IMG/VR virus record: IMGVR_UViG_3300042691_032331
Span: 31,133 to 95,132 of that record
Length of the DNA: 64,000 nucleotides
Direction: 5' to 3' (one strand)
DNA from: a virus
Shown: piece after piece, positions 1 through 64,000 of the stretch
How positions within the stretch are numbered: position 1 is the stretch's first letter
Layout: each line of letters opens with the position of its first letter
The notes under the pieces: model-generated
What the model saw: the letters and a program-made list of their open reading frames with translations, nothing else
Databases searched by the model: none
Told to the model about the DNA's origin: nothing
Translations under genes and position numbers: made by a program

Positions 1-1203
1 ACCGGTAGTGGTGCAAGTGTGTTTGGTAGTAATATCACAACACCCGGAGCTCCAACAATCGGTACAGCAACCCGTTATGGTTCTTTAGGCACTCAAGTGT
101 CTGTCAGCTTCACTGGAACTTCAGATGCAGGTGGCGCAACTATTTTATACTATGAAGTAACTTCGAATCCTGGTAATATTACAGCAACAGGCACAGGATC
201 TCCTATCATTGTGTCTGGATTAACACAAGGAACATCATATACTTTTACAGTTCGTGCAGTAAATGTTTTAGGTGCAGGAACACCAAGTGCAGCAAGCAAC
301 AGCGTCACACCTGATATAAATGCAGGATCAGCAGCATTTACTTCTACTGGTAGCACAACATGGGTAGTTCCAGTTGGTGTTAGTTCTATATCTGTGGTTT
401 GTATAGGTGGTGGAGGCGGTGGAGCAGCATTAAGAGTACCAGCTACAGGCGGTTACAGATCAGGCGGCGGCGGTGGAGGCGGCGCACTTGTTTACCTTAA
501 TAATATTAGTGTTACAGCAGGAGAAACATATACAGTCGTAGTAGGTAGCGGTGGTAATGGAGGTGCTGCAGGATCAAGTTTTGGAACAGGTAATACAGGT
601 GGGAATTCGTATATATCGACATTTGTTGGTAATAGTTTAGTAACAGGCGCTAAAGGTGGCGAAGGTGGTACTTGGATAGGACAGACAGGTTATGCTGGCG
701 CTATGTCAGGTGCAAGCTTTGATGGTTTAGGAGGAGGTGGCGCCGGCGGAAATGGACAAGCTAATACTTCTAATCTTATGTCAGGTGCAGCAGGTGGCGG
801 CGGTGCTGGTGGATATGGTGGCTACGGGGGCGATGGAGCTACGTTCACATCAGCATGGGTAGTTGGCACTGCCGGAGCAAACGGCGGTGGTGGAGGTGGT
901 GGTTATACTCATACTGGTACAGTCACCGGTGGTGGTGGTGGCGGTGGTACTGGTATAAACGGAGAGGGAAGTAATGGTAGTGCTGGAAATTCAGGCACAA
1001 GTGATAGTGGTGGTAAAGGCGGCTCTGGTGGAAGTGATGGACAAGGAAATGATGGTTCAATAGCCGGCGGCGCATATGGTGGTGGAGGCGCAGGTGCTCG
1101 TTCTGCAAGTATACGAGGTGGTGACGGTGCAGGTGGAGCAGTTAGAATTGTATGGGGCAATTCAACGGTAACAAAATCATTCCCCTCAACTAATGTTGGT
1201 TAA
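1..1203 (+). CDS. Glycine-rich protein with fibronectin type III domain (tail fibre/adhesin-like), 5'-truncated by the window edge
   Basis: Frame is open from position 1. FN3 signature (VSGLTQGTSYTFTVRAVN) is followed by a GGGGG-rich domain ending GAGGAVRIVW. Confidence 0.7.
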   Translation, partial: TGSGASVFGSNITTPGAPTIGTATRYGSLGTQVSVSFTGTSDAGGATILYYEVTSNPGNITATGTGSPIIVSGLTQGTSYTFTVRAVNVLGAGTPSAASNSVTPDINAGSAAFTSTGSTTWVVPVGVSSISVVCIGGGGGGAALRVPATGGYRSGGGGGGGALVYLNNISVTAGETYTVVVGSGGNGGAAGSSFGTGNTGGNSYISTFVGNSLVTGAKGGEGGTWIGQTGYAGAMSGASFDGLGGGGAGGNGQANTSNLMSGAAGGGGAGGYGGYGGDGATFTSAWVVGTAGANGGGGGGGYTHTGTVTGGGGGGGTGINGEGSNGSAGNSGTSDSGGKGGSGGSDGQGNDGSIAGGAYGGGGAGARSASIRGGDGAGGAVRIVWGNSTVTKSFPSTNVG

Positions 1204-1497
1204 ATGAAAAAAATATTATATACTTTATTATTGGTACCTTCACTAGGCTTTAGTGAAGAAATTGTTTCATTCAGTGGTATATGTGATGATACAAAAATTC
1301 TTTTTGATAAAATAAAAGAATATAAAGAAAGCCCAATAGCTTTGGGAGAGATGACAGGGCTAGAGAAAGCTAAATTTAGTTTATGGATGAATCCTAAAAC
1401 TAAAACTTGGACAATTGTTTATACTAAAGATAAACAAAGTTGTGTGGTTGGAGTTGGTGAAAAACTTAAAGTAATCTCACCTAATCCTAACATGTGA
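1204..1497 (+). CDS. Small secreted hypothetical protein
   Basis: N-terminal signal peptide (MKKILYTLLLVPSLGFS) and two Cys; starts immediately after the upstream stop. Confidence 0.6.
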   Translation: MKKILYTLLLVPSLGFSEEIVSFSGICDDTKILFDKIKEYKESPIALGEMTGLEKAKFSLWMNPKTKTWTIVYTKDKQSCVVGVGEKLKVISPNPNM

Positions 1498-1771
1498 TTT
1501 TTTTTCGACCTGTTGAGAAACTCTTTTTGACAACATAGTCACGATTTGGTATTGGAGTAAAATCTTTTGTAAGATTTTTATATATAAGATCATCTCCGTA
1601 TTTTAGTATTATATAACTATAAACAGAATCACTATTTGAAACAGAGATCCTTAGATGATTGGACCATTTTGTTTTACTATTAATTAACTTTTTAATATTT
1701 TTATCATTTAATATATCATCAAAGTTATTTGATTCTCTATAAAAGTTAAAGTATTGATCTATTTTTTCCAT
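1487..1771 (-). CDS. Hypothetical protein
   Basis: ORF within the coupled minus-strand gene run. Confidence 0.5.
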   Translation of the reverse strand: MEKIDQYFNFYRESNNFDDILNDKNIKKLINSKTKWSNHLRISVSNSDSVYSYIILKYGDDLIYKNLTKDFTPIPNRDYVVKKSFSTGRKKITC

Positions 1772-1968
1772 AATATAAAATTTACATAATCTTTTTCAGA
1801 TAAAAAAAAGAATTTATAATTACCATCTAATGCTTCAGCAAAATCAGTAGACTCTGTTACAAACCATTCTTCACTGCAATTTCTTTCACACCAATCCATA
1901 TATGGACCTAACTGTCCATATGGCAGTTTTACTTGAGTATTGTAATAATTAAATGCTGTGCTTTGCAA
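1759..1968 (-). CDS. Small protein of the 'W..YxFxFxxExD..F.LxW' family
   Basis: MDWCERNC...YKFFFLSEKDYVNFILWK; same pattern as the ORFs at 6389-7687. Confidence 0.55.
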   Translation of the reverse strand: MQSTAFNYYNTQVKLPYGQLGPYMDWCERNCSEEWFVTESTDFAEALDGNYKFFFLSEKDYVNFILWKK

Positions 1969-2449
1969 CCTCTACTCCGGAACGTTTAAGGAATTCAATA
2001 CCGGCATTACTTCTATATTCTTCATTGTAATAGACTTTACTTATACCTGATTGATAAATTAGTTTTGCACATTCAAGACAAGGACTATGGGTAACAAATA
2101 ATTCTGCCCCTAATCCGCTGTTATGACTTTTAGCTAACTTTGCCAATGCATTTGATTCAGCGTGTAAAACTTCTGGTTTTGTTTTTAGTCTAGTCCAACC
2201 ATTATCTGTTTCTGTAAATTGATTCTCTATCATCCATTCTTTAGTAGAATAACATTCAGATTTTGATACATATTCTGTTTCTTCGCAATTATTATTCCAA
2301 CCAGCTGGCATACCATTGTATCCATAGCTTATTACGCAATCGTCTTTAACAATCACTGCACCAACTTTTAATCTTTGAGCATAACTTAACTCACTTGTTC
2401 TTTTTGCCCAATCCATGTATAGTTTTATAAACTTATCTTTCACGAACAT
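1949..2449 (-). CDS. dCMP deaminase
   Basis: KVGAVIV, GYNG, HAE and PCxxC zinc-deaminase motifs. Confidence 0.92.
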   Translation of the reverse strand: MFVKDKFIKLYMDWAKRTSELSYAQRLKVGAVIVKDDCVISYGYNGMPAGWNNNCEETEYVSKSECYSTKEWMIENQFTETDNGWTRLKTKPEVLHAESNALAKLAKSHNSGLGAELFVTHSPCLECAKLIYQSGISKVYYNEEYRSNAGIEFLKRSGVEVAKHSI

Positions 2450-2702
2450 AACCCATACGACTAATATGATCTATTGCGTAACATTCGTCTACTAATATAT
2501 CTAATAGATAATCTTCAATACCAAAACGCTTACTAAATGCTTTACCGAATGTGACCCCTTTTAATTTTTCAAATATATATTCTTTACGAAATAAATCGTA
2601 ATCTTTTTTACTGATGGTAATTTTAGTATGGCATCTTTCTTTTGTCCAATCACTTAGTGCAGATACTACAGAATCCATAATAGCATCCATAATTAATCCC
2701 AC
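2433..2702 (-). CDS. Hypothetical protein
   Basis: Coupled ORF; the true start is probably a few codons downstream. Confidence 0.5.
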   Translation of the reverse strand: MGLIMDAIMDSVVSALSDWTKERCHTKITISKKDYDLFRKEYIFEKLKGVTFGKAFSKRFGIEDYLLDILVDECYAIDHISRMGYVRER

Positions 2703-3229
2703 AAACTAAAGTAATATTTTGCAAATAAATCAATACCTTCTTGTATTCTTTTGCGATGTTCTTCCATTCCCTCAAAATCTATCCAGTGTTCTTCTGGGTT
2801 TTTATCTACCATTTCATATAATTTTTCTACTTTGCCTGTAATTGGATTTAATTTAGTTTCATCAATTTCTTTCCACTCATAATCTCCTTCACCATGATAG
2901 TATTTTGATTCCCAATTATCCTCTACAATTTGTTGAAAGCTCCAAATCATTTTTTCAAGGATTTCTTCGTATCTCTCTACAGATTTGTTAAACATTTCAT
3001 GATGATCTTCTTTGTAAAAATCAAAACTTTCCTGTTTTTCATAGTCGGCACCTCCTATGGCAGCAAACTCAGCAGGTACTCCCTGCTTTGTTTGTTTTAA
3101 TTGAAGTAGCATTGGAAGTATAATCATAGCTAATGTATGATCCATACTATATGTGTCGTAGCGGTCTATTTGTATATCAATTTTTCTTTTGCCGCTACCT
3201 AATGGGTATTTACCGATGTTTATTTTCAT
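2693..3229 (-). CDS. Conserved phage hypothetical protein
   Basis: DTYSMDHTLA...GIDLFAKYYFSLWD pattern typical of T4-like phage hypotheticals. Confidence 0.65.
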   Translation of the reverse strand: MKINIGKYPLGSGKRKIDIQIDRYDTYSMDHTLAMIILPMLLQLKQTKQGVPAEFAAIGGADYEKQESFDFYKEDHHEMFNKSVERYEEILEKMIWSFQQIVEDNWESKYYHGEGDYEWKEIDETKLNPITGKVEKLYEMVDKNPEEHWIDFEGMEEHRKRIQEGIDLFAKYYFSLWD

Positions 3230-3605
3230 CTTTGAACTTTTCTACTTTACCATCCATAAACATATAAACTTCTTTATCGTGAACTACAGTAGCCCACTCA
3301 ATATTTTTATATTTCTTTGCTAGTTCTGCTAATTCATCTAATGATGATCCTTGACAAACAAATTCGTCGTTTTGATAATATAAGTATAAAGTATTTTGTA
3401 TCGCTTCAACCTTTAAATCTTCAACGTCAGCCTTATCTTCTGACTCAGGATCTAACAGTGCTTTTTCCATTTCTTTTTCTAAGTCTATACCTTGTGTTTG
3501 TGCAATTTTGATAAGCAACTTGCGAAACCTTATTAAGGCAATAGTTTCGCCAATAGTATATCCTAAAAATACAAGAACTATAACTGAAAACAGATCCATA
3601 AACAT
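3210..3605 (-). CDS. Membrane-anchored hypothetical protein
   Basis: N-terminal hydrophobic helix. Confidence 0.55.
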   Translation of the reverse strand: MFMDLFSVIVLVFLGYTIGETIALIRFRKLLIKIAQTQGIDLEKEMEKALLDPESEDKADVEDLKVEAIQNTLYLYYQNDEFVCQGSSLDELAELAKKYKNIEWATVVHDKEVYMFMDGKVEKFKDENKHR

Positions 3606-3607
3606 AT

Positions 3608-4138
3608 TTATTGTTTTTTCCTATTCATTGATTTGATTTTAGGTTCAATGTAACGTTGATGGTATTCTTTATAATTTTCCAGATAATTTTCCCATTGTAT
3701 CCATTGATGCTTCTTTTTTGTTTTGTTGATTAAGAATCCCCAGTCACGTTGCTGAGGTCCCATCAAAAACAATGTAGTAGCAGGTCCAATTGTTTCATCA
3801 ATCTCTAACCAATGAAATTCTTTAGCACTACGCTTGAGTATGCTACCAGGACCACGCCATGTAGTAAATTCAGCGAATATCTCCCCTTTGTTATTATACA
3901 CAGGAGTATGTTCCCAATAACCACCACTTAAGATAATAGTAATAAAGGGCCAAGGATGATCGTGAAAAATAGGGTCATCACTTTTTACAATCTTATGTAA
4001 AGTGATATTAAACGGAAAAAACTTACGATCTTTAAGAAACAAATAGTAACGGTGCATATAATCTTCGCCCGTTCTACGGTCAGGTATTAGACGATACCTG
4101 CCTAACTTATCCATTATTTTGTGAAGTATCTTTTTCAT
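3608..4138 (-). CDS. Cupin-fold protein
   Basis: FHDHPW...GGYWE...FHWLE metal-binding cupin pattern. Confidence 0.65.
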   Translation of the reverse strand: MKKILHKIMDKLGRYRLIPDRRTGEDYMHRYYLFLKDRKFFPFNITLHKIVKSDDPIFHDHPWPFITIILSGGYWEHTPVYNNKGEIFAEFTTWRGPGSILKRSAKEFHWLEIDETIGPATTLFLMGPQQRDWGFLINKTKKKHQWIQWENYLENYKEYHQRYIEPKIKSMNRKKQ

Positions 4139-4162
4139 ATTCAGGTATCTAAAAAACTAAAA

Positions 4163-4197
4163 GACAGCTTTTTTACAGAAAGCTGTCCAAAAACTGC
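4163..4197 (-). other. Stem-loop / H-type pseudoknot motif, possibly also a terminator
   Basis: GACAGCTTT/AAAGCTGTC stem, GCAG/CTGT second pairing, followed by U-rich sequence on the minus strand. Confidence 0.45.
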
Positions 4198-4214
4198 TCT
4201 TTTAGGAGTGAGCC

Positions 4215-4469
4215 TTATACGCCCATTGCTAGAGCACGATAGCCTGCTGCAATAAGTTCGCGGGTAGGTGTTCCCAAACGATACTTGGTGCTTGTGCGAC
4301 CTTTAGTATCAGTATGCTGATTAGCATAGATTGAGAAACCACTATAGCGAAGGTCGCTAACAGTAGCAGTAGGATTGGCAATGCCAAAACGTGCTTTGAT
4401 TTGTGCTGCTGTTAGTTCTTCACCCTTACGAAATGCCTCTAGAAGGCGTTCTTGCTTAGTATTAGTCAT
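4215..4469 (-). CDS. Winged-helix/HTH DNA-binding protein
   Basis: LTAAQIKARFGIANPTATVSDLR HTH-like segment; GAGG SD. Confidence 0.6.
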   Translation of the reverse strand: MTNTKQERLLEAFRKGEELTAAQIKARFGIANPTATVSDLRYSGFSIYANQHTDTKGRTSTKYRLGTPTRELIAAGYRALAMGV

Positions 4470-4513
4470 TTATATCCTCATTAATAAAAATCGTTGATCA
4501 ACAACGTATTATG

Positions 4514-4542
4514 ATTATAGTACAAGATTGTTAGATATGCAA
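4514..4542 (-). promoter_or_regulatory. sigma70-like promoter TTGCAT-N17-TATAAT
   Basis: Hexamers and 17-bp spacer read directly in the intergenic gap. Confidence 0.5.
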
Positions 4543-4555
4543 ACAAATCGGTGAA

Positions 4556-5275
4556 TTAATTTTCAACTTTTCTACCGTTTTGTCCCAATTTGCCACTTAC
4601 ACCAATAATGGGCACTTCACGAACATGCTCATTTGGCAAGAGTAAAAATAAAAGGTGCTCAATATCAACCCTAGACTTATCTTTAAGTCTTTGCATAAAT
4701 GTATCAACTGCCTCTTTATAAAAATCTTTTACAACAGGATGAAGTGATTTGGGCCAGCTCCAAAGTCTACTCATATATTGAAATGGTATATTTGTATTAT
4801 CTAATTCAGTAGTGAATTGACTCTTATATCGCATTGGCAATATTATTTTATCTGTAAACCTCTCATACAATCTAGGATTGAAGTTTTCATTTAGTGTATA
4901 TCTTCCAGATAGTTTATGTATTCTATCCACATTGTCAAATATAGTAGTTTCTTCTTCAAGCATTTTAAGTGCCGAATTAAAAGCTAATAGTTCACTCATG
5001 TTTTTGGCAATGTCCCAATTGTCAGTGTTTTCACGTATATGTGTAAGTGTCTTATCACCACTCATATTAACAATGAAACTAACTACCTCACGAAATTCGT
5101 CCAGTATTTCTTTTTCAACAGGTAATGCTGAACTTTCTATGAGGACGATTTGTGCATCTGGTACACGCTTTCGTATACTTTTAAATGTGTCCCAAGTCTG
5201 AGAAACACGTTCTTCCTGATCGTATTTCCCAAACTTGGTTTTTACTGCGCTTGTGATTAAAAATAAATGGTTCAT
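4556..5275 (-). CDS. Hypothetical protein, possibly a degenerate GT-A-like fold
   Basis: 239 aa with LFLITSAV and IHKLSGRY motifs; function uncertain. Confidence 0.5.
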   Translation of the reverse strand: MNHLFLITSAVKTKFGKYDQEERVSQTWDTFKSIRKRVPDAQIVLIESSALPVEKEILDEFREVVSFIVNMSGDKTLTHIRENTDNWDIAKNMSELLAFNSALKMLEEETTIFDNVDRIHKLSGRYTLNENFNPRLYERFTDKIILPMRYKSQFTTELDNTNIPFQYMSRLWSWPKSLHPVVKDFYKEAVDTFMQRLKDKSRVDIEHLLFLLLPNEHVREVPIIGVSGKLGQNGRKVEN

Positions 5276-6180
5276 GTAATGTCAACGTATTTTAGTGTAA
5301 AACTATCGGCACGATCTTCGTACCCATCGTAGCCTCGAGGGTTACAAACAATACGTGTTGTACCAAGCATATAATCAAACTCCTCATGAGTATGTCCATG
5401 AGTCCAAAGTTTAATTTGCCTACGATCTAAGATGTAGTTATTTAGATCAGAACTGTATGCCCCATTCATTATTTTTTCATTTTGATAACGAGGATGGGTA
5501 CTTAGTTTACTAGGTGCATGATGACCTACTACCACTGTTGGTAGATTAGGATGTAGTTCCAATACCTCATCTAAACCACGGCGAAACTTATAATGTTCTT
5601 CTACTGCATCATCAGGCATAAAAGTTGCAGGTCTTTCATTAAACTTTACAACATGTTGACCTGCATTATCAGGATCGGGCAAAGTATAACGATAGCTAGA
5701 CATTTTATTTGAATTTTTCACACAATTAAAATCATTCATCATTGTGCGAATCATAGCCATAGTAGCACGATCTTCATTATTCATGTCAGTCCATAATGTA
5801 CCGCCATAAAATAATACGCCATTAATAATTTTCCATTCATTATCTAGGAAATGAAAATTACTTTTATGTTCAAACGAACCACGAATAATATTAGCCGTGT
5901 CAGCAAAATCACCATGATAATGTTCGTGATTACCCATGATGAATACTACGTGCGGGAATCTTTCAGTGCAACGCATTATAAAATTATAGTAGCGATCACT
6001 ACGTGCCTTTTGGCTACTAGTAGCGGCGATTAGTTGTGAGCTTTCATCATATAGAAAAGACTTAAGATCATTTGCCACAAAAATATCGCCACCGAGTATT
6101 AATACATCAGCGTTTTCTGTGTTTTGTAAATCTAAATCTCCAAACTCTAAGTGTAGGTCACTACAAACTGCTACTTTCAT
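5272..6180 (-). CDS. Calcineurin-like metallophosphoesterase
   Basis: SDLHLE, GGD, GNHE, HHAP and HGHTH motifs. Confidence 0.9.
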   Translation of the reverse strand: MKVAVCSDLHLEFGDLDLQNTENADVLILGGDIFVANDLKSFLYDESSQLIAATSSQKARSDRYYNFIMRCTERFPHVVFIMGNHEHYHGDFADTANIIRGSFEHKSNFHFLDNEWKIINGVLFYGGTLWTDMNNEDRATMAMIRTMMNDFNCVKNSNKMSSYRYTLPDPDNAGQHVVKFNERPATFMPDDAVEEHYKFRRGLDEVLELHPNLPTVVVGHHAPSKLSTHPRYQNEKIMNGAYSSDLNNYILDRRQIKLWTHGHTHEEFDYMLGTTRIVCNPRGYDGYEDRADSFTLKYVDIT

Positions 6181-6191
6181 TTTTATTCCTT

Positions 6192-6398
6192 TTAGTGACG
6201 ATATGCTATTGATCTAATTTCTACTTTATTGCAATTACAACATGTTCTAGACTGCGACCATTCTGAATATACTAATTCTTTAGTAGGAGTAGACCATACT
6301 GTGTAGTTATGTAAACCTAAATAACAAAGGATACTTTTAACTAACAATTTTTCTTCCTTTAATTTTCTTACAATATTAGTATGTTCATTCATAGCCAA
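6192..6398 (-). CDS. Small Cys/His-containing hypothetical protein
   Basis: CxLGLH...CCNC; coupled ORF. Confidence 0.45.
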   Translation of the reverse strand: MAMNEHTNIVRKLKEEKLLVKSILCYLGLHNYTVWSTPTKELVYSEWSQSRTCCNCNKVEIRSIAYRH

Positions 6399-6628
6399 CG
6401 TAGTGCAAATTCAATAGAATCACGCTCTCTCACAAACTCCCAAATAACAACATGATAATCAATTGTACCTTCAGGATGGTTTCTACGCCACCCACACTTT
6501 GAAATTATTTTACCATGTTTACGTGCAAGCCAATCAAACATAAGACAATATTGTTCGTAAGTTCTAATATGTGTACGAACGGTGTATTTGTATTTTCTTC
6601 GAGTTAGCCGTCTTTGTTTACTATTCAT
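6389..6628 (-). CDS. Small 'FALRW' family protein
   Basis: C-terminus WEFVRERDSIEFALRWL. Confidence 0.6.
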   Translation of the reverse strand: MNSKQRRLTRRKYKYTVRTHIRTYEQYCLMFDWLARKHGKIISKCGWRRNHPEGTIDYHVVIWEFVRERDSIEFALRWL

Positions 6629-6662
6629 AGTATAGCAAAAATTATATTATTTGTCAAATAGG

Positions 6663-7043
6663 TTATGCCCATTTTAATGCTAAAAGTGAAGCATAATAGG
6701 CTTTAGATTTTATAATTTTTATACTGAGCCGATTTTCAGCAACATCATTATTGATGAAGCCCCAATTCCAATGCCATCCTTGTTTACCAACGTACTGTTC
6801 TAGAAAAGGTCTATAAAAATCATTAGGATCTGCACTTTCAACTTCTACCCAAGTTGCGCCACAGTCGTACCATCTAGTATCACCGTAACCCACCACAATT
6901 TTTCCTACAGGCCACCTAACGTTAATTATTACACCTGGCATAAATCTCCACCAAATTCCAGATAGTATATCTACGTGAGCAGGCCAAAAGTGCGAAAATT
7001 TTTGACCTTTGAATATAAATAAATTTTTAATATCAAGTTGCAT
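6663..7043 (-). CDS. 'FALRW'-related protein
   Basis: VGKQGWHWNW...ASLLALKWA. Confidence 0.55.
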   Translation of the reverse strand: MQLDIKNLFIFKGQKFSHFWPAHVDILSGIWWRFMPGVIINVRWPVGKIVVGYGDTRWYDCGATWVEVESADPNDFYRPFLEQYVGKQGWHWNWGFINNDVAENRLSIKIIKSKAYYASLLALKWA

Positions 7044-7253
7044 TTATGACCACCTCAAAGCAAACCACACAGCATCTTCATTACACTCAAACTCAATAAA
7101 CTTTTCTGTTAGGTAACCCGGACTATGATGGTAAGGTTTCTTACAGTTAGCCTTGAGCCATTCATCGACTAAGTAGTCTTTGTAACTTCTTTGATATTTT
7201 GCCTGCACACTACTATCTGTAGTTTCGGCGTACTTTACTTTATGTAAAGTCAT
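7044..7253 (-). CDS. Small 'FALRW' family protein
   Basis: WLKANC...IEFECNEDAVWFALRWS; start reassigned to the ATG overlapping the upstream stop. Confidence 0.6.
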   Translation of the reverse strand: MTLHKVKYAETTDSSVQAKYQRSYKDYLVDEWLKANCKKPYHHSPGYLTEKFIEFECNEDAVWFALRWS

Positions 7254-7284
7254 GACCACTTCAAAGCAAACCACACAGCATCTT
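7046..7284. repeat. 33-bp direct repeat (1 mismatch) at 7046-7078 and 7252-7284
   Basis: atgaccac(c/t)tcaaagcaaaccacacagcatctt, encoding DAVWFAL(R/K)WS in two adjacent genes. Confidence 0.85.
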
Positions 7285-7453
7285 TTTTGTGTGCGAAATA
7301 ATATACTCTATGCATTATACCTTTATCATAAGGCACATCCCAATCCCAATCTCTCTCATCTATATTATCTTTAAGCCATGTTAAAAGTTTAGTAAAATGA
7401 TCAGAACCTTTCCAAGGCATACTAACAGGAATATTACACCAATCTTGTTTCAT
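7250..7453 (-). CDS. Small 'FALRW' family protein
   Basis: WLKDNI...YYFAHKKDAVWFALKWS. Confidence 0.6.
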   Translation of the reverse strand: MKQDWCNIPVSMPWKGSDHFTKLLTWLKDNIDERDWDWDVPYDKGIMHRVYYFAHKKDAVWFALKWS

Positions 7454-7456
7454 TTG

Positions 7457-7687
7457 TTATTTCCAACGTAACATAAACCAAATATAATCTTCTTCGTATC
7501 TAAAAAATAAACTTCTAGCAATTAAAAACCAACGTGGATGCTCGCAATGCTCTAAACCAAAATTATCCTGTAACCAAGCATATGCTTCTCGACTGATACC
7601 GGTTGTCCTTACAATGATAAATTCTGTATCAGGGTTATTTTTTGGACGAGTTTTTTCAACTTCGTATATCACAACTTCCTGCATCAT
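7457..7687 (-). CDS. Small 'FALRW' family protein
   Basis: WLQDNFG...FFRYEEDYIWFMLRWK. Confidence 0.6.
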   Translation of the reverse strand: MMQEVVIYEVEKTRPKNNPDTEFIIVRTTGISREAYAWLQDNFGLEHCEHPRWFLIARSLFFRYEEDYIWFMLRWK

Positions 7688-8079
7688 AAATGTTTTTCTA
7701 ATACAGCCCAACCTAACATAGTCTCCGGCGTACTGTCATTATACCTAATTAGAAAATATCCATCTTCGTTATATCTAGCTTTCCATTTTATATATTCTTG
7801 ATCATATAAGTTTTTCTTCATATGACGTAAAAAACTTATCGGATATTCAGATGGTTTATAAAGTTCATCTGGATACACATTTGGATATTTTGTAGTTTCT
7901 TTTTTAGTAAGCAGATATATTATGTAATCTTTTTCCAAACTATCTTTTGTAATGGGAATAAAGGTTACACTATCATATAGTGTATCCTTATTCTTTTTGT
8001 TATAACTTTGAACCTGTTTTTTTATTTTTTGATAATCGTATTCACGTATTATAACTTTTCGTTTTAATATTTTATTCAT
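7684..8079 (-). CDS. Hypothetical protein
   Basis: Coupled ORF. Confidence 0.45.
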   Translation of the reverse strand: MNKILKRKVIIREYDYQKIKKQVQSYNKKNKDTLYDSVTFIPITKDSLEKDYIIYLLTKKETTKYPNVYPDELYKPSEYPISFLRHMKKNLYDQEYIKWKARYNEDGYFLIRYNDSTPETMLGWAVLEKHL

Positions 8080-8462
8080 GCTTTACTAAGGTCTACAACA
8101 TGCTTACAAGTCTTTCTAAAAGTAAAACCTGGACAAGTACAATCCCAACCTTTACTGTTTTTGGTCACAATGTACTTGTTACCTTTACTACCAGATACTT
8201 CAAATACTTTTACATCTGTGTTAACATTAATCATTGACCCACTTAGTAGTTCAATGTCTTTTACAAACTCCATATCGATAACACGAATTTTCATCGTATC
8301 ATCACCTGTCATACAGAATTGCCTATCAGTTAACCATTTGTAACTAGGAACAACTGTGCCCTCAAACACATTTACTTCTGGTTGAGGGGGAATCATACGA
8401 GGTCCCTGCACATAACGTACAGCGACCCTTACTTTGCTATCTTTAACTGGAACTTGTATCAT
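8076..8462 (-). CDS. SWIM zinc-finger protein
   Basis: GSKGNKYIV...CTCPGFTFRKTCKH; start reassigned to MIQVP. Confidence 0.8.
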   Translation of the reverse strand: MIQVPVKDSKVRVAVRYVQGPRMIPPQPEVNVFEGTVVPSYKWLTDRQFCMTGDDTMKIRVIDMEFVKDIELLSGSMINVNTDVKVFEVSGSKGNKYIVTKNSKGWDCTCPGFTFRKTCKHVVDLSKA

Positions 8463-8698
8463 TACATTACATCCAATTGAATTTGTAGACCTTCCCAAGT
8501 ACCAGCATGACCTGTGCAAGTACTTTCAATACCGTCGCCTGAACGATAGAATTCAAGTGCATCAAGTGCCTTTTGAGTAGCAGCATTGAATTGCGTAAAT
8601 TGACCTACGCCCTCACGAATTTGTTTAGCAGTAGCATAGAAACATGCCTGACCATTGATGATGCGAAATTTTTGGGATTGTTTGAAACGTTTAATCAT
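8462..8698 (-). CDS. Small early hypothetical protein
   Basis: AAGGAG SD before MIKRF; start reassigned. Confidence 0.55.
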   Translation of the reverse strand: MIKRFKQSQKFRIINGQACFYATAKQIREGVGQFTQFNAATQKALDALEFYRSGDGIESTCTGHAGTWEGLQIQLDVM

Positions 8699-8708
8699 TA
8701 TTATCTCC

Positions 8709-8924
8709 TTAGTAACCAATTGCTTCATAAACATATTCACGAACCGCAGTATCGGTAGCTTCTTCAAAACCTTCTATAGTAGAAATCTTAGTTAACATAT
8801 CATTTACTAGACTCCAAGATAAATTCATTTTCTTTGCACAAAACACAATACCGTCGATTACTGTATTACCGTTGTCAGTAAACATACCGTAGTAGGGTTT
8901 TTCGTTGATAAGTAGTTCGTTCAT
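8709..8924 (-). CDS. Small early hypothetical protein
   Basis: AAGGAG SD before MNELL, just downstream of a consensus promoter; start reassigned. Confidence 0.6.
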   Translation of the reverse strand: MNELLINEKPYYGMFTDNGNTVIDGIVFCAKKMNLSWSLVNDMLTKISTIEGFEEATDTAVREYVYEAIGY

Positions 8925-8954
8925 TTCTTGCTCCTTGTTATTGACTATACCGTT

Positions 8955-8983
8955 ATTATATGCCCAAACGGATTTATTGTCAA
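8955..8983 (-). promoter_or_regulatory. Early sigma70 promoter TTGACA-N17-TATAAT
   Basis: Perfect consensus; spacer nearly identical to that at 29494-29522. Confidence 0.85.
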
Positions 8984-9095
8984 CCAAAAAGTAGATCAGC
9001 CGCAACAAAGCCTAAATAAATAAAAGACAACGAGGTTATCAAAAGTATAACAGCAATAGTTGCTAAACATGCAATTTCTTCGGAAGTCAGTGTTT

Positions 9096-9323
9096 TCATA
9101 TCAATTTGATAATAAGTCCAACAGTATAAATTACAAGAAGTGTTGCATTAATAACAATTAATGACCACTCACGCCACATAATTGCTACAATAAGCCAGAT
9201 GAATGCACCCAAATTAAGTAGTGCAGGTCCAGCTGGATAAATGTTAATACTTGTGCAAACAGCTCCAACAATAGTTACAAAAGTTGCAAGCCATTTTAGA
9301 TAGAATACTAGGTCTTTTTTCAT
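9096..9323 (-). CDS. Small three-helix membrane protein
   Basis: Three hydrophobic segments. Confidence 0.6.
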   Translation of the reverse strand: MKKDLVFYLKWLATFVTIVGAVCTSINIYPAGPALLNLGAFIWLIVAIMWREWSLIVINATLLVIYTVGLIIKLI

Positions 9324-9329
9324 ACCCGT

Positions 9330-9358
9330 ATTCTATCAAAATAACCATTTATTGTCAA
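9330..9358 (-). promoter_or_regulatory. sigma70 promoter TTGACA-N17-TAGAAT (predicts a leaderless mRNA)
   Basis: The -10 box ends 6 nt before the ATG at 9323. Confidence 0.6.
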
Positions 9359-9945
9359 GTTCTATTTTTAATTACTTGATCAGCAAGTCCATAATCAACC
9401 GCTTCCTGAGCACTCATAAAAAAGTCACGTTCCATGTCTTTTTGTAGTTCTGGAAAAGTTTTGCCCTTGCTATTGTGGTTTACATAAATTTCTGTTAGAC
9501 TGCGCTTCATCTGCAAGATTTCTTTTACTTGAATTTCCATATCAGTAGCTTGACCTCTTGCACCACCTGAAGGTTGATGAATCATGTGTCTTGCGTTAGG
9601 TAGAATAAAGCGTTTACCACTAGCACCGCTGTTAGCGAGAAGTGAACCCATGGAACAAGCTTGCCCCATAACGATTGTGGAAACATCAGGCTTAACAAAC
9701 TGCATAGCATCGTAAATAGCCATGCCAGCTGTAACACTGCCACCCGGGGAGTTGATATATAATTGAATATCTTTCGTATCATCTTCGCTTTCTAGGAACA
9801 ATAATTGTGCTACAATTAGATTTGCCATTTGATCGTGTACTTCGCCCTCAAGCAAGATTACACGGTCACGTAGCAAACGTGAATAAATGTCGTAACTACG
9901 CTCACCTTTACTGGTCTGCTCAACTACGATTGGTACTAAACTCAT
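9355..9945 (-). CDS. clpP: ATP-dependent Clp protease proteolytic subunit
   Basis: [26 protein letters not shown] (catalytic Ser), MIHQP and ERD motifs. Confidence 0.96.
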
Positions 9946-9987
9946 AAACTGTCCTTTTAATGATAAATATAAGATTGATATTATACT

Positions 9988-11124
9988 ATGAGATACAACG
10001 AATTTTCAAGACATTTGGTTGAAAGTGCCGACAAACCCAGAATAGAAACACTATTGCGTCAAATGGGTTACGAGGACCTTAAGGTAAATGGAAACAAGAT
10101 TAATGTTCTTGTTCAGATACCAGACGGTCAAAAGAAGAATGATTTTCGTAGAGCGGTATTGGACGAAATCTTGTCGGGCTTACAGAAAAAAGCAAGTGAT
10201 ACTAGCCCAGAATATAGCAGTGATGCATCACTAAGTAGTTTGGGTGGAATTATATTTGCTGATAGCCCAGTTAAGATTGTAGTTAAAGACACAGGAAAAC
10301 AGGGTGAGAAAAGCGCAGGCGTAGCTAATGAATTAGAGTTAGCAAGTATATTACAAAGTGTTATTGAAAAATATGGCACAGCAAATATAATATTCAAAGA
10401 CCCACGTGGTAAAACTATTAAAATCAAAAATGCTATTGAAGTCGATGTTGCGGGTCGTGATGTGAAAGATCGTAAGAAAGCAGATGTAGTAATCAAAAGT
10501 GAAAGAAGTAATCTACCTGTAAGTATCAAAAAAGTAGATGCTGACATGTGGGAGAGTGCTGATAGCATGTTTGGTGCTAGAGCAAAAAGAATATTAGATA
10601 AACTTATTGCAGATAAGATTGTTAAACTTGAAAAAGTAAAAGAACGAAAAACAAAAGAAGGTTCTATTCCTGTATACAAATTAAGCAAAGAGATTGTAAT
10701 GGAACCAACTGAGGAAGAAGCAATGAACGCTATCTTTGGGTCAGATATTAATCCAAAAGGTGGAGTAGTAATTCAAACTTTCAAGCCAGAACATTTTACA
10801 CAAGTAGAAAATAATGTAGAAGTTGATTGTCATGCTGTAATCACCAATAAGGAAGATATTCCTGAAAGCCATTTAATGGTGTGGATACTACGCAATGACA
10901 GTGACAGAAATAGTAAAGAACTTGGCTATGCAGGTATACGTCCATTAGGAGTCACACTAACAAGGGGCATCGGAGCTAAAGGAACTAAGGACGTTATTCT
11001 AGTAGATGTTAATGGGAACGTAGTTGATAACCCTAACATCAAAAAAGATGACAAGAAAATGCAGAAAAATCTACCTAAGCCCGAAGTTGGAAGTGAAGAA
11101 GCAACACGTAAAAAACGTGACTAG
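9988..11124 (+). CDS. Putative PD-(D/E)XK-like nuclease with a capsid-targeting-like N-terminus
   Basis: ANE...KKADVVI...VSIKK pattern; N-terminus [12 protein letters not shown]; GATAAATA box at 9962. Confidence 0.45.
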
Positions 11125-11615
11125 CATTTAAATAAGTCTTGATTACTAAACCAACGGCGCATACTATGCGCCGATTTTAATGGGATGTTGTATTGTTCTA
11201 ATTTTTCTCTAAATCTAAAGAAAGTAGGACCATGACTCATTACTCCGTTCTTCCCCCAAAGTAATCTTTTAGGTGTCTCTATATCCCACTGATGTTGGTG
11301 AACCATTTCGTGTGCAATGATAGCTACCATCCATTGAGCACAAAAGAATTTGTCCATTAGTAATATATCACAGTAGCTTCCAGATTTTTGCTGATCCCAA
11401 TGCCCTACACACATTCCCCAATATTTTCTTCTGTATCCTGCAACTTCAATATTGGGTACGCTTAGTTCACTATCAAATATTTCTTCATTTAATAGTTCAT
11501 AGACATAATAAACTTCCGTAAGACTGGGACGAAACTCTAACCGCTTCTGGGAAGTCAGACTAGGAAGGGGAAATGACATTATTTCCTCCAGACAATATTT
11601 CGTCAACTTTGCCAT
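11121..11615 (-). CDS. SprT-like zinc metalloprotease
   Basis: LNEEIF, IAHEMVH and HGPTF motifs. Confidence 0.8.
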   Translation of the reverse strand: MAKLTKYCLEEIMSFPLPSLTSQKRLEFRPSLTEVYYVYELLNEEIFDSELSVPNIEVAGYRRKYWGMCVGHWDQQKSGSYCDILLMDKFFCAQWMVAIIAHEMVHQHQWDIETPKRLLWGKNGVMSHGPTFFRFREKLEQYNIPLKSAHSMRRWFSNQDLFKC

Positions 11616-11679
11616 ATAAATATTTATTTAAAAAATAGCAAATATTCCAACCCTGTTAAATACTACAAAGGAGATTAAA

Positions 11680-11937
11680 ATGTTAGATTTCGTTAAAAAA
11701 TTATTTGGATTTAGTACGTCAAAACCTACTGAGCCACAAGCGCCCTATAAAATAGAGCCTCAATTAAACCCAGATAGTAATGTTATTAAAGTAGACGTTG
11801 GTAATTTGCAACCTGAGCAAGCAGTACAGGAAGTCGAAAAAGTAGTAGAAAAAGTGAAGAAGGAACGCACTAAAAAAGCTACAATAAAATCCGAAGAAAA
11901 CGTAGAAGTTAAAAAGAAGAAAAAACCTAGCAAATGA
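11680..11937 (+). CDS. Small Lys-rich hypothetical protein
   Basis: AAGGAG SD; basic C-terminus. Confidence 0.55.
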   Translation: MLDFVKKLFGFSTSKPTEPQAPYKIEPQLNPDSNVIKVDVGNLQPEQAVQEVEKVVEKVKKERTKKATIKSEENVEVKKKKKPSK

Positions 11938-12305
11938 TGGTACCTAAGTTTCTTATTAAGATACCAGAAGTTACTTTACAGAATCCATGCCGTCTTAACA
12001 TAGTAATTTTTGGTATGCTAGGAGCATGCCAAACTGCTCCGCCATCTGTACCCGTATCAGTGTTTTTAGAGCAAGGTGATACTCAACTTGTTATATCTGA
12101 AAAAATAACTAATCGTATAAGTGAAGAATTTATAAATCCTATATTTCAAGATAGAATTTTAACAAATAATAATGATGGTACTATCACCATCCAATTAAGC
12201 GAAAAAGATAAAGTTATATATGAAAATGTAGGATGTGATGTAATTATAAACCAAATTGAAGATCAAGGTCTAAATTTTATAGTAGAAAGAATTGATAGTC
12301 AATAA
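11934..12305 (+). CDS. Hypothetical protein
   Basis: ATGA-coupled to the upstream ORF. Confidence 0.45.
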   Translation: MMVPKFLIKIPEVTLQNPCRLNIVIFGMLGACQTAPPSVPVSVFLEQGDTQLVISEKITNRISEEFINPIFQDRILTNNNDGTITIQLSEKDKVIYENVGCDVIINQIEDQGLNFIVERIDSQ

Positions 12306-12320
12306 AGTATAAAGTTCTTT

Positions 12321-12328
12321 TATAAATA
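12321..12328 (+). promoter_or_regulatory. T4-type late promoter TATAAATA
   Basis: Exact T4 late consensus immediately before the ORF at 12334. Confidence 0.55.
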
Positions 12329-12333
12329 CTAAT

Positions 12334-13032
12334 ATGATGATTTTTGGGTTTGACGTTATAAGTGACTTGAATCTTGGTCCAGATGATGAGTTTGACTGGA
12401 CTAATAAACCTACCAGTCTATTTTGTGTTATTCCCGGTAACATATCAAGCGATCTTAGAACCATCTACAAAACACTAAAACATTTAAGCACTATGTACCA
12501 TGGTGTTTTTTACATTGATGGGTCACTAGAAATTACAGATATCTATGAACGTGATTTACGTGTTAAAGAATTACAAAAGATTTGTACCAACTTCAAAAAT
12601 GTAATATATCTACATAACAATGTAGTAGTTGTTGACGGTGTAGCATTAGTGGGAATAAACGGCTGGTACAATAATTATCTTAATAATTCAATTGTAGATG
12701 ACTTCCATGCAAAATGCTTTAGATTCGATGACATTGGTTATTTAGAAAAGACCATAGAAAAACTACAAGTGCATCAAGAAGTTAAAGCAATAATTATAGT
12801 AAGCAACTGTGTGCCCTTCAAAGAACTATACTTTGGAGAATGTAATATGGGGGATGAAGATATTAACCCAGGCTATGTTCTTCACAAAGACACAGAACAT
12901 AAAGTCAAGAAGTGGGTCTATGGGACTTATGATAAAATAGTTGATACCACTGTTAACGGTATCAACTATATCAACAACAGTAAATTTAACAAAAATCCTT
13001 ACTACGCAAAAAGAATAGAAATTGCTATTTAA
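12334..13032 (+). CDS. Degenerate calcineurin-like phosphoesterase
   Basis: VISDLNL, IPGNI, GINGW and KWVYG align with the metallophosphoesterase fold, but the His ligands are lost. Confidence 0.55.
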   Translation: MMIFGFDVISDLNLGPDDEFDWTNKPTSLFCVIPGNISSDLRTIYKTLKHLSTMYHGVFYIDGSLEITDIYERDLRVKELQKICTNFKNVIYLHNNVVVVDGVALVGINGWYNNYLNNSIVDDFHAKCFRFDDIGYLEKTIEKLQVHQEVKAIIIVSNCVPFKELYFGECNMGDEDINPGYVLHKDTEHKVKKWVYGTYDKIVDTTVNGINYINNSKFNKNPYYAKRIEIAI

Positions 13033-13334
13033 GCTTCTGATTCAATTTTAATTTGTAGTGGGTAACCTTCACTACGTGCTTCTACTGTAACCTCAATGCC
13101 CTTTTGTTCAGCAATTTCATAGGGTAATACAGCAACAACAGCACTACCTGTTTCATGTATTCCGGATGTAATCGTAGCAGCGGTATCTACGGTATAATCA
13201 AAGTGTTCTATTAAACTTTTCACTACAAAATCCATTGTTGTATGATTATCATTTATATAGATGACCTTGAACATAGGAGGTTCACTAAGTTTGAAGTTTG
13301 GTTTAATTTTAGCTCTTGTTTCTGTTTGTGACAT
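13029..13334 (-). CDS. clpS: Clp protease adaptor ClpS
   Basis: PPMFKVIYINDNHTTMDFVV...IHETGSAVV...YEIAEQK...YPL. Confidence 0.93.
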   Translation of the reverse strand: MSQTETRAKIKPNFKLSEPPMFKVIYINDNHTTMDFVVKSLIEHFDYTVDTAATITSGIHETGSAVVAVLPYEIAEQKGIEVTVEARSEGYPLQIKIESEA

Positions 13335-13352
13335 TTTATACCCTTAGTTAGC

Positions 13353-13376
13353 GAGAGAGTAGTCGCCTACTCTCTC
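13353..13376. other. 10-bp perfect hairpin between hsp20 and clpS
   Basis: gagagagtag-tcgc-ctactctctc; no clear U-tract, so possibly an mRNA-stabilising or processing stem. Confidence 0.5.
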
Positions 13377-13400
13377 TATTATTTAAGAACTTCTATTATA

Positions 13401-13841
13401 CTATTTATTGTAATTTATTGCAATCGTCTTTGGTTTCTTTTCTTCTGGAATTTTGCGTTCCAAATATACGGTAAGAATACCATTTTTCATACTTGCATCA
13501 ATTACTTCTACATGTTCATGTAGAGGGAATCTTAGGGTAAAACTTCTACGACTTAAACCTCTGTGAATATATTCCCAGTTTTCAGCGTCAACATTAACGT
13601 GATCACCCGAAATAGTTAATTTTCTCCCATCTACTGTTACAGTAAGTTCGCCTTCTTCAAAGCCTGCAACAGCAACTTCAATAGTTACAGTATCTTCACC
13701 TGTACTAATTAAGTTGTATGGAGGGTAATTATTTGTTTGTGTGCTTGCTCGTATAATGTCATCAAACAATGATTCAAAGCCGATTCCAAATCTACGAACT
13801 GTAGGAATGTCAATACTACGTAAAGTTAATTCTCTTGTCAT
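13401..13841 (-). CDS. Small heat-shock protein (Hsp20/IbpA family)
   Basis: IGFE, NYPPYNL, IEVAVAGF, YIHRGLS and NGILTV motifs. Confidence 0.94.
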   Translation of the reverse strand: MTRELTLRSIDIPTVRRFGIGFESLFDDIIRASTQTNNYPPYNLISTGEDTVTIEVAVAGFEEGELTVTVDGRKLTISGDHVNVDAENWEYIHRGLSRRSFTLRFPLHEHVEVIDASMKNGILTVYLERKIPEEKKPKTIAINYNK

Positions 13842-13900
13842 TTTATATCTCCTTTAATAAGCAAGATTATATAGGGCCCGCCCCATGCGGCACCCTATTT
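13839..13900 (-). promoter_or_regulatory. ROSE-like RNA thermometer in the hsp20 5' UTR
   Basis: AUCUU-G-CUU pairs with AAGGAGAU (SD) with a bulged G; a GC-rich hairpin lies upstream. Confidence 0.65.
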
Positions 13901-13903
13901 TTA

Positions 13904-15793
13904 TTAAGCAGGTTCAGTTTCTTTAAACTCTGCATCAACCACGGTTTCATCCTTAGGTTGTTCTTTTTCAGCCTTTTCAGCTTCAAATTTCTTACCAGTG
14001 ATAGGACCCATAGCTTGATACAAGTCAGTAACAGACTTATTAATTGCTTCAACGTCCTCACCCTTCAATGCTTCTTCTACACCTTTAAGTGCATCTTCTG
14101 CCTTTTGTTTTTCTTCAGGTGTAACTTGATCACCGTACTTTTCAACGTCCTGTTTAAAACCGTTGTATGTTGACTCAGCACCATTACGTGCATTAATCAA
14201 CTCAACTTGTTTTTTGTCATTTTCTGCATTTTCTTCTGCTTCTTTGACCATACGTTGAATTTCTTGTTCATTCAAACCTGAATCAGATTTAATTGTGATT
14301 TTATTTTCTTTACCTGAATCTTTATCTTTTGCACTGATATGCATGATACCATTTGCATCAATATCAAAGGTAACTTCAATTTGAGGCAATCCGCGTGGTG
14401 CAGGACGAATTCCTTCAAGATTAAACTCACCTAATTGTTTGTTATATTGATAAAGTTCACGCTCACCTTGTGCAACTTTAATTGTTACAGCAGGTTGATT
14501 ATCTTGTGCTGTACTAAATGTTTGACTAGCCTTTGTAGGAATAGTAGTATTCTTATTGATTACTTTTGTGAATACACCGCCTAGTGTTTCAATACCAAGA
14601 CTCAATGGTGTAACATCAAGTAGCAATACATCTTTACGATCACCTGCAAGAACTGCACCTTGTACCGCAGCACCAACTGCAACTGCTTCATCAGGATTTA
14701 CATCACGACGAGGTGCCTTACCAAAAAGTTTTTCAACTTCTTCTTGTACTTTAGGCATACGTGTCATACCACCAACGAGGATGACTTCATCAATATCACT
14801 AGAATTTACATTTGCATCACGCATTGCAGTTTTGCAAGGTTCAATACTGCGTTGGATAAGTTCATCAACTAATGATTCAAGTTTAGCACGTGTTACTTTA
14901 ACATTAAGATGTTTAGGTCCAGTTGCATCGGCAGTAATGTAAGGTAAGTTTACATCTGTTTGTTGTGTACTTGATAGTTCAATCTTACATTTTTCAGCCG
15001 CATCTTTCAATCGTTGCAATGCTAATACATCTTTTGTTAAATCAACGCCAGTTTCTTTTTTAAATTCATCGACAAGGTAATCCATAATGCGTTGGTCAAA
15101 ATCTTCACCACCTAAGAATGTATCACCATTCGTAGACAATACTTCGATTTGCTTATCACCATCGACATTTGCGATTTCAATTATACTAATATCAAATGTT
15201 CCTCCACCAAGGTCATATACTGCAACCTTGCGGTCCTTCTTGTCAGCCTTATCTACACCGTAAGCTAGTGCAGCAGCAGTTGGCTCATTAATAATTCTTA
15301 AAACTTCTAAACCTGCAATTTTACCTGCATCTTTAGTTGCTTGACGTTGGCTATCATTGAAATATGCTGGTACTGTAATAACTGCTTTAGTAACTTCTTC
15401 GCCTAAATAATCCTCAGCAGTTTTCTTCATCTTACGTAAAACTTCTGCACTAATCTGAGGAGGTGCATATTTCCTATCATCGACTTGAACCCATGCATCA
15501 CCATTATCGTTTTCAACAATGGTATATGGCATAAGATCAATATCTTTTTGTACTGCTTCTTCTTTAAATTTACGCCCAATTAAGCGTTTAGAAGCATAGA
15601 TAGTTTTCTTTGGATTTGTTACTGCTTGACGTTTTGCGCTTGCACCCACAAGAACTTCATCAGGTGTATATGCTACAATACTAGGTGTAGTTCTAGCACC
15701 TTCACTGTTTTCAATTACTTTTGGATTTCCGTTTTCAATAACGGCTACGCATGAATTTGTGGTACCCAAATCGATACCGATGACTTTGCTCAT
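13904..15793 (-). CDS. dnaK: Chaperone DnaK (Hsp70)
   Basis: [25 protein letters not shown] and LVGGMTR motifs; full length. Confidence 0.98.
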
Positions 15794-15857
15794 ATTGTAT
15801 TCTCCTTAAAATTAAGCAAGATTTTTACTGTAGACCTGTTTACAGCAGCATCTACAT
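15791..15857 (-). promoter_or_regulatory. ROSE-like RNA thermometer in the dnaK 5' UTR
   Basis: UCUU-G-CUUAA pairs with UUAAGGAGA; upstream hairpin UGUAGA...UCUACA. Confidence 0.6.
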
Positions 15858-15905
15858 GTACTTATCTATTCTACACGACTGCGTAAAATAATATAATATT
15901 ATTGG

Positions 15906-16124
15906 TTAAAATTGTTTTGGGGGCAATTGCTGATCACGCAAAAATTTACGCCAGCGACTTCTTGCCTGACCTTTCTTCATTTTGCGTTTAGTTGTTGGTT
16001 TTACATATTCCATACGATCACGTACTTCCTGTAGTATTCCAGATTCTGTGACTTTTTTCTTTAACTTTCGTAGGGCTTTCTCTACATTACCGTCTGTTAC
16101 TATAATTTTTCGTCCTGATATCAT
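15906..16124 (-). CDS. rpsU: Ribosomal protein bS21
   Basis: NVEKALRKLKKKV...GILQEVRDRMEYVKPTTKRK. Confidence 0.9.
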   Translation of the reverse strand: MISGRKIIVTDGNVEKALRKLKKKVTESGILQEVRDRMEYVKPTTKRKMKKGQARSRWRKFLRDQQLPPKQF

Positions 16125-17320
16125 TTTAATGGTTTTGGATTAATAACCTGCTCCTTGTCTATATTTATTGTTTTAATCTTTTTTTTCTTATAGTTGCGGG
16201 TATTAAACATGTGACACATCAAAACACGCTCAATTTCTGTATGCAAACCACGGGCGCCCGTTTTCAATTTCAGTGTATTTTCTGCTATTTGATCTAGTGC
16301 ATCCTCTGTGAAGTTAAGTTCAATATCGTCCAACTTTAGCAAATATTTGTATTGAGCTACGTAATTGTTTTTAACATCCGTAAGAATTTTAATTAGTTGC
16401 TCTTTATTCAATTCTTCAACACTTACTGTAGTTGTGAATCTTCCTATAAACTCAGGAATCATACCAAACTTAGTAAGGTCATCTGGGGTAACGTCACTTA
16501 ACTTTCCTTCTTTTTTGTTGTCCTTTATAGTAGCTCCAAACCCAATACTAGTACCACTTATTCTATTTGAAATAACATCTTTAAGCCCAACAAAAGCACC
16601 GCCACCAATAAACAGAATATTTTTGGTATTAATTTCATTCATCTCTGAATTTGGGTGTTTCCTACCTGTGCTGGACACTCTGCAAACTGTGCCCTCTACT
16701 AATTTGAGTAGTGCTTGCTGTACACCTTCACCACTTACGTCACGGGTCAAACTTACATTTTCACTTTTACGGGCGATCTTGTCTATTTCATCTACAAAGA
16801 TGATTCCACGTTCTGCTAATGCTTTATCACCGTTCGCTGCATTTACAAGCATGTTAATCATGCTTTCAACATCGTCACCAACATAACCCGCTTCAGTTAG
16901 TGATGTTGCATCAGCAACTACGAAAGGGACCTTAAGATACTTTGCTGCTGTTTTAGCCAATAATGTTTTACCTGAACCAGTTGGTCCAATTATAAGCACA
17001 TTGCCTTTTTGTATTTCTAAATCCTTAGGAGGATTATTAATACGCTTATAGTGATTAGCAATTGCCACGCTAAGAACAGTTTTAGCATCGTCTTGTCCTA
17101 TTATATGTTCATCTAGAAAGTCTTTAATACTTTCAGGATCATATTCAGGTTCTACCTTATTTTGATCCTCTTCTGTTTCGTCAACGATTAGTTCTTGGCA
17201 TAATTCAACACAATCACTACATATAGCAACGCTGCCTCCTACTACTAATTTTTTGACGTTATCCTTATGTGAACCACAAAAACTACAATGATTAATTTGT
17301 TTTATTTCTTCAGTCATCAT
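16121..17320 (-). CDS. clpX: ATP-dependent Clp protease ATP-binding subunit
   Basis: CSFC/CxxC zinc domain, GPTGSGKT, EAGYVGDDVE, DEIDK, RKHP, IGF loop and GARGL. Confidence 0.96.
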   Translation of the reverse strand: MMTEEIKQINHCSFCGSHKDNVKKLVVGGSVAICSDCVELCQELIVDETEEDQNKVEPEYDPESIKDFLDEHIIGQDDAKTVLSVAIANHYKRINNPPKDLEIQKGNVLIIGPTGSGKTLLAKTAAKYLKVPFVVADATSLTEAGYVGDDVESMINMLVNAANGDKALAERGIIFVDEIDKIARKSENVSLTRDVSGEGVQQALLKLVEGTVCRVSSTGRKHPNSEMNEINTKNILFIGGGAFVGLKDVISNRISGTSIGFGATIKDNKKEGKLSDVTPDDLTKFGMIPEFIGRFTTTVSVEELNKEQLIKILTDVKNNYVAQYKYLLKLDDIELNFTEDALDQIAENTLKLKTGARGLHTEIERVLMCHMFNTRNYKKKKIKTINIDKEQVINPKPLK

Positions 17321-17336
17321 TGATATACTTATCTTT

Positions 17337-18356
17337 TTAGCAATCGCCTCTAAAATGTTTAAACTTTATCCTCACACTTCTTTTGAGTAGTTCAATGTTT
17401 GGATCGTTAGGTCTAAAAATAAATTGTGCAGCGCCCTCAAAAGTCTCATTACCACGTATTACAACAGGACTGGTTATATCTACATTAGGTGAATATAGAC
17501 CGTTTGGAAGAAAAGCATATCCACGATAATCTTTACCACATGCACTTGCTACTACATTATTTTTATTATCATATAATTTAACAATTACTGACAATGGTCC
17601 TGATATAATTTCATGGATCATTTTCGCCCTAGTATGGTCATTAAAGTAGTAAGTATTTGTTTCACCAAACAACCATGCTTTAGGATCTTTACTTTGTACT
17701 GCTACAACACGTTGTACCACATTTCTATTTTTGCCATCGCTTGTCACTTTTAAAACTTCATTAAGTGCAACCAAATATTTGTAATTATATTTCATTTCAA
17801 AATGAACTTGGAATACTGCACTGCGGTCATCCAGCAAACCCCAAACACTTTCTGTTTGATTTACTTCAAATCCATTTGTATTAAAATCATACATAATAGA
17901 TTGTAATAGTTCATCACCAGTTTTTCTATCTTTATTATAGGTATCATATTGTGTAGCCATTCTATCACCGTCTACACTTTCATCTTTGCCATATGATCCT
18001 AAAATTCTTTCTGCAATTTTACTACTTTTGACATTGGCTTGGATAGTTATTTCAATACCATCCTGTGTATTTTTTTGACTAATAATTTTAAAAGAATCAA
18101 TATATCCTGCACTATGTGTAAGAATTTTGTCTTTTACTAGTTTTTCATTTTTCGTTTCTCTAGTAGTCATTACCACAGTGCCTACTACAAAGTCAACTGC
18201 ATTTTGAAATGCATTATACTTTGCCTCTTCTAATGTGGTACCCAAACCATTTACAACTACGGTTTTTACTTCGCCAGTAGAACCAGATGTTTTTTCAACC
18301 GCATTGGAAATACATGCTGCACATAGCAGCATGTATACTAGAATAAATTTTTTCAT
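17337..18356 (-). CDS. Secreted/lipoprotein (LPP20/FlgT N-terminal-like)
   Basis: Signal peptide; GLGTTLEEAKYNAFQNAV motif. Confidence 0.5.
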   Translation of the reverse strand: MKKFILVYMLLCAACISNAVEKTSGSTGEVKTVVVNGLGTTLEEAKYNAFQNAVDFVVGTVVMTTRETKNEKLVKDKILTHSAGYIDSFKIISQKNTQDGIEITIQANVKSSKIAERILGSYGKDESVDGDRMATQYDTYNKDRKTGDELLQSIMYDFNTNGFEVNQTESVWGLLDDRSAVFQVHFEMKYNYKYLVALNEVLKVTSDGKNRNVVQRVVAVQSKDPKAWLFGETNTYYFNDHTRAKMIHEIISGPLSVIVKLYDNKNNVVASACGKDYRGYAFLPNGLYSPNVDITSPVVIRGNETFEGAAQFIFRPNDPNIELLKRSVRIKFKHFRGDC

Positions 18357-18967
18357 TTGAATTTTTTACCTAGGAAACTAGCACCCAAATCACTATCCTT
18401 GTCCCAACGAATAGTTACGCTTACTTCTTGGTCACCGACAACTTCTTCTTTGACCTTTTTAAAACCTTTTAAAATAGTCTCAGAATTTGTTCTGATTGTT
18501 TCAGTTAGTTTTTGTGAGGTTTCATTACTTGCATTACGAATTTTAATATTTTTGGCTTCTGTATCTGTCATTGAAACTTCTTCATCGGTAAGATTTCCTG
18601 CTTTAATCTTATCTTCAGCCTTTTCAATATTTTTAGTTATAACAGATTTAACAGATTCTTTAGTAACTCGTAAGTTTACAAAATCAGAAACGTTACCGTA
18701 TGCATTCATTGTTGCACTTTTGAGTCCCTCTTTTCTATTTGATACTGTGCCACCAAATGTAGGTGCTGTACCAACGGCTTCGATAGCTACCACTTCACAG
18801 TCACTACCCAATCCAAACCATGAACATTTTGTTTCTACTTTGATTTGCTCACTTACAAATTTTGTTGCAAGTTTTTGCTCATGAATAAAAGGTCCACCTA
18901 CAGATTTGGTAGAGGAACAAGCTGATAGTGCAAGTACCATTGACATTGCTAAAAGTTTAGTTTTCAT
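18353..18967 (-). CDS. Lipoprotein (LPP20-like)
   Basis: Lipobox LSAC. Confidence 0.65.
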   Translation of the reverse strand: MKTKLLAMSMVLALSACSSTKSVGGPFIHEQKLATKFVSEQIKVETKCSWFGLGSDCEVVAIEAVGTAPTFGGTVSNRKEGLKSATMNAYGNVSDFVNLRVTKESVKSVITKNIEKAEDKIKAGNLTDEEVSMTDTEAKNIKIRNASNETSQKLTETIRTNSETILKGFKKVKEEVVGDQEVSVTIRWDKDSDLGASFLGKKFK

Positions 18968-19035
18968 AAAATCCTCATGGATTAGTTAAGAATAAACATT
19001 ATATTACTTTTGGTAATTAAAAGCAATTATTTTGG

Positions 19036-20736
19036 TTAACCTTGTTTGTTAATATATTCTTCCAAAGCAGTTTGCTCTGCTTGAGTTAATAAGTCCAAAT
19101 CGTATTCACCTGTTGCAATTTTGTCAACTAAAAATTGTAGATAGTTGTCAGTTAGATAACCGTCTGTATTTGATCTGTTTATCTCAATCCAGCGTGAGCC
19201 GTTGTATTTAAAAACACGATTTGGGATAGCATCAACTCTGACAAATTTGTCTCCAGTTCTTGAATCGTTAGGAAATTCTGTACCAAAATTAGTCCTAGTA
19301 GCACGTTCTTCGTCCTCCTGTAAAAAGAGTTCAGGGTTAAAACTTCTCAACACATCTATATGCATTGATTTACCTTGATACTCTACATAGTCACCATCTG
19401 ATTTTTTATATGGTAATTCTTTTTTTAATTTTTTTTCTTCAGGGAATGTAGGGCCTGTTTGAATCCATTCCCCTGTTGTAGGGTCTTTAACTCCTTCAAA
19501 CGGTGGGCTATCATCATCCGCTTTGGGAGATTCTGGTACATCACTTTTGGGATCGTCTACCTCAGTTAATTCTTCCTGCTCAACTACTTGATTAGTATCA
19601 TCCTTCTCAATTGCACTTGTAATGCCTTTGAGAATACCACTTCCTTCTTCTTTATATAAGTTAACACTATCTGCAACATCACATTGTTTGTTAGGACAGA
19701 ATGGTCCAATACCTGTTGCATCGATTAACTTTGTACCACATTTAGGACAATCACCTAAGTTTTCTTCAACTTTTTCTGTTACTGGTTCTTCAGTAACAAT
19801 TTCTGATATAGCACTATTTGCCTGTTCCGCACGTTGCTTTTCTTCTTGTGCGTCAAGTGCTTGTGCAACTAATATACCTTTTTCAAAAAATTCTTCAACT
19901 TCCTTATTATCATCCAAACTTGTACTTGGTACATGCATTACATCTTCATCGTTTTCAAGTAACTTTTTACGAATACGATCTTCACGTACCCATTCCATTT
20001 GTTTATTACCAGCAAGTATTAAACACAATGCTAACGGATCGAATACCACAACAATAAGTATAATAACCCAACGTACAGCACGTTCAAGAACATTTTGGTC
20101 GGGATTGTCGCCGTATAATAAAGCAGCAATATATTTGATTGGTCCAACTTCAGCCTCCACCTTTCTAAATTCTGCTGCAAGTGGAGCACGTTCCTCTTGT
20201 AACTTTTGAATTTCTTTTTGAGATTTATTAATTTGTGCCTGTAATTCTGCACGTTCTTTTGCTTGATTCTTACGAATACTTACAGCACGTTCAGCACCAC
20301 GTTCTGTATCACTACGTCCGAGCATTTGATCAACTTGTGAATTCATTTGCTCAATTGCTTTTTTGGCTTGTGCAATATTTTCTTTTTCTGTATTAATCTT
20401 TTCATCAAAGATTGCAACCTTACTCATTGCATCGCCACTTACTAAACTTTGATCACTGTGTGCTTTTGACAAGAAACCAAAGATGCCCATGCTAGTTAAT
20501 AGCATAAGAAATACAATAGCAGGAACAAGATATGATTTATATATCCAATTAATCCTCTTCCAATTATTGTGTAACCAAACAGTAGCAACAACTTTACCTA
20601 ACTCAAGTGTTGCTCCCATAATAATAACAGGAAGAACAGCCGCTGCAAAAATTGCTGTAAGACCTGCTATTGAATAATAAGCGGCGACAGCACTAAGCAT
20701 TAGTGCTGTACCTAAAATAATAAATGCGAATACCAT
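19036..20736 (-). CDS. Membrane protein with coiled coil, zinc ribbon and acidic C-terminal region
   Basis: N-terminal TM helices, EAEVGPIKY, FDPLA and CPKC...CPNKQC; CATAAATA box at 20744-20751. Confidence 0.7.
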   Translation of the reverse strand: MVFAFIILGTALMLSAVAAYYSIAGLTAIFAAAVLPVIIMGATLELGKVVATVWLHNNWKRINWIYKSYLVPAIVFLMLLTSMGIFGFLSKAHSDQSLVSGDAMSKVAIFDEKINTEKENIAQAKKAIEQMNSQVDQMLGRSDTERGAERAVSIRKNQAKERAELQAQINKSQKEIQKLQEERAPLAAEFRKVEAEVGPIKYIAALLYGDNPDQNVLERAVRWVIILIVVVFDPLALCLILAGNKQMEWVREDRIRKKLLENDEDVMHVPSTSLDDNKEVEEFFEKGILVAQALDAQEEKQRAEQANSAISEIVTEEPVTEKVEENLGDCPKCGTKLIDATGIGPFCPNKQCDVADSVNLYKEEGSGILKGITSAIEKDDTNQVVEQEELTEVDDPKSDVPESPKADDDSPPFEGVKDPTTGEWIQTGPTFPEEKKLKKELPYKKSDGDYVEYQGKSMHIDVLRSFNPELFLQEDEERATRTNFGTEFPNDSRTGDKFVRVDAIPNRVFKYNGSRWIEINRSNTDGYLTDNYLQFLVDKIATGEYDLDLLTQAEQTALEEYINKQG

Positions 20737-20746
20737 AGTCTAATAT

Positions 20747-20950
20747 TTATGATTCGAACAAATGTCCATATGTGTTATTAAATTCAGTTAACGTCATTGT
20801 TAACTTCCTTGGTATGGTTCTAAGACCATACGTATGATAAGTAACGAAAGGTTGATTTAACCCATCTATTTCCTTCATTTTGATTTGCATGACTTCTAAT
20901 GTCATTCCATCTTCAAAGACATGCTTTCTGCCAACTAAACTTGTATCCAT
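20747..20950 (-). CDS. Hypothetical protein
   Basis: TAATG-coupled ORF. Confidence 0.5.
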   Translation of the reverse strand: MDTSLVGRKHVFEDGMTLEVMQIKMKEIDGLNQPFVTYHTYGLRTIPRKLTMTLTEFNNTYGHLFES

Positions 20951-22212
20951 TATTTTATATCGTAAACTTTATAATCGCTATACTTGCCCCAGTAATCGCC
21001 GCCGCCGTTTTCTATTTCATCGTCACCGTAGTATACTTTGCAAATATAATCATTACCTTCGTAATCTATGCCTTCAAAGCGTAGTTTCTTAGGATCGAAT
21101 TCACCTTCAAATTCGCCATCAAACCAACCACCTTTACCATATTGATTCCAAACTACAACAGGTCCTTTATCTTTTAAATCAAAATTGATATAGAATTCTT
21201 CTCCTGTATCTATTGCTTCATAGTAACTATCTTCATCACCATGTACAATATTTAGGTAATCATACAGTCCACCTTCATAGATTGTTTGATCATCTTTACT
21301 AATGATGATCCATGCATCAGATTCTACACCCCATATGAATTTAATGTCATCATACTCATTATAATATTCGTATAGTTTGCATTCTTCTGGAGTGCCATTT
21401 TCTTCATAGTCGAAACTATCGTTTAATGCTTCTCCTAATTCTTCTTCACGGTCTACCCAATAATCAAATTGTTCTTTAGTAATTGAGCCAACACCAGCGT
21501 CAAGTGTTCTGCCTCTAATTTCAATTTTGTATTTACCAGTTGGATACATTTTCTCTAATGTATATGTTTTAGTTTCTTCCACAATAGGTTGGCTTTCAAT
21601 TAATTCTTCGTATTCATCACGTAATTTTTTTAATGCGATATTAAGGTCTTCGTCGTTTGCATCAGGTAAATTTTCTTCTTCTACCTCTGCTACTTGACTT
21701 ACACCATATTTTTCATTATATCGTGCAGTTGCTTCTTGTCTTTTTCTTTCATCCTCTATACCTGCTTCGGTTAATTCAATATCACTTTCACAGTATGGAC
21801 ATATCTTTTTAGGTTCTTTGTCGGCTTGTTCATTATCTTCAGGCCAATGCCATTCAGCATCATAACTTTGACCAGTCCATTTACATTTTGTGCATTTATG
21901 TGTAGGTGGTGGAGGAGGAGGTTCATTATGCCAACTATTCTCATCACCTAATTCATAGGTAATATCATATCCACCCTTACGTGATGTCCAACAGTCACTA
22001 TATTGATGTTCCCAGTCAAGGTCAACATCATTATCCCATGCGTCATTGATAACATCTTCGACTTCAACTTCACCATCTTCAATTTGCTTTAGTAAGTTGG
22101 TGATTTCATCTTCACTATAATCTGGATAGATTTCACTTAACAAACTTTCATCAAGTTCAATTGCGAATTGTTCATCTACTTGATGCCATTCATGTTTAAC
22201 GATTGTGACCAT
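20950..22212 (-). CDS. Acidic multidomain protein with a central zinc ribbon
   Basis: Poly-Pro linker, CTKC...CPYC, very D/E-rich. Confidence 0.65.
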   Translation of the reverse strand: MVTIVKHEWHQVDEQFAIELDESLLSEIYPDYSEDEITNLLKQIEDGEVEVEDVINDAWDNDVDLDWEHQYSDCWTSRKGGYDITYELGDENSWHNEPPPPPPTHKCTKCKWTGQSYDAEWHWPEDNEQADKEPKKICPYCESDIELTEAGIEDERKRQEATARYNEKYGVSQVAEVEEENLPDANDEDLNIALKKLRDEYEELIESQPIVEETKTYTLEKMYPTGKYKIEIRGRTLDAGVGSITKEQFDYWVDREEELGEALNDSFDYEENGTPEECKLYEYYNEYDDIKFIWGVESDAWIIISKDDQTIYEGGLYDYLNIVHGDEDSYYEAIDTGEEFYINFDLKDKGPVVVWNQYGKGGWFDGEFEGEFDPKKLRFEGIDYEGNDYICKVYYGDDEIENGGGDYWGKYSDYKVYDIK

Positions 22213-22282
22213 GTAATCTCCGTGTTCAAATAATCATATAGTATATGATTTTTAATTTTATTAATAGTAAATAGGTAAAAGA

Positions 22283-22582
22283 TTATCTTTTTAGTATGTC
22301 CCAAGCTAATCCATGCCATCGTTCAAAGTCAATTATTTTTCCTAATCCTGTATATTTGTCTTTTATTTCCCACCATTCACCTTGACTATCTTTATAGACT
22401 ACACGGTATGAATACCCATATGCTGACAATATTACAGCACGAACATTCTCTGCATCATTGGTAACCGATATTAAACCATCTTCATCTTCTATGTAAACAA
22501 TTAGGTTATGTCGGTCTAACCCCACAATGTTCCAAGAACTTTTTGTTATAAACATACCGTTAATCGATCTACTTGTCGTCAC
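22283..22582 (-). CDS. Conserved phage hypothetical protein
   Basis: SVTNDAENV...YKDSQGEW. Confidence 0.55.
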   Translation of the reverse strand: MTTSRSINGMFITKSSWNIVGLDRHNLIVYIEDEDGLISVTNDAENVRAVILSAYGYSYRVVYKDSQGEWWEIKDKYTGLGKIIDFERWHGLAWDILKR

Positions 22583-23915
22583 GGAATCTCACGAACCTTG
22601 GGAAACGCAATGAATAACTACCATCTTGATTTTGTGAAACTGCATCACATAATACTTCTGCTGTCCTACCAACGATTAGATTTGAATTGTTCCAATAGTC
22701 GGTTCTATCTTCATCACTAAAGCCACTACCAACATTAACAGAAATAAATTTACCATCATCGGTGCCCTCACATACTAACGCACCTAGTCTACCCTCATTG
22801 CGACCTGTACCTTCTTCAAGACTAACTACAGTAAGGTCAACAGTAATAGTAGGCTTCCACTTCATCCAAAATGTATTACGTTTACATTCGTATGGAGCAC
22901 CAAGTTCTTTAATCATAATGCCTTCAAAGCCTTGATTAACCATATCTTTAGCATAACGATTTAGTTGATCACGACCTTCAGCAATATCAAGATTAACTTC
23001 AATATGTGGCAACAATTCTACATTGGGCATTTTATCAATTGTTGGTCGCATATCTAGTAATATGTCTATGCGTTTGTGTAGTTGTGCATTCCAATAACCT
23101 CTACGAAAATCTTCTAGAGGCAAAATATCAAATACATTGAATACACTATCTTCGGCTTGTACATTTTCTTTGCGACGAGCCTGACGCATTAATTCTTGAA
23201 AACTATTGCCAATGACTTCACCGTCTAGTACGAAACCATTTATGAAACCACCGCCCCAAGTATTACGAATACTTCTTACAAGTGAGGTAAAATTTTGTTT
23301 TATTTGTTCTTCAATGTGAGTGAAGTTTTCAAATTGTTTACCATTACGACTGAAACTAATGACAGTTACATTACCATCATCACTGGGTATGACCATCATT
23401 AAAACACGAACACCATCTAGTTTGGGTTCAAGGCGCTTAGTACCTACCATTTCAGGACGGTTCTCACTGTTAGTTGCTAGTTGACAACCGAATGTAGGTA
23501 TTTCGTAATCAGTGCCTTTGCAAATTTTATTAATTGTTTTATCACTGATACCAGCACGAAGGTCTCTACGCAATACAGGAGCAAGGAATGTATTCCATTC
23601 ATCACTATTAAAACGCTTACTTAATGTCTCAATAGCATCACGTGCTGCATGTCCTGTCAATCTACGCTGACATAGTTGAATCATAAGTTCATTAAAATCT
23701 TCCCAAGGATTCTCTGCATCTGTAATACCTTGAGTAGTTGGTATTTGCTTAACACCAAATGTCACATAAGGATTATAACAAGCTTTTACAAAGCCTAAAA
23801 ATATTTGACTGTTTATACTTCCAAGTGTAGCTGCCTCAAGTGCCTGAAGAATAACATCTTCTTTGTGAAGGCGACTGTCACTTTCGTTTAGTTTATTAAT
23901 CCAACTCGCACTCAT
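22569..23915 (-). CDS. ATP-dependent DNA ligase
   Basis: EPKLDGVR (adenylated Lys), LDGE, FDIL, EGIMIK, WMKWK and LRFPRF motifs. Confidence 0.95.
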   Translation of the reverse strand: MSASWINKLNESDSRLHKEDVILQALEAATLGSINSQIFLGFVKACYNPYVTFGVKQIPTTQGITDAENPWEDFNELMIQLCQRRLTGHAARDAIETLSKRFNSDEWNTFLAPVLRRDLRAGISDKTINKICKGTDYEIPTFGCQLATNSENRPEMVGTKRLEPKLDGVRVLMMVIPSDDGNVTVISFSRNGKQFENFTHIEEQIKQNFTSLVRSIRNTWGGGFINGFVLDGEVIGNSFQELMRQARRKENVQAEDSVFNVFDILPLEDFRRGYWNAQLHKRIDILLDMRPTIDKMPNVELLPHIEVNLDIAEGRDQLNRYAKDMVNQGFEGIMIKELGAPYECKRNTFWMKWKPTITVDLTVVSLEEGTGRNEGRLGALVCEGTDDGKFISVNVGSGFSDEDRTDYWNNSNLIVGRTAEVLCDAVSQNQDGSYSLRFPRFVRFRDDK

Positions 23916-24232
23916 TGTACAGTTTCACTTTCTTTAAGAGTTTCAAATATGGTTAGTTTAGAAATTTCTTCCATTGAATCATCAAGTTTGCTGATAGCTT
24001 GTTCTAAATCTTTTTTAGCCTTGTCCAATACTTCTCTACGCATGTTGCGAACATATTGGCTAGTGGTGACCATTTTTTGAATGTTTAGTTCACTATTGAC
24101 CTCAGCCATTTTCATATCAAAGCCGTGTTCATAGCGTGACCTAAAACCATTCAATAGTGCGATCTCCTCTAATGTAGTTTCTACTAGAACACGCTCTTTG
24201 TCAATTTTAGCAATAACTTTCATAATTACCAA
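23912..24232 (-). CDS. Hypothetical coiled-coil protein
   Basis: Coupled ORF. Confidence 0.5.
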   Translation of the reverse strand: MVIMKVIAKIDKERVLVETTLEEIALLNGFRSRYEHGFDMKMAEVNSELNIQKMVTTSQYVRNMRREVLDKAKKDLEQAISKLDDSMEEISKLTIFETLKESETVQ

Positions 24233-24645
24233 CTTGAATTATAAAATACTTTTTGTCCTAAAAAAACCCTAGATTTTGCTTCATATACAAATGCAAGGTC
24301 TTGACGGTAATAATAATCACATGAATCGCTACCAAAAAAGAATCCTTCAGTTGCAGGCAGATTTTTATTTTTTATGTCATTTTCTAATCTAACAAGATCA
24401 TCGAATGTTAATTCAAGTTCGATGCCATTAAATGCACCTTCGTTGACATGACCTTCTACACCAGGACAACCTTTTTCATGCCAAAGATTTTCCATCCAAC
24501 CTTGTAGATTGGGATGCTTACGCCAGTATGCTAGTTCGGTAGTAGAATCATATGCTTCTTTATTACCATGCTCATACTTTTCTTCGAGATATTCATCCCT
24601 AGCGCCAGACTTACTTGCTGCGTATGCGTATTGATCAAGTCCCAT
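24226..24645 (-). CDS. Conserved phage hypothetical protein
   Basis: MGLDQY...YWRKHPNL...GFFFG...FYNSSW. Confidence 0.7.
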   Translation of the reverse strand: MGLDQYAYAASKSGARDEYLEEKYEHGNKEAYDSTTELAYWRKHPNLQGWMENLWHEKGCPGVEGHVNEGAFNGIELELTFDDLVRLENDIKNKNLPATEGFFFGSDSCDYYYRQDLAFVYEAKSRVFLGQKVFYNSSW

Positions 24646-24781
24646 TATTTCGCCACCTTTTCTGCTTGAGTTTTAGTAACATCCACTGCTTTGTCAAGAA
24701 CCTTTGCTACACCTGCAAAGCCAATTGTAGAAACTATAATACCAAAAATTGTACCTACTATAAAATTTTGCATTTTATCAC

Positions 24782-25408
24782 CTATACAAATTTAACACGA
24801 TTTAATTGGGTACTGTCTACTGTATGTTTTTTGACTGTACCTTTTACAGTTACCTTACTACCAATTTCAATACTAGCTGCATATGAAAAGAAAACTACCT
24901 GATCCTCGGGGGTAATAGCAGTAATAAAATACACTCCATAATTTTGTGAATATATGCATTTTAAAACTTCAACGGATACTGTAACACGATCTTTTATTGC
25001 ACCAATATTACCACCTCGGGCAAAATTTATTTTTGTATCTGCATCTTTTCTTTGCATGGCTCGTTCATAAACAGAGGGTAATGATGCAATAATTGAAATA
25101 TCGTAATTACATGTGGCTGTTTCTTTGTTGCTAATTTCTGTAGCAACTCGTTCGAACGGAGAAATTTCAACGCCTTTTACAATTTTGAAAGTAAGGTGTT
25201 GCTGAAAGTATTGTCGAATTTTACGACCTGCTTCCATTTCTGAATCAGTGAAAGGAATAACGTCAGTCAACATTGACATTACTAATGTACGGTTAGCAGA
25301 TACACCTGGAGGTTCTTGTGTAATTTTTATGTATCTTTTGTTAATATTCTGTGCGATAACGGCAGCAGCAAAAGCGTTGTCAATATTGAAATTAAATTTA
25401 TCTTTCAT
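24782..25408 (-). CDS. Early protein with a C-terminal OB-fold-like domain
   Basis: VTVKGTVKKH...TQLNRVK; GAGG SD before MKDKF. Confidence 0.55.
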   Translation of the reverse strand: MKDKFNFNIDNAFAAAVIAQNINKRYIKITQEPPGVSANRTLVMSMLTDVIPFTDSEMEAGRKIRQYFQQHLTFKIVKGVEISPFERVATEISNKETATCNYDISIIASLPSVYERAMQRKDADTKINFARGGNIGAIKDRVTVSVEVLKCIYSQNYGVYFITAITPEDQVVFFSYAASIEIGSKVTVKGTVKKHTVDSTQLNRVKFV

Positions 25409-25435
25409 ATTATCCTCACTGTTCACTATACCGAT

Positions 25436-25464
25436 ATTATAGCAAAGTTTGGATTATTTGTCAA
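25436..25464 (-). promoter_or_regulatory. Early sigma70 promoter TTGACA-N17-TATAAT
   Basis: Perfect consensus in the intergenic gap. Confidence 0.85.
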
Positions 25465-25478
25465 ATGTTTACATTTTG

Positions 25479-25670
25479 CTAACTAATTTCAAAATGGTCT
25501 TTGATTTTGGCTATGCAGTCATCTGCACCTGCAATATCAACTTCATCACATAACCTAATGCATTCTTTTATGATTATATCTGCTAGAAATTCCATACGAT
25601 GCTGACAATCATTAGTAATGTGTTTATGAAGACCATGCTTAATCATTAATGTTTTAACTTGTTCATTCAT
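25479..25670 (-). CDS. Small 'FAELIVxEC' family protein
   Basis: MNEQVK...FLADIIIKEC...IKDHFEI. Confidence 0.55.
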   Translation of the reverse strand: MNEQVKTLMIKHGLHKHITNDCQHRMEFLADIIIKECIRLCDEVDIAGADDCIAKIKDHFEIS

Positions 25671-25966
25671 TATATTTTTACACCAAATTTATTTTTTATA
25701 GCCATAGATAATATCATAGCAGTTTGACTAGTACCATCAGGCATTGCATAATCATCACATATTCCTGCACACTCTAACACAATCAACTCAGCGAACCGTT
25801 GATTGAAAATATCATAGAAAATTACCTTATCTGCCTTTTCAGTTTCCAAACGCTTATAGTAAATTACATTTGATTCTTCATGCGCTTGATTTGCTAATTT
25901 AGCAATTAGAGTTGTATGATTTATATGATATCTGCCAGTCATTGGTCGATTCCAGGCATCATACAT
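25670..25966 (-). CDS. Small 'FAELIVxEC' family protein
   Basis: RFAELIVLEC...IKNKFGVK. Confidence 0.55.
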   Translation of the reverse strand: MYDAWNRPMTGRYHINHTTLIAKLANQAHEESNVIYYKRLETEKADKVIFYDIFNQRFAELIVLECAGICDDYAMPDGTSQTAMILSMAIKNKFGVKI

Positions 25967-26053
25967 TCTTCAACATATGCTTTAGCGACTTGGAATGCTA
26001 CAACCAAGGCTGCTAAAGGCATAAGCGTCCACGCAATAATCGATACAATTAGT

Positions 26054-26349
26054 TTCATTCTTCAACTCCGAAATGTTTTAGAATCTGCTCTGCAATAATC
26101 AATTCATCACCGCAGAAATCAAACTTATCCTCAACAAACTGAGAACATTCCCGGATGATCAACTCAGCGAACTTTTCACAAAATCCATCTGATATAATTT
26201 CAATACCAGCATCCTTTGCATCTTTTCCAAGTTTGTCCATAAGATATAACGGAGTAGTGTGCGTGGCTGGCGGTAGAGTTTTTTGATAAACTACAGCAGC
26301 CTCTTTAGCAAGTTCTTTAATTCGTTCGTTCATTCTTCAACTCCGAAAT
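26054..26349. repeat. 21-bp direct repeat at 26054-26074 and 26329-26349
   Basis: ttcattcttcaactccgaaat, encoding FGVEE-stop plus the next ATG. Confidence 0.85.
26055..26333 (-). CDS. Small 'FAELIVxEC' family protein
   Basis: MNERIKELA...EKFAELIIREC...HFGVEE. Confidence 0.65.
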   Translation of the reverse strand: MNERIKELAKEAAVVYQKTLPPATHTTPLYLMDKLGKDAKDAGIEIISDGFCEKFAELIIRECSQFVEDKFDFCGDELIIAEQILKHFGVEE

Positions 26350-26548
26350 CTTTCTTTATAGCATCTCGTACTTGCTGTGCTGTTCCATCAATCGTAGCAT
26401 AAGCATCACACCATTCCATGCATTCCTTAACAATCAACTCGGCGAACTTTTCCAACTCATCATAGCCCATTGTGACACCGGGTTTACTGCCCATCTTAAA
26501 ACATTCTACTCGGGCCTGTTCGGCAAGTTTTTGAAATCGTTCGTTCAT
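26330..26548 (-). CDS. Small 'FAELIVxEC' family protein
   Basis: MNERFQKLA...EKFAELIVKEC...FGVEE. Confidence 0.65.
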   Translation of the reverse strand: MNERFQKLAEQARVECFKMGSKPGVTMGYDELEKFAELIVKECMEWCDAYATIDGTAQQVRDAIKKDFGVEE

Positions 26549-26769
26549 TGCTTACGCTCTTTAAAACATTTTAGACAAACTGCCCGATGATTTGGACCAT
26601 CTACTGTGGATATTGTTGCGTTACATTTATGACATAGTATGAATGCCCTAGTAGTAACTCTGCCAGGCTTCACTGCATATATAGGATACAAATATCCATC
26701 ATCGCCATCTGTATACCCAATGAGGTCAGTTCTATCATATATGTTCAAATCTTCCAAGTTCTTATTCAT
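26545..26769 (-). CDS. Small zinc-finger protein
   Basis: CHKC...CLKC. Confidence 0.55.
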   Translation of the reverse strand: MNKNLEDLNIYDRTDLIGYTDGDDGYLYPIYAVKPGRVTTRAFILCHKCNATISTVDGPNHRAVCLKCFKERKQ

Positions 26770-26990
26770 TTTTTACTTTTAGGGAACTTTGTGCACCACA
26801 TACATTTTTCACTTTTCTTACCATAAAAATATAAGCCAGTGTCGGGAAACTTTTTATTACATGCTTTGCATGTAAACAGTTTCATTTCAACATCAACTTC
26901 TTCTTTAACAACTTTTTTAGTTGTTTTCTTCGCTGCCGGCTTTTTTGTTAATGTAGTTTTCTTTGGTAAGGGCATGTAATCTATCCGCAC
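26766..26990 (-). CDS. Small basic zinc-finger protein
   Basis: Lys-rich N-terminus, CKAC...CMWC. Confidence 0.55.
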   Translation of the reverse strand: MRIDYMPLPKKTTLTKKPAAKKTTKKVVKEEVDVEMKLFTCKACNKKFPDTGLYFYGKKSEKCMWCTKFPKSKK

Positions 26991-27244
26991 AATTTCTTAA
27001 ATCTTCGCTAAGGTTACCCTTACCGATATTATCTTCAATAAGTCTGGCGATGTTATGTAATTCTAACACCGCCATATCTAGTTCAAAAGTTATCATTGAA
27101 ATTCCGTCATATCAAGCATATCTGCTTCAAGACAAGCATCGTGGTAATTTGTAGCATCCAAAACTACAAGTTCACCATCTGCAAATTGTGCAACATAAGA
27201 ATTATAATCTTCATCAAATTTAATGTCAATGATAAAATTATCCA

Positions 27245-27421
27245 TTACAAACTCCTTATATAGTTGATAATATCTTTGGCTTGCTGCATATCGCTATAAC
27301 CCACAGCCTCGTCAATCATATTGAGTTGTGTTTCATGCAATTCTTTTAATGTCTCATCGATTGCTTTACGCTTCTTAAAAGCACTATATGTAACATTGTA
27401 TTTGATTTCTTTTGGATACAT
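27245..27421 (-). CDS. Small hypothetical protein (58 aa, not in the ORF track)
   Basis: Hand-translated MYPKEIKYNV...IINYIRSL; fills the gap in the gene run. Confidence 0.45.
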   Translation of the reverse strand: MYPKEIKYNVTYSAFKKRKAIDETLKELHETQLNMIDEAVGYSDMQQAKDIINYIRSL

Positions 27422-27422
27422 A

Positions 27423-27566
27423 TTAATCTTTCTTGCCCTTTTCAGGCATCATTGTACTTGTGTATTCTGCTGTACGCTGAATATCTCTGCCCATACCTGC
27501 TATTGTATTACAAGCACACAAAGTAAGTGTAAGTAAAAAAGAAATAATAATTTTATAATTAATCAT
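27423..27566 (-). CDS. Entericidin EcnA/B-like small lipoprotein
   Basis: LTLCACNTIAGMGRDIQ matches the entericidin pattern; start reassigned to MINYK. Confidence 0.7.
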   Translation of the reverse strand: MINYKIIISFLLTLTLCACNTIAGMGRDIQRTAEYTSTMMPEKGKKD

Positions 27567-27807
27567 AACTTTTTTTATCTCCATATTCTTCATTATGTTT
27601 ATATCCTGCATAATATTCTTCACGCTCATTAGCAGTTAGGTCTACTATCTTTTGTCCTCGACCAGTACCTTCGGGGTACCAATGTGGACTTGGTGGACGA
27701 CGATAATAACTATCAGCACTACCTCTATCATAGAGACTACCATGCCGACTACGATCAAACTGCGGCAGACCTTTTAGTATAGGAAAAATACGATCTTTAG
27801 TGTCCAT
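27559..27807 (-). CDS. Conserved phage hypothetical protein
   Basis: HGSLYDRGSADSYYRR motif. Confidence 0.65.
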   Translation of the reverse strand: MDTKDRIFPILKGLPQFDRSRHGSLYDRGSADSYYRRPPSPHWYPEGTGRGQKIVDLTANEREEYYAGYKHNEEYGDKKSYD

Positions 27808-27809
27808 AA

Positions 27810-28013
27810 TTACCTCGTTAACATTTTTACAAGATGGTTGTGAATGATATCCATTTCTTCAGGTTCTACATAAAAGTCAGTCAATGGATCGTAATACTGA
27901 CCTTGTTTTATATCGTAATAAAGAACACGACCATCGCTGAAATAAAAAGGTCCTTCAAGCCCTTTGCGAGGTTTGTATTTGTTGTCACGCTCACCTAGAA
28001 CTTTGTAACCCAT
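27810..28013 (-). CDS. Conserved phage hypothetical protein
   Basis: RKGLEGPF...LYYDxKxGxYYDPxTD. Confidence 0.65.
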   Translation of the reverse strand: MGYKVLGERDNKYKPRKGLEGPFYFSDGRVLYYDIKQGQYYDPLTDFYVEPEEMDIIHNHLVKMLTR

Positions 28014-28243
28014 TATACTTCTCCTACAATATTAGCTGCTGCCTCTTTTGCAAGTTTTGCAATAGCCTCGCCTGCTGCTTCGCGGGCACTTGTATGCGCC
28101 CAATCATTGCTAAGACTATTGAAACCACGATATACTTCCCACTTACCATCTACTACCCATTCAACAACAATATCAGATGCATGGGTCATAGGGTCACCAA
28201 GGTGTACAATTCGTACTTTACCAAAATCGTGTGCTACTCTCAT
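28013..28243 (-). CDS. Hypothetical protein
   Basis: AAGGAG SD before MRVAH; start reassigned. Confidence 0.55.
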   Translation of the reverse strand: MRVAHDFGKVRIVHLGDPMTHASDIVVEWVVDGKWEVYRGFNSLSNDWAHTSAREAAGEAIAKLAKEAAANIVGEV

Positions 28244-28253
28244 AGAGTTCTCC

Positions 28254-28526
28254 TTAAGAATTTTTAAGTATATCAAAAAGTTTATATTTTTCTACAATAG
28301 GTTTCAATATATTATATCGCCAAATAGCAATTGTGTCAATCTGTTTAACTATTAAATTATGAAAATCTTCCCGAAACCAAAAAGGATTAAGATAAGCAAT
28401 TACTATTGCGGGAACAAAGTATAGAGTTGCAGTAATTGTAATGACCCAATAGATAGTTGAAAACTTAATTCTATCTGACATTTTGGGATTTACTTCATTT
28501 AGTGTTTTCACAAACTTGGTCCCCAA
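28254..28526 (-). CDS. Small membrane protein
   Basis: One TM helix followed by NPFWFR. Confidence 0.5.
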   Translation of the reverse strand: MGTKFVKTLNEVNPKMSDRIKFSTIYWVITITATLYFVPAIVIAYLNPFWFREDFHNLIVKQIDTIAIWRYNILKPIVEKYKLFDILKNS

Positions 28527-28777
28527 TATTGATTTTGTAATAAATTTGCAGTATCTTCATCATACAACCAAGTCAATGCACAGAATATAGAGTCAGAAAC
28601 ACCGTACCACTGCCGATATTTTTTGTACATTGCAACAAATATGTTGTAATCACCACGTTTGTAGGTATAATCCTCAGCACGTTTTAAAAATTCCATCTTA
28701 TCCATATTACATGCTCCAAAACGATTCTGAACTCGGTGAGCAAAAACCTGGAGTATCATAACGCTCCTGATACTCAT
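28508..28777 (-). CDS. Hypothetical protein (start probably at MDKMEF)
   Basis: ORF in the early gene run. Confidence 0.45.
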   Translation of the reverse strand: MSIRSVMILQVFAHRVQNRFGACNMDKMEFLKRAEDYTYKRGDYNIFVAMYKKYRQWYGVSDSIFCALTWLYDEDTANLLQNQYWGPSL

Positions 28778-29006
28778 AACCTGACATAAGATTCTTTCGA
28801 GTTACAAAAGTTTCAAACACCTCAACAACATAACCTGCATCTCTAAAACCTTTTGCAACTACCTGAATAAAATCTTTAGTAGATAGATCAAAATCCATAA
28901 CTTCAATAAAACGCAGACCTACTTTATTGCGACCGTAACGCTCGTCTTTTTTGATGCGCTTGTCTTTTTTGTACAGTTCGATAGTGTATGCTGTAAGCTT
29001 AGACAT
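28707..29006 (-). CDS. Conserved early phage protein
   Basis: RKNLMSG...DTPGFCSPSSESFWSM; AAGGAG SD. Confidence 0.65.
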   Translation of the reverse strand: MSKLTAYTIELYKKDKRIKKDERYGRNKVGLRFIEVMDFDLSTKDFIQVVAKGFRDAGYVVEVFETFVTRKNLMSGYEYQERYDTPGFCSPSSESFWSM

Positions 29007-29036
29007 TTATTGCTCCTTGTTATTGACTATACCGAT

Positions 29037-29065
29037 AGTATATCAAATTTCGGATTTATTGTCAA
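29037..29065 (-). promoter_or_regulatory. Early sigma70 promoter TTGACA-N17-TATACT
   Basis: Shares 21-bp and 25-bp identical blocks with the promoter/leader at 8928-8989. Confidence 0.8.
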
Positions 29066-29071
29066 CCAAAA

Positions 29072-29314
29072 TCAATAATCTGCAACAACTTGACCTGTTT
29101 CATTTATGTTAACAAAAACTTTGCCGTAGTCCCATGTACCTTGATCCATGCTACGATAAGTAATTTTATAACAAAAATCACCACTATTAGTTATACCAAG
29201 AAATTCACAAGCCATCACTCGTTCAAAACCAGTATAACCTTGAGTTATAAGAGCCTGATCAAGTTGATTAGGTTGCAACTTTATCAATTTGTTAACTTTT
29301 TCAGCAGTTATCAT
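29072..29314 (-). CDS. Small early hypothetical protein
   Basis: FLGITNSGDFCY motif. Confidence 0.55.
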   Translation of the reverse strand: MITAEKVNKLIKLQPNQLDQALITQGYTGFERVMACEFLGITNSGDFCYKITYRSMDQGTWDYGKVFVNINETGQVVADY

Positions 29315-29315
29315 T

Positions 29316-29462
29316 TTAATAAGCCTCTTCTAATTCTATGAATTTGCCTGTTTCTAAATTGACAATAACATGTTCAGTGTTGCACTCAAAAGCATATTCA
29401 AGTGCTTCCTCAAGTGTTAACGGAATGCTATCAAAACCACCTCGAACGATAACTTTATACAT
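29316..29462 (-). CDS. Small early protein (48 aa, not in the ORF track)
   Basis: Hand-translated MYKVIVRGGFDSIPLTLEEALEYAFEC...; AGGAG SD just after a consensus promoter. Confidence 0.55.
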   Translation of the reverse strand: MYKVIVRGGFDSIPLTLEEALEYAFECNTEHVIVNLETGKFIELEEAY

Positions 29463-29493
29463 TGACAACTCCTATCGTTTTGACTATACAATG

Positions 29494-29522
29494 ATTATAT
29501 GCCCAAATGGATTTATTGTCAA
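29494..29522 (-). promoter_or_regulatory. Early sigma70 promoter TTGACA-N17-TATAAT
   Basis: Perfect consensus. Confidence 0.85.
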
Positions 29523-29526
29523 CAAC

Positions 29527-29555
29527 AAAAAGCCCCGACTAGCGGGGCTTTTTTT
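29527..29555. terminator. Intrinsic terminator (bidirectional-looking)
   Basis: aaaaagccccg-actag-cggggcttttttt. Confidence 0.85.
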
Positions 29556-29820
29556 ACTTCTTAGTTGTCGTTTGATTAACAAACGCATACATTTTCTCAG
29601 CAGTTTCTAATACTTTTTCAATGCCTGGAAATTCTGGCATATTAACTTTCGTAACAATTTGACCTTTATCGTCACGTTCCGCTGATACCTCCCAACCCAT
29701 GTACTTTGCATGAAATTCTTGACCGACTAAATCTTTAGCCATTTCTAAAATTTCAGTACGGATTTCGTATCCGTTTTTGTTAAACTTTACTTCAGGTAAC
29801 TTTGGTGTTAAGTCTGCCAT
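29554..29820 (-). CDS. Conserved phage hypothetical protein
   Basis: NKNGYEIRTEILEMAK...AEKMYAFV; GGAG SD. Confidence 0.65.
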   Translation of the reverse strand: MADLTPKLPEVKFNKNGYEIRTEILEMAKDLVGQEFHAKYMGWEVSAERDDKGQIVTKVNMPEFPGIEKVLETAEKMYAFVNQTTTKK

Positions 29821-29834
29821 ATCTGTCTCCGTTA

Positions 29835-30002
29835 TTATTTAAAAGTTTGGTCTGCAATTTTACGCTCAAATTCTAACGTATATTGTTCAACATCTGCTAG
29901 ATTTTTGGGATTCTTACTTGTGATGTAAGCTTCTAATTCACTGCCATAACGATTTTTTACAAAACTATTTGCCAGTGATTTTACAAAATTAAGACAAGGC
30001 AT
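29835..30002 (-). CDS. Small protein (55 aa, not in the ORF track), DUF3563-like
   Basis: Hand-translated ...ELEAYITSKNPKNLADVEQYTLEFER... Confidence 0.45.
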   Translation of the reverse strand: MPCLNFVKSLANSFVKNRYGSELEAYITSKNPKNLADVEQYTLEFERKIADQTFK

Positions 30003-30006
30003 AACA

Positions 30007-30279
30007 TTAAGCTGCCTTTTCAGATTTTGCTTTGTGTAAAACTTTATCAGAAACGTTTTCAGTAATTACCTTAGCAATGTCAAGACTATTGTTAACAAGA
30101 ACTTTAGCAAAACTAGTTTGTGCATCAATATATGCATGTGCTGCTTTGTTTAAAGTTTTGTCCGTAATAACTTTGTCTGTCATTAGTTTTTTGGTATTTT
30201 GAAATGCATCTATGTAGAATTCTGGTGAGTAGAAATTCTTTAGATAATTGTTGTCGAATATATTGAAAGTGTTTAACAT
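30007..30279 (-). CDS. Small helical protein, possibly phasin-like
   Basis: Amphipathic helical composition (YIDAQTSFAK); AGGAG SD. Confidence 0.45.
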   Translation of the reverse strand: MLNTFNIFDNNYLKNFYSPEFYIDAFQNTKKLMTDKVITDKTLNKAAHAYIDAQTSFAKVLVNNSLDIAKVITENVSDKVLHKAKSEKAA

Positions 30280-30305
30280 TTTTTTCTCCTATGTGTAAAT
30301 GTGTG

Positions 30306-30339
30306 TTGAGGTTTTTACAGAACCTCAAAAAACTGTAAA
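30306..30339 (-). other. H-type pseudoknot motif in a 5' leader
   Basis: UUUACAG/CUGUAAA and UUGAGGUU/AACCUCAA interleaved pairings. Confidence 0.5.
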
Positions 30340-30355
30340 CTATTTATCTAGCTGC

Positions 30356-30529
30356 TTACTTTTTAGACTTTTTATCAGCTTTTTTGGCAGGCTTTGTGTC
30401 TGCCGCTTTGCTATGGTCTTTTTTCTTCGCAAGCATTAGATTACCCTTTTTAACTGGGCCTGCATCTTGTGCGAATACTGGTGGCATGATAAGTGCCAAA
30501 CTTGTTGCAATTGCTACTAGGTATTTCAT
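30356..30529 (-). CDS. Small secreted Lys-rich peptide (57 aa, not in the ORF track)
   Basis: Hand-translated MKYLVAIATSLALIMPPVFAQD...KKADKKSKK; GAGG SD. Confidence 0.55.
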   Translation of the reverse strand: MKYLVAIATSLALIMPPVFAQDAGPVKKGNLMLAKKKDHSKAADTKPAKKADKKSKK

Positions 30530-30677
30530 CGTCCTCTCCCTGTTTTTCTCATGACGTTTGCTCCACCAAACCCTTTGCTTGGCTTTGGAGTCTTATTTTG
30601 CTGATTAGGAAAAGTGTTATTTTTCTTAGCAGCATTAGCCATATTTATGAATGGATTTTTGCTTTTCTTTTCTTCAG

Positions 30678-31079
30678 TCATTTTTTCCCCTTTATAGAAT
30701 TTAAATAACTTTCTAAATCACCATATAGACATAGCATCATATAGACTCTGCTATCGTACAATCTCATAAATGGTTTTTTAGTTGTAGTGTCAACGTCAAC
30801 AAAATATGGACATTTAATTTTTTTATCAAGGTCTAATATAAATTGATAATAGCTTCTGCTTGATTTTGTAAGTGAAAAATTGTGAACAAAACTTTCAAAA
30901 TCTGCATAACGAAATTCTAAATCTCCTACTTGTGTAAGTCTTAATCCCCCATCTCGTCTAGGATTAAACCACCACTTTTTCATTGCCTCTTCAAATGTCC
31001 AATTATTGCCTTCTAAAGATTCTAAAACTTTAATAGTTAAAGATTCTTTATAGGTTAACTTAGTCATCTGGATAAACAC
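30678..31079 (-). CDS. Conserved phage hypothetical protein
   Basis: WWFNPRRDGGLRLT...LDKKIKCPY. Confidence 0.6.
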   Translation of the reverse strand: MFIQMTKLTYKESLTIKVLESLEGNNWTFEEAMKKWWFNPRRDGGLRLTQVGDLEFRYADFESFVHNFSLTKSSRSYYQFILDLDKKIKCPYFVDVDTTTKKPFMRLYDSRVYMMLCLYGDLESYLNSIKGKK

Positions 31080-31353
31080 GTGTGCCGTTATTCATAAACA
31101 CTACACTGAATTTATCAGTTTTAAATTGCTTGTTTAATTTACGACAAAGATTCCTAGCATGACCAGGATTACTAAAACTTGTTTTTTTATATTTTGGAAC
31201 TGCTTCGTTATCAAGATAATGTTGACTTTTTAGATTGATAGGATGCCCGTCATAAAACACAGCCCATATACCTGCTGCTTCTACAATTTGATCACATTTG
31301 TAGGTTTGCTTATCGACTATTTCAAGTATAACTTTAGGTTGTGTTCTGCTCAT
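31060..31353 (-). CDS. Conserved phage hypothetical protein
   Basis: PKYKKTSFSNPGHARNL. Confidence 0.65.
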   Translation of the reverse strand: MSRTQPKVILEIVDKQTYKCDQIVEAAGIWAVFYDGHPINLKSQHYLDNEAVPKYKKTSFSNPGHARNLCRKLNKQFKTDKFSVVFMNNGTRVYPDD

Positions 31354-31356
31354 TAA

Positions 31357-31539
31357 TTACCATTTTCCACCATTCATAACAACAGTAATGGTTTCATCCT
31401 TATTTTCTTTTTTATCCACTAAGAGTTTTGCAATTTCATCACGCAATTCCTTAGCTTCAGTTATGGGAATAATAAGCTCACGTGACTGTCTAGTCTCTGC
31501 AAGTGCTACCTTATCGATAAATTTCTTAATTATGCTCAT
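31357..31539 (-). CDS. Small hypothetical protein
   Basis: Coupled ORF ending MNGGKW; ATAAATA upstream. Confidence 0.55.
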   Translation of the reverse strand: MSIIKKFIDKVALAETRQSRELIIPITEAKELRDEIAKLLVDKKENKDETITVVMNGGKW

Positions 31540-31994
31540 ACGCTATTTATGCTACTTTTTGCTTCCTCTTTTGTCTTAAAGGGTCCAATGTATTCATATC
31601 TCTGTACAAAGATATATTTTGGACAAAAGACTACACTAAACTCATTAGTTTGTTTTAATGCGAACCATCCAGCTGCATGGTAGCATTTGCTTTTTTGTGT
31701 TTTAGTAAAGATATGTAATTTACGTTTAACATCATAATAGTTGTTATAAATTCTATTACTTGATGTTGGATAAACTGCAAAACTAGGATGCTGAGTTTTG
31801 GTAGTTTTAATTATCTTTTCAAACTCAATTTGTTTTGATTTTTCAATAGCTTTGGTACTAGAATACTTTTCTTTTTTATCTCCGATAATAACTTCATAAT
31901 CACTACCTTCATGAATTACATTGCCAACTTTTTTTCTACCGTCAGTGACTACCCAGTATTGATCTTTAATAATAGGTTTAGCTTTTAAAATCAT
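31536..31994 (-). CDS. Conserved phage hypothetical protein
   Basis: SKCYHAAGW...FCPK...RYEYIGPFKT. Confidence 0.6.
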   Translation of the reverse strand: MILKAKPIIKDQYWVVTDGRKKVGNVIHEGSDYEVIIGDKKEKYSSTKAIEKSKQIEFEKIIKTTKTQHPSFAVYPTSSNRIYNNYYDVKRKLHIFTKTQKSKCYHAAGWFALKQTNEFSVVFCPKYIFVQRYEYIGPFKTKEEAKSSINSV

Positions 31995-33002
31995 TTATAC
32001 TCCTTTTAATATACCTTCATACGGACTATTAAGCCAACGTGCGTATGTGTCTGCTTGTTCACTAATCTTAGTGAGTTCATACTTACCACAGAATTTCATA
32101 AAGTGTACACCAACTTGAGGTGTAGTATTTATACGAACACTATTAATAATAGCTTGGTCAACTTTGTCTTTAATGTCTTGAGGTTGTGCAGTAAGATCAA
32201 TAAGTGTCTTGTTGCGCTCATATGCATCACGCACACGATGTTCTATGTCATTGTGATCAGTCCAACGCTGCAACATAAAATTATTCCACGCAAAACCTTG
32301 CTTGTCACGATCACTAAAAGCTTCCATAATACCTATAGAATTTTTAGTGCCTTTTTCACGTACACCGGGATATGCACTGAATACATTGTCAGTACCATCA
32401 CCACGAATAATCTTCTTAAACAACAAGTATTGCGGATCTTCTAATAGTTTAGGTTGATTAGTTTTTTTATCAACAATCAATTTTCCCTTGTCATTAAAAT
32501 AGCCCTCGGGTGTAATAAGTTGATTGGCGACACCATTATATTGGAAGACACGATCAGATATAAGCTGGACATAATCAGTATCACTGCTAATAATATATAT
32601 TTGGTCATTTGGGTGTAAGTGTATAAATCGTGCAATAATGTCATCAGCCTCAGCATTCTCATGCCTAATTACGCTGCAATTTGTTTTTTCCTTAAGATAA
32701 TCTGTAAACATACTATATGTTTCCCAGAACATCTTGTTTTCCTCAATTTCTTCATCAGTCAATGCTGTTTCATCAACGACACGATTTGCTTTGTATGGCT
32801 TGTAAAAATCCTTCCTCCATGATCTGCCTTCGAGTGCGAACACAGTGTGATCTATACCATAATTGCGCACCACTTGATTTACACTTGCAAGTGTAATATG
32901 TAGTGCCATCCCAATCTTCTCCCATGTAGTAGAATTTCTACTTGCTACGTGACGGGCACGAAAGAAAGAATTGGCAGTGTCTATGAGTGCATACTTTTTC
33001 AT
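31995..33002 (-). CDS. T4 RNase H-like 5'-3' exonuclease / flap endonuclease
   Basis: LIDTAN, SWRK...YKANR, EADDII, SSDTD and GDGTDNV motifs; start reassigned to MKKYAL. Confidence 0.9.
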   Translation of the reverse strand: MKKYALIDTANSFFRARHVASRNSTTWEKIGMALHITLASVNQVVRNYGIDHTVFALEGRSWRKDFYKPYKANRVVDETALTDEEIEENKMFWETYSMFTDYLKEKTNCSVIRHENAEADDIIARFIHLHPNDQIYIISSDTDYVQLISDRVFQYNGVANQLITPEGYFNDKGKLIVDKKTNQPKLLEDPQYLLFKKIIRGDGTDNVFSAYPGVREKGTKNSIGIMEAFSDRDKQGFAWNNFMLQRWTDHNDIEHRVRDAYERNKTLIDLTAQPQDIKDKVDQAIINSVRINTTPQVGVHFMKFCGKYELTKISEQADTYARWLNSPYEGILKGV

Positions 33003-33036
33003 ATGGGATAGTATATATCTAGTTAATTTACGTATA

Positions 33037-34923
33037 TTATACACATATATTGTTTAATTTCCTAGGAACCATTTGCCCATTTATCCAATCATATCTTTGT
33101 TGGTTGTCCTTGTAAAGATCAGTCTTTACAGCAGATAAATTAGCACAAACGAAGGCAATATTCTCAGGATCATTGTCATAATGATTTCCGTTTTTATGTT
33201 CCCGTACTAGCATACTTTTGTCGATATATTCAAAAAATTCTTCATATGTTCTAAATCCGTAAACTTTGCTTAGTGCCTCATAGACATTTGCCAAACATTT
33301 TGGAAGATTATTTTCATCACGTGGACACCCTGCGCAAAACTTTTCCTTAATAAAATTTTGCTGTGTCACAGTAAGACTCGAACTTATGTTAAACTTTTGT
33401 TTGTCTATGCAAGATTCATTCAACCCTTGAAATAAATATTCTTTTCCTTGCATTAGTGACCAAACTCCGCGGAGTCTGAAATCCATTACTGTTTCATTAT
33501 CAAAATCCACATCATCGTCAACATTTATTCTTGAACTTAATAGTTCACTTTCTTTTGGTACAATTGCGTGTGCCCAATTCATAACAGCATAGTAATTTAT
33601 CAATAGTGCTTTTTGTTCGAAAGAAATATCAAGTCCGTGAATAAACGATTTAGCCTCAGCATGACTACGAAAAAAAGGCATTCTAGTAAGTCTACCCAAA
33701 AACTGAGAATAATTGTTGTGAATTTTAGATGTTGGGCTGCGAACTACAATTGCATGAGTTAAAGTTGAAATGTTAGCTCCCACATTCAGTTTTTCTTTAA
33801 CAACAATAATATGACTATGCATTGGAGAATTATTTATAATGCTAATCATATCGCCTGTGTTGTTTACAAATTTTCCTGCATATGTATTTTCTACTAAATC
33901 TACTAGTATAAAATTATTACTTTTAGCAAATTTTTTAATATAACCTATACAATCTTTATATCTTAGTCCATTTGTAGCATTATCCATACCTGTTTTGATA
34001 ATAAGATCAGGCATAGCTTTTGCAAATTTAGAATCTGTAGTGTTAAGTATCTTCCAAGTTTCAGTGGTAATAGAATTGTGTAAATTTACTACTTCATCTC
34101 TGTGTTTAGCAAACATATCTAAGCCTTGGATAATCATATTCGCAAAGCTCCAGTCGCCTATATTATTCACTGCTGATATACTTGTAAAGTCTCCGAATGT
34201 TGTTAGTATAGAGTCTCTAGGCATAGTGGGTAATTTGTTAAAAAGTTTTTTACCTTTTACAGTTTTACCTTTTTGACTATTAGTTAGTGTTGCTGATATT
34301 GCTATTATATTTGCACCTGCTCTACAAAATGCTCTCAGAGCCCTAGCAGTGCTTAGTTTTGCTTTTTTGTTATTTCTTCCAGTATTAGGTAGAACATCTT
34401 CAAGATCCCAGGTACCTGTATGTTGATGCGCTTCATCATCAAACACTCCCCATTCTCCTACGTTTGATGGACTTAAGCACCCTTTAGTAAATGTATCTTG
34501 ATTTTTCAAAAAATATTGTTTTGTAGTAAAAAAAACATAAATGACATTTTTCTTTAGTTTTAAAGTGCCATTAACATATGATTTTATCTGATTCTCATCA
34601 ATTACTTTAACTGGCTTGCCATCAACAACAGTCATATCTAGTACTGTTTGTGCATCTAAACGTGTTTGTTTAGTAACACCTACTTCAGGAGATATGTATA
34701 GAAAATTATTCAAACCCTTTTTTGCTATAGCTGGAATCAAATAATTAATAATCATCCATGTTTTGCCTTGACCAGTGTCAGCAGAAAATGTAATAATTTG
34801 TCTAAAGTTATTTTTTATATTTTCTTCAACTGCATCAAGAACGTTATCATAAAGATAATTTTTTTGAAGTTCAGTCATATTGCCGTTAGGAATGAAAGTG
34901 TCTGTAATCATTTTACGCACCAT
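33037..34923 (-). CDS. SF2 (DEAH) helicase fused to a C-terminal HNH nuclease
   Basis: DTGQGKT, DDEAH, SAT, LNVGAN and QFLGRLTR motifs; C-terminal CAGC...EHKNGNHYDNDPENI...C. Confidence 0.7.
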   Translation of the reverse strand: MVRKMITDTFIPNGNMTELQKNYLYDNVLDAVEENIKNNFRQIITFSADTGQGKTWMIINYLIPAIAKKGLNNFLYISPEVGVTKQTRLDAQTVLDMTVVDGKPVKVIDENQIKSYVNGTLKLKKNVIYVFFTTKQYFLKNQDTFTKGCLSPSNVGEWGVFDDEAHQHTGTWDLEDVLPNTGRNNKKAKLSTARALRAFCRAGANIIAISATLTNSQKGKTVKGKKLFNKLPTMPRDSILTTFGDFTSISAVNNIGDWSFANMIIQGLDMFAKHRDEVVNLHNSITTETWKILNTTDSKFAKAMPDLIIKTGMDNATNGLRYKDCIGYIKKFAKSNNFILVDLVENTYAGKFVNNTGDMISIINNSPMHSHIIVVKEKLNVGANISTLTHAIVVRSPTSKIHNNYSQFLGRLTRMPFFRSHAEAKSFIHGLDISFEQKALLINYYAVMNWAHAIVPKESELLSSRINVDDDVDFDNETVMDFRLRGVWSLMQGKEYLFQGLNESCIDKQKFNISSSLTVTQQNFIKEKFCAGCPRDENNLPKCLANVYEALSKVYGFRTYEEFFEYIDKSMLVREHKNGNHYDNDPENIAFVCANLSAVKTDLYKDNQQRYDWINGQMVPRKLNNICV

Positions 34924-34941
34924 TTAAGTATTAAAACTTAG

Positions 34942-34970
34942 AGTATAACAAAGATGTATTAAAAAGTCAA
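34942..34970 (-). promoter_or_regulatory. sigma70 promoter TTGACT-N17-TATACT
   Basis: Dedicated promoter just before the helicase-HNH gene. Confidence 0.65.
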
Positions 34971-34991
34971 GTTATTTTTTATTGTTGCAAT

Positions 34992-35468
34992 TTAGCTAAC
35001 TTCTGTGCGCCCATTACCCAAATCACGTGATTGTATTGGACGAATGTTAGGGTCTCTATTACTTGGATCTGCATTTAATTGTTCATACATTTCAAGTGCG
35101 ATATTTCTACAGACCATTTGAAACCAGCGGTCCACAATTTCTGCATCAGTATCAGTATCTTTAAATTTGTATCCTGCTTTAATTAAATTAATTACAAATT
35201 TATCATTCCAATCCAATTCAAATGCACCGTCGTTAATATTGTTAGGATTTATTTCTACTTTGGTAATAGCAATATAAGGTTCACCTGCATTAGTGGCCTT
35301 TTCTTTTTCTGAAAGAACTTTTTCTTCCTTTTTACTTCTTGGTTGTTTCTTGATAGTTTCTTGTTCAGCAAGTTCTGTATCTAAAACAGGTTCTTTTCTA
35401 TTTTGTTTTTTAGATTCTGGCTTAGCTTCTTCAGGCTTCGCAAAGAATTTCTTTATGTTGTTTAGCAT
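34992..35468 (-). CDS. Conserved phage hypothetical protein
   Basis: GAFELDWNDKF...IVDRWF; start reassigned to MLNN. Confidence 0.6.
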   Translation of the reverse strand: MLNNIKKFFAKPEEAKPESKKQNRKEPVLDTELAEQETIKKQPRSKKEEKVLSEKEKATNAGEPYIAITKVEINPNNINDGAFELDWNDKFVINLIKAGYKFKDTDTDAEIVDRWFQMVCRNIALEMYEQLNADPSNRDPNIRPIQSRDLGNGRTEVS

Positions 35469-36483
35469 TTTTACTTTCCTCAAATAATGCAAAGCTTGCT
35501 AGATTCTTAGCCTTGCTCTCGCACATAATATCGAATTGATTATTAAAACTTAATGCCCATTCATTGCAAGCATTGTTCCAATAGTAATCACTATGAGCAC
35601 GTAGTTTTTGTTTCTTGTATCCTTGTTCTAATAACAGTTTCATGTCAGGAAAAGTATTTGAATCATGACCAACTAATAAATCTTCGCGGCTGACACTGTA
35701 ATGGCAAGCAGGGCGAACACCGCGCCAGCTATCAACCACTCGTTTAACGCTGTCGCTAGTTGGATCAATGTATACCCCCTCACGCACCCAATGATGATGT
35801 ATGTCAAGCACAATAGGCAATAAATCACTGAGACTGAGACAATCATCAAGTCCATGTACTATCTCCTCGTTTTCGATAGTGATACCGTTCCTTGCTTCGG
35901 GGCTGAGTCTTTTGTAGGCTTTTCGTATGCCTTCGGGACCTTGGCGACCTGAGATGTGTACATTGATTTTAAAGTCCTGGAACGAAGCGCCGTAGCCCAT
36001 CCATCTTGCCATGCTTGCATGATATTCAAACTCCTCAATAGATTTATTTACTACCTCTTCGCGGTCACTCGCAAGAACTACGAATTGGTCGGGATGAAAA
36101 CTTAAACGCACATCATTGGCACGGGCAGTTTCACCAAGTGGTCTGAACCAGTGTTCTAGTTTATTTTGAATGTCAGTAGATTGCCAAAATGGTTTCCAAT
36201 CATCCATAGTATAAAAACTAAGCATATCGCTAGTTAGACGAACCATGCGTAGTTCATGTGGCAATGTAGCAACACGCTTAATAAGATTGTGTGTATTCAT
36301 AATGTTACGGGCAGCAACATCAAGAACCTTTTCTTCGGCAACACGACGACTTTGGCGTTCAGCCCATGCCTTAGTAGTACCTCCTGTGTTAAGACCTTCG
36401 GTACTAGCAATCTCACCTTTTTTGTTTATCTCTGCCCACTTGCAAGCAAAGCCGATACGGTGTATATTTTGATTAAAACTCAT
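35431..36483 (-). CDS. UV damage endonuclease (UvdE/UvsE family)
   Basis: RIGFAC, RLSFHPDQFVVL, INVH, IENEE, VLDIHHH, HYS and HSDY motifs. Confidence 0.9.
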   Translation of the reverse strand: MSFNQNIHRIGFACKWAEINKKGEIASTEGLNTGGTTKAWAERQSRRVAEEKVLDVAARNIMNTHNLIKRVATLPHELRMVRLTSDMLSFYTMDDWKPFWQSTDIQNKLEHWFRPLGETARANDVRLSFHPDQFVVLASDREEVVNKSIEEFEYHASMARWMGYGASFQDFKINVHISGRQGPEGIRKAYKRLSPEARNGITIENEEIVHGLDDCLSLSDLLPIVLDIHHHWVREGVYIDPTSDSVKRVVDSWRGVRPACHYSVSREDLLVGHDSNTFPDMKLLLEQGYKKQKLRAHSDYYWNNACNEWALSFNNQFDIMCESKAKNLASFALFEESKNAKQHKEILCEA

Positions 36484-36761
36484 TGTTTAAGCATTTCAAT
36501 AATTTTTTTAGGATCCATTAATTCATGGGGCATTTTAACACATCTTTCAATTACTTCATACTCTACAATTTCCCAATTACTCATATCTGATCCTTTATTG
36601 TAAGGTCCTGGTGTATTCATTGTTAGCATCGATCTAAGCTTGCCTATTGTATCCCAGACTTTGCCAGTCTTTGACCAAACATCATACACTCCACCTTTAT
36701 GATAGAGACCAGTAGTTTTGTTGCGAATTTTGTAATAAGTAGCCATCTTAACAGTATACAA
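36480..36761 (-). CDS. Hypothetical protein
   Basis: YKIRNKTTGLY...WSKTGKVW. Confidence 0.55.
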   Translation of the reverse strand: MYTVKMATYYKIRNKTTGLYHKGGVYDVWSKTGKVWDTIGKLRSMLTMNTPGPYNKGSDMSNWEIVEYEVIERCVKMPHELMDPKKIIEMLKQ

Positions 36762-36770
36762 TAAAACTGA

Positions 36771-37598
36771 TTATTTGTCAACTTTAAGTAAATCTTGTAA
36801 TTTATACAACTTTGTCATGTACTTACTTGGATTGCTTAATACACTAGATTCAATGTCACCGTTTCTACGTGAACCATATTTTGTTTCAAAATCAACATTA
36901 TTGACTTCTTTGAATAGATTTACCATTTCTAATACTGTATTACCTTGTCCATGTCCTAAATTTTCTATTTTTTTAGTTGGATCTTCTATAGCATACTCAA
37001 TAGCTTGGCAAACTTCATTTACATGAATATAATCACGTTCGCAAGTTCCATCTTTTGTATTGTAGTCATTACCAAAAATAGTAAAATTACCTTCTTTGGG
37101 TGCCTTTAATAAGTTATAAAATAAGCCATCTGGGTTAGTAGGAGGAACAACAGTACTTCCAATAACATTGTAAAATCTAAATATAGTATAATCCATATTG
37201 AATTTTGTACACCATTCTACTGTACAATCTTCTGCCATTTTTTTACTTATACCATATGGACTTTTCATTTCTACTGCTGCACCTGTACTTGCTAATATAA
37301 AATTATTACAACGAATTCCTTCTAATACATTTAGAGTTCCTATAACATTCGTATTGTAATAATTAATAGGTTTAGATACACTTTCGCTAACATTTACTAA
37401 ACCAGCCAAATGTACTACTGCATCAAATTCATTTGCAAGGTGTATAAACAATCTTATATCCATGTTAACAAAGTTTTTTGTTTCTATTTTAGGTTCTGCA
37501 AAATCTAAACCGTATACTTCATACTTGTCCTCTAAAAATCTACATAAATGTGATCCTATATATCCTGAACTACCTGTTATTAATACTTTCTTTTTCAT
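36771..37598 (-). CDS. NAD-dependent sugar epimerase (GalE-like)
   Basis: TGSSGYIG, YGISK, FRFYNV and GTCERDYIHV motifs. Confidence 0.9.
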   Translation of the reverse strand: MKKKVLITGSSGYIGSHLCRFLEDKYEVYGLDFAEPKIETKNFVNMDIRLFIHLANEFDAVVHLAGLVNVSESVSKPINYYNTNVIGTLNVLEGIRCNNFILASTGAAVEMKSPYGISKKMAEDCTVEWCTKFNMDYTIFRFYNVIGSTVVPPTNPDGLFYNLLKAPKEGNFTIFGNDYNTKDGTCERDYIHVNEVCQAIEYAIEDPTKKIENLGHGQGNTVLEMVNLFKEVNNVDFETKYGSRRNGDIESSVLSNPSKYMTKLYKLQDLLKVDK

Positions 37599-38935
37599 AA
37601 TCCCTCAAATAAATCTTCAAGTGTTTCTTCCATAATTGGCATAAAATCAGGATCCTTTGAAAGATATGTGTCCTGATCAGTATACTTGACTTTAAATTTT
37701 CCTTTATTAGTGTATACACTTCGTATATCATCAATACAAACTATATTTCTATCTAAGCTATCAATAAAATCTTTGTACGTTGTTGTATGTTGTTGACATA
37801 TTTTAGCAGTATTACTATTGCTTTGTCTTGGTTCAAATGCATTAAAACAGTTGTTCCATTTATCAAAGTTTGTTATTTCTTGTGCAACTACTTTGTCGTG
37901 CTTACCTTCTTTATAATAACTCTCCGCAGTAGGAAACCTATCGTAAACATCTTTAATTACTTTTGTTGCCCATTTTTTATCCGTTGTATAAAATAACTCA
38001 CTATCAAAATTCTTTGTCCATCTCATTTTTTCCATTGCGATTGTGGGCAATTGACTTATTTGTTCAATAAATGCTAATCCATAACTTTCAACATTACTAG
38101 GATTGAATGCAACTCTGCAACTAGTAATGAAATCAACCTTCTCTTGCCCAATTACACCTACTGCAATTTTATAATCAACTCCTATTTTTTTCAATCTTTC
38201 TTCAAACTTTTTAGCACCGTTTGCATTGGTCATTACTCTAGCAGGTAGTTTAGTTTCTTCTATTACTTTAAGATAAATTTCGGGGTTTTTGCCTTCTTCC
38301 CATCGACCAATAAACAATACACCCTCACGTGGTTTATCATGTTTTTGTAGTAAGCCTGTTTCGGTGAATGGGATCGGTAAATGCCAAGCACCATTATCGA
38401 TTTCTATTTGATTAAATTTACTTTGTGTGCCAACATAGATGTCACTCATTTCTAATTGCTTACGCATCATTTCGTTAACTGAATTTAGAAATGGATTGTG
38501 TAATGTGTTGGGGAAAATTTGACTTTCTAAGTGTGTATATGCAATGATTTGAATAACATCTTCAAAACCCATTGTGCTTGCAACTTGTACGGTCTCATAT
38601 GTGTTACAAACTAATACATCATATAAGTTAGCACTTAACGCAGTAATAATTGCGTTACGAAAGTTAGCCATCCGTTCGTAGCAAAAGCTATCGCCATACA
38701 TAAAAATACTACTGTGGTTTGTATACGCATACGATTCCTCAGGATAAATAATGTTAGTGTTTAGTGATTTGATAAAATCATTGTCTTGTGGTTTTTTGTC
38801 AGTAATAATATCAACCTTAATATTATTTTCTTCCATCATTCTGATAAAGCTTTTAGTAAATTGACCAATACCACCATGTGGTACTAGTGTTTGATAACTA
38901 ACTAAAAAACCAATTCTTTTATCGTAAACTCTCAT
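37595..38935 (-). CDS. GT-B (GT4-like) glycosyltransferase
   Basis: PHGGIG, LFIGRWEEGKN and NPSNVESYGLAFIE motifs. Confidence 0.85.
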   Translation of the reverse strand: MRVYDKRIGFLVSYQTLVPHGGIGQFTKSFIRMMEENNIKVDIITDKKPQDNDFIKSLNTNIIYPEESYAYTNHSSIFMYGDSFCYERMANFRNAIITALSANLYDVLVCNTYETVQVASTMGFEDVIQIIAYTHLESQIFPNTLHNPFLNSVNEMMRKQLEMSDIYVGTQSKFNQIEIDNGAWHLPIPFTETGLLQKHDKPREGVLFIGRWEEGKNPEIYLKVIEETKLPARVMTNANGAKKFEERLKKIGVDYKIAVGVIGQEKVDFITSCRVAFNPSNVESYGLAFIEQISQLPTIAMEKMRWTKNFDSELFYTTDKKWATKVIKDVYDRFPTAESYYKEGKHDKVVAQEITNFDKWNNCFNAFEPRQSNSNTAKICQQHTTTYKDFIDSLDRNIVCIDDIRSVYTNKGKFKVKYTDQDTYLSKDPDFMPIMEETLEDLFEGL

Positions 38936-39780
38936 GTTCCCCATTCATTTTTAAATAGTGGTACTTGTAGTCTATCACTATAACGCAATCCATGTTTCAT
39001 TGCAAGTTCTGCTACAGTTCTATTATTGTAATGATACACACTTTCTACACCACCTACTGGCATCAGATATACATGACCACTGAAGCCTTCTTTTTTATAC
39101 AGTTGTATAACTTCTAACGCCTCATCAACATCATCTTTTGTAGCAACTACAAACTTAAGATAAGTATGACCTAAATCTTCATATTCACGAACAATGTCAG
39201 GACGTATTGCTTCTTCTCTAAGTTCGCCACTTACACTTAGTTTAGGACTCACACTGAATGTTAGATTATGATAACCATTTTTATGTGTCCATCGATATAA
39301 AAATAGTTTAAAGTCTGGTTGAAGTTTCTGTGTACCATTTGTTTCAAAAGTAATATCTCTACATTTCTTCATATTTGGTCTAGACAATAATTCTTCATAA
39401 CTGCGTTGCCAGCCTAATAATGGTTCACCACCTGTAATAACTAAGTGTTCACTACGCCATTCCTTAAATGGCAATGATCCTACTATAGAATCTGCAATAA
39501 CTTCTACATCGTACATTTTACTTAAATCTTTAAACGCAGGGTGCCAACTTGCATAGCTATCACATCCAGTACTAACAAGAGGTAGTTCGTGATAGAATTT
39601 AAACTCATGTACACGCTTTGCAACTTTATCTGCTTCAGTAGAACATTTGCCAGACGGCATACCAAATCCACTGCATGTAAAGTTACAACCATATGTTCTC
39701 AAGAAAACTGAGGGCACACCCATAAATCTGCCCTCACCTTGTATGCTATAAAATAATTCTGCTACTTTAATTTTACTCAT
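38932..39780 (-). CDS. queE: 7-carboxy-7-deazaguanine synthase (radical SAM)
   Basis: ELFYSIQGEG, FLRTYGCNFTC...CDS, ITGGEP, ETNGT and SVSPKL motifs. Confidence 0.9.
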   Translation of the reverse strand: MSKIKVAELFYSIQGEGRFMGVPSVFLRTYGCNFTCSGFGMPSGKCSTEADKVAKRVHEFKFYHELPLVSTGCDSYASWHPAFKDLSKMYDVEVIADSIVGSLPFKEWRSEHLVITGGEPLLGWQRSYEELLSRPNMKKCRDITFETNGTQKLQPDFKLFLYRWTHKNGYHNLTFSVSPKLSVSGELREEAIRPDIVREYEDLGHTYLKFVVATKDDVDEALEVIQLYKKEGFSGHVYLMPVGGVESVYHYNNRTVAELAMKHGLRYSDRLQVPLFKNEWGT

Positions 39781-40051
39781 AAATTTTTGACCATTGTTTA
39801 AGTTTTTCTTTTTTTCTTTCTTTTGCTATTTCTAGATTCTGTGATGATATCACATCTTGTTCTAATAGTATATCTATTAAGGCTAACACATCACCAATTT
39901 CCATTTCTAACATGGTTCTGTGTGTATGATTCATGTCTGATTTGTAATGTGCAGTATTCAACCCAAATCTACGAATTTTGCTTACTTCTACTATAACTTC
40001 CGCACATTCTTCTTGTAAGATGCCTAACGCTTCTTCTATTTTACTATTCAT
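39773..40051 (-). CDS. MazG-like nucleotide pyrophosphohydrolase
   Basis: QEECAEVI...EMEIGDVL. Confidence 0.7.
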   Translation of the reverse strand: MNSKIEEALGILQEECAEVIVEVSKIRRFGLNTAHYKSDMNHTHRTMLEMEIGDVLALIDILLEQDVISSQNLEIAKERKKEKLKQWSKIYE

Positions 40052-40332
40052 ACATACCTATCTACGAAAATACCTCTGATTGTAGCACGACTTAACAATC
40101 TTTGTTCTTTAATGGATGCAGCAAACTCATATTGTCGTATCCATTCTGTTTCCTTCATATAATGATAATTGTTTATAACTCTATTAGCTTCTTGTATAGA
40201 CAACAAACGATCTAAATCATCATAATATTTTTGTTTGTTTTCTTCTGCAATGGTAGAATTTATAGCACTGAGTCTATGTGATATTTGACTTACTTCATAG
40301 AGCAAAGTGCTTGGAACAGTGTGTATAATCAT
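40048..40332 (-). CDS. Hypothetical protein
   Basis: Coupled ORF. Confidence 0.45.
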   Translation of the reverse strand: MIIHTVPSTLLYEVSQISHRLSAINSTIAEENKQKYYDDLDRLLSIQEANRVINNYHYMKETEWIRQYEFAASIKEQRLLSRATIRGIFVDRYV

Positions 40333-41387
40333 GGGTCAAAATGAATTACTTTATTGTTGTAAAATTCATAAAAATATTCTAAACCTTTTTCCATAGGATT
40401 ATGTACAGGTCCATATTCGCTTGTGTTATTGTTATACAAGAACTTTCTGCCTTTATCCATGCGTTCAGCAATTTCATCATCTTCATAACATGTTTCCATA
40501 TATGCTGCTTGATGTGCTTCTACAAACTCACTTTCAAAATGACAGATATCTTCTGGATAATAAAACTCAACAATGTTTTTTGTTTTTTCTGGACTTATAG
40601 GATGTAATGTCGAAATTACTAGTACATTAGGATACCACTCTACCATGATGTTAGGATAGATAGTTAACCAGATTGCTCCGTATTCAGGAATCTGCCCACG
40701 TGTATAATCAAGTAAGGCTTTATGCCAACGTTTATAAACTGGTGTGCCTGGCGTATTTAGTTTATTTTTTATACCAACTGATTGAACACTATACATATGA
40801 TCGTGTTGCCAAGTTAAGTTGCTACAGTCAACAAAATTTCCTAATCCAGGATGAAAGGGATCAACATGATAATCATCTAGATAAACTTCAATAAACGTCT
40901 TCCAGTTATAATTACATTCATGTTCAACTCTGCTATGAAATTCATAACCAGTAAATGAAAAGTTTTTTACTAGATTTATTTTATTTAGGTGTGATACTAA
41001 ATCAAAATTATTTTTAGCAAATAACATGCCATTCCAATTTTGTATTTGATACTTTTTTAAGTCTTTTTCAGGACATTCATCAAAGTGTGGTGCAGCAATT
41101 AATTTTCCCTCTGTATTGTAAGTCCATCCATGTAATGGGCAAACTAAATTTGCTGCTGGTTTTGAACCTGATAATATAGTTGCTTGTCTATGTCTACAAA
41201 CATTACTAAAACATTCAATTCCATTTTTATTATGTATGAGAAACTTACCATCATTTTCTTGTGGTATTACATAAGTATCGTTCAAATTTTTTACAAATAG
41301 TTCGTGACCTAAATAACTATTTTGCTTAAATAAGTTTTTTTCTTTCTCTAAGATAAAATCATCAAAATAAAAGTGACTTGGCTTCAT
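40329..41387 (-). CDS. Rieske non-heme iron oxygenase alpha subunit
   Basis: CRH...CPLH Rieske ligands; NWK...DDYHVDPFH...EDD mononuclear-iron site. Confidence 0.88.
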   Translation of the reverse strand: MKPSHFYFDDFILEKEKNLFKQNSYLGHELFVKNLNDTYVIPQENDGKFLIHNKNGIECFSNVCRHRQATILSGSKPAANLVCPLHGWTYNTEGKLIAAPHFDECPEKDLKKYQIQNWNGMLFAKNNFDLVSHLNKINLVKNFSFTGYEFHSRVEHECNYNWKTFIEVYLDDYHVDPFHPGLGNFVDCSNLTWQHDHMYSVQSVGIKNKLNTPGTPVYKRWHKALLDYTRGQIPEYGAIWLTIYPNIMVEWYPNVLVISTLHPISPEKTKNIVEFYYPEDICHFESEFVEAHQAAYMETCYEDDEIAERMDKGRKFLYNNNTSEYGPVHNPMEKGLEYFYEFYNNKVIHFDP

Positions 41388-41698
41388 AATTTTGGTATAT
41401 TATATTCTCTTGTATATTGCGAATCTATGCTTCCGCTAACTTTAGGACTAGGATATTTAACACTACTTTCAACTTCAAAATTAAAATGTTTTAATATATT
41501 TCTTTGATCTATTTGACTACCACAAATTCTAGAACATTCTCTAACTATAAGTTCTGCAAATTCTTTTTGATTAACTTGCGGAACACCTAAAATTTCATAT
41601 GTTGATTGTTTCAAAAATTTATCAATTATATGCATCGTGATTCTCCAGTAAAGTACGTGATTGAATATCCCAAAATAATTCTGCTGCCCTTTTAGCAT
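41384..41698 (-). CDS. Small 'FAELIVxEC' family protein (start likely MHIID)
   Basis: EFAELIVREC...ILKHF. Confidence 0.5.
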   Translation of the reverse strand: MLKGQQNYFGIFNHVLYWRITMHIIDKFLKQSTYEILGVPQVNQKEFAELIVRECSRICGSQIDQRNILKHFNFEVESSVKYPSPKVSGSIDSQYTREYNIPKL

Positions 41699-41885
41699 GT
41701 TCTAAAGATATATATTGACCTAAATGTGCTTCATCGTCATGCCTAAATGTATATTCTCCTGTGTATGCAACTGAGTAAAATATTTCTTGCAATGCTATTT
41801 TACTAGCAAATGCAATTATTTTTCCAGTATCTTTATTGTAGTAGTAATATTTGTCACTTACACTTTTCCACTCATAATCATTCAT
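41622..41885 (-). CDS. Hypothetical protein
   Basis: LGQYISLEHAKRA motif. Confidence 0.5.
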   Translation of the reverse strand: MNDYEWKSVSDKYYYYNKDTGKIIAFASKIALQEIFYSVAYTGEYTFRHDDEAHLGQYISLEHAKRAAELFWDIQSRTLLENHDAYN

Positions 41886-42199
41886 TCTTGTTCCTCAAAT
41901 TCAAATTCAAACTGATTATGACCAAAATAGTCTCTAAATTGATCTTTAAAATCATCATCATTTTGAATCCAATGCCTGATTGCATCTTGATCTGTTTCAT
42001 CTAGGTCATAAAAATAACCTCTGAAATAACTTGATTGTTCAATGCTGGCTTCTTCTCTTATTGCTTCAGCCTCGTCCCAATCTTCTTCGTTATCACTATC
42101 ACTTAGTGAATCTGCTTTGATCCATGTATCAAATGCATCATTGTGTGCATCTTCGTTTAGATTATTGATGATATCAAAAGTTTCTTCTAATGTTTTCAC
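41882..42199 (-). CDS. Very acidic small protein
   Basis: D/E-rich, 105 aa. Confidence 0.5.
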   Translation of the reverse strand: MKTLEETFDIINNLNEDAHNDAFDTWIKADSLSDSDNEEDWDEAEAIREEASIEQSSYFRGYFYDLDETDQDAIRHWIQNDDDFKDQFRDYFGHNQFEFEFEEQE

Positions 42200-42711
42200 G
42201 CAAACAAATCCTCATTCCATTCACGATGTCCTTCACGAAAAGCCATATTGCTTTGAGTTTCACGTACTTCTACACGATAACACCAAAGACGTTCAGCTTC
42301 ACCTGGTCCCCACATATCAGGAATATACACGCCATTCACATATTTGTAAAGCATATCGGCTAAGCCCTCACAGCCTAATTTAGGTAGAATGGTTAATTTA
42401 GCCATTTTCTTTTGTTCAAGTAACTTAAATGTTTCCATTTCTGGATCATCCTGTGCTACAAGTAATGTATGGTCAAATTGATCTTCTAATATCTTTTTTA
42501 ATTCTTTTAAGCCACCATAATCAGCAGCCCAATTGCGAACATCTAAATGATCAGTACCAAAATAAAATTTCATATTAAAACTATAACCATGTATTAAATT
42601 GCAATGACTATCAGCACGCCATTGACGATATGCACATGGAAAGCTATCATGATATTCTTTTGTTGAAGTGTATTTGTAAACTCTTGGTGGGTAAATTTCA
42701 TTTAAATACAT
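42196..42711 (-). CDS. queD: 6-carboxy-5,6,7,8-tetrahydropterin synthase
   Basis: AYRQWRADSHCNLIHGY, DYGGLK, FDHTLL and VRET motifs; GGAG SD before MYLNE. Confidence 0.88.
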   Translation of the reverse strand: MYLNEIYPPRVYKYTSTKEYHDSFPCAYRQWRADSHCNLIHGYSFNMKFYFGTDHLDVRNWAADYGGLKELKKILEDQFDHTLLVAQDDPEMETFKLLEQKKMAKLTILPKLGCEGLADMLYKYVNGVYIPDMWGPGEAERLWCYRVEVRETQSNMAFREGHREWNEDLFA

Positions 42712-43039
42712 TATATTCTCCATTAATGAAAGTTTCATATTCTTTTATTTCTTCCATCAACTTTGGAAATTTTTCATGTAATAACTTTGTATGCAATTCA
42801 CTAATTAATGTATCATACAAATCACTATTGAATACATCTTCAGTCATAATTGGTTCTAAATATTTTTCATCCATCCAACTGGGTGGATTTTCAAAGGGAT
42901 AACCAATTAAATTAAGTAAAATATTAAATCGCATTTGACTTGTTACGATTTGTTTTTCTAATACCTCAATTGGCTGTGAAGATAAAATTTCGTATCTTCT
43001 TAAGATTTCTTGTGTTACGGGGTCATTTAAATTTGTCAT
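42698..43039 (-). CDS. Hypothetical protein directly upstream of queD
   Basis: AAGGAG SD before MTNLN; start reassigned. Confidence 0.55.
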   Translation of the reverse strand: MTNLNDPVTQEILRRYEILSSQPIEVLEKQIVTSQMRFNILLNLIGYPFENPPSWMDEKYLEPIMTEDVFNSDLYDTLISELHTKLLHEKFPKLMEEIKEYETFINGEYNVFK

Positions 43040-43105
43040 ACTTTGTCTCCTTTGTAAGCAAGACATGCAGAATTTTTATAGCGGGGTGAATGTCAGTAGA
43101 CCGCT
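43037..43105 (-). ncRNA. Candidate preQ1-class-I-like riboswitch / cis-regulatory pseudoknot
   Basis: AGCGG-UCUACUGACAUUCACC-CCGCU-AUAAAAA-UUCUGC-AUGUC: P1 stem, A-rich tail and pseudoknot overlapping an anti-SD stem. Confidence 0.55.
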
Positions 43106-43332
43106 TATTTTTTATCAAAATATTCTTTATATTGTATATATTTGTCAAAATCTTCTTGACCTAAGAAGAATTTTTTTTGAAAGTTTGTAACAATTTTTAC
43201 ACAGTGCTCTATGTTTTTCTCTGGTAAAGTTTTATTCACAAATTCTGTATTACAACGCCAATATAGATACTCATGGTCTCTAAAACCAACATCATCTAAC
43301 ATCATAGCAAAAACAAAATAAATGTCAATCAT
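43105..43332 (-). CDS. Hypothetical protein
   Basis: Coupled ORF. Confidence 0.4.
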   Translation of the reverse strand: MIDIYFVFAMMLDDVGFRDHEYLYWRCNTEFVNKTLPEKNIEHCVKIVTNFQKKFFLGQEDFDKYIQYKEYFDKK

Positions 43333-43528
43333 TATTTAAATTTGATAAGGTAACTAAAATTTTGACTTGTTCTCTAAGAGAATTTAACATTTCTAAATTA
43401 AGCATAAGTTGGTTAGAAGAATCCATACCCTTTTCTTCTAATACAAATTGTGTCATTACGCTCAACCCATACAATTCTGCCATTTTTGAAATAGCTTTGT
43501 GTAAGGATTCTATATTTTTTTCACTCAT
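43325..43528 (-). CDS. Hypothetical protein
   Basis: Coupled ORF. Confidence 0.4.
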   Translation of the reverse strand: MSEKNIESLHKAISKMAELYGLSVMTQFVLEEKGMDSSNQLMLNLEMLNSLREQVKILVTLSNLNND

Positions 43529-43737
43529 TATTTTTGTTTATATTTACTACACATTAATTCAAATTCAGATGTTTTACTTTGAATTAATCCATAACTTGCT
43601 TTTGGATTCTGTTGTCTATATATTTGTTTTTCTTTTTCTACACATTCATCAAATTTATTTGTGCATCCTACTAATAAAAGTGTTGATAAAATTAAAGTGT
43701 ATTTCATGTTAAGCTCCTTTAACTTGCGCTGTTGCAA
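43528..43737 (-). CDS. Small lipoprotein (start likely MKYTL)
   Basis: Lipobox LVGC. Confidence 0.55.
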   Translation of the reverse strand: MQQRKLKELNMKYTLILSTLLLVGCTNKFDECVEKEKQIYRQQNPKASYGLIQSKTSEFELMCSKYKQK

Positions 43738-44173
43738 CTCTTTTTCTTAAACTACTTGAACTAAAACTATGGTCACGATGATTATATATTATTTCTATAT
43801 TTCTCATCATACATTCTTTTTTGCCACTAAACTCTTGTTCTTTGTATTCAACACCTAGTATACGCACATCTATGGGTAATGTCAATAATATATCTACCAA
43901 ATCTTGTTCAGTTTGATATATTACAACTTCATCTACATAGCGTGTTGCAGCCAATTGAATTTGCCTTTCGACAATACTTTGAACTGGTTTATTTTTAGTA
44001 TCTGGTCTGTCTATTGTTGGATCAGTCTGTAATCCTGCAATTAAATAATCACAATGATTTTTAGCTTCTGCTAACATAGCAATATGACCTGCATGTAACA
44101 GGTCAAATGTACTAAAAGTTATTCCTATTTTTAATCCTTTTTCTTTAAGGTCTTTTATCTTGTTGAATATCAT
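43709..44173 (-). CDS. Cytidylyltransferase (TagD/glycerol-3-phosphate cytidylyltransferase-like)
   Basis: TFDLLHAGH (HxGH), YLIAGLQTD and RDHSFSSS motifs. Confidence 0.88.
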   Translation of the reverse strand: MIFNKIKDLKEKGLKIGITFSTFDLLHAGHIAMLAEAKNHCDYLIAGLQTDPTIDRPDTKNKPVQSIVERQIQLAATRYVDEVVIYQTEQDLVDILLTLPIDVRILGVEYKEQEFSGKKECMMRNIEIIYNHRDHSFSSSSLRKRVATAQVKGA

Positions 44174-44301
44174 TTTCTTTTAATTGACAATCGCACTCAC
44201 TATTGATACAAGCACCTGTGCAGGGTGATCCTGAATTTAACATCAGTACTATAAGACCATACAATACTGCTAAAAATAATAATACTGATATTATGTACAT
44301 T

Positions 44302-44979
44302 TTATCTATTCATTCTTGCAATTTGATAGAACTCATTGCGTACTTCAGGATCAGTTTTGAATCCTCCACCTAATCTAACAGTTACAGTAGAACTACCAGT
44401 ATCTTCTACACCTCTACTTTTAACACAATAATGTTGTGCATCAATCATAACTGCTACATCATTGGTTTCAAGTATAAAACAAAGTGCATGAAAGATTTGT
44501 TCAGTTAGTCTTTCTTGAATCTGTGGACGCTTACTAAAGTATTCAACGATTCTATTAATTTTACTTAGTCCAAGTACTTTTTCTTTTGGCACATAAGCAA
44601 CTGTAGCAAGACCATCAATTACTACAAAATGATGTTCGCAATTACTTTGTACACTTACATTACGTTCTACAACCATCTCATTGTATTTCATTTTGTTGTC
44701 AACAGTAGTGCATTTGGGGAATGCTTCGTAATCAAGACCCCAAAAGATTTCATTGACATACATTTTTGCAACTCTAGTTGGAGTTTCAATTAAACTATCA
44801 TCACTCATGTCTAACCCTAAAGTTTTCATGATTTGATGAAAGTAACCTTCAATAGCATCTATTTTTTCTTTGCGTTCCCACTTGTTAGGTTTCATGGGAG
44901 TTTCTACACCCATTTTTACTAGATATTCATGGACTTTTTGACCCAACTCAGGATCGGTTTTAGTTTTGTTGTATGACAT
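44302..44979 (-). CDS. folE: GTP cyclohydrolase I
   Basis: TPTRVAKM, CEHH, GLSKINR, QIQERLT and HYCVKSRGV motifs. Confidence 0.96.
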   Translation of the reverse strand: MSYNKTKTDPELGQKVHEYLVKMGVETPMKPNKWERKEKIDAIEGYFHQIMKTLGLDMSDDSLIETPTRVAKMYVNEIFWGLDYEAFPKCTTVDNKMKYNEMVVERNVSVQSNCEHHFVVIDGLATVAYVPKEKVLGLSKINRIVEYFSKRPQIQERLTEQIFHALCFILETNDVAVMIDAQHYCVKSRGVEDTGSSTVTVRLGGGFKTDPEVRNEFYQIARMNR

Positions 44980-45055
44980 TTTGATTTCCTTCCTTACACG
45001 GATTTAATTGTTGAAGTTTGCAACCTTTGTGTTGCATAATTATTTATTCTTTCTT

Positions 45056-45670
45056 TTAGTTGATTTTAATTTCTCTACAGTCGGGGTAGTTGTAGAACTT
45101 TTCTTCTTGCGGCGTGATTTCGTTTTTGGTAAAGAGATTGATTCCTCTGACACATTCTTCTGGGCGCATGTAATAGTGAAATCCCAACTCAAATTCACTT
45201 TGTGCAGACCATGGATTGTAGGTGAATATGTCTCGTCCATCCATACGCATTTTACTTGCGGCTTTATAGAAATTGATATCATCTGTTAGTATACATCCTC
45301 CACGACCTATTTGTAAAGGCTTTGTGTGACCAAAACTTAAACATTGAATTTGCCCTTGCTTGTACATATTGGGTTCAAACATTCTTGCACTATCCCATAT
45401 ATTAGTGCCGATAAAATTATATTCATTACGCCATTTTGTATCAGTTAATTCGTAATTAACGCCCAATTTATGCATTGTCATTAATACACTAAGATAAGTT
45501 TTTGCTGGAAATTTTACGGATTTAAAATCTGATAATCTAAAAGCAATTTCTATCGCATGTGTGCAACAATCCGTTGTAATACAATATGGTGCACCTGTGT
45601 ATTCTGATATTATTTTTTCAAAGTGTAATATTGAATTATATGGATTTTTATAATCTTTTACATCAACCAC
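45056..45670 (-). CDS. Short DegT/DnrJ-family PLP-dependent aminotransferase
   Basis: FEKIISEYTG...CTHAI...WDSA...LSFGHTKPLQIGRGG (PLP Lys). Confidence 0.75.
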   Translation of the reverse strand: MVDVKDYKNPYNSILHFEKIISEYTGAPYCITTDCCTHAIEIAFRLSDFKSVKFPAKTYLSVLMTMHKLGVNYELTDTKWRNEYNFIGTNIWDSARMFEPNMYKQGQIQCLSFGHTKPLQIGRGGCILTDDINFYKAASKMRMDGRDIFTYNPWSAQSEFELGFHYYMRPEECVRGINLFTKNEITPQEEKFYNYPDCREIKIN

Positions 45671-46172
45671 TATATGTACCTGTTATTTGTAGTGTATGTC
45701 TAGCTTCTGTTCCAAAGTTTCCTGCATAATGTTCAGTATTGTAATTCCAATAAACATAATCACCTTTATTCCAATTTACTATACCTGTACCATCAACTTC
45801 TAAATAATGTCCACTCTTCCAATCTTCTAAAAAAACTATGCATCTATAAATTAAGTTTGGATTAGTTAACTTATGTACTTCTTGATACCGAGTATATGTA
45901 TCTCTATGTAGTGGTAGTGCTTCTAAAGGATTTTGTTTAAAAAAACTTATGCCTACGTGTTGCCAATCTTTCATCAAAGTTAAAAAGGGCAATGCATAGT
46001 CAGGTGTGGGTTGACTCATATCATAAACTCCACCTGTGTATTTTAAACCTTTCCCATATTTTTCATCCCATATAGGAATCATGTCTTGATTCGGTATAGG
46101 TTTCCAAATATAGTTTAAGTTTTTAAAACTATCATCCCACCATGGGTCAACATGCCCTTGTCCCCATTTCAT
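45663..46172 (-). CDS. 2OG-Fe(II) oxygenase-like protein
   Basis: LPLHRD (HxD)...H...NFG...R.TLQITG double-stranded beta-helix pattern. Confidence 0.7.
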   Translation of the reverse strand: MKWGQGHVDPWWDDSFKNLNYIWKPIPNQDMIPIWDEKYGKGLKYTGGVYDMSQPTPDYALPFLTLMKDWQHVGISFFKQNPLEALPLHRDTYTRYQEVHKLTNPNLIYRCIVFLEDWKSGHYLEVDGTGIVNWNKGDYVYWNYNTEHYAGNFGTEARHTLQITGTYSG

Positions 46173-46381
46173 TTTGTTTCTTCTGTTTTTTCAATTTTCT
46201 TTTCTTTTTTAGAAATCATTGGGCTATAGTCACTAAACATATTTTCTATTTTCCAATTAATAGGTTTCCAAAATTTTGCAAACATATTGTTTAAGAAAAG
46301 AACCATTACGCCCATTAAACAAAATGATAATCCAATGAGTAGTGTACCTACTAAAAATGCTGCTGTATCGTTAATATCCAT
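46169..46381 (-). CDS. Small membrane protein
   Basis: Single TM helix. Confidence 0.55.
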   Translation of the reverse strand: MDINDTAAFLVGTLLIGLSFCLMGVMVLFLNNMFAKFWKPINWKIENMFSDYSPMISKKEKKIEKTEETK

Positions 46382-46418
46382 CTTTATTTTCCTTTAAACC
46401 TTTTAGTTCTGATATGTA

Positions 46419-47621
46419 TTAGTATTTTGACTCACGGGTATGTTTTCTGTAATCTACATCGTTACGTGAATAATTCTCTCCCATGCCTAAGATTATATCA
46501 CAGATACGATCAATTGTCTTATCAGTGTAATCACTTATTTTACCCATATTATTGTGTTGATGTTTTAATAACGGGATTAATTTAGTAAGTGCATCGTTCA
46601 ATGACCAAGGTACGTATAAGCGTTCATTATCATTAGCAAAAGATTCAGGGAAGCTGCGATAAGCAGGGTATAATACATTACACCCAAGAGTATCGGCTTC
46701 GGAAACTGTATTGCTAACCCAATCTTGTAAAGCACAGTTAAACAATACACGGCTATCGTTGAGTAAATTATAGTAATCATTTTTCTCTAGATCCTCGTAT
46801 ATAACAAGTTTACCTTCATTAACTAGTCGTTGTGTTCTTTCTAGGTAACTACTATTATTTGATTTTAATTTTCCACCACTCAATATACAGAACTCAACAT
46901 CATTATGATTATAGCCTTCCCAATAAGCCATCTTACTTAATCTATGAAATTCTTCAATCAAATCCATATAGAAGTCAGGTTGCTTTTCTTGGTCCCAACG
47001 TGCTGCAAATGCTACACGTAATTTTCTTTCACTGAATGGCTTTAGAGGACCTTCTATTCGTTCTCGTACTTCATCTTTACCATATGCTAAACCACTTATA
47101 TTGTAGATTGGTGCAGTCCAGCCTGCAATCTTCATATGCATTACCATTTCTTCACTGCTTGCAAGTATACCGTCTACCCACGTGTCAACCATTTTTTCAT
47201 AATGACCCATCCACTTTGCCATATTCCATACATGAACGAAATCATCGGGGTCAATACTTTGTGCAAGACAGCGAACAAAAACACGGGGACGCATATGATT
47301 AGGGATTTGATCCATAATATAAGGTAAGCTCTCGATACCTGGTTGAAACATGTCCTCAAAGTATATAACATCTGCATGATTAATTTCTCCTGCCTTCATT
47401 TTACGAACGATATTCATCATTTGACTCATGCCAAAATAACTACGACCATGTGCATCAAGCACTTGACCAGTTACAATAGCTTTATCATTGCTTAGTGTTT
47501 CACCAGGTACTACTTCATAGTCTATACCTCTGCGTTTAAATACACGTTCATTCCATTCTTGTAATTGCAATGTATAACGTGCTTTGTAGGGTTCGAGACC
47601 CATGTAATATAATTTACGCAT
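46419..47621 (-). CDS. GT-B glycosyltransferase
   Basis: FAARWDQEKQP, LFNCALQDWVSNTVSEA and YPAYRSFPE motifs. Confidence 0.8.
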   Translation of the reverse strand: MRKLYYMGLEPYKARYTLQLQEWNERVFKRRGIDYEVVPGETLSNDKAIVTGQVLDAHGRSYFGMSQMMNIVRKMKAGEINHADVIYFEDMFQPGIESLPYIMDQIPNHMRPRVFVRCLAQSIDPDDFVHVWNMAKWMGHYEKMVDTWVDGILASSEEMVMHMKIAGWTAPIYNISGLAYGKDEVRERIEGPLKPFSERKLRVAFAARWDQEKQPDFYMDLIEEFHRLSKMAYWEGYNHNDVEFCILSGGKLKSNNSSYLERTQRLVNEGKLVIYEDLEKNDYYNLLNDSRVLFNCALQDWVSNTVSEADTLGCNVLYPAYRSFPESFANDNERLYVPWSLNDALTKLIPLLKHQHNNMGKISDYTDKTIDRICDIILGMGENYSRNDVDYRKHTRESKY

Positions 47622-48114
47622 CTTCTTCCTTAAAGTCTATAACATTACCTTCATCATCTGCACAGATAATTTTAACTTTATTGCCATTCTCATCTTCAAT
47701 AAGAATAGGACCCCATACCCATGCTTCAGTGTCAGTTTGATCCCATCCTTCTTCTCCCTCTAATACTTCATAAACACTAGAATCACCAAATCTTTCTAGT
47801 AATTCTTCTTGTTCATCTTCATCCATATCTTCTGGAAAGTCGAAATCCTCCCAACATCCATCACTCATAACGTCAAGTTCAACATTGACGATGTTGTTAA
47901 CACAACAATCATACATGTTAATACTATCACATTTATCATCGCCATTTGGAACATAAGTAAATTCAAACTGCGGAGGATTATCGTCATCAGTCTCTACAAA
48001 GAAACTACTCCAACGAAATCCTGTTTTACGAACGATTGAATTACCATCTTTATAGTAATATTCATGTTCTTCACAAGATTTTTTATAATACGTTGAAACT
48101 TTCCAGTTAGCCAT
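47614..48114 (-). CDS. Acidic hypothetical protein
   Basis: D/E-rich; coupled to the glycosyltransferase gene. Confidence 0.55.
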   Translation of the reverse strand: MANWKVSTYYKKSCEEHEYYYKDGNSIVRKTGFRWSSFFVETDDDNPPQFEFTYVPNGDDKCDSINMYDCCVNNIVNVELDVMSDGCWEDFDFPEDMDEDEQEELLERFGDSSVYEVLEGEEGWDQTDTEAWVWGPILIEDENGNKVKIICADDEGNVIDFKEEDA

Positions 48115-48239
48115 TTTACTTTATTTCCTTTCCCCATATTTTAGGAAGAATAACTGCTAGAAATTTTCCATAGGCTGCAAACATACCAAAGAAAATAACT
48201 GCCTCTAGAAGTCCCAATAAAAGATCATTATAATTCATA

Positions 48240-48446
48240 TTAGATTTTTGTATCTTCAAGCCACTGATCTTTAGGCTGTTTGCCTGCAAGTTGCTTTGTA
48301 TGTTGACGATATGAAAAACTACGCATATCGTATAATTGTGCTTCATCAAACTTATAACCATAGTCAACACAGAATTCTCTGTATTTTTCTAGGTCTTCGA
48401 AAATTTGACGAACTTTAGGATTAGGTTGAATTACTGGTTTGCCCAT
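48240..48446 (-). CDS. Conserved phage hypothetical protein
   Basis: IFEDLEKYREFCVDYGYKFDEAQLY; AAGGA SD. Confidence 0.6.
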   Translation of the reverse strand: MGKPVIQPNPKVRQIFEDLEKYREFCVDYGYKFDEAQLYDMRSFSYRQHTKQLAGKQPKDQWLEDTKI

Positions 48447-48459
48447 TTGTGTATTTCCT

Positions 48460-48888
48460 TTAAATTGAAAGTTGTTGATAAGGTTTTGTTAAATTATACT
48501 GAATTTTGCATCCGTTTTCATTATCTTCGGATACCTCAATTACTACATTACGATTAGGATACTTATTTGCAATTTGGATGTATAAATCATCTGCAATCAT
48601 TTCGCATGATTTATGATTTAATTCTAAAATCGCATTATCGTACAACCCTTGTAGCCATCTTTTGAATTGGATGAATTCAATGTCCCTGTCATTATGGAAC
48701 ACATCAATGTACACCCTGAAGTGGAAGATATGACGATGAGGGAAAGACAGAAAACTAACATCTTGTAGTTTAGGATCTTCCCCAGCTGCTGGATATCTGT
48801 GTATGCCTTCTTTTTGAAACGTAACATAAATTTGCCTCATAGCAGATTCTTTAATGCGTTCTACTTTGTCTCTTTCTTCATTTATCAT
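48460..48888 (-). CDS. Second T-fold (QueD-paralog) protein, candidate DpdL-like CDG decarboxylase
   Basis: LSFPHRHIF (LxxxHRHxF), HNDRDIEF, SCEMIA and EVSEDNENG; lies near the dpdA-like gene. Confidence 0.6.
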   Translation of the reverse strand: MINEERDKVERIKESAMRQIYVTFQKEGIHRYPAAGEDPKLQDVSFLSFPHRHIFHFRVYIDVFHNDRDIEFIQFKRWLQGLYDNAILELNHKSCEMIADDLYIQIANKYPNRNVVIEVSEDNENGCKIQYNLTKPYQQLSI

Positions 48889-48889
48889 A

Positions 48890-49096
48890 TTATTCACCAA
48901 AGTCTACTCGTTCGTGATCATGTTCCCATTGTAACTTATTTAGGCGACTTATTTCGTCTTTATATTTTAATTTTTGCTTTTTCATTTCAGCAATTTTATC
49001 CGCATCAAAATTAGGATTTTTTTCTGCTTCTATAATTTGTTTGTCCAATTGCCTATGTGTTTCTGTAAGACTGGCAATTCTATTTCTATAAGGCAT
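48890..49096 (-). CDS. DUF465/YdcH-like coiled-coil protein
   Basis: HRQLDKQI...MKKQKLKYKDEI. Confidence 0.7.
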   Translation of the reverse strand: MPYRNRIASLTETHRQLDKQIIEAEKNPNFDADKIAEMKKQKLKYKDEISRLNKLQWEHDHERVDFGE

Positions 49097-49105
49097 ATAT
49101 TCTCC

Positions 49106-50572
49106 TTAAACAATTGAAAAAAGTTCATTGAATGATGTTCTTGCATTCACGGTTTTCTTACCACTAAATCCCTGACTACCTGATTGCATTTGCATCCATA
49201 ATCTACTATAACTATCAATTACATCATGACTAGCACTCCTTGACTTTTGAGAAAAAACTTCGTTGATAACATCTTTAAATTTAATACCTGTATTATTTTG
49301 TTTAATCATAGCAGGAATAACACCTTGTGCATATTTACGGTTAGCCTCTTGCACAGCACTTATATGCTGATAAACATTATGTGCTTGTAACAAAGTATAA
49401 CTTAATGTATCCCAACTTGTTTTTGTTTCTTTACCATGTTGACCAATAAAGCCAACACCCCTGTAGCATAAATCTTTAATCAACAGTTTATCAGTAATAG
49501 GACTATTTGTAAAGTCTTTATGGATATCATCACCCAAAACAACATCTATGAATTTTCTATTATCCGTTGCATATTTTTTATCTTCAGCCGTTTTCTCCAT
49601 ACTATATGACCATTTCTTTTCATGCTCAATATTATTTTTGAAATAAGCCAAACCTTTTGCAGCACTAAAAAATGGGCTTGCACAATCAAATGTAATTATT
49701 AATTTTGGGTTATGATATTTTCTAATAGCTTGTTGTATATCTGTAAACAATACTGCATATTCTAAAATGCTTACACCTAAACAGTGTATAAGGTCATGTT
49801 TACCTTCTTGCAATAAACCATCATAGATTATATCAACCATACGCCTTAAGGTAAGATGTATATCTACTTTGTTTTGTCCCCCAAATGCCCAACCATTAAA
49901 ATGATTATCAGGGTATATTGCAGGATCACAATATTTTTTCATTTCCTGATACCAATCATCGCTTTCTTTATGTGTGGTACCTTGTAATACGTTTAAGAAC
50001 TTACAATTACCATTGCGATTAGTTATAAAATATTCATTATTAATATGTGTGGCTTTGATTGCATCGTTGATGTTATGTATACCATGTAAAGGTATTGCTT
50101 TAGTGTTTAGGAAACTTTGACTAGGAATATCTAAACACATACCATAATCCATGTATGTATCCATCCATGTCAATACTGCTTTACGTTTCTCCATTGCTTT
50201 AGGGCAATTAGGATTCTTCCAATCAGCAGGCCACTGACCTTTAAGAATCTGAAATCCACCGCTATCACCCAACATGAAAGTATTATTTCTGTCACGCTTG
50301 CGTATAATACTTTCACCATGATCATCTTTGGTAGTGTCTAAGTTAGCATGACCTGCACTATACAAACCCCATTTGTAAGTGTACAATCCTTTTTGATCAT
50401 TAAGAAAGTTTAGTGCCTCAAGATCAGGTATACCTTGAGGTATTCTATCGTCAGGAAAATATTTTTCTCCCTCACGTTGTCTACCTAATCCACTGATAAA
50501 GAAACTGCTTACAGCAGGCAAAAATAATGCCCAATTAGGATCTTGTTGTTGTGATAAATTAGTTTGTTCCAT
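49106..50572 (-). CDS. dpdA: DpdA-like 7-deazaguanine DNA transglycosylase (TGT paralog)
   Basis: GDSGGFQ, CLDIP, VLQG, WAFGG, HCLG and TFDCAS TGT-fold motifs, clustered with folE/queD/queE. Confidence 0.75.
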   Translation of the reverse strand: MEQTNLSQQQDPNWALFLPAVSSFFISGLGRQREGEKYFPDDRIPQGIPDLEALNFLNDQKGLYTYKWGLYSAGHANLDTTKDDHGESIIRKRDRNNTFMLGDSGGFQILKGQWPADWKNPNCPKAMEKRKAVLTWMDTYMDYGMCLDIPSQSFLNTKAIPLHGIHNINDAIKATHINNEYFITNRNGNCKFLNVLQGTTHKESDDWYQEMKKYCDPAIYPDNHFNGWAFGGQNKVDIHLTLRRMVDIIYDGLLQEGKHDLIHCLGVSILEYAVLFTDIQQAIRKYHNPKLIITFDCASPFFSAAKGLAYFKNNIEHEKKWSYSMEKTAEDKKYATDNRKFIDVVLGDDIHKDFTNSPITDKLLIKDLCYRGVGFIGQHGKETKTSWDTLSYTLLQAHNVYQHISAVQEANRKYAQGVIPAMIKQNNTGIKFKDVINEVFSQKSRSASHDVIDSYSRLWMQMQSGSQGFSGKKTVNARTSFNELFSIV

Positions 50573-50961
50573 TAAGGTATTTGCATTGATTGTACTGATG
50601 CTTTTGTATATGCCTGTTCTTCTGGTTTTTCTTCTGATTTAATAAGAGTTTTAACCATTTCAATTTGATTTTTCTTTTCGTTGATTTGATTAACTAAATC
50701 ATTTATAGCTGGATGAGTTTTAGCCAATCCTTCTAGTTCTTTTTCTTCCTGCATTTTTCTTTGCGCCCATTCAAAAGCTTCAAGCATTACAGGATTAGTA
50801 GTTAGTGTTATATTATTGTCAAGTGGTATCCATCCTGTGCCAGTGCTAACTTCTAGTCGTTTCATGCTACCATTCCATTGAATAGCACCTGTGTTACTAG
50901 GTTGTGAGTAAGTATTGACTTGATACACTAATGGCATATTGGTTGATGTAATATTAATCAT
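50572..50961 (-). CDS. Hypothetical protein with C-terminal coiled coil
   Basis: Coupled ORF. Confidence 0.55.
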   Translation of the reverse strand: MINITSTNMPLVYQVNTYSQPSNTGAIQWNGSMKRLEVSTGTGWIPLDNNITLTTNPVMLEAFEWAQRKMQEEKELEGLAKTHPAINDLVNQINEKKNQIEMVKTLIKSEEKPEEQAYTKASVQSMQIP

Positions 50962-51689
50962 TTTTGTTGTGCCGGAAAAAGATATGAATAAACAGCAAGA
51001 CCACTATCGATACTAATTTCCATAGCACCTTTGTCTAAAATACGCATAGTTTTATCTCCTGCTAAACTTAAAATGCTTACAACCTCTTGTACAGGCCAAC
51101 TTAGTGCCTTACCTAATGTGCCGTTAACATTTGCTTCAAAAACAAAATTACCGCTATGTGTACTAACGTCACCAAAGAAGATTTTTAAGTCACCATTCTC
51201 TACTTTAGTCATAAAATGTTTTTCATCACTATTAGCTTGGCTCTGTTTTTTAAGTCGTAGAATACTGTTTACACTAGGAGTGAACTCAACATTCCATGAT
51301 GTACCATGATACTTAACTACTTTGACTTTTTCTTCAACAATGCCCTTAGCCATTAATCTATAATCATTTACGAAATCACCTGCTTTAGTTTCAAAGTGAA
51401 TTGAATCAGGAGTATCTACTCCATCACGATTTTTTCTAGTCATTGTAATTTTAGCATCTTCATCATAATCATCAAAACTTAAAATTGTTTTTAGTTTTGA
51501 GAGATTAGGCATACCAAAAGTACCAATCAATTCTGGTTGTGGTGTTTTAAGTACACCGTTGAATATAACATTTTTGTCATCAGACAATGCCGAAACTTGT
51601 GTTTCTGTGTCTGTGCCAATTACTTTAATTAAATCTATAAATCCTAAGTTGGATGTATGATTTATCAAATCTTGTAAAATATCTTTCAT
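50958..51689 (-). CDS. Putative DNA polymerase sliding clamp (gp45/PCNA-like)
   Basis: 243-aa size, alpha/beta pattern and position next to the polymerase. Confidence 0.6.
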   Translation of the reverse strand: MKDILQDLINHTSNLGFIDLIKVIGTDTETQVSALSDDKNVIFNGVLKTPQPELIGTFGMPNLSKLKTILSFDDYDEDAKITMTRKNRDGVDTPDSIHFETKAGDFVNDYRLMAKGIVEEKVKVVKYHGTSWNVEFTPSVNSILRLKKQSQANSDEKHFMTKVENGDLKIFFGDVSTHSGNFVFEANVNGTLGKALSWPVQEVVSILSLAGDKTMRILDKGAMEISIDSGLAVYSYLFPAQQK

Positions 51690-51763
51690 TTATTGTCCTT
51701 TAAATTATTTAGGAAAGTCTGTTGTGTATAATAATGGATTTTATTGCAAAAGTCAAAACTAAT

Positions 51764-54469
51764 TTAACCATAACTGAATAATAAGTCAAAAGTTGTTTTT
51801 GTGTTAGTGCTATCACGTAAGTCCCAATTCAAAACGTCAAGTAAGTTGTCTATTTTTTCATCTACTAATGTTTGTTCCATAGCGTCATCATCAAATGGCA
51901 AATCACGAAACCATTGTGGTAAACGTAATTCATCAGTAGGGTAAGCAATACTTGTAAAGCCTAATGGATTGTTGCGTAGTTTACACACAACAATTTTCAT
52001 GCCATCTACAATTTTTTGACTATAGTTATCTCCGTGTACTTTTCGTAGATAGTTCCAATTTAATGCAGCACGTACATGTCCGGGCATATTAGCTTTACCT
52101 GTACTGCTGTTTGCTTCTTTTTCACCATACATTGTCAAATTGTTTACACTCTTTGGACTACCCTTTGTCCAACTATCTTGCGCTGATAATGTAAACTTAA
52201 ACTGACGAATTACTTCTACCACTTCGTCACGTTGTTTACCTCCAAGAACCATTTCAAGAACACCCATTAAAAAGTCTTGTACTTGTTTCGGAGTATCAGC
52301 ACGTTTCAAATCAAGACCCATTGCCTTAATTTTACCCATTGAGTCTTTATCTAAACGTTTACCTTCTTTGTCATAGATATTAATTGCATAGCGTTTCTTT
52401 GTGATAAAGATGCTACGATCACCGATTAGTTCTCTTCCTGCTTTAATAATTGCACCATTTTTTCTAGGTGCATGAAATGCAGTTTCCATAAATGCAGGAA
52501 AACTTACATTGACTTGTTCAGCAATATTATCATAAAGTTGAATACATATGTCTTTATCCCACTGAACTTCACCTTTTTCTATGTCACTTTTGAGTAATGG
52601 ATAAGCACTGAAGTAACAACTATCAGTATCTCCATAAACGATTGCTTCACCTTCGTGATTATATTCACCTGCAATGCATTCGTTAATTTTACTCATCATA
52701 TGTCTAGTGATTTGGCGACCACACAGTGTTACACTTTGACCAATTCGTTTATCATAGAAACGACAATGTTCATTTAGTAGTGCGCCATATGCAGAGTTGA
52801 GTAGAATCTTTCGGACTAACTGACGTTTATCCCAATACTCTTTATCATAGTCGGTTGTTGATTCTTTTAGTTTCTTCTGCATTTCTTTACGATCACTATA
52901 CCAGCGTGAGAGTAGACCTGGGATCACGCCTTCTTGCTCAAATGTAAATATAGTACCATTAGCACTAAGCATATATGGCTTGTGACTATCAAAGATAAGT
53001 TTCCATACTTCTGCTGCACTCATTTCAACACTACGTCCATCTTCGTAATCAATGGTTAGCATAGTGCCACGTTCTTGATTCATAATAGCAGTATACTCTA
53101 ATGAACCAAATAAGTTTTCCCACAGTATTGCACCAGTTACGGCTTCGTCTTCATTTTTCCTACGTTTCTTTTCACTGGCAAGTCTTAATCCTTTTTCTCG
53201 CATAAATTGGTCAGTAAGAGTTTGCCTGACTTGTCCAACGATTGTTTCTGGAGCCATGTTAAGGGCACGAATAACGCTGGGATAGAGCGAGTTGATATCG
53301 ACTGCTCCGACGTATTCATGCATTCCCCTTTTCGGCGTAGCAACATAGGCACCTGCTGCTTGTTGTTCATCAGTATTATCCTTTCGTGATTTATCGGGTA
53401 CTACAACACCTCTTTCATGTGCTTCATTAAAAACTGCTTGTTCAATCATTGCAACTGAACCCATTACTGTTGGCAACAGCACAGTATTTTCATGTGCTAG
53501 TGCATTTGCCAAATCTAAGAATTTCAATTTGTTGTGTATCTTGACCAACAACATTGTATCTTGACGATTATATTCTAAAAACTTTTCCCAGTCTTTATTG
53601 TATAATTGATCAAGTGTGCCTTCATATTGTGTTTTGTTTTCACCAACTTCCATCTCACCGATGAAGTCAAGTTTATAACTATGGCGACTTTCATAATTGT
53701 ATTTCTTATACAATTGCAAATAGTCCATGTGAATTCGACCGATTAGATCATATGTAGTTTCTTCTTTACCAAATCTTTCATATGTGCGAGGTTTAGGAAG
53801 TTGACCAAGTAAACAAAACTTTCTTGTATCGTCTTTACTCATTACACGTGTTACACGATTTACCATATATGGTATATCATATCCTTCTGAGTTCCAACCA
53901 GTCAATACATCTGCATCACTAATAAGTTGGAAGAATGTGTCAAACATATCTTTTTCAGACTTAAACAACAATGTGTTATCAAACTTTGCAGTTATCTCTG
54001 TTGCTGTTTCATCACTCATATGTTTTGGAGCAACACACAATGTGATTAATAAGTCTTGCCAATCCAAATACATTGATATAGCCGTAACTGGATTGAATGG
54101 ATCATCAGTTGGACTGAATCCTTTTTCAGGATCAAAGTCAACCTCAATATCGAAAAAACATGTATGAAGTTTAGGAGGCTCTGCACCCAAGTAGTTATCA
54201 CTAAGGCATCTAAAGACTACATTAACATCACTTTCAAATAGTTTTTTGCCTGAGTGTATTCTGCGTTCTTTTTCAAATTCACTGCGTTTGCGTGTACTAA
54301 ATCTGCTTACAGGATCACCGTAAATACTGCGATATTTGCCTTTAGGATCACTGTAATAAAAAACATAGTTTGCAGGATATTCTTTGTATGTACGCTTACC
54401 TTCTGGTGTGCGTTCTACTACAAATATTCTGTCACTGTCTCTATCTAATATTGCGTCAATATAACTCAT
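51764..54469 (-). CDS. Family B DNA polymerase
   Basis: FFDIE (ExoI), GWNSEGYD, YNRQD, DINSLYPS, KILLNSAYG, YGDTDS and KKRY motifs. Confidence 0.97.
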   Translation of the reverse strand: MSYIDAILDRDSDRIFVVERTPEGKRTYKEYPANYVFYYSDPKGKYRSIYGDPVSRFSTRKRSEFEKERRIHSGKKLFESDVNVVFRCLSDNYLGAEPPKLHTCFFDIEVDFDPEKGFSPTDDPFNPVTAISMYLDWQDLLITLCVAPKHMSDETATEITAKFDNTLLFKSEKDMFDTFFQLISDADVLTGWNSEGYDIPYMVNRVTRVMSKDDTRKFCLLGQLPKPRTYERFGKEETTYDLIGRIHMDYLQLYKKYNYESRHSYKLDFIGEMEVGENKTQYEGTLDQLYNKDWEKFLEYNRQDTMLLVKIHNKLKFLDLANALAHENTVLLPTVMGSVAMIEQAVFNEAHERGVVVPDKSRKDNTDEQQAAGAYVATPKRGMHEYVGAVDINSLYPSVIRALNMAPETIVGQVRQTLTDQFMREKGLRLASEKKRRKNEDEAVTGAILWENLFGSLEYTAIMNQERGTMLTIDYEDGRSVEMSAAEVWKLIFDSHKPYMLSANGTIFTFEQEGVIPGLLSRWYSDRKEMQKKLKESTTDYDKEYWDKRQLVRKILLNSAYGALLNEHCRFYDKRIGQSVTLCGRQITRHMMSKINECIAGEYNHEGEAIVYGDTDSCYFSAYPLLKSDIEKGEVQWDKDICIQLYDNIAEQVNVSFPAFMETAFHAPRKNGAIIKAGRELIGDRSIFITKKRYAINIYDKEGKRLDKDSMGKIKAMGLDLKRADTPKQVQDFLMGVLEMVLGGKQRDEVVEVIRQFKFTLSAQDSWTKGSPKSVNNLTMYGEKEANSSTGKANMPGHVRAALNWNYLRKVHGDNYSQKIVDGMKIVVCKLRNNPLGFTSIAYPTDELRLPQWFRDLPFDDDAMEQTLVDEKIDNLLDVLNWDLRDSTNTKTTFDLLFSYG

Positions 54470-54750
54470 AGCATTCTTACCAATCCAATCGTATCAATGG
54501 TGGTGAGCAGTAGATAGTTAGCCAACATACCAAATGATTTGCGAGTCCAAGCAGCCCAAGCATACATAGTACAACCAGCGATCCAAATAGGATATAGAGT
54601 GAGGAGTGGAGGATTGGGAACTGTAAGCGCCATTGTGATCGAGCATCCAATACTGATAGCCCAAGCAAGCAACTCGACAGCAAAACGTACACGATGAGAT
54701 GCCCAATCATTTTTTATCCATTGTAGTATACTAGATACGCAATCAATCAA
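54466..54750 (-). CDS. Small three-helix membrane protein
   Basis: Hydrophobic segments; ATGA-coupled to the polymerase gene. Confidence 0.6.
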   Translation of the reverse strand: MIDCVSSILQWIKNDWASHRVRFAVELLAWAISIGCSITMALTVPNPPLLTLYPIWIAGCTMYAWAAWTRKSFGMLANYLLLTTIDTIGLVRML

Positions 54751-55004
54751 AGTGTCTTACCTACAGTTTCTAGTATAGTATTAAGTTCTTCGTTTTCTTT
54801 GTTTGTCTCACCAAGTTTTGATTTATATGCTACACGAATGGCTTTCTTTAATACACTTGGCTTTACTTCTAGTTCTTCTGCAATAGCCTTAACTGTATCG
54901 TTTAGACCCTCACTAAGTGTTTCTACTTCGTTCATTACTGCCATACCCTCATTAATTAGTTGGGTAAGTCTTAGTTTTTGTTCTGATGAAAAGGTACGAC
55001 TCAT
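54747..55004 (-). CDS. T4 DsbA-like double-stranded DNA-binding protein
   Basis: LINEG...IAEELEVKPSVLKKAIRVAYK helical pattern; AGGAG SD. Confidence 0.6.
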   Translation of the reverse strand: MSRTFSSEQKLRLTQLINEGMAVMNEVETLSEGLNDTVKAIAEELEVKPSVLKKAIRVAYKSKLGETNKENEELNTILETVGKTL

Positions 55005-55027
55005 TATGTTCTCCTGTGAAAGTAGTT

Positions 55028-55056
55028 AGTATATATGTAATGCATTTGTTTGTCAA
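55028..55056 (-). promoter_or_regulatory. sigma70 promoter TTGACA-N17-TATACT for the dsbA-like/polymerase operon
   Basis: Hexamers and spacing read directly. Confidence 0.7.
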
Positions 55057-55141
55057 ACATTTTAAGGTATTTTTTTGCCAATATTTTCCATCAAACAAAT
55101 ATATGGAAATATGTTTTGTGAAATTAAAGTATAATGGATCG

Positions 55142-56260
55142 TTAATGGATTGCGGTAGTCCAAGGATCTAGTATTACCGGAATACCGTCAGGTCTTTGTA
55201 ATATGTTTCCACAATGAAAGTCTGGGCTATATTTTTTACTTAGACCCAAATACCAAACAAATTTAAGCGTTTCGTAAAAATATTTGAACTGACGCTCCCC
55301 TCCCAATTGTTTGATAACACTATCTAAAACATTGTCTTTATCCTCACCGAGTCTTTTCCTTAAATCAGTAAGCATAACTTCATACTTGTCATTGTAATTT
55401 AGGTATGTTCTTAATGCCCTAAGTATAAAGCAAACATCACTGTCTAATGACTCTAATTTTTCTTGTTGAATTTGTAGGTAAGTTTTACCTCTGTGTTGAA
55501 AACTTTCATATCCATAAAATTTAGGGAAGAATGGATTATTAGGATGTTTCATGCAATATCTTACCCAAGTAAAAAACATAGCGTGTTCATTACTAAATGG
55601 TTGACCCTGTAAATCTTTTCCTGTTTTACTTGCACCAAATATTTTTAATACATTACCCGTAGTTGGTTCAATATATGCATACTGGTCTATTCCAGATCCT
55701 AAATACTTATAACCTTTATTAATTAGTGAGGTGTGTATAGAACGGTGAGTTGTTGTAGCTTCACCTAATTCGTTATTTTGTGTGTCTACTGAATTCTTAG
55801 CGAGTACAAAACTTTTACCTTGAAATTTCAAATATTCTTGTAATTCATCAGGTAAATCAGAAACACTGGCATTATGATACCCTAAAGCAGGAGCAAAAGT
55901 ATTAACTAATCTTGAATATAATGATATTCTACTTTTTTCCCGTGCTGAAAATATTAAATAATTTGGTTGGTATTTTTTAATAAAGCGTAATACACCATAT
56001 ATTATTGTATTAAATATTGGTATAACATCACGCTCATTTTTTCCTCGTATATCATAATGGTCATTAACAGTGAATTCGCAAATGTAATGATTTAAATCAT
56101 ATATTGAATAGAAATCCATTACTAACTTATTACCTAGTTCAGTTTCTGTCCTTGCTCGTATTATACCACCTCGTCCTGGATCATCCCATTCCAACGGATA
56201 TCTGTTACTCATCAATGATTTAGTAGAAAAAACTTCTGTTAAAAAATCCGTTGCTCTCAT
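55142..56260 (-). CDS. Putative virion-internal protein: N-terminal domain plus Ser/Thr-kinase-like domain
   Basis: Starts MRATDFLTE; C-terminal LGSG...VLKI...DFHCGNIL...ILDP. Confidence 0.7.
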   Translation of the reverse strand: MRATDFLTEVFSTKSLMSNRYPLEWDDPGRGGIIRARTETELGNKLVMDFYSIYDLNHYICEFTVNDHYDIRGKNERDVIPIFNTIIYGVLRFIKKYQPNYLIFSAREKSRISLYSRLVNTFAPALGYHNASVSDLPDELQEYLKFQGKSFVLAKNSVDTQNNELGEATTTHRSIHTSLINKGYKYLGSGIDQYAYIEPTTGNVLKIFGASKTGKDLQGQPFSNEHAMFFTWVRYCMKHPNNPFFPKFYGYESFQHRGKTYLQIQQEKLESLDSDVCFILRALRTYLNYNDKYEVMLTDLRKRLGEDKDNVLDSVIKQLGGERQFKYFYETLKFVWYLGLSKKYSPDFHCGNILQRPDGIPVILDPWTTAIH

Positions 56261-56826
56261 TTTTGACCTATTATTAACCAGCAATTATATTTAGTTTCTG
56301 GATCAGTTAATACGATTTCGTCAATCAATAAAGTTTTATTCATTGGGAACGCATCATAAAATTCTTCAAAATTTTTATATTGATTAGTAGCATTTGGATC
56401 ATTATCTCTTGCTTGTAGCATTACAGTTGTGCCATAAGGAATTCTTGCAAACCAATCATTGCCCTTTATGTTTGTGCAACTAAAACAAACAACCAAACCG
56501 TTCTTACCTAATTGTCTATAATCTAATTTATTTGCATCCTTATACATAGACTCAATATTATCTATTTTAAGTTTTTTTATTATTTCGTCACCTGCGTTTA
56601 GTTTTTCTTTATCTGTCTCAACATTTATAATTTTATTAAAATTGAAGTATTTTCTCAGTAAATGAAACATAATACTGATGTTGCCATACCAGCTACCTAA
56701 AATATAGATTGTATCAAAATCTGTTTTAACTTTTTTAAGGTTGTACAAACTCCAAAGTCTTGCTAAGTTTAGACTTTTACCATAACTTCCTTTACTTGTA
56801 TTTGGATTTACTTCTTTAATTTTCAT
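56257..56826 (-). CDS. Class I SAM-dependent methyltransferase-like protein
   Basis: IYILGSWYG, INVETD and KDAN motifs. Confidence 0.6.
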   Translation of the reverse strand: MKIKEVNPNTSKGSYGKSLNLARLWSLYNLKKVKTDFDTIYILGSWYGNISIMFHLLRKYFNFNKIINVETDKEKLNAGDEIIKKLKIDNIESMYKDANKLDYRQLGKNGLVVCFSCTNIKGNDWFARIPYGTTVMLQARDNDPNATNQYKNFEEFYDAFPMNKTLLIDEIVLTDPETKYNCWLIIGQK

Positions 56827-58253
56827 AATTCTACTTGTAAATCGTCGCTGTTTTTATTTTTAACTTCACGTGAATATCCTTGTCCAAGCACTTGAATATT
56901 ACCGTCTATCCATTCTGCTAAATTTGCAGCTACACTACCCCTAATATTATCACTTATATATTGACTTAATAAACTAGGTATACTACGGAATGTTTCGAGT
57001 ATAATATCATCTTCATCATTTACTTGTTGTTCCCAATTTTCTACTTCTTGTTGTTTTATTGAAGCACTATTAAATGACCGTATTAGTTTCATATTTTCTT
57101 TATACCAATAACGTACTTCATCACGATAATTAATATATTGTATTTGATCCGGTAATTCATCCCATTTTATAACACCATCGTCATCTAATAATCCATTATC
57201 AGCAGCATACTTAAAAACCTCGTCATTATAAAAATCATCATTACTTTCTAATGTGTTAAGAGCATCATTAACGGCGTTTTCAGCAAATTCTTGAATTTTA
57301 GTTACTATCTCTGTAATTCTTCCATCATCTTCATCTGCCATAATTATCCAATTATTAATAAACTCATACCTTTCGGCAAACAAATCAAACAAGTTGAATC
57401 TTTCTTTTAATATCCAATCCGGTCTTACTGGTTCATCTTGTTCATTCATAAATGATTCTGAACCAAAATGTAATTGATACTTTTCTCCTGTGTATTCAGA
57501 GTTTGTCGGTAATAATATATACAATGGACCACGTTTATTATATGTGTTAAAATAATTAGTACCTCTAGTTGCGGCAGTACACCATTGTGTTCCTTGTCCA
57601 TAATAACAAGCAGCTTCTTGATCTTCAGGAATTACTATTCTTACTTGATCATCTTTATAAAATTCTTTAACTTTACCTTTTTGTATTTCTTGTTTTTGTT
57701 TCCCTAATAATGCATCTAAATCATATTGTGTACTCATAACAGTTTCAAAATCTCTGTAGGTTTTGAAACGGTTTATATCAGCATGTTCAGGTTTAATCAT
57801 TCTACGAATCTTACCTTGATAGTGACTGTTTAACATGTCCCAACGATTCAAATCTTCAAATTTTATTTTACCGGTTGCAAATTGTTTTACTAGCCAGTTA
57901 CTATATTCTTTCTTTGGGGTAGGGTCTTTACTAGCAATCATATCAACAATTCTTTTTAATATCTGAGGCTTGTGTGTTTCAATATATTGAGTCCCTGTAA
58001 TTGTTTGCGGTAATCTTGCACCGGTTATAGGATCTACTGATAGTGTATAGGAACTACCAGAAAATCCATTATTGCCAGAAAACCCTATCAGATACATTCT
58101 CTTTATTTGATACAAGTCCGAAAAGTCATTAAAATCTTCGTTAGTTGGACCAGCAGCACTATTAAAAAATACATCCAACAACTTATCACCGTACTGTTTT
58201 GCAAGGCCGTTTGGATTATATCCTGCTTCAGTTAAAAATTGAAATGCTCTCAT
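56823..58253 (-). CDS. Putative virion-internal protein (YYGxGTxWCTA domain)
   Basis: Starts MRAFQFLTE; DPTPKKEY, AACYYGQGTQWCTA and EKYQLHF motifs. Confidence 0.6.
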   Translation of the reverse strand: MRAFQFLTEAGYNPNGLAKQYGDKLLDVFFNSAAGPTNEDFNDFSDLYQIKRMYLIGFSGNNGFSGSSYTLSVDPITGARLPQTITGTQYIETHKPQILKRIVDMIASKDPTPKKEYSNWLVKQFATGKIKFEDLNRWDMLNSHYQGKIRRMIKPEHADINRFKTYRDFETVMSTQYDLDALLGKQKQEIQKGKVKEFYKDDQVRIVIPEDQEAACYYGQGTQWCTAATRGTNYFNTYNKRGPLYILLPTNSEYTGEKYQLHFGSESFMNEQDEPVRPDWILKERFNLFDLFAERYEFINNWIIMADEDDGRITEIVTKIQEFAENAVNDALNTLESNDDFYNDEVFKYAADNGLLDDDGVIKWDELPDQIQYINYRDEVRYWYKENMKLIRSFNSASIKQQEVENWEQQVNDEDDIILETFRSIPSLLSQYISDNIRGSVAANLAEWIDGNIQVLGQGYSREVKNKNSDDLQVEL

Positions 58254-58807
58254 TTTTCTCTCTGTATCATTGCTTTGGGATCAAGTTCAGCTCCCATCTG
58301 CATATCTCTAGTATCTGGCACACCTACACCACCTGAACCGCCACCGGCTCGAACTCCTGCTGCTTTTGTATCAATTGGTGCTTTAGCCACATCAGATGAC
58401 GAAGCAAAAACTACAGGTACTTTTGCTGTTTTCCATAACGGATTATCTCTATCCAGTCTTTTTTGTAATAAGCCTAAGGCTGAAATTCTATGAGCCCCGT
58501 CATTTAGTTTTCCATCTATAGCTACAATAGGTGGTAAATTTTTTAATGATTCGGGATTGTTCTTTAAAAATTTTGCATATTCCACCGCTTTAGGAGTTAC
58601 ATCCCAACTAAAATCTTTTTTATCGTAATCCCTAATCACATCTTTGTGATATGGTATTCCTTGTATGCTTTTATGAATTTGTTTTAAAGTTAAATTTTGT
58701 TGATTAACATTAGTATCGGGATTTAATTGTGCAGCTTTACCAGAACTTGGTCCTGGCTGTGGCACAGATATATCGTCTGCTTCTCTTATAAACTCGTATG
58801 CTCTCAT
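58250..58807 (-). CDS. Putative virion-internal ParB/Srx-like protein
   Basis: Starts MRAYEFIRE; LPPIV...DGAHRISA. Confidence 0.6.
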   Translation of the reverse strand: MRAYEFIREADDISVPQPGPSSGKAAQLNPDTNVNQQNLTLKQIHKSIQGIPYHKDVIRDYDKKDFSWDVTPKAVEYAKFLKNNPESLKNLPPIVAIDGKLNDGAHRISALGLLQKRLDRDNPLWKTAKVPVVFASSSDVAKAPIDTKAAGVRAGGGSGGVGVPDTRDMQMGAELDPKAMIQREK

Positions 58808-59430
58808 TATACTTCCACTTCATCATCTGTTGCGTTGACTGCTGCTAAAGGCTCTATAGGTTTCATAGGTTTAATTATTTTTGATTGCGCTGGAGTCATG
58901 CTTGCATCAGTAGGTTCATTTTTACTAACAATAGTTTGTCCTACATTTTTAAATGCATCTTTAAAACTAGGTTGTGTTGGCACAGGCGCAACTGTTTTAG
59001 GTTTCTGCACAACTTTATCTATGTTGGGATCATATCCTGAAACATAATTTTGTGTTTGTTTAAAAGGAGGTACACCTTTATATTTGTCAACATTAGCCGG
59101 ACCTGCATTGTAAGCTGCTAATGCTAATACAGGATCTTTGTACTTCTGATATAATTGACTTAGATATTTTGTTCCACCTTCAATATTTTGATATGGATCA
59201 AATCTATCTGTTACTCCTAATCCCTTTGCTGTTGCTGGCATTAACTGCATGATACCACCTGCACCTTTTTTACTAACAGCCTTTGCTCTTTGATTTGGGT
59301 CTTGAATATGTCCTGTTTCTTTGTGCATGGCGTGTTGTACAAGACTAAATGGCACTCCATACTTCTCGCTCATTTGCTTTGCGTAAGCATTAAGTTCATT
59401 GTTTTCAAAAATAAATTCTTTTGCTCTCAT
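58807..59430 (-). CDS. Soluble lytic transglycosylase (SLT), putative virion-internal
   Basis: Starts MRAKEFIFE; KETG, GAGGIMQLMPATA, NIEGG and ALAAYNAGP motifs. Confidence 0.88.
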   Translation of the reverse strand: MRAKEFIFENNELNAYAKQMSEKYGVPFSLVQHAMHKETGHIQDPNQRAKAVSKKGAGGIMQLMPATAKGLGVTDRFDPYQNIEGGTKYLSQLYQKYKDPVLALAAYNAGPANVDKYKGVPPFKQTQNYVSGYDPNIDKVVQKPKTVAPVPTQPSFKDAFKNVGQTIVSKNEPTDASMTPAQSKIIKPMKPIEPLAAVNATDDEVEV

Positions 59431-59792
59431 AATAAATTATAATCTTCTTCAATTTTGGTCAAACAATATACTGCACCGCTCATCGTAGCACTAACTCTAT
59501 AGATAAAGTTATCATCAAAATAGGGTTGACCTTCTTCTATACTACCTTGTTTAACTAACACTACACCTTCATGATCTAATGCAAATAAAATTGCATCTAA
59601 CGTATTTTCATCTCTAGTTCTTATACACGCAAAGGCATTCTTTTGATCTGGTAATTTTCTAGTTTTAAATTTAAACTTTTTAAGTTCAGTAGTGATTATT
59701 TGCATGAATTCTTTAAAGTTTCCTTTTGGAGGTTCATAGTCATCACCATGTGATTTATCTACAAACTCTTTTAAAAAATCTGTTGCTCTCAT
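59427..59792 (-). CDS. Putative virion-internal protein
   Basis: Starts MRATDFLKE. Confidence 0.6.
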   Translation of the reverse strand: MRATDFLKEFVDKSHGDDYEPPKGNFKEFMQIITTELKKFKFKTRKLPDQKNAFACIRTRDENTLDAILFALDHEGVVLVKQGSIEEGQPYFDDNFIYRVSATMSGAVYCLTKIEEDYNLL

Positions 59793-59793
59793 C

Positions 59794-61476
59794 TTAGAAT
59801 CCTGCGTCTACTATTCTGTAATGTTTTGGGCCAACTAATTCAAATTCATACTTATCATCATCGTCGGCTATGAAAGGACGCATTGCATGTCTAGCTCTCA
59901 TGCCAGTACCTTTGCCGTATCTTATAGTTAAAGAACCGTTAGGAGTGAATCCATTTATATCAAAATTTGCTTTAACCACTTGTCCTATAGCACCAATAAC
60001 TTTACTGTCAACACGATAACCTTGTTTCAATAATCTATCAGCAGTAGAAACAATTTTACTTATTTCTCCGTCATCATCACCTCGTTTGCGGTCGTCTAAG
60101 AATTCAGACAGTTGTTGTCCACTAATTACTTGTGCAATTTTTAATGCATTCTTAGATGACTTTAGTTCACCGCTAGGGCCTTTCTTACCGTGTCCTATAC
60201 CTTGATTATCATAGTCTAATAGTATTACATTAACACTAGCATATTCACCACGTTGCGGATGTACAAAACTATACAATATTGCACCACGATGAGATTTGTC
60301 TTTAGGTACAAACTTAACACTTACTTGATTAGGCTTTGACCTGTTTATTCTTGTATAACCGCGGCCTAAATATTGTTCAATAATATCGGCAAATTCAGAC
60401 AAGTACATAGCATCACTATCATCACCGTCGTCTCCTGAAGTATCTAAGAATTCATTTATATCTTTTTTAGCAAAGCGTGAATTGTAGAAATTACCTTCTA
60501 TGTACCAATCACAATCATCTTCGTTGACTCGTACATCGTGTACTAAAACATAATATCCTTGATCATCTAACCATTCTTGTGCAGTTTGTATCATTGCTTC
60601 TGGTGAAACATCTCCGGCTACATCCATATCTTCATACCAGCCCTCACCAACAATGTCTATCATTTCATCATCTGAATACCAACGACCTGTTCCATTACCC
60701 GGTCCAGGCACAAATTCGTTTAAGTTATCTGGCTTTCTAAATGTATGTTTTGGTTGATCTGCTAACTCTTGTGGATCATAATACCAAACTGTGTTATCAT
60801 TTAAATCTTTAATAAACCAAATAACTAATTTTGTTTCAGGATCAGCATTCCATATGTATTCTAATTCTTCTTTAGCATCGTCTATGCTAGAAAAAGTACC
60901 AACCAAATGGTGTTTAATTCCATCGCTGATATACAATTTAAATTGTGCGAAGCCCTCTGGTGCAAATTCATCGATATAAACCCTAGTTTTTGCAGGATCG
61001 TAATTTTTTAGTCGTAACACAATCGTTTCTTCTCTTACACCATTTACTGATGCATTATCAATTTCTTGACCAATCTCACGATCTTTGTACCAATCAGGAT
61101 AGATTTCATAATTGGTTAATGCTTGTGTCATTCTTAAATATAAGTTGCGTTTTTTGCGACTCTCAGTTTCAAATACAATGATGGGTGGTCTAAATTTTTT
61201 GAGATAATCTTTACACGCAGTTGCTACAGTTGAAAATATTTTGATAGCATCACCTTTACCGGTGTCATGAAATTCATCGTCAATATAAAAATGAACTACG
61301 ACAAACAACAAGTGTGTACCACCTTGATCACTATCAAGCATACTATCAAATACTATTCTACCTTTTCTATCATCTATTGTAGTGAAATTATATTCTCTAT
61401 CAGCAGCACCAATTGCCCTTAATTCTAATTGATAAGGTTGTGTCCAAAGTTCTGTTAAAAATTCTTGTGCCCTCAT
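59794..61476 (-). CDS. Putative virion-internal polyprotein
   Basis: Starts MRAQEFLTE; five internal (L/I)xEF sites. Confidence 0.6.
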   Translation of the reverse strand: MRAQEFLTELWTQPYQLELRAIGAADREYNFTTIDDRKGRIVFDSMLDSDQGGTHLLFVVVHFYIDDEFHDTGKGDAIKIFSTVATACKDYLKKFRPPIIVFETESRKKRNLYLRMTQALTNYEIYPDWYKDREIGQEIDNASVNGVREETIVLRLKNYDPAKTRVYIDEFAPEGFAQFKLYISDGIKHHLVGTFSSIDDAKEELEYIWNADPETKLVIWFIKDLNDNTVWYYDPQELADQPKHTFRKPDNLNEFVPGPGNGTGRWYSDDEMIDIVGEGWYEDMDVAGDVSPEAMIQTAQEWLDDQGYYVLVHDVRVNEDDCDWYIEGNFYNSRFAKKDINEFLDTSGDDGDDSDAMYLSEFADIIEQYLGRGYTRINRSKPNQVSVKFVPKDKSHRGAILYSFVHPQRGEYASVNVILLDYDNQGIGHGKKGPSGELKSSKNALKIAQVISGQQLSEFLDDRKRGDDDGEISKIVSTADRLLKQGYRVDSKVIGAIGQVVKANFDINGFTPNGSLTIRYGKGTGMRARHAMRPFIADDDDKYEFELVGPKHYRIVDAGF

Positions 61477-62273
61477 TGTACTTTTCTCGCAAATAATCCA
61501 GTTTTATAATCATTATAATTTTCGTTTGGATTATAAAGTTTACTAAGTCTATTTTTAATATAAGCTTCTAGTCTGCTTTCACCTGCTACGATATCAAATG
61601 CCCAATATTCATAACTTTTATTTTTACCTATAAATTGACCACCTAAAGCCATTATATCGTCATAGAATTTACTTACCATTTGTTTATTATAATGTGTTTT
61701 ATAATTTGTCAATGATCTGTGTATCACTACATAACCTTTTACTTCTACACCAGGGATAGTATTTAAATTTAACCAATTACGCTGTCCGCCCGGTGTTTGC
61801 TGTGATCCTGAAATAATTGTTACTCCAGAATTTAATATTGTAGAATACATTGCTTTTGCTAATCCAATTCCTCTGTATTTTTCATGCACTGTTACAGTTG
61901 TAACCATATATGAACTTTTAACAGGAAAATTTGCAATTATTAAATTTATTTTAGCAACTTGCAATCCCTTCTTCTTTTGTATTAGATAATTGTCATATTT
62001 CCTCATACCAATTGAGTACAGGTATGGAAAATCTTTCTTAATACTTTTAGGAGGTTTTGGCTCAGGTTCTATAGATGCATTCGTGTCAAACACTCTTAAT
62101 GTAATGCTTTGCTTTGATTGAACTAAATTATATTGATACCCTACATATCCCGGCAATGGATAAAATTTTCCTTTAATATCCTTAAGGGGACTTAGATGCA
62201 ATTCTGTCTCGCCACCTGTATAACCAGATTGGGGAATATTTTGAATTTCGGATATAAACTCAGTTGCTCTCAT
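61473..62273 (-). CDS. Putative virion-internal GNAT acetyltransferase
   Basis: Starts MRATEFISE; VTVHEKYRGIGLAKAMY acetyl-CoA motif A; QTPGG. Confidence 0.7.
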   Translation of the reverse strand: MRATEFISEIQNIPQSGYTGGETELHLSPLKDIKGKFYPLPGYVGYQYNLVQSKQSITLRVFDTNASIEPEPKPPKSIKKDFPYLYSIGMRKYDNYLIQKKKGLQVAKINLIIANFPVKSSYMVTTVTVHEKYRGIGLAKAMYSTILNSGVTIISGSQQTPGGQRNWLNLNTIPGVEVKGYVVIHRSLTNYKTHYNKQMVSKFYDDIMALGGQFIGKNKSYEYWAFDIVAGESRLEAYIKNRLSKLYNPNENYNDYKTGLFARKVQ

Positions 62274-63214
62274 TGGAATATTTCAGGATGCTTTTTGCCG
62301 TAAATTTTAATATACTTACCAGCTAACATATCTGCCATTGCTTCTATTGGACTACCTGGATAACTATCACCATGTTTAATCATATTCAATTGTTGTTGCT
62401 TTGAATGTACTAGCTCATGGAATATAGTTCTAAAAATGTCTATTAGATTTCTATTACCAACATATATCCAAATCTTTTCTTCTTTGCCATCATGTGTATG
62501 TACACCAGTGTGATGACCCTTTTGTGCTTTATCTGTATCAGTGCTTATTTCAATTTTAGGATATGGTTTTTCTAAGTTAACTATTTTTATTGACCAATCA
62601 ATAAAGTCACGAATCTTTTGCATATCTTCATCTGATTCTACACCCTCGTTTACATTTTCATAAAGACTATTGATTTCATTTTGTTTAATATAATATTTCT
62701 TGCCTGTTTTTTCATGTATAACAATTAAATCATATGGAGAAGGTACTTCCCACTCAATATTATATCCTTTTTTGTGAAGCTCCCATAGTATATCATTTTG
62801 TCCTTCTTCATCCTGTACATATAATTCATATATGGCTTCTTGTATGTCCAGTGGTAAATTATTAAATGACAATCTCAATGGTGTGATATTACCTGTAGGT
62901 TCAGTTACAGTTCTTTGATTTTTAGGTGGTAGATTTACTACTTTTGTTTGACGCTTACGATTTAGACTTTTGCGAACTGGGAATTTAACTACGTCACCTT
63001 CACCGATCTTTTCTTTGTATTTTTTAATCCAATGATCAGGTGTTTCCCCATACTTGCTTACAAACAAATCATGTAGTTTTTTACCTGTAATTTTGTAGCG
63101 GCGACTGATCCTGCGCATAAGCTTGTCAATTGTGTCATAGTCTGTTTTTTTCAGACTAGGCAGCTTTTTCTTTAAATCGTCTGCTGCGCTCTCGTAAAAA
63201 TCATTCGCTCTCAT
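62270..63214 (-). CDS. Putative virion-internal protein with a C-terminal zincin (HExxH) domain
   Basis: Starts MRANDFYE; RTIFHELVHSKQ...E. Confidence 0.65.
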   Translation of the reverse strand: MRANDFYESAADDLKKKLPSLKKTDYDTIDKLMRRISRRYKITGKKLHDLFVSKYGETPDHWIKKYKEKIGEGDVVKFPVRKSLNRKRQTKVVNLPPKNQRTVTEPTGNITPLRLSFNNLPLDIQEAIYELYVQDEEGQNDILWELHKKGYNIEWEVPSPYDLIVIHEKTGKKYYIKQNEINSLYENVNEGVESDEDMQKIRDFIDWSIKIVNLEKPYPKIEISTDTDKAQKGHHTGVHTHDGKEEKIWIYVGNRNLIDIFRTIFHELVHSKQQQLNMIKHGDSYPGSPIEAMADMLAGKYIKIYGKKHPEIFQ

Positions 63215-63234
63215 TAGAAAATCCCATAATATAG

Positions 63235-63242
63235 TATTTATG
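63235..63242 (-). promoter_or_regulatory. Late-promoter-like CATAAATA heading the MRAxEF gene array
   Basis: 7/8 match to T4 TATAAATA, about 20 nt before the first ATG. Confidence 0.5.
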
Positions 63243-63260
63243 CGATTTTATGGATGTTGG

Positions 63261-63965
63261 TTAAGTTCGTAGTTTTGCTAATCTACAAAATCTTAGAATG
63301 TTTAGATAAGTCCAGCCTATGTCGAATTCAAACCATCGACTGGAAAGTTTAGGACTTGCTGGATTTAAGTGATGATTATTGTGTAGTTCTTCCCCGCCTA
63401 TAATTAAACCAATTGGAATAATGTTTCTGCTTTGATCTTTAGTAGTACCGTTCCTATAGCCCCACCAATGTCCTATGCCATTGATGACACCTGCTGCCCA
63501 AAAGGGTATCCATAACATCTGCACTCCCCATATGACTAGTCCAATCCAACCAAAAATGATTAAGTTTAACACAAGCAATATTCCTATACCAAGTCTTGAG
63601 TGAGGAGTATATAACTTTCTTTCTATATAATCATTTGGAGTCCCAACACCATATGTATTGACCATATCATTGTCCTTACTAGCGTTGTTGTATAGTAACG
63701 CTCCCTGTAACAATACACGCCATAAGCCATATTGTACAGGACTATGTGGATCTCCTGCTTCTTCACAAAATCTATGATGTTTACGATGCACTGCTACCCA
63801 TTGTTTAGTGACCATGCCTGTAGTAAGCCATAACCAAAAACGCATGAAATGACTGACTATAAAATTAAATTCAATAGATTTATGTGCTTGACTGCGATGT
63901 AGATATAAAGTAACACATACAATGGTTATATGTGTACAGATAAGGGTGTATAAAATTTCAAACAT
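63261..63965 (-). CDS. Membrane fatty-acid (delta-9-type) desaturase
   Basis: His boxes HRSQAH, HRKHH and HNNHH; TM helices. Confidence 0.9.
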   Translation of the reverse strand: MFEILYTLICTHITIVCVTLYLHRSQAHKSIEFNFIVSHFMRFWLWLTTGMVTKQWVAVHRKHHRFCEEAGDPHSPVQYGLWRVLLQGALLYNNASKDNDMVNTYGVGTPNDYIERKLYTPHSRLGIGILLVLNLIIFGWIGLVIWGVQMLWIPFWAAGVINGIGHWWGYRNGTTKDQSRNIIPIGLIIGGEELHNNHHLNPASPKLSSRWFEFDIGWTYLNILRFCRLAKLRT

Positions 63966-64000
63966 AATTTAGCTCACTTTAACTCTTTGGGCACGACTCC

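Follow-up and report, generated by a model that had tools for sequence, protein, structure and literature searches.

A minus-strand gene cluster in an uncultured giant-phage contig (positions 36771-50572 of the window, the whole 64,000-nucleotide stretch analysed) carried a core that, judged by sequence, is a phiST-type 7-deazaguanine (dDG) DNA-modification system, together with a glycosyltransferase, GT400, whose relatives travel with that gene set. The locus is a known kind of modification system with a likely, predicted glycosylation layer, to which gene linkage points.

The deazaguanine core and its surroundings

The preliminary description had listed a run of folE, queD, queE, a second T-fold gene and dpdA, interspersed with sugar and oxygenase genes. 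An ORF check found every named gene intact, in place and on the minus strand (Table 1). It had also put the run beside clamp and DNA polymerase genes. The family-B polymerase did adjoin, and was 49% identical to Phosso PolB. The clamp was less clear: the 243-aa protein was 33% identical to a Phosso gene annotated 'sliding clamp', but had no match in Pfam or PDB.

Table 1. Genes of the cluster and the adjoining polymerase region (window positions).
Feature	Position	Strand	Evidence
DpdA-like DNA guanine transglycosylase, 488 aa, PA5oct/Phosso subtype	49106..50572	-	TGT fold
Small DUF465 protein, between dpdA and dpdL	48890..49096	-	PF04325 7e-14
DpdL, QueD paralogue, proposed CDG decarboxylase	48460..48900	-	LSFPHRHIF motif
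Conserved 68-aa ORF, between dpdL and GT400	48240..48446	-	conservation
GT400, DpdL-associated GT4-like GT-B glycosyltransferase, 400 aa (predicted)	46419..47621	-	AF2, Foldseek
Cupin-fold 2OG/Fe(II)-type oxygenase, 169 aa	45663..46172	-	HxD...H...R triad
Mini-DegT, half-size DegT-family sugar aminotransferase, 204 aa	45056..45670	-	PF01041 1e-13
FolE, GTP cyclohydrolase I	44302..44979	-	PF01227 2e-60; NF006824 324 bits
Small HxGH nucleotidyltransferase	43709..44173	-	PF01467 4e-13
QueD, 6-carboxytetrahydropterin synthase	42196..42738	-	PF01242 1e-15
Rieske non-haem iron oxygenase alpha subunit	40329..41387	-	PF00848 2e-33, PF00355 4e-12
MazG-like small protein, 92 aa	39773..40051	-	PF03819 E = 1.3e-3, below cut-off
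QueE, 7-carboxy-7-deazaguanine synthase	38932..39780	-	phrog_2076 1e-53
GT449, second glycosyltransferase, 449 aa	37595..38944	-	PF00534 9e-4; family profile
GalE-like SDR, 275 aa, epimerase or 4-oxidoreductase	36771..37598	-	PF01370 4e-35
Family-B DNA polymerase and clamp-like 243-aa gene, directly upstream of cluster	50958..54469	-	PF00136, PF03104

The NF006824 score of FolE was above the cut-off. QueD scored below the cut-off of TIGR03367, and QueE matched the NCBIfam QueE models at 1e-16 to 1e-9, each below cut-off. The second T-fold protein was identified as DpdL, as its motif fits the published LxxxHRHxF (PMC10516641). It matched ACP17, PA5oct, Phosso, BUDD and phiST in tblastn searches, and L51, H55, H57 and F59 were invariant in an alignment of 21 sequences. 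Its profile aligned with that of phage QueD at 87% (hhalign, E = 4e-6).

The AF2 model of the DpdA-like enzyme (pLDDT 92.8) gave Z. mobilis TGT as all of its best 50 PDB matches (Foldseek, E about 1e-7); Pfam gave no TGT match. By hhalign the enzyme was related to ACP17 DpdA3 (96%), a BUCT-ZZ01 protein (94%) and phiST DpdA3 (64%). D103 (in DSGGFQ), D148 and D296 (in FDC) were invariant in the alignment.

Neither QueC nor a true QueF was found in the whole 95-kb contig, in agreement with the preliminary description, which had proposed searching beyond the window. As the contig represents only about 27% of a genome, QueC or further enzymes could be encoded elsewhere. QueC was also absent from the complete genomes of PA5oct, Phosso, ACP17 and BUCT-ZZ01. 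The presence of DpdL and the lack of QueC bore out the suggestion of a DpdA-type system that stops at 7-carboxy-7-deazaguanine (CDG) or 7-deazaguanine (DG).

Two small genes accompanied the core. The DUF465 gene was shared by 31 of 80 close relatives. The 68-aa ORF, for which a family search gave no match, occurred in 70 of the 80 as well as the sister clade, and invariably separated DpdL from GT400.

The nearest characterised system is that of phiST, whose DNA carries dDG (Cui, Hutinet et al., NAR 2023, PMC10516641). Both clusters have FolE, QueD, QueE, an LxxxHRHxF DpdL, a MazG-like gene and a TGT-fold transglycosylase, lack QueC, and adjoin polymerase genes. On the other hand, sugar genes and a GT400-family gene are missing from phiST, its DpdA3 of 259 aa is only weakly related to the 488-aa enzyme, and it has a Pol III alpha-type polymerase instead of one of family B.

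Pseudomonas jumbo phage PA5oct (Wroclawvirus) and Sinorhizobium phage Phosso share the DpdA subtype of the window (35% and 27% identity), a DpdL at 49-60% identity with a GT400-family gene beside it, and the order PolB, clamp-like gene, cluster. They differ in having no homologues of GT449, the epimerase or the nucleotidyltransferase, and dpdA and dpdL of Phosso are about 170 kb apart. PA5oct DNA resists cleavage at G-containing restriction sites, is cut by nucleases that sense hypermodified DNA, and contains a modified G (PMC12191111).

Linkage of the GT400 family to DpdL

The AF2 model of GT400 (pLDDT 86.5) matched glycogen synthase, BshA, MshA, PimA and SPS best in PDB (Foldseek, 1e-11 to 1e-9). 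Its best named BFVD match was the ACP17 glycosyltransferase (TM 0.71/0.82), and its relatives carry PF00534. Phage DNA alpha-glycosyltransferases appeared only at BFVD ranks 17 and 36, GT4 enzymes being structurally nearer. The model thus indicates a real GT-B enzyme of the GT4-like kind.

In an HMM census, 83 loci held a GT400-family ORF and 81 of these had DpdL beside it, at a median gap of 250 bp; the other two loci were cut short. Many of these loci are close kin, so that 81/83 overstates independence; about 12 lineages, including PA5oct, ACP17, Phosso, BUDD, BCSR5 and BUCT-ZZ01, is the fairer number. In every complete locus examined the two genes were within 2.7 kb, nearly always adjacent and often with overlapping stop and start codons, e.g. 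in Phosso and ACP17.

Acidovorax ACP17, Xanthomonas BUDD and Synechococcus BUCT-ZZ01 have the GT400-family gene amid dpdA3, dpdL, folE, queD and queE. These are T4-like or roughly 200-kb phages, unlike the phage of the window, and their ACP17-type DpdA3 is distantly related to the window enzyme; the GT400 family thus has two distantly related DpdA types as partners. BUCT-ZZ01 also has a second glycosyltransferase in the cluster, as in the window, plus an extra phosphoribosyltransferase, and its GT400 is 64.5% identical to ours. The family was likewise found in deazaguanine clusters of L086-L089, BCSR5, L107-L109 and the sister clade, and in those of Phosso and PA5oct (hhalign 100% and 99.9%).

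Among 185,579 prokaryote species genomes only four matches to the family were found. Three were MAG contigs with phage-type DpdL, two of these also with PolB and DpdA. The family is almost absent from cellular genomes.

DpdL without a glycosyltransferase occurred in phiST, RHph_I1_18, Ahp1 and D479, and on the DpdL tree GT-plus and GT-minus proteins were intermixed. Together with the dDG of phiST, made in a phage lacking the gene, this suggested that the glycosyltransferase is an add-on. The linkage shows a shared pathway; it does not tell the acceptor.

Second glycosyltransferase, sugar-tailoring genes and oxygenases

The second glycosyltransferase, SDR, nucleotidyltransferase and 2OG-oxygenase/mini-DegT pair are narrower add-ons than GT400. 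The start of GT449 overlapped the end of queE by 13 nt, in line with the coupling noted earlier. Its family profile matched the PDB 'glycosyl transferase group 1' entry 7ec1 at 1e-5, and aligned with the GT400 family at 81% over the donor domain (hhalign). A homologue lay within the BUCT-ZZ01 cluster. In PA5oct, Phosso, ACP17 and BCSR5 no homologue of GT449, the epimerase or the nucleotidyltransferase was found, nor was the last found in BUDD, which of the three had just a GT449-like gene, located elsewhere. As to co-occurrence with dpdA, the check proposed for both glycosyltransferases, GT400 was linked across many lineages and GT449 was narrowly distributed.

The SDR gene shares an ATGA overlap with GT449, and the protein scored 164 bits against TIGR01179 galE (cut-off 262). 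The nucleotidyltransferase, kept in the window clade (32 loci), had been called a TagD-like cytidylyltransferase. The general family stood, but TagD (64 bits) was outscored by RfaE domain II (78 bits), both below cut-offs, and the sequence suggested that it is probably a sugar- or polyol-phosphate activating enzyme.

The DegT-like aminotransferase did belong to its family but was short, and its PF01041 match fell in two pieces. Its profile matched the structures of WbpE, perosamine synthase and DegT, and Lys117 in SFGHTK was invariant. All 15 homologues on viral contigs lay in deazaguanine clusters, 10 of them with the cupin oxygenase directly upstream. In that oxygenase H89, D91, H148 and R158 were invariant; its profile matched AtsK in PDB at E = 0.003, and Pfam Asp_Arg_Hydrox at E = 1e-3, below cut-off. 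The names 2OG oxygenase and MazG can thus be kept on weak support. Both here and in the sister clade, queE had the MazG-like gene directly upstream.

The Rieske oxygenase is probably optional, loosely linked cargo: about 10 of 21 viral-contig homologues were in deazaguanine clusters and the others elsewhere. No universally linked hydroxylase was found, and the hydroxylation step of the preliminary description must be regarded as speculation.

Proposed pathway and alternative explanations

We propose a module in layers, in which a deazaguanine is inserted into DNA and a sugar is then added to it; we hold this to be evenly balanced between right and wrong. By homology to the characterised system, FolE, QueD and QueE would convert GTP to CDG. 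DpdL would convert CDG to 7-deazaguanine, as proposed for the phiST system (PMC10516641), and without QueC no preQ0 would be made. The TGT-fold enzyme would exchange guanine in phage DNA for the deazaguanine after replication. GT400 would then glycosylate the deazaguanine, drawing on a nucleotide-sugar donor and most likely acting after insertion of the base into DNA. The second glycosyltransferase of this clade may extend or vary the sugar, while the SDR, the nucleotidyltransferase and the oxygenase/mini-DegT pair may supply or tailor the donor, possibly an amino sugar. The resulting purine, bulky and sugar-bearing, would keep restriction enzymes and other nucleases from cutting.

The same logic is seen in T4, where GT-B enzymes (the alpha- and beta-glucosyltransferases) glycosylate a non-canonical DNA base, hydroxymethylcytosine, from a nucleotide-sugar, giving protection from nucleases. 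In T4 the sugar goes onto the hydroxymethyl group that a thymidylate-synthase-family enzyme puts on a pyrimidine. A hydroxymethylase of this family was not found in this contig, ACP17, BUDD or BUCT-ZZ01, making hmC and hmU unlikely acceptors in the latter three. Plain 7-deazaguanine has no hydroxyl, and GT4-type enzymes usually make O-glycosides; both count against the proposed sugar transfer. Candidate acceptors would be the exocyclic N2, C7 and O6 or, should CDG be the inserted base, its carboxylate. A precursor or a protein partner could also be the target.

Alternatively, the DNA may carry plain 7-deazaguanine as in phiST, the sugar genes acting on virion proteins, the host envelope or a host molecule and lying here because the early-gene region gathers auxiliary genes. 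Variable slots in the relatives' clusters do carry unrelated genes (homing endonucleases, a Bax1-I protein, a methyltransferase, IMPDH). In BUDD the GT449-like gene adjoins NAD-salvage genes at a locus far from the cluster, many Rieske homologues lie outside deazaguanine clusters, and phiST makes dDG with no glycosyltransferase at all. However, the tight linkage of GT400 to DpdL across lineages and both DpdA types, its rarity in cells and the confinement of the oxygenase/mini-DegT pair to deazaguanine clusters do not fit a chance collection. We therefore consider this explanation unlikely; the sugar genes do not look like bystanders.

It is less probable still that GT400 helps to make or insert the base and leaves it unglycosylated in the end, for instance by glycosylating CDG or DG transiently or by serving DpdL or DpdA as a structural partner. 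The close gene pairing would fit, as would the failure of ACP17 dpdA and dpdL, expressed without the glycosyltransferase, to give dDG in E. coli, for which the authors suggested that further enzymes may be required (PMC10516641). But dpdA and dpdL of phiST, which naturally lacks the glycosyltransferase, failed in the same assay. The DpdLs of the four GT-less phages also formed no separate tree branch, which indicated that DpdL does not need the glycosyltransferase, and a transient intermediate would hardly call for sugar-tailoring genes.

We regard it as very improbable that the pathway leaves DNA alone and instead modifies tRNA or makes a soluble, sugar-bearing deazapurine or pterin comparable to huimycin or the pteridine glycosides of cyanobacteria. 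FolE and a PTPS-family enzyme also start pterin synthesis, and tRNA is the classical substrate of TGT-fold enzymes. HuiG, of the actinomycete huimycin pathway, transfers GlcNAc onto a nitrogen of a 7-deazapurine made via FolE, QueD and QueE (10.64898/2026.04.15.718813); the reaction is like that proposed for GT400, but its acceptor is the free O-methylated preQ0 base of secondary metabolism, with no DpdA and no product in DNA. The Synechococcus tetrahydrobiopterin glucosyltransferase ranked 31 among the Foldseek matches of GT400, no better than generic GT4 similarity. Against a soluble or tRNA product, QueE and a DpdA-like enzyme were always present, the cluster lies amid replication genes (PolB, the clamp-like gene, and primase in relatives), and the DNA of the relatives phiST and PA5oct contains modified G.

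Returning to glycosylation in DNA, the dDG core is already known; what is new is a glycosyltransferase travelling with the deazaguanine gene set. Mass spectra of DNA from phages bearing it have not been reported in the searchable literature. As the preliminary description had supposed, no glycosylated deazaguanine in DNA was found described there either. If the proposal is true, these phages would carry a sugar-bearing purine in their DNA, new to that literature.

A deazaguanine locus of the phiST type

The 64-kb window came from a 95-kb IMG/VR viral contig, whose CheckV completeness was about 27%. The jumbo phages Phosso, Atu_ph07 and Vibrio phage 2.275.O had the nearest relatives of its family-B polymerase (46-49% identity). 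Metagenomic relatives of the phage reached 350-370 kb, and the clade was abundant in metagenomes, its protein clusters numbering in the thousands.

Every gene in 36771-54469 was on the minus strand, with frequent overlaps of stop and start codons. The preliminary description had placed deazaguanine, sugar-transfer and oxygenase genes in one minus-strand run beside the polymerase. This was confirmed, with good support from Pfam, NCBIfam or PHROGs for FolE, QueD, QueE, the GalE-like protein (SDR), the nucleotidyltransferase, the DegT-like protein and the Rieske protein. The 488-aa and 400-aa proteins matched no family model. The proposed TagD-like cytidylyltransferase was a small HxGH nucleotidyltransferase, for which RfaE domain II outscored TagD. 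The proposed clamp, a 243-aa gene adjoining the polymerase, was 33% identical to a Phosso gene annotated as sliding clamp, and matched no family and no PDB entry. The proposed 2OG oxygenase (a cupin resembling Asp/Asn hydroxylases, with an invariant HxD...H...R) and MazG (a 92-aa MazG-like protein) were both weak matches.

Gene order was constant in 80 close relatives: PolB, clamp-like gene, p129, DpdA, DpdL, p68b (a 68-aa ORF), glycosyltransferase GT400, FolE, nucleotidyltransferase, QueD, QueE, the second glycosyltransferase GT449, SDR, UvdE. The placement of UvdE directly after the cluster was likewise conserved. Two strongly acidic proteins in the cluster matched no family, and a role as DNA mimics or anti-restriction proteins is only a guess.

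Features of the deazaguanine cluster (36771-50572) and its flank in the window
Feature	Coordinates	Size (aa)	Remarks
SF2 helicase (ResIII/DEAD)	33037-34923	628	just beyond UvdE
UvdE-type UV endonuclease	35431-36483		directly after cluster; PF03851 4e-35
SDR (GalE-like)	36771-37598		
GT449, second glycosyltransferase	37595-38944		overlaps queE end
Acidic small protein	41882-42199	105	inside cluster; long D/E runs
mini-DegT	45056-45670	204	half-size DegT protein
Cupin (2OG/Fe(II)-type oxygenase)	45663-46172	169	
GT400, glycosyltransferase	46419-47621	400	beside DpdL
Acidic small protein	47614-48114	166	inside cluster; long D/E runs; overlaps GT400 start
DpdL	48460-48900	146	QueD paralogue
DpdA-like protein	49106-50572	488	

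FolE (PF01227, 2e-60), QueD (PF01242, 1e-15) and QueE (phrog_2076, 1e-53) were recognized, the latter two under the NCBIfam equivalog cut-offs. The preliminary description had found neither queC nor queF in the window. The same held for the 95-kb contig (about 27% of the genome), in which there was no QueC, and the sole, weak QueF match was the T-fold cross-match expected on FolE. QueC was also absent from the complete genomes of phages PA5oct, Phosso, ACP17 and BUCT-ZZ01. The lack of QueC and QueF suggested that the pathway stops at CDG (7-carboxy-7-deazaguanine) or 7-deazaguanine.

In the BUDD/BCSR5 branch, a 164-aa PP-loop protein ('PAPS reductase family') formed a conserved trio with 215-aa and 143-aa proteins before the glycosyltransferase (comparison loci L083:6380-7953, L086-L088 and L099). 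It did not reach the QueC Pfam model; a QueC-like role in amidation or activation is conceivable. A preQ1-I-like riboswitch had been proposed at 43037-43105, in the leader of an ORF-queD pair. It was rejected, since cmscan against Rfam, run permissively over 36000-52000 (E <= 1), gave no preQ1 match. The single match there was a ctRNA at 42386-42415, at chance level.

DpdL carried LSFPHRHIF, which conforms to the LxxxHRHxF signature of the candidate CDG decarboxylase of Cui, Hutinet et al. (PMC10516641), where QueD has CxxxHGH. Matches by tblastn were obtained in ACP17, PA5oct, Phosso, BUDD, BCSR5, BUCT-ZZ01, RHph_I1_18, several Vibrio and Aeromonas phages and the Cellulophaga phage phiST, and the signature was invariant across 21 homologues, including those of phiST and ACP17. 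By hhalign, the DpdL profile matched the phage QueD profile (87%, E = 4e-6), and the match to a single QueD sequence was insignificant (7%). The HMMER profile found nothing in the PDB.

FolE, QueD, QueE, the DpdL motif, the position adjoining the polymerase and a MazG-like gene were all common to the window and phiST, whose DNA contains dDG (the 7-deazaguanine deoxynucleoside). Together with the DpdL comparisons, this identified the core of the locus, as judged from its genes, as a new member of the known phiST-type dDG system, and dDG is predicted in the DNA of the window phage, which is uncultured.

The DpdA-like protein carried DSGGFQ and FDC, and had 812 relatives at E <= 0.001 among 1.84 billion cluster representatives. 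An alignment of 50 sequences showed D103 (DSGGFQ), S104, G106, D148, H263, G266 and D296 (FDC) to be invariant. We take D103, D148 and D296 to correspond to Asp102/156/280 of tRNA-guanine transglycosylase (TGT). The protein gave no match to Pfam TGT (PF01702) and did not reach its gathering score, only 2 of the 50 relatives matching the model (E = 0.04), and HMMER with the 50-sequence profile found nothing in Pfam TGT or the PDB. The top 50 PDB matches of its AlphaFold model (pLDDT 92.8) in Foldseek were all TGT (probability 1.0, TM 0.4-0.5). By hhalign, the family was matched to DpdA3 of ACP17 (96%), a BUCT-ZZ01 protein (94%) and, weakly, the 259-aa DpdA3 of phiST (64%). Its identity was settled only by the fold search and hhalign. 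The TGT fold, and links that were strong to ACP17 and BUCT-ZZ01 and weak to phiST, suggested that this is a DpdA-like enzyme of a separate subtype of about 490 aa, which looks to be common to PA5oct (counterpart 35% identical) and Phosso.

A glycosyltransferase family linked to DpdL

The AlphaFold (AF2) model of GT400 (pLDDT 86.5) had a GT-B fold with two Rossmann domains. Foldseek matched it to glycogen synthase, BshA, MshA, PimA and sucrose-phosphate synthase (1e-11 to 1e-9, TM <= 0.67). Judged by its model, GT400 is nearest to retaining GT4-type enzymes, and sugar transfer is predicted. Among viral models, an ACP17 protein and one unnamed protein matched best (TM 0.7-0.8), other glycosyltransferases reaching at most 0.6. 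The window protein had no Pfam Glycos_transf_1 match; the BUDD branch of the family carried PF00534. In the donor domain, R208, E212, K213, E308 and E326 were invariant.

The gene was found repeatedly next to dpdL. The ACP17 homologue overlaps the end of dpdA3, with dpdL and then queE directly after. That of BUDD lies between a small ORF and an annotated 'queuine tRNA-ribosyltransferase'. The order in BUCT-ZZ01 is QueE, phosphoribosyltransferase (PRTase), QueD, FolE, GT449-like, DpdA, DpdL, GT400-like. PA5oct EST35_0317, flanked by the DpdA-like gene and dpdL, and the Phosso glycosyltransferase, whose start overlaps dpdL, were assigned to the family by hhalign (99.9% and 100%). The same arrangement occurred in BCSR5, four metagenomic loci, three MAG contigs and a sister clade.

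When all retrieved loci were surveyed by HMM, DpdL was present in 81 of the 83 with a GT400-family ORF (median gap 250 bp, maximum 2.7 kb), and the remaining two were truncated. About 12 lineages is a fair count of this linkage, as many of the 83 loci are close kin. The co-occurrence with dpdA across phages that the preliminary description had raised for its glycosyltransferases was seen for GT400, beside DpdL and deazaguanine genes. Across the lineages, DpdA was of at least two types that are only distantly related, and several phage families were represented.

No GT400-family gene was found anywhere in the genomes of the DpdL-bearing phages phiST, RHph_I1_18, Ahp1_CNU-2021, Bakedbeans, D479 and MA9V-3. 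On the weakly resolved DpdL tree, lineages without the glycosyltransferase were scattered among those with it. This suggests that GT400 was added downstream of DpdL and does not serve it as a cofactor. In the Rhizobium phage RHph_I1_18 (L092:7420-8244), a macro-domain (Appr-1-p processing) protein follows dpdL in the place of the glycosyltransferase. DpdL was the C-terminal part of longer ORFs in the Vibrio phage Bakedbeans (393 aa, L096:5182-6363) and the Chryseobacterium phage MA9V-3 (294 aa, L098:5428-6312). A DpdA-DpdL fusion in Bakedbeans was rejected, the N-terminal part not being window-type DpdA by hhalign.

Only four matches to GT400 were obtained in 185,579 prokaryotic species genomes. 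Three were MAG contigs with phage-type dpdL, of which two had PolB and dpdA as well. The remaining match was a 1.3-kb fragment. The reading of GT400 as a bacterial gene was rejected on these counts. The contigs (L107-L110), assigned to Bacteroidota, Planctomycetota and Bacillota, carried the cluster or its parts: PolB of phage type, the clamp-like gene, DpdA, DpdL and the glycosyltransferase in L107 and L108; DpdL, the glycosyltransferase and SDR in L109; DpdL and a partial glycosyltransferase in the fragment L110. Most likely these contigs belong to phages and were put into bacterial bins. L107 (NZ_JBBAKG010000001.1), a 183-kb contig of a Haliscomenobacter MAG, may hint at a host in that genus.

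Accessory genes of the window clade

GT449 is, by its profile, predicted to be a GT-B enzyme. It matched the PDB entry 'glycosyl transferase group 1' (1e-5) and, over the donor domain, the GT400 family (81%), with which it had the motif R-W-[DE]-x-[EG]-K-x-P in common. PA5oct, Phosso, ACP17 and BCSR5 gave no match to GT449, SDR or the nucleotidyltransferase. GT449 recurred inside the BUCT-ZZ01 cluster, and in BUDD at another locus.

The cupin, mini-DegT and Rieske genes were found in none of 80 close relatives in a first census. Targeted scans found homologues, and the idea that the cupin/mini-DegT pair (and in part the Rieske gene) were inserts limited to the window was dropped. All 15 mini-DegT homologues of the targeted scan were inside deazaguanine clusters, 10 with the cupin directly upstream; a GT400-family gene and SDR were usually nearby, and L107 was a further such case. 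Mini-DegT has 204 aa versus about 370 aa in full DegT, with the C-terminal domain missing and an internal gap. DegT structures were matched in two pieces, the PLP lysine Lys117 was invariant, and the half-size form was conserved in 16 loci.

Family matches of the cupin were weak (Pfam E = 1e-3, under cut-off; AtsK E = 0.003). H89, D91, H148 and R158 were invariant in eight homologues, and represent the HxD...H iron triad and 2OG-binding Arg typical of 2OG/Fe(II) oxygenases. The Rieske alpha subunit scored above the cut-offs for PF00355 (4e-12) and PF00848 (2e-33), and was nearest to the NCBIfam models GbcA and BenA, far under theirs. Only about 10 of its 21 homologues were in deazaguanine clusters, the remainder being elsewhere, and the Rieske gene was regarded as cargo with a loose tie to the cluster.

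Among the contents of variable slots in the relatives were a fusion of a nucleotidyltransferase with a mannose-6-phosphate-isomerase cupin (22 loci), an IMPDH/GMP reductase between GT400 and folE (16 loci), a YhhQ-type Vut_1 transporter (PF02592) of the queuosine-precursor importer family (5 loci, including L015:10256-10975), a phosphoribosyltransferase (4 loci), other oxygenases and homing endonucleases. The small phosphoribosyltransferase recurred in deazaguanine clusters of several lineages (L081:7093-7554, L086:5344-5736, L114:9669 onward, L049:10583-11167). It is annotated as xanthine-guanine PRTase in BUCT-ZZ01 and is absent from the window. It could recycle guanine released by DpdA or make the deazaguanine nucleotide.

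A predicted glycosylated 7-deazaguanine

By homology, FolE, QueD and QueE would convert GTP to CDG, DpdL, the published candidate, would convert CDG to 7-deazaguanine, and the TGT-fold enzyme would insert the deazaguanine base into DNA. The DpdL-linked glycosyltransferase may then add a sugar to the base, and further enzymes of the window clade may produce this sugar or lengthen it.

The glycosylation layer is a genomic prediction with good support, and we put its chance of being right at about one half. A little short of an even chance was given to the fuller proposal. This holds that PA5oct, ACP17, BUDD, BUCT-ZZ01, Phosso, BCSR5 and kin carry glycosylated 7-deazaguanine in their DNA, made by a dedicated family of GT4-like DNA (or base) glycosyltransferases, and that the second glycosyltransferase of the window clade would build this up to a di- or amino-sugar with phage-made donors.

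If the sugar were placed on hmC or hmU, as in T4-like hydroxymethyl-pyrimidine glycosylation, a thymidylate-synthase-family hydroxymethylase would be expected. Such an enzyme was missing: no gene of this family (PF00303) was found in the contig or in the complete ACP17, BUDD and BUCT-ZZ01 genomes, and hmC and hmU were rejected as the acceptor there. PA5oct and Phosso each had one ThyA-family gene. Rival acceptors were considered unlikely, these three phages and the window contig having no such hydroxymethylase. The product might also be a pterin glycoside instead of a DNA base, and Foldseek did match GT400 to the Synechococcus biopterin glucosyltransferase. We judged such a product unlikely.

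Glycosylation of deazaguanine has a precedent in HuiG, which N-glycosylates a free 7-deazapurine (10.64898/2026.04.15.718813). Enzymes whose sites contain G fail to cut PA5oct DNA, whereas nucleases that recognize hypermodified DNA do attack it (PMC12191111). ACP17 dpdA and dpdL in E. coli produced no dDG, and the authors allowed for a need for other enzymes (PMC10516641). The PA5oct resistance and the ACP17 result fit the glycosylation idea but do not prove it.

The preliminary description knew of no sugar-decorated deazaguanine in DNA, and none was reported in the non-subscription full-text literature on deazaguanine, DpdA and glycosylation that we searched, which does not prove absence. To our knowledge, glycosylated bases in DNA have so far been described only among the pyrimidines: glucosyl-hmC, arabinosyl-hmC, base J and glycosylated 5-hydroxycytosine. 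If the prediction is true, glycosylated 7-deazaguanine would be the first sugar-decorated purine in any genome and a new class of DNA hypermodification, made by a new enzyme family acting on purines in DNA. It would put a name to the modified G in the DNA of PA5oct, a phage of relevance to therapy, and might explain the failed reconstitution of dDG from ACP17 genes. At least six cultured phages are available for an immediate test of the prediction. For the phages, the modification would probably be a new escape from restriction enzymes, CRISPR nucleases and deazaguanine-specific defences.

Follow-up and report, generated by a model that had tools for sequence, protein, structure and literature searches.

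A conserved pseudoknot in the queD leaders of uncultured T4-like phages, a candidate translational ON switch with partial resemblance to preQ1-I riboswitches

Introduction

Riboswitches have been, to our knowledge, almost entirely a bacterial story. Those that turn expression ON typically sense a substrate that is to be consumed, and the adenine riboswitch of Vibrio add is a translational ON switch in which the 3′ strand of the aptamer is shared with the masking helix. T4-like phages use leader pseudoknots (gene 32) and the RegA protein for translational control; the knot in the T4 gene 32 leader nucleates cooperative binding of the single-stranded DNA-binding protein on an unstructured tract. 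RNA thermometers of the ROSE type place U(U/C)GCU opposite the SD.

All known classes of preQ1 riboswitches are OFF switches (PMC11625349). In class I (preQ1-I), L1 is 2–3 nt long and starts with U or UU, the specificity cytosine stands directly 5′ of the P1 3′ strand, after U in type I or A in types II and III, and the A-rich L3 runs straight into a P2 of 2–4 bp (...CUA-GG) (PMC11625349). The 3′ strand of P2 contains the SD, adjoins it or makes a terminator possible, and ligand binding thereby turns expression OFF (PMC11625349).

Here we describe an RNA element found in a 64,000-nt stretch of viral DNA (hereafter, the window), which is taken from positions 31,133–95,132 of IMG/VR virus record IMGVR_UViG_3300042691_032331, a 95-kb record that is about 27% complete. 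The element lies upstream of a gene for a QueD-like protein with at least 590 relatives in IMG/VR. No published description of this RNA was found in the literature searched, in which subscription journals were thinly covered.

Materials and Methods

The first set of sequences comprised 80 loci chosen by QueD similarity (80–94% identity). Alignment A1 holds 59 distinct copies of the element, and covariance model R1 was built from it. A second set was picked by the DNA pattern of the motif, independently of the gene, and supplied 80 further full motifs. Alignment A3 contains 132 distinct phage sequences pooled from all four sets. The sensitivity of R1 is modest, since visibly homologous divergent members (L382, L386, L389–391 and L440) are missed by it.

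For the features that define class I preQ1 riboswitches, we relied on a 2024 review (PMC11625349). The gathering threshold of the Rfam preQ1-I model, RF00522, is 39 bits. In a reciprocal test, R1 was run with filters off on five genuine preQ1-I aptamers (L451–L455), which score 38–53 bits with RF00522.

Results

Sequence and architecture of the leader element

A preliminary description of the window, made from the letters alone, had quoted a minus-strand sequence at 43037–43105 and seen in it a 5-bp P1 and a loop–tail pseudoknot, GACAU/AUGUC. The quoted sequence agrees with the window letter for letter. As can be seen in related loci, the conserved stretch directly upstream of queD coincides exactly with this candidate. 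In the QueD-similarity set, 79 of 80 loci have the element at a distance of 25–41 nt before the start of queD. R1 retrieves one copy from each of 79/80 loci, in every case ahead of queD, and just one from the record to which the window belongs.

All parts of the element are on the minus strand. P1 is formed by AGCGG (43101–43105) and CCGCU (43080–43084), two strands that covary with each other (A3 columns 4–8 with 29–33, 98.6% paired). The TAA stop codon (43107–43105) of an upstream 75-aa ORF ends on the base that is also the first A of P1. The P1 loop, 16 nt long in the window, opens with L1 (UCUACU, 43095–43100), which follows the family pattern of N-C-U plus 2–6 variable nucleotides; the C-U at positions 2–3 is present in nearly all members, and C10 and T11 are invariant in A1. 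Next comes the 5′ strand of P2 (43087–43094), consisting of GACAU (43094–43090), a conserved U (43089) opposite C, and CA (43088–43087). L2 (43085–43086) is CC in the window, UC in most relatives and AC in a few. Its last C (C24) is at least 90% conserved and occupies the same place as the specificity cytosine of preQ1-I.

Downstream of P1, the tail starts with AUAAAAA as part of L3 (AUAAAAAUUC, 43070–43079; family consensus W-U-A-M-A-A-A-Y-U-C). The A at position 3 and the final U-C of L3 (A32, T38 and C39) are invariant in 132 sequences, and columns T31, A34 and A36 of A3 are nearly so. The P2 3′ strand (43062–43069) is made up of UG (43069–43068), a conserved C (43067) opposite U, and AUGUC (43066–43062). 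Its UGUC (43065–43062) also belongs to an SD-sequestering hairpin, UGUCUU-G-CUU...AAG-GAGACA (UGUCUU..AGGAGACA, 43044–43065), which is mutually exclusive with P2. The hairpin pairs AAGGAG (43052–43047), which includes the SD core AGGAG (43051–43047). The AUG start codon at 43039–43037 opens ORF113.

Folded by itself, the window element is unremarkable: an 81-nt fold has an MFE of −12.2 kcal/mol with z = −0.77, and 38 of 200 shuffled sequences fold equally well. Since the single sequence folds no better than shuffles, the significance of the structure rests on comparison. In the 59 distinct sequences of A1, P1 is 100% paired, with the proviso that the regular expression used to locate copies demanded P1 pairing (just 1 of 80 loci failed through mismatch); three of its five pairs changed on both sides, a result reached in 0 of 500 shuffles. 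The 5-bp pseudoknot helix P2, whose register was chosen by best pairing, is 77.5% paired compared with 55.3% after shuffling, and all five of its pairs show compensatory changes. When tails were permuted among sequences, the observed P2 complementarity was reached in 0 of 5000 swaps.

A clue that P2 is longer came from leaders in which L3 ending in CCGC always goes with L2 UCGUC, and CUGC with UCAUC. The helix extends by 2 bp (C-G and A-U, with G-C in variants) across a conserved U·C opposition; in A3, the CA/UG extension is formed by C-G in 126 sequences, A-U in 118 and G-C in 8. For the full pseudoknot (P1, P2 and extension), 92.6% of the cells of A3 are paired and 74.9% in shuffled alignments (0/500), the alignments being partly anchored on the proposed structure, which inflates the percentage paired but not the shuffle, slide and swap contrasts. 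Double-change cells number 308 against 77 after shuffling (0/500), the covariation score is 0.476 against 0.142 (0/500), slid controls are at most 54% paired, and changes on both sides are seen in 9 of 12 pairs. The middle pair of P1 is C-G in 52 sequences, U-A in 42 and A-U in 36; it has switched independently at least 32 times on the tree of the downstream T-fold protein and is still paired in 126 of 127 cases. For P2, 53 distinct strand combinations were counted. Thus, many events, and not one inherited change, underlie the pattern. Many of the P2 pairs are G-U, which on the opposite strand would read A·C, and the functional strand is therefore the sense strand of queD.

We conclude from these alignments that a compact H-type pseudoknot is present in the queD leader, both helices of the preliminary description being borne out by covariation, P1 in 59 and in 132 distinct sequences. 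Its architecture is a P1 of 5 bp, L1 of N-C-U plus 2–6 nt, a P2 of 5 bp plus U·C plus 2 bp, L2 of YC and L3 of WUAMAAAYUC. Seven positions of A3 are invariant and 13 more are at least 90% conserved. Many of these are unpaired, and as judged from the alignment they point to a pocket or to tertiary contacts.

Coupling of the pseudoknot to the ribosome-binding site

Without exception among 129 distinct leader-plus-platform sequences, the P2 3′ strand leads into a helix by which the ribosome-binding site is masked; the helix covers either the SD, which lies 15–35 nt downstream of this strand, or the start codon. Three platform designs, unrelated to one another, make use of the strand in this way. 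In class A (54 leaders), the SD is covered by CCUAUR..YAUAGG, a helix with G-C/A-U covariation. In class B, variants included (about 68 leaders), UGUCAUC..GAUGGCA, or the covariant UGUCAUUG..CAAUGGCA, lies over the start codon, and a class B member that starts with GUG still pairs. Class C, with five leaders including that of the window, forms UGUCUUGCU..AGGAGACA.

With the five P2 3′ nucleotides barred from pairing, the mean stability of the platform fold fell from −8.2 to −3.4 kcal/mol; the sequestering fold lost 4.9 kcal/mol on average, and 93% of 127 leaders lost 2 kcal/mol or more. The platform of the window, at −5.2 kcal/mol (−6.5 in another fold), fell to −1.5 kcal/mol with the P2 strand taken. 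The competition between the pseudoknot strand and the SD-hiding stem, noticed earlier in the window alone, is borne out as well, and the calculated stabilities of P2 and of the sequestering helix are comparable. Since P2 and the masking helix are mutually exclusive, knot formation means ON. No intrinsic terminator is predicted after the element in the window, so that control would be translational. The translational ON wiring that had been proposed is upheld by covariation and by three independent expression-platform designs, and the RNA is most likely a switch that turns translation on.

In 82 of 129 leaders there is a promoter-like box (NATAAATA, ATAAGTA or TATAAT), mostly 5–11 nt upstream of P1, which would put the knot at the very 5′ end of the mRNA. 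Upstream of the element in the window there is just a chance-level σ70-like match (TTGACA-18-AATATT, 43148–43119), and the nearest late-type ATAAATA upstream on the minus strand precedes folE (45041–45047). ATAAATA is under-represented in the window, with 19 occurrences where 44 are expected. The stretch TATAAAAA was also considered as a T4 late promoter; this reading was rejected, since the stretch varies (WUAMAAA) where a late promoter is fixed.

The class C hairpin of the window is one of three copies of a UCUUGCUUA..AGGAGA module in the window, where none is expected by chance. The other two copies precede the genes of Hsp20 (hsp20) and Hsp70/DnaK (dnaK). In the queD leader, the UCUUGCUUA..AAGGAGA hairpin (43063–43046, −5.2 kcal/mol) has an unpaired G and is lengthened by outer UG..CA pairs taken from P2.

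Comparison with preQ1-I aptamers

The preliminary description had likened the element to the class I preQ1 layout and pointed to the Rfam preQ1 models for comparison. Scanned against Rfam at gathering thresholds, the window gave no RF00522 match, and no preQ1 match was obtained at E ≤ 10 in the 251 nt around the site or in the 131 nt of the most preQ1-like relative (L080). Over the whole 95-kb record, RF00522 gave four weak matches (at most 14.5 bits), none of them at the site. The preQ1-II, preQ1-III, SAM-II, SAM-V, guanidine-III and fluoride models likewise gave no match up to E = 10, nor at gathering. In the reciprocal direction, R1 scored genuine preQ1-I aptamers at no more than 6.5 bits (E 0.5–0.7), compared with 25–69 bits for members of the phage family. 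On L452 and L454, the weak R1 matches coincide exactly with the true aptamers and cover model positions 4–36, from P1 through the A-rich start of L3.

As to structure, the phage RNA shares with preQ1-I a small H-type pseudoknot, a 5-bp P1 topped by two G-C pairs, a C immediately before the P1 3′ strand (at least 90% conserved), in most members an A-rich beginning of L3 (AUAAAAA), and the association with queuosine/7-deazaguanine genes. Some members go further and have AGAGG...UC-CCUCU-AUAAAAA in common with genuine aptamers, as a comparison of L080 with L452 illustrates. The L2 cytosine is preceded by U in most phage members, by A in L380, L386 and L404, and by C in the window and others. The A-rich start (WUAMAAA), seen in most members but not in L440 (CGAAUCC), is followed by the invariant U-C.

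The differences are as follows. L1 of the phage RNA is 3–9 nt long and begins with A, C or U followed by the conserved C-U, without the U(U) of preQ1-I. P2 consists of 5 + 2 pairs around the conserved U·C, whereas preQ1-I has 2–4 pairs. L3 ends in YUC and not in CUA. The P2 3′ strand is the partner of an anti-SD or anti-AUG helix, giving a regulatory sign of ON as opposed to OFF, and the phage RNA has so far been seen only in uncultured T4-like phages. Hence the layout put forward in the preliminary description holds in its H-type knot, the C before the P1 3′ strand, the A-rich L3 and the queD link, but not as membership of the family, against which stand the lack of an RF00522 score at the site, the low reciprocal scores, and the differences in L1, P2 length, the 3′ half of L3 and sign. 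The resemblance is real but partial, and may stem from a shared ancestry of the core or from convergence; we have filed the RNA as a preQ1-I-like variant and not as a member of RF00522.

Gene context, distribution and pathway

The RNA precedes only genes of PF01242 QueD/PTPS T-fold proteins, which fall into four sequence types, and occurs in one copy per genome. In the pattern-chosen set, the queD type of the window is found downstream in 77 of 82 cases. The exceptions all belong to PF01242: a canonical 141-aa QueD with C-x3-HGH (L184), a 183-aa protein with C-x3-HGH (L193) and a 196-aa protein with C-x3-HGY (L185). Relatives of the two larger types (183 aa and 196 aa) carry the motif in 12/80 and at least 34/80 loci, and their aptamers are more divergent.

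In the window, the gene directly behind the switch is ORF113 (42698–43039, minus strand). Its product has no Pfam, NCBIfam or PHROG match and no relatives in IMG/VR, was not found in the 80 related loci by tblastn, and has one homologue only (86% identity) among 5.8 billion proteins; it is an orphan, and its gene looks like an insertion between the leader and queD. Similar insertions between leader and queD are seen in L019 (a SAM methyltransferase) and L079 (an 85-aa ORF). The preliminary description had spoken of the leader of an ORF–queD pair; "queD leader" stands, and the pair is peculiar to the window, ORF113 being absent from 80/80 related loci.

The QueD-like PTPS T-fold gene with its C-x3-HGY motif occupies 42196–42711 on the minus strand (PF01242, 57.8 bits; phrog_2389), and its TIGR03367 score of 35 bits is under the 89-bit NCBIfam cut-off. 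The likely start is the ATG at 42711 (MYLNEIYPP...), in agreement with the N-termini of relatives, and the gene overlaps the stop codon of ORF113 (TGA, 42700–42698) by 14 nt. Since queD is displaced by 340 nt from the switch and has an SD of its own (GGAGAA), its control by the switch in the window would be indirect at best.

The motif is kept in well over a hundred uncultured phages, and no records other than those of uncultured T4-like (Gp23-bearing) phages were found to carry it. The T4-type capsid protein Gp23 is encoded in all five large motif-bearing records tested (192–350 kb, two of them at least 93% complete). When one representative genome per prokaryotic species was scanned with a 19-nt pattern, 78 matches were obtained, about the chance level by our estimate, and the full motif was present in only two of them. 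One full motif lies on a 183-kb contig of a Haliscomenobacter MAG; since this contig also carries Gp23, it is a binned phage. Isolated phages gave no DNA match, and no motif was found at the queD locus of ACP17, the absence outside uncultured phages being one that rests on an exact-pattern scan and on the modest sensitivity of R1.

Besides the QueD-like gene, the locus encodes FolE (a solid assignment), a QueE-like radical SAM protein, a Rieske oxygenase, a cytidylyltransferase, a glycosyltransferase-like protein and an epimerase. Four of the five large motif-bearing records have FolE. No match to QueC or TGT/DpdA domains was obtained in the 95-kb record, itself about 27% complete, or in two near-complete motif-bearing relatives. 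Without a QueC or TGT/DpdA match, the product of the pathway may be CDG-derived or something else, which leaves any guess at a ligand weak. The role in DNA modification that the preliminary description gave to this pathway is an assumption.

Discussion

On balance, we favour the view that the queD messages of uncultured T4-like phages begin with a cis-acting, ligand-driven RNA switch. A small molecule would bind the knot and lock P2; with P2 locked, the sequestering helix would be blocked and translation of the T-fold (QueD/PTPS) enzyme would be turned ON. In the window, the switch would directly gate ORF113, and queD would be reached only through the 14-nt gene overlap. The Vibrio add riboswitch is wired alike, in that the aptamer 3′ strand is common to the helix masking the SD or start and folding frees the ribosome-binding site. 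Its aptamer is a three-way junction, in contrast to the H-type knot here, and the two have no sequence relation.

ON wiring would equally be expected of a switch that is free of ligand or operated by a protein, and to this extent it counts against a ligand. Both of these alternatives fit the wiring, but account less well for the unpaired bases that are conserved and for the exclusive link to a single enzyme family.

We consider it unlikely, if worth weighing seriously, that the knot is a ligand-free structural element: a folding device, a thermosensor, a 5′-end stabiliser or a ribosome standby site. Expression would then be set by a fixed or temperature-dependent balance between the knot and the helix hiding the SD or AUG. 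The comparable calculated stabilities of the two helices are what such a balance would call for, and the place of the knot at the presumed extreme 5′ end of the transcript also speaks for it. The hairpin of the window is, moreover, the same UCUUGCUUA..AAGGAGA module that precedes hsp20 and dnaK. As in ROSE-type thermometers, the class C design is a weak hairpin that pairs the SD with U(U/C)GCU and has an unpaired G, of a kind expected to be temperature-sensitive. However, this design is confined to the platform of 5 of about 129 leaders; classes A and B, the great majority, are without a heat-shock-type hairpin, and nothing in ROSE elements corresponds to the conserved aptamer upstream. The 7 invariant and 13 highly conserved positions, many unpaired, together with the U·C in P2, exceed what stability needs, and the exclusive association with one enzyme family suggests metabolic and not physical sensing.

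A translational operator worked by a protein, be it the T-fold enzyme itself, a RegA-like repressor or another RNA-binding protein, appears to us less probable again. It has in its favour that the carriers are T4-like, with Gp23 in every large record tested, that the relative ACP17 encodes regA beside its queD region, and that the conserved loop bases could equally be protein contacts. The T4 gene 32 leader is comparable as an H-type pseudoknot that stands at the 5′ end of a T4-like phage message and governs translation. It differs in that the tract after the knot is unstructured and A/U-rich, whereas a structured sequestering helix follows here, and the product in our case is a metabolic enzyme. 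The motif is unchanged before four T-fold protein types, which argues against autoregulation by a co-evolving protein surface. No co-occurring candidate binding protein was seen in the loci examined, and the 3′ half of the aptamer is nearly identical to the core of a small-molecule riboswitch.

We regard it as improbable that the RNA is a far-flung member of RF00522, a true preQ1-I riboswitch that has diverged but retains its binding of preQ1 or preQ0. The H-type knot, the 5-bp P1 with G-C pairs at its top, the type I UC, the AUAAAAA start of L3, the queD link and the exact placement of the weak R1 matches on L452 and L454 speak for it. Set against these are the searches in both directions (no RF00522 match at E ≤ 10, reciprocal scores of at most 6.5 bits against 44–69 bits for members of the phage family), the L1 without U(U), the seven-pair P2 and the YUC end of L3. 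Its ON wiring would also be at variance with all known preQ1 riboswitches, which are OFF (PMC11625349), and activation of a biosynthetic gene by its end product would be odd. A chance hairpin, for which the z of −0.77 and the abundance of CTATAAAAAT-like strings in AT-rich DNA might be cited, is refuted by compensatory covariation in both helices, and conservation due to a promoter, a peptide or an antisense RNA can be dismissed with it, since G-U pairs fix the strand and conservation does not extend to the AUG inside P2 (AAGCC, UGCC and CGCC variants).

Returning to the ligand-driven switch, we propose, more tentatively, a new phage-specific riboswitch class with a preQ1-I-like core and translational ON control that senses a pterin or 7-deazapurine metabolite other than preQ1, such as 7,8-dihydroneopterin triphosphate or CDG. 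The ligand probably has a guanine-like face, for which the conserved C that precedes the P1 3′ strand would be the reader. An upstream or substrate-like metabolite, be it 7,8-dihydroneopterin triphosphate or a related pterin, would suit the ON sign better than an end product, and so would a 7-deazapurine other than preQ1; we accordingly lean, by inference, to a pterin such as the QueD substrate or to such a deazapurine.

If this proposal is right, the RNA would gate the entry of GTP-derived carbon into a phage deazapurine pathway. It would also be the first riboswitch class that is abundant yet known from viruses alone, and the preQ1 fold would have its first relative of the ON type. The RNA is tiny (about 50 nt) and rich in natural covariation, and it would offer a natural experiment in which the preQ1-I aptamer fold was re-tuned in its ligand contacts and inverted in regulatory sign. 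The identity of the ligand would clarify the use that giant T4-like phages make of FolE, QueD and QueE without detectable QueC or DpdA. A conserved and abundant class confined to phages would show that viruses evolve metabolite sensors of their own to time auxiliary metabolism.

Gene content of the queD locus

The queD locus (window 35431-51689, minus strand) encodes UvdE, an NAD epimerase, a GT1-like protein, a QueE-like protein, a Rieske oxygenase, a cytidylyltransferase, FolE and an aminotransferase-like fragment. Pfam and PHROGs searches of this locus detected neither a QueC nor a TGT/DpdA domain, and in two relatives with near-complete genomes (331 and 350 kb) Pfam likewise gave no hit to QueC or TGT. 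The QueD-like gene itself (42196-42738, minus strand) carries the C-x3-HGY motif of the common phage QueD-like protein, in which a tyrosine replaces the last histidine of the C-x3-HGH motif found in canonical QueD/PTPS. Both types occur together in the related locus L184, where one candidate riboswitch is followed by a canonical 141-aa QueD (CSHLHGH) and then by an HGY-type paralogue. Two further loci with the RNA motif encode larger proteins, of 183 aa with C-x3-HGH in L193 and of 196 aa with C-x3-HGY in L185.

Sequence elements shared with other phage genes

An UCUUGCUUA..AAGGAGA hairpin involving the SD sequence is common to the queD/ORF113 leader and the leaders of the phage Hsp20 (hairpin 13848-13866, gene 13841-13401) and Hsp70/DnaK (hairpin 15801-15821, gene 15793-13904) genes, all on the minus strand; three occurrences were found versus zero expected. 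The Hsp20 and Hsp70/DnaK copies have predicted folds of ca. -3 kcal/mol each. The hairpin looks like a ROSE-like SD-masking module used repeatedly inside one phage.

ATAAATA, the core of the T4 late promoter, is strongly depleted, with 19 copies on both strands of the whole window versus 43.8 expected and counts at least as high as that observed in all 100 of 100 shuffles, which is consistent with a T4-like phage being under selection against spurious late promoters. One of the copies, at 45041-45047 on the minus strand, is immediately upstream of folE.

Related contigs and the leader-queD junction

T4-type Gp23 capsid genes, with scores of 331 and 324 bits, are present on two contigs of the Haliscomenobacter MAG G006, C1 (183 kb; our locus L108) and C3. 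At least C1 appears to be the genome of a T4-like phage that was placed in the bacterial bin, which hints at Haliscomenobacter as a possible, though unproven, host.

The leader-queD junction is a repeated insertion site for unrelated genes: a SAM methyltransferase in related locus L019 (2181-3011), an 85-aa ORF in L079 (131-388) and the orphan ORF113 in the window (42698-43039, minus strand). Insertion at this junction places each of them under the candidate switch.

Follow-up and report, generated by a model that had tools for sequence, protein, structure and literature searches.

What could a short N-terminal sequence be doing when it recurs on a series of otherwise unrelated phage proteins? 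The question is raised by a locus in a 64,000-nucleotide stretch of a viral contig (the window), in which nine coupled genes run on the minus strand from 63214 to 55142 and eight of the nine start with an MRAxx-F motif. An initial annotation had described eight ORFs with MRAx(E/D/Q)F..E-type starts and a ninth beginning MKIKE, and had read them as an 'address tag + cargo' system. Our ORF check recovered all nine on the minus strand, at the positions given below and with the starts as described, and every computational test that we ran agrees with a tag of the T4 capsid-targeting type. We consider it probable that the leader, MRAxEF[L/I]xE, is the form that the T4 capsid targeting sequence (CTS) takes in this lineage, and that the tagged enzymes are packaged in the head, cut and injected. 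Carriage of these enzymes in the virus particle and their delivery with the DNA is the reading that the sequences make most likely.

A recurrent leader on coupled genes

The genes of the array are joined by six ATGA overlaps, one TAATG and one TAAgATG, which bears out the earlier description of mostly ATGA/TAATG overlaps for seven of the eight junctions. Inspection of these junctions revealed no clear Shine-Dalgarno sequence before any array-internal gene, and ATGAGAGCA recurs. The initial annotation had proposed a genome-wide scan, and a six-frame search of the whole 95-kb contig found M[RK]...F..E at seven sites, all inside the array; a looser pattern added a single site, the eighth tag MRANDFYE, and no tag lies outside the array in any frame of this contig. 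Such array-restricted recurrence greatly exceeds what chance would give. From copy to copy the tag's codons for Glu, Phe and Ala differ synonymously while the residues stay fixed, which argues that selection acts on the peptide rather than the DNA. Seven of the eight array tags fit [L/I]-x-E, the exception being MRANDFYE, which ends F-Y-E.

Conservation at the peptide level extends across the lineage. The consensus of 71 distinct tagged proteins from relatives is M-R-A-x-E-F-[I/L/V]-x-E, with Ala at position 3 in 64 of 71 tags and I/L/V at position 7 in 70 of 71, both positions having been left free in the search pattern, and with E9 (71/71) forming part of that pattern. Conservation ends after residue 9, directly beyond which the sequences diverge, and this short leader, acidic and helical, does not resemble a signal peptide. 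Its spread over unrelated bodies is modular: the 95 tagged ORFs fall into about 20 body clusters of unrelated families, most cargoes are dispensable across close relatives, and a comparison of cargo turnover, also suggested in the initial annotation, revealed locus content that varies strongly even at 87% identical polymerase. The tag was absent from the cultured relatives scanned (Vibrio phage 2.275.O, Phosso, PA5oct and, at this spacing, T4), and PA5oct has no clear tag family of its own. Among cultured phages, the best match to the polymerase reaches 49%, and the contig comes from an uncultured giant T4-related phage.

The late-type box reported ahead of the array is present as CATAAATA at 63235-63242 on the minus strand, 20 nt before the first ATG in a 46-nt gap that follows a desaturase gene, and is a candidate T4-type late promoter; YATAAATA is rarer than expected in the window (9 found vs 20.9 expected). 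In G001, a complete 367-kb relative with an 80% identical polymerase, NATAAATA stands upstream of the portal gene, of probable tail genes and of operons with tagged genes. Late timing stays a candidate reading because NATAAATA in G001 also precedes non-structural genes such as dnaK and is often only ~5 nt from the ATG. The downstream boundary of the array is marked by a sigma-70-like promoter (TTGACA-17-TATACT; 55028-55056, minus strand) in the 137-nt gap before a small gene and the DNA polymerase gene and, since this promoter stands between them, the array appears to be a unit separate from the polymerase operon.

The proteins behind the leader

The bodies had initially been named from short motifs, of which the lytic transglycosylase passed a curated threshold whereas the others needed folds or profiles. 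Numbering the genes from 63214 downward, with the ATG of each at its higher coordinate, gene 5 (MRAKEFIFE, 207 aa, 58807-59430) is firmly assigned by its sequence as a lytic transglycosylase. Its residues 20-129 match Pfam SLT (PF01464) at E 1.9e-23 and 82.7 bits against a gathering threshold of 21.3, making it the sole array protein over a curated family threshold, and its PHROG matches include 'internal virion protein with endolysin domain'.

The assignments of genes 2, 1, 6 and 9 are of moderate or lead strength. Gene 2 (MRATEFISE, 266 aa, 61473-62273) appears to encode a GNAT-like acetyltransferase: a 15-homologue profile compared with structures gave a best E of 0.003 (7n1l), nine of the 14 weak matches were N-acetyltransferases, and R134, G135, G137 and A139, looked at against acetyl-CoA motif A (R/Q-x-x-G-x-G/A), are invariant, as are tag positions M1, A3, F6 and E9. 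Two homologues are named GNAT or RimI-like by JGI, and gene 2 itself falls under the Pfam thresholds for GNAT. Gene 1 (MRANDFYE, 314 aa, 62270-63214) may encode an HExxH protein with a zincin-like C-terminal domain, as suggested by HEL[VT]H in 15 of 15 distinct tagged homologues, HEFIH in an untagged homologue from cyanophage S-SRM01 and a weak Atlas lead to Peptidase_M78; the gene is kept in all 22 relatives with enough flank. Gene 6 (MRAYEFIRE, 185 aa, 58250-58807), which has a shared C-terminal tail, is predicted to adopt a ParB/sulfiredoxin fold on the basis of an AF2 model with a core pLDDT of about 90. Its DGxHR motif is nearly invariant (D103, G104, H106, R107), the top Foldseek matches are sulfiredoxin, ParB and Noc, and the nine best rows of a wide structure search (modest Z of 5.8 to 3.4, 73-85 residues aligned, rmsd 2.8-5.1) include proteins described as sulfiredoxins or ParB/KorB-type, the remainder presumably being other ParB/Srx-fold proteins. 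Searches of Pfam and of PDB sequence profiles gave no match for gene 6, and in another lineage the ParB-like cargo has a different leader (MNLQE...).

Gene 9 (MRATDFLTE, 372 aa, 55142-56260; the frame in the ORF listing reaches upstream to a TTG at 56284) seems to consist of a DUF6934-like N-domain and a protein kinase domain resembling that of T7 gp0.7. Among Atlas clusters, the nearest are those with Phage_T7_kinase (score 0.95; structural TM 0.73) and with Pkinase (TM 0.51), the cluster with the Atlas feature score of 0.95 has PF27024 in 42%, and VLKIFG, DFHCGN and LDPW are conserved across four homologues; the local Pfam copy gave no kinase match. An LxE site four residues before the kinase domain is kept in all four homologues and, in L047, each half is a tagged gene of its own, with the kinase standing alone behind its tag, a comparison on which gene 9 reads as a fusion of two cassettes. 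The same N-domain is found in relatives and in gene 3 (MRAQEFLTE, 560 aa, 59794-61476), where its match to DUF6934 is weak and modules split by [L/I]xE-F linkers come after it. Phe is the next residue at five of the six internal [LI]xE sites of gene 3 (after residues 170, 254, 342, 361 and 458), and the product is probably a polyprotein.

The 'WCTA domain' of the initial annotation, in gene 7 (MRAFQFLTE, 476 aa, 56823-58253), is a label for a large family to which no function is assigned. Matches at E<=1e-3 comprise 5828 representative clusters, most of which, among the matches listed, start MRAxEF[LI]xEYxRDxTA, and 70 homologues of <=40% identity all share E9, W224, C225 and T226. The AF2 model has a pLDDT of 90; structure searches found no clear fold match in the PDB and returned weak PcfJ-like matches. 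The family is an almost constant part of the locus across relatives, and in PA5oct its homologue bears the annotation of a structural protein detected by ESI-MS/MS. Gene 8 (MKIKEV..., 189 aa, 56257-56826) had been singled out as the odd one of the nine. It does start MKIKE, but its leader is probably a decayed tag and not the mark of an untagged protein, because relatives start MRIVEFVLDE or MRISEV; others start MKITEI, and these genes are always directly upstream of a tagged gene. The methyltransferase call for gene 8 shrinks to a weak lead, an NCBIfam match to the RlmI SAM region at E 0.019. Gene 4 (MRATDFLKE, 121 aa, 59427-59792) is an orphan, with neither a match in the family searches nor a homologue among the fetched relatives.

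Head machinery and known systems

The 95-kb contig, which is ~27% complete, has no protease, scaffold or capsid gene, and the link to head machinery therefore rests on the relative G001. This genome has T4-type head machinery: a T4-type portal, a gp21-type Peptidase_S77 protease (E 3e-29) encoded between the portal and major capsid genes, a coiled-coil protein in the position of the scaffold, and a gp23-type major capsid protein whose first 43 residues include four [LI]xE sites. Six tagged genes occur in G001, dispersed over several genome sites in NATAAATA-headed operons; one has its own ribosome-binding site (AGGA) and spacer, and several adjoin ORFs that, by eye, resemble tail-fibre or tail-sheath genes.

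In T4, the capsid targeting sequence is carried by IPI, IPII, IPIII and Alt and removed by gp21 (Mullaney & Black 1996, as cited in PMC9026906 and PMC3012670), whose cut follows the Glu of I/LxE (PMC12991175); by mutagenesis, targeting depends mainly on CTS residues 4 and 7, and processing on 8 and 10 (PMC9026906). The leader MKTYQEFIAE, quoted in the initial annotation, is indeed found at the start of IPII and IPIII, and the other T4 sequences checked were gp24 (MAKINELLRE), gp22 (MLKEQLIAE) and gp23 (which contains FLTE-AEIGG). Like the T4 CTS, the tag described here is a short N-terminal leader on unrelated proteins with a core, E-F-[I/L]-x-E, that ends in the I/LxE rule, and a gp21-type protease occurs in the lineage, as seen in G001; F6, I/L7 and E9 align with T4 F7, I8 and E10. 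Unlike its T4 equivalent, the leader has nine residues instead of ten and starts MRA instead of MKTYQ, so that T4 Tyr4 has no counterpart, nor does a conserved aromatic occupy that position. Eight tagged genes form one operon as opposed to three scattered ip genes, and the cargoes are mid-sized enzymes, larger and less basic than the small basic T4 internal proteins, with fused and polyprotein forms that have internal sites.

The internal-protein loci of T-even phages are polymorphic (Repoila et al. 1994, cited in PMC3012670 and PMC9026906; the relevant passage of PMC3012670 cites this work for IP diversity only). The present locus is likewise hypervariable, with the leader alone conserved and the cargo swapped between relatives, but it belongs to a far more distant jumbo lineage with many more cargo families, and in G001 the same tag occurs at several other genome sites. 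In SPN3US and phiKZ-like phages, a protease related to that of T4 cuts many head-internal ejection proteins after Glu and the products pass into the host, though the propeptides mostly exceed 100 residues, follow an S/A-x-E rule and share no 9-residue tag (PMC5694885). Unlike these phages, the present lineage retains a short T4-style leader. Two of its bodies recall T7, as the kinase-like domain of gene 9 resembles Phage_T7_kinase clusters (gp0.7) and the PHROG match of the gene 5 SLT domain brings to mind the internal core protein gp16. The T7 gp0.7 kinase is an early product of the infected cell and is not known to be packaged, whereas the kinase here carries what appears to be a leader of the head-loading type; unlike gp16, the SLT protein is small and separate and belongs to a myovirus-type phage. 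A similar domain palette is reportedly found in the polyvalent proteins of phages and conjugative elements described by Iyer and colleagues in 2017, which are said to include metallopeptidase, lytic transglycosylase, ParB-like and PcfJ-like domains and to be thought to enter the cell with DNA. The domains considered here are instead separate genes, each with its own leader, and not parts of one giant fused protein.

Proposed delivery route and its alternatives

In the route that we propose, the array would be transcribed as a single unit, probably late, and the leader of each product would bind the scaffolding core of the assembling prohead. A gp21-type prohead protease would then cut after Glu9 by the [L/I]-x-E rule, and the same protease would cut the internal [L/I]xE sites in the gene 9 kinase fusion and in the 560-aa polyprotein. 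The mature enzymes would stay in the head alongside the DNA, pass into the cell on infection and act before any phage gene expression, the transglycosylase cutting the wall and the kinase, GNAT, ParB/Srx and HExxH proteins possibly contributing to host takeover or counter-defence. Packaging, cleavage after Glu9, late expression and injection are steps that we infer from sequence. The PA5oct virion homologue of WCTA speaks for this route; against it count the lack of a conserved Tyr4 equivalent, the F-Y-E end of one tag, cargoes that exceed the T4 internal proteins in size and are less basic, a tag missing from the cultured relatives scanned, and a contig in which no head gene was found. The leader may even mark the whole injected proteome of widespread uncultured T4-related phages, with a capsid-delivered T7-like kinase, head-cut polyproteins and WCTA as a major virion-delivered class, an extension that we advance tentatively.

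The known mechanism would be unchanged, as T4's internal proteins together with Alt are already its paradigm. If the tag works as in T4, the cargo carried into the cell could be read from sequence alone for uncultured giant phages, bringing into view the first minutes of infection (takeover and counter-defence before phage expression), which metagenomes do not otherwise show. It would further mean that the core of the T4 head-loading signal is conserved across very distant relatives and that genuine enzymes (kinase, wall hydrolase, acetyltransferase, ParB-like) and fused multi-cargo proteins can be loaded by it, and would point to a large tag-travelling family (WCTA, >5,800 clusters) that has no known structural relative.

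Identical leader and protease logic would also serve a propeptide or core-assembly element, removed by the protease, on proteins that build or fill the prohead core (cf. T4 gp67/gp68 and the phiKZ inner body) without being injected. The near-fixture status of WCTA and its PA5oct homologue called structural suit such a role, as does the polyprotein of gene 3, which would give several 80-160-aa pieces as core proteins do. We nevertheless consider it unlikely, as a scaffold needs no SLT, kinase-like, GNAT-like, ParB/Srx or HExxH domains and most cargoes are dispensable across close relatives. It is very improbable, in our judgement, that the tag directs proteins elsewhere, for instance into a host protease or degron pathway, to a site in the membrane or into some other phage assembly; the missing Tyr4 equivalent would allow for this, but the leader is unlike a signal peptide in its short, acidic, helical character, its core equals that of the T4 CTS and ends in the prohead-protease rule, and several tagged genes of G001 adjoin probable tail genes.

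The shared 5' end might, finally, be a nucleic-acid device, one that lets translation re-initiate at ATGA where no ribosome-binding site is present or that offers short homology for exchanging cassettes, with no role for the peptide. The six ATGA junctions, which force the A after ATG, the recurrence of ATGAGAGCA and the internal genes that lack a clear Shine-Dalgarno sequence are in keeping with this, and exchange through conserved CTS-coding DNA is said to have been proposed for the T-even ip genes by Repoila and colleagues in 1994. The synonymous variation of Ala, Glu and Phe codons behind fixed residues argues otherwise, as do the G001 tagged genes that occur singly, with spacers and an AGGA site, and the way in which conservation tracks the T4 targeting and cleavage residues, and we find a purely nucleic-acid role hardly credible. 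Recombination use of the tag DNA could coexist with targeting.

The N-terminal leader and its likeness to the T4 capsid-targeting sequence

Our analysis points to a leader peptide shared by otherwise unrelated proteins, best read, from its sequence and by analogy, as a T4-type capsid-targeting sequence (CTS) on a swappable set of enzymes. The array of nine minus-strand ORFs described in the initial annotation spans window positions 63214 to 55142, and both its eight tagged starts (MRA-x-[E/D/Q]-F, with Glu at residue 9 but at residue 8 in the first gene) and its coupled junctions (ATGA six times, TAATG once and a one-base spacer once) are confirmed. When the contig was scanned for the motif, as that annotation had proposed, in six frames over 95 kb, it occurred in the array only, looser pattern included. 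At Ala3, Glu5, Phe6 and Glu9 the array copies, and the relatives as well, use varying synonymous codons, which indicates selection on the peptide; Arg in the array genes is encoded by AGA/AGG. A search of ORF starts in the relatives with the pattern M[RK]..[EDQ]F..E yielded 71 distinct tags, in which two positions unconstrained by the pattern show little variation, 64 of the 71 having Ala3 and 70 having I/L/V7; positions 4 and 8 are variable and conservation ends at residue 9. With the first ten residues removed, 95 tagged ORFs fall into approximately 20 unrelated body clusters. In G001, a related record of 367 kb rated complete, six strict tags are distributed over four separate genome sites, and two degenerate tags (MRAHELEE and MRFSEF) adjoin the polymerase. 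The tag might instead be a mere device of translational coupling; however, one tagged gene of G001 is preceded by a spacer and an AGGA site of its own, which argues against this explanation, and we rejected coupling as the sole account of the tag.

The capsid-targeting reading rests on comparison with T4, whose internal-protein leader MKTYQEFIAE, cited in the initial annotation, is indeed the start of both IPII and IPIII in the sequences we checked. In an alignment from the C-terminal end, the invariant tag residues F6, I/L7 and E9 fall opposite F7, I8 and E10 of T4; Tyr4 of T4 has no conserved counterpart in this lineage. In T4, gp24 starts MAKINELLRE, gp22 starts MLKEQLIAE, and FLTE-AEIGG lies within the gp23 propeptide. 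According to a review of work from the Black laboratory, the ten N-terminal residues of IPIII are enough to bring about encapsidation, with residues 4 and 7 of the CTS serving mainly in targeting and residues 8 and 10 in processing (PMC9026906), and gp21 cleaves after Glu in I/LxE (PMC12991175). By this analogy, a prohead protease would remove the leader, and the cargo enzymes would travel inside the head, to be delivered along with the DNA. The concept of a CTS with varied cargo is already established for T-even phages, which have diverse internal proteins with "only a conserved CTS" (PMC3012670) and in which the T4 mechanism serves "to incorporate various proteins" (PMC9026906). Among the papers searched, the 21 using the term "capsid targeting sequence" apparently concern, judging by titles, T4, P1, P22 or SPN3US-type phages, and this lineage, its tag and its cargo set are absent from them. 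The tag with its 9-residue spacing was not found in Vibrio phage 2.275.O, Phosso, PA5oct or T4; in PA5oct, a genome scan with a loose pattern returned four weak look-alikes and no tag family, so that proteomic data from this phage cannot serve to model the tag.

Source phage and head genes of its lineage

The window is the final 64 kb of a 95-kb contig with an estimated completeness of 27%. Its family-B DNA polymerase (window 51764-54469, minus strand) is at most 49% identical to those of cultured jumbo phages (Sinorhizobium phage Phosso and Agrobacterium phage Atu_ph07) and 42% identical to the CBB/GAP32 group, indicating that the source is an uncultured giant T4-related phage. No near-identical cultured phage emerged when the array was compared by megablast with 50,697 phage records, and 80 related contigs, G001 among them, have polymerases 77-87% identical to that of the window. 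Contigs of this lineage come from freshwater samples.

Neither Peptidase_S77 nor Gp23 was found in the 95-kb contig, as this is a fragment, and G001 was therefore used for the head genes. There they follow the T4 order of portal, 75-aa protein, acidic 303-aa protein, protease, 366-aa protein and gp23-type major head protein. The protease, encoded at G001 62183-62818, matches Peptidase_S77 and "head maturation protease" (E 3e-29 and 3e-61), and the 366-aa protein in the scaffold position, encoded at G001 62830-63930, has a sequence that looks helical and charged. Four [L/I]xE sites fall within residues 1-43 of the capsid protein, a pattern that would fit a T4-style propeptide cut at multiple sites. 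The gene for the 75-aa protein (G001 60920-61147, plus strand; L103 920-1147) lies between those for the portal and the acidic core-like protein. Its product begins MKLFEMF, which resembles both the start of PA5oct gp205 (MKLFEVFTLYE) and the pattern M[KR]xxE.F of the tag.

Cargo turnover, identity and modularity

Cargo turnover at the locus was examined, as initially suggested, in 22 relatives whose sequence extends 8 kb or more beyond the polymerase on its upstream side, and is evident, with presence ranging from all 22 to none. The HExxH protein occurs in 22 of 22, WCTA in 10, the methyltransferase-like protein in 4, the kinase and the N-domain of the 560-aa protein in 3 each, GNAT in 1, and the SLT, ParB-like and 121-aa proteins each in 0. 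Strict tags per locus number 0-5 in the relatives, and the eight of the window form the largest array seen.

Sequence searches of the array bodies in Pfam, PHROGs, NCBIfam and PDB named SLT alone; the lytic transglycosylase is a firm assignment. The ParB-like label also holds: the 185-aa protein has a near-invariant DGxHR and a confident core model, and a wide structure search ranked nine proteins of this kind highest (sulfiredoxin, ParB/KorB-type or other ParB/Srx-fold). In another uncultured lineage (P0163-P0166) the ParB-like cargo follows a different leader, MNLQE.I.RI+..MMGVIN.N, with the same mature start, PQPGxSSGK; this appears to represent a distinct class of leader, with [L/I]xE sites of its own. 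The C-terminal ~45 residues of the ParB-like protein (window 58250-58390, minus strand) form a tail, K.AG[VI]..GGGSGGVGV.DTRDM..GAELDPKAMM.R.K, common to proteins with different bodies (P0168, P0169 and P0171), which may be a second, C-terminal shared module. The C-terminus of T4 Alt is processed too. The GNAT-like protein has a profile E of 0.003 and an invariant motif A. The HExxH motif is retained throughout the 15 tagged homologues, and an untagged homologue of 132 aa from cyanophage S-SRM01 has it too; an ordinary phage protein was evidently recruited by addition of the leader. For the ninth gene, the likeness behind the methyltransferase label of the initial annotation is weak; the gene starts MKIKE, as described there, and relatives begin MRIVEFVLDE or MRISEV. 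This family always lies directly upstream of a tagged gene, and we read its start as a putative decayed tag.

WCTA is a very large family of 5828 representative clusters: among the best 150, 60 have a strict tag start and 12 more are tag-like, the tag typically being continuous with a conserved LEYxRDxTA. Glu9 is invariant in 70 homologues, each at most 40% identical to the window protein. Among long WCTA-containing proteins the Pfam domains, where there are any, are limited to ankyrin, WG or HEAT, and the PA5oct homologue, annotated as a structural protein (ESI-MS/MS), adjoins the terminase gene. A confident model of WCTA (pLDDT 90) had no match in PDB by Foldseek (best E 0.55), and a wide structure search gave helical-bundle matches at Z up to 5.8 and GNAT-like matches at Z 4-5 over residues 194-306; a fold assignment from these was rejected, and the searches gave no convincing solved relative. 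In the cultured, 440-kb Salicola phage SCTP-2 (L138 4779-9820; MF360958.1 37422-42463), four adjacent genes, one a WCTA-family match, start MK[VI][KT][HQ]IT, and three of the four share MK[VI].HITQYLFESY, containing an LFE site, which points to a leader array specific to that lineage.

In the kinase gene, the last of the array, the C-terminal half resembles T7 gp0.7-type kinases (ESM Atlas, features and structure) and retains the Lys, catalytic-loop and DFG-like motifs; homologues of the kinase protein number only three in 5.8 billion proteins. In the related contig L047 the two halves are separate adjacent genes, each with a tag. An LxE lies exactly four residues N-terminal of the kinase domain in four of four kinase homologues, being the tag's own site in one and internal in the others (LGE167 in the window). 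Six [L/I]xE sites lie inside the 560-aa protein; five of them, ending at Glu170, 254, 342, 361 and 458 and spaced ~85-100 residues apart, are followed by Phe. We estimate the chance probability of this at ~2 in a million, taking 5% Phe, and each [L/I]xE-Phe site resembles the tag core repeated internally. In two window proteins (55700-56200 and 61100-61450, minus strand) the tag is followed by a domain of ~110 residues in the DUF6934 region, GDA.RIF.TV...Y..Y.P..L.FSA...SR..LY.RL; this domain defines the largest tagged cluster in the relatives (31 ORFs) and is sometimes internal.

Transcriptional setting of the array

The late-type box reported ahead of the array, CATAAATA, is present 20 nt 5' of the first ATG, and YATAAATA is under-represented in the window (9 observed against 20.9 expected). 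In G001, NATAAATA precedes the portal gene, tail-fibre-like ORFs and each operon with a tagged gene; it also lies ahead of dnaK and is often very near the ATG. Three tagged genes of G001 adjoin probable tail-fibre or tail-sheath genes, as judged by eye from N-terminal sequences. Late timing of the array is plausible. Within the array, sigma-70 promoters and terminators show no excess over shuffled controls. A 137-nt gap 3' of its last gene holds a strong sigma-70-like promoter (TTGACA-17-TATACT, window 55028-55056, minus strand; near-consensus, 11/12), followed by an 85-aa gene (window 54747-55004, minus strand), conserved in 83 related loci, and then by the polymerase gene. The gap and promoter mark the array as its own unit, separate from the polymerase operon, and the 85-aa gene and polymerase likely form an early or middle unit. 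Directly upstream of the array lies a fatty-acid desaturase gene (window 63261-63965, minus strand; Pfam FA_desaturase, E 4.6e-15), 69-84% identical across eight related loci and located elsewhere in the genome of G001; it is an auxiliary metabolic gene carried by these phages.
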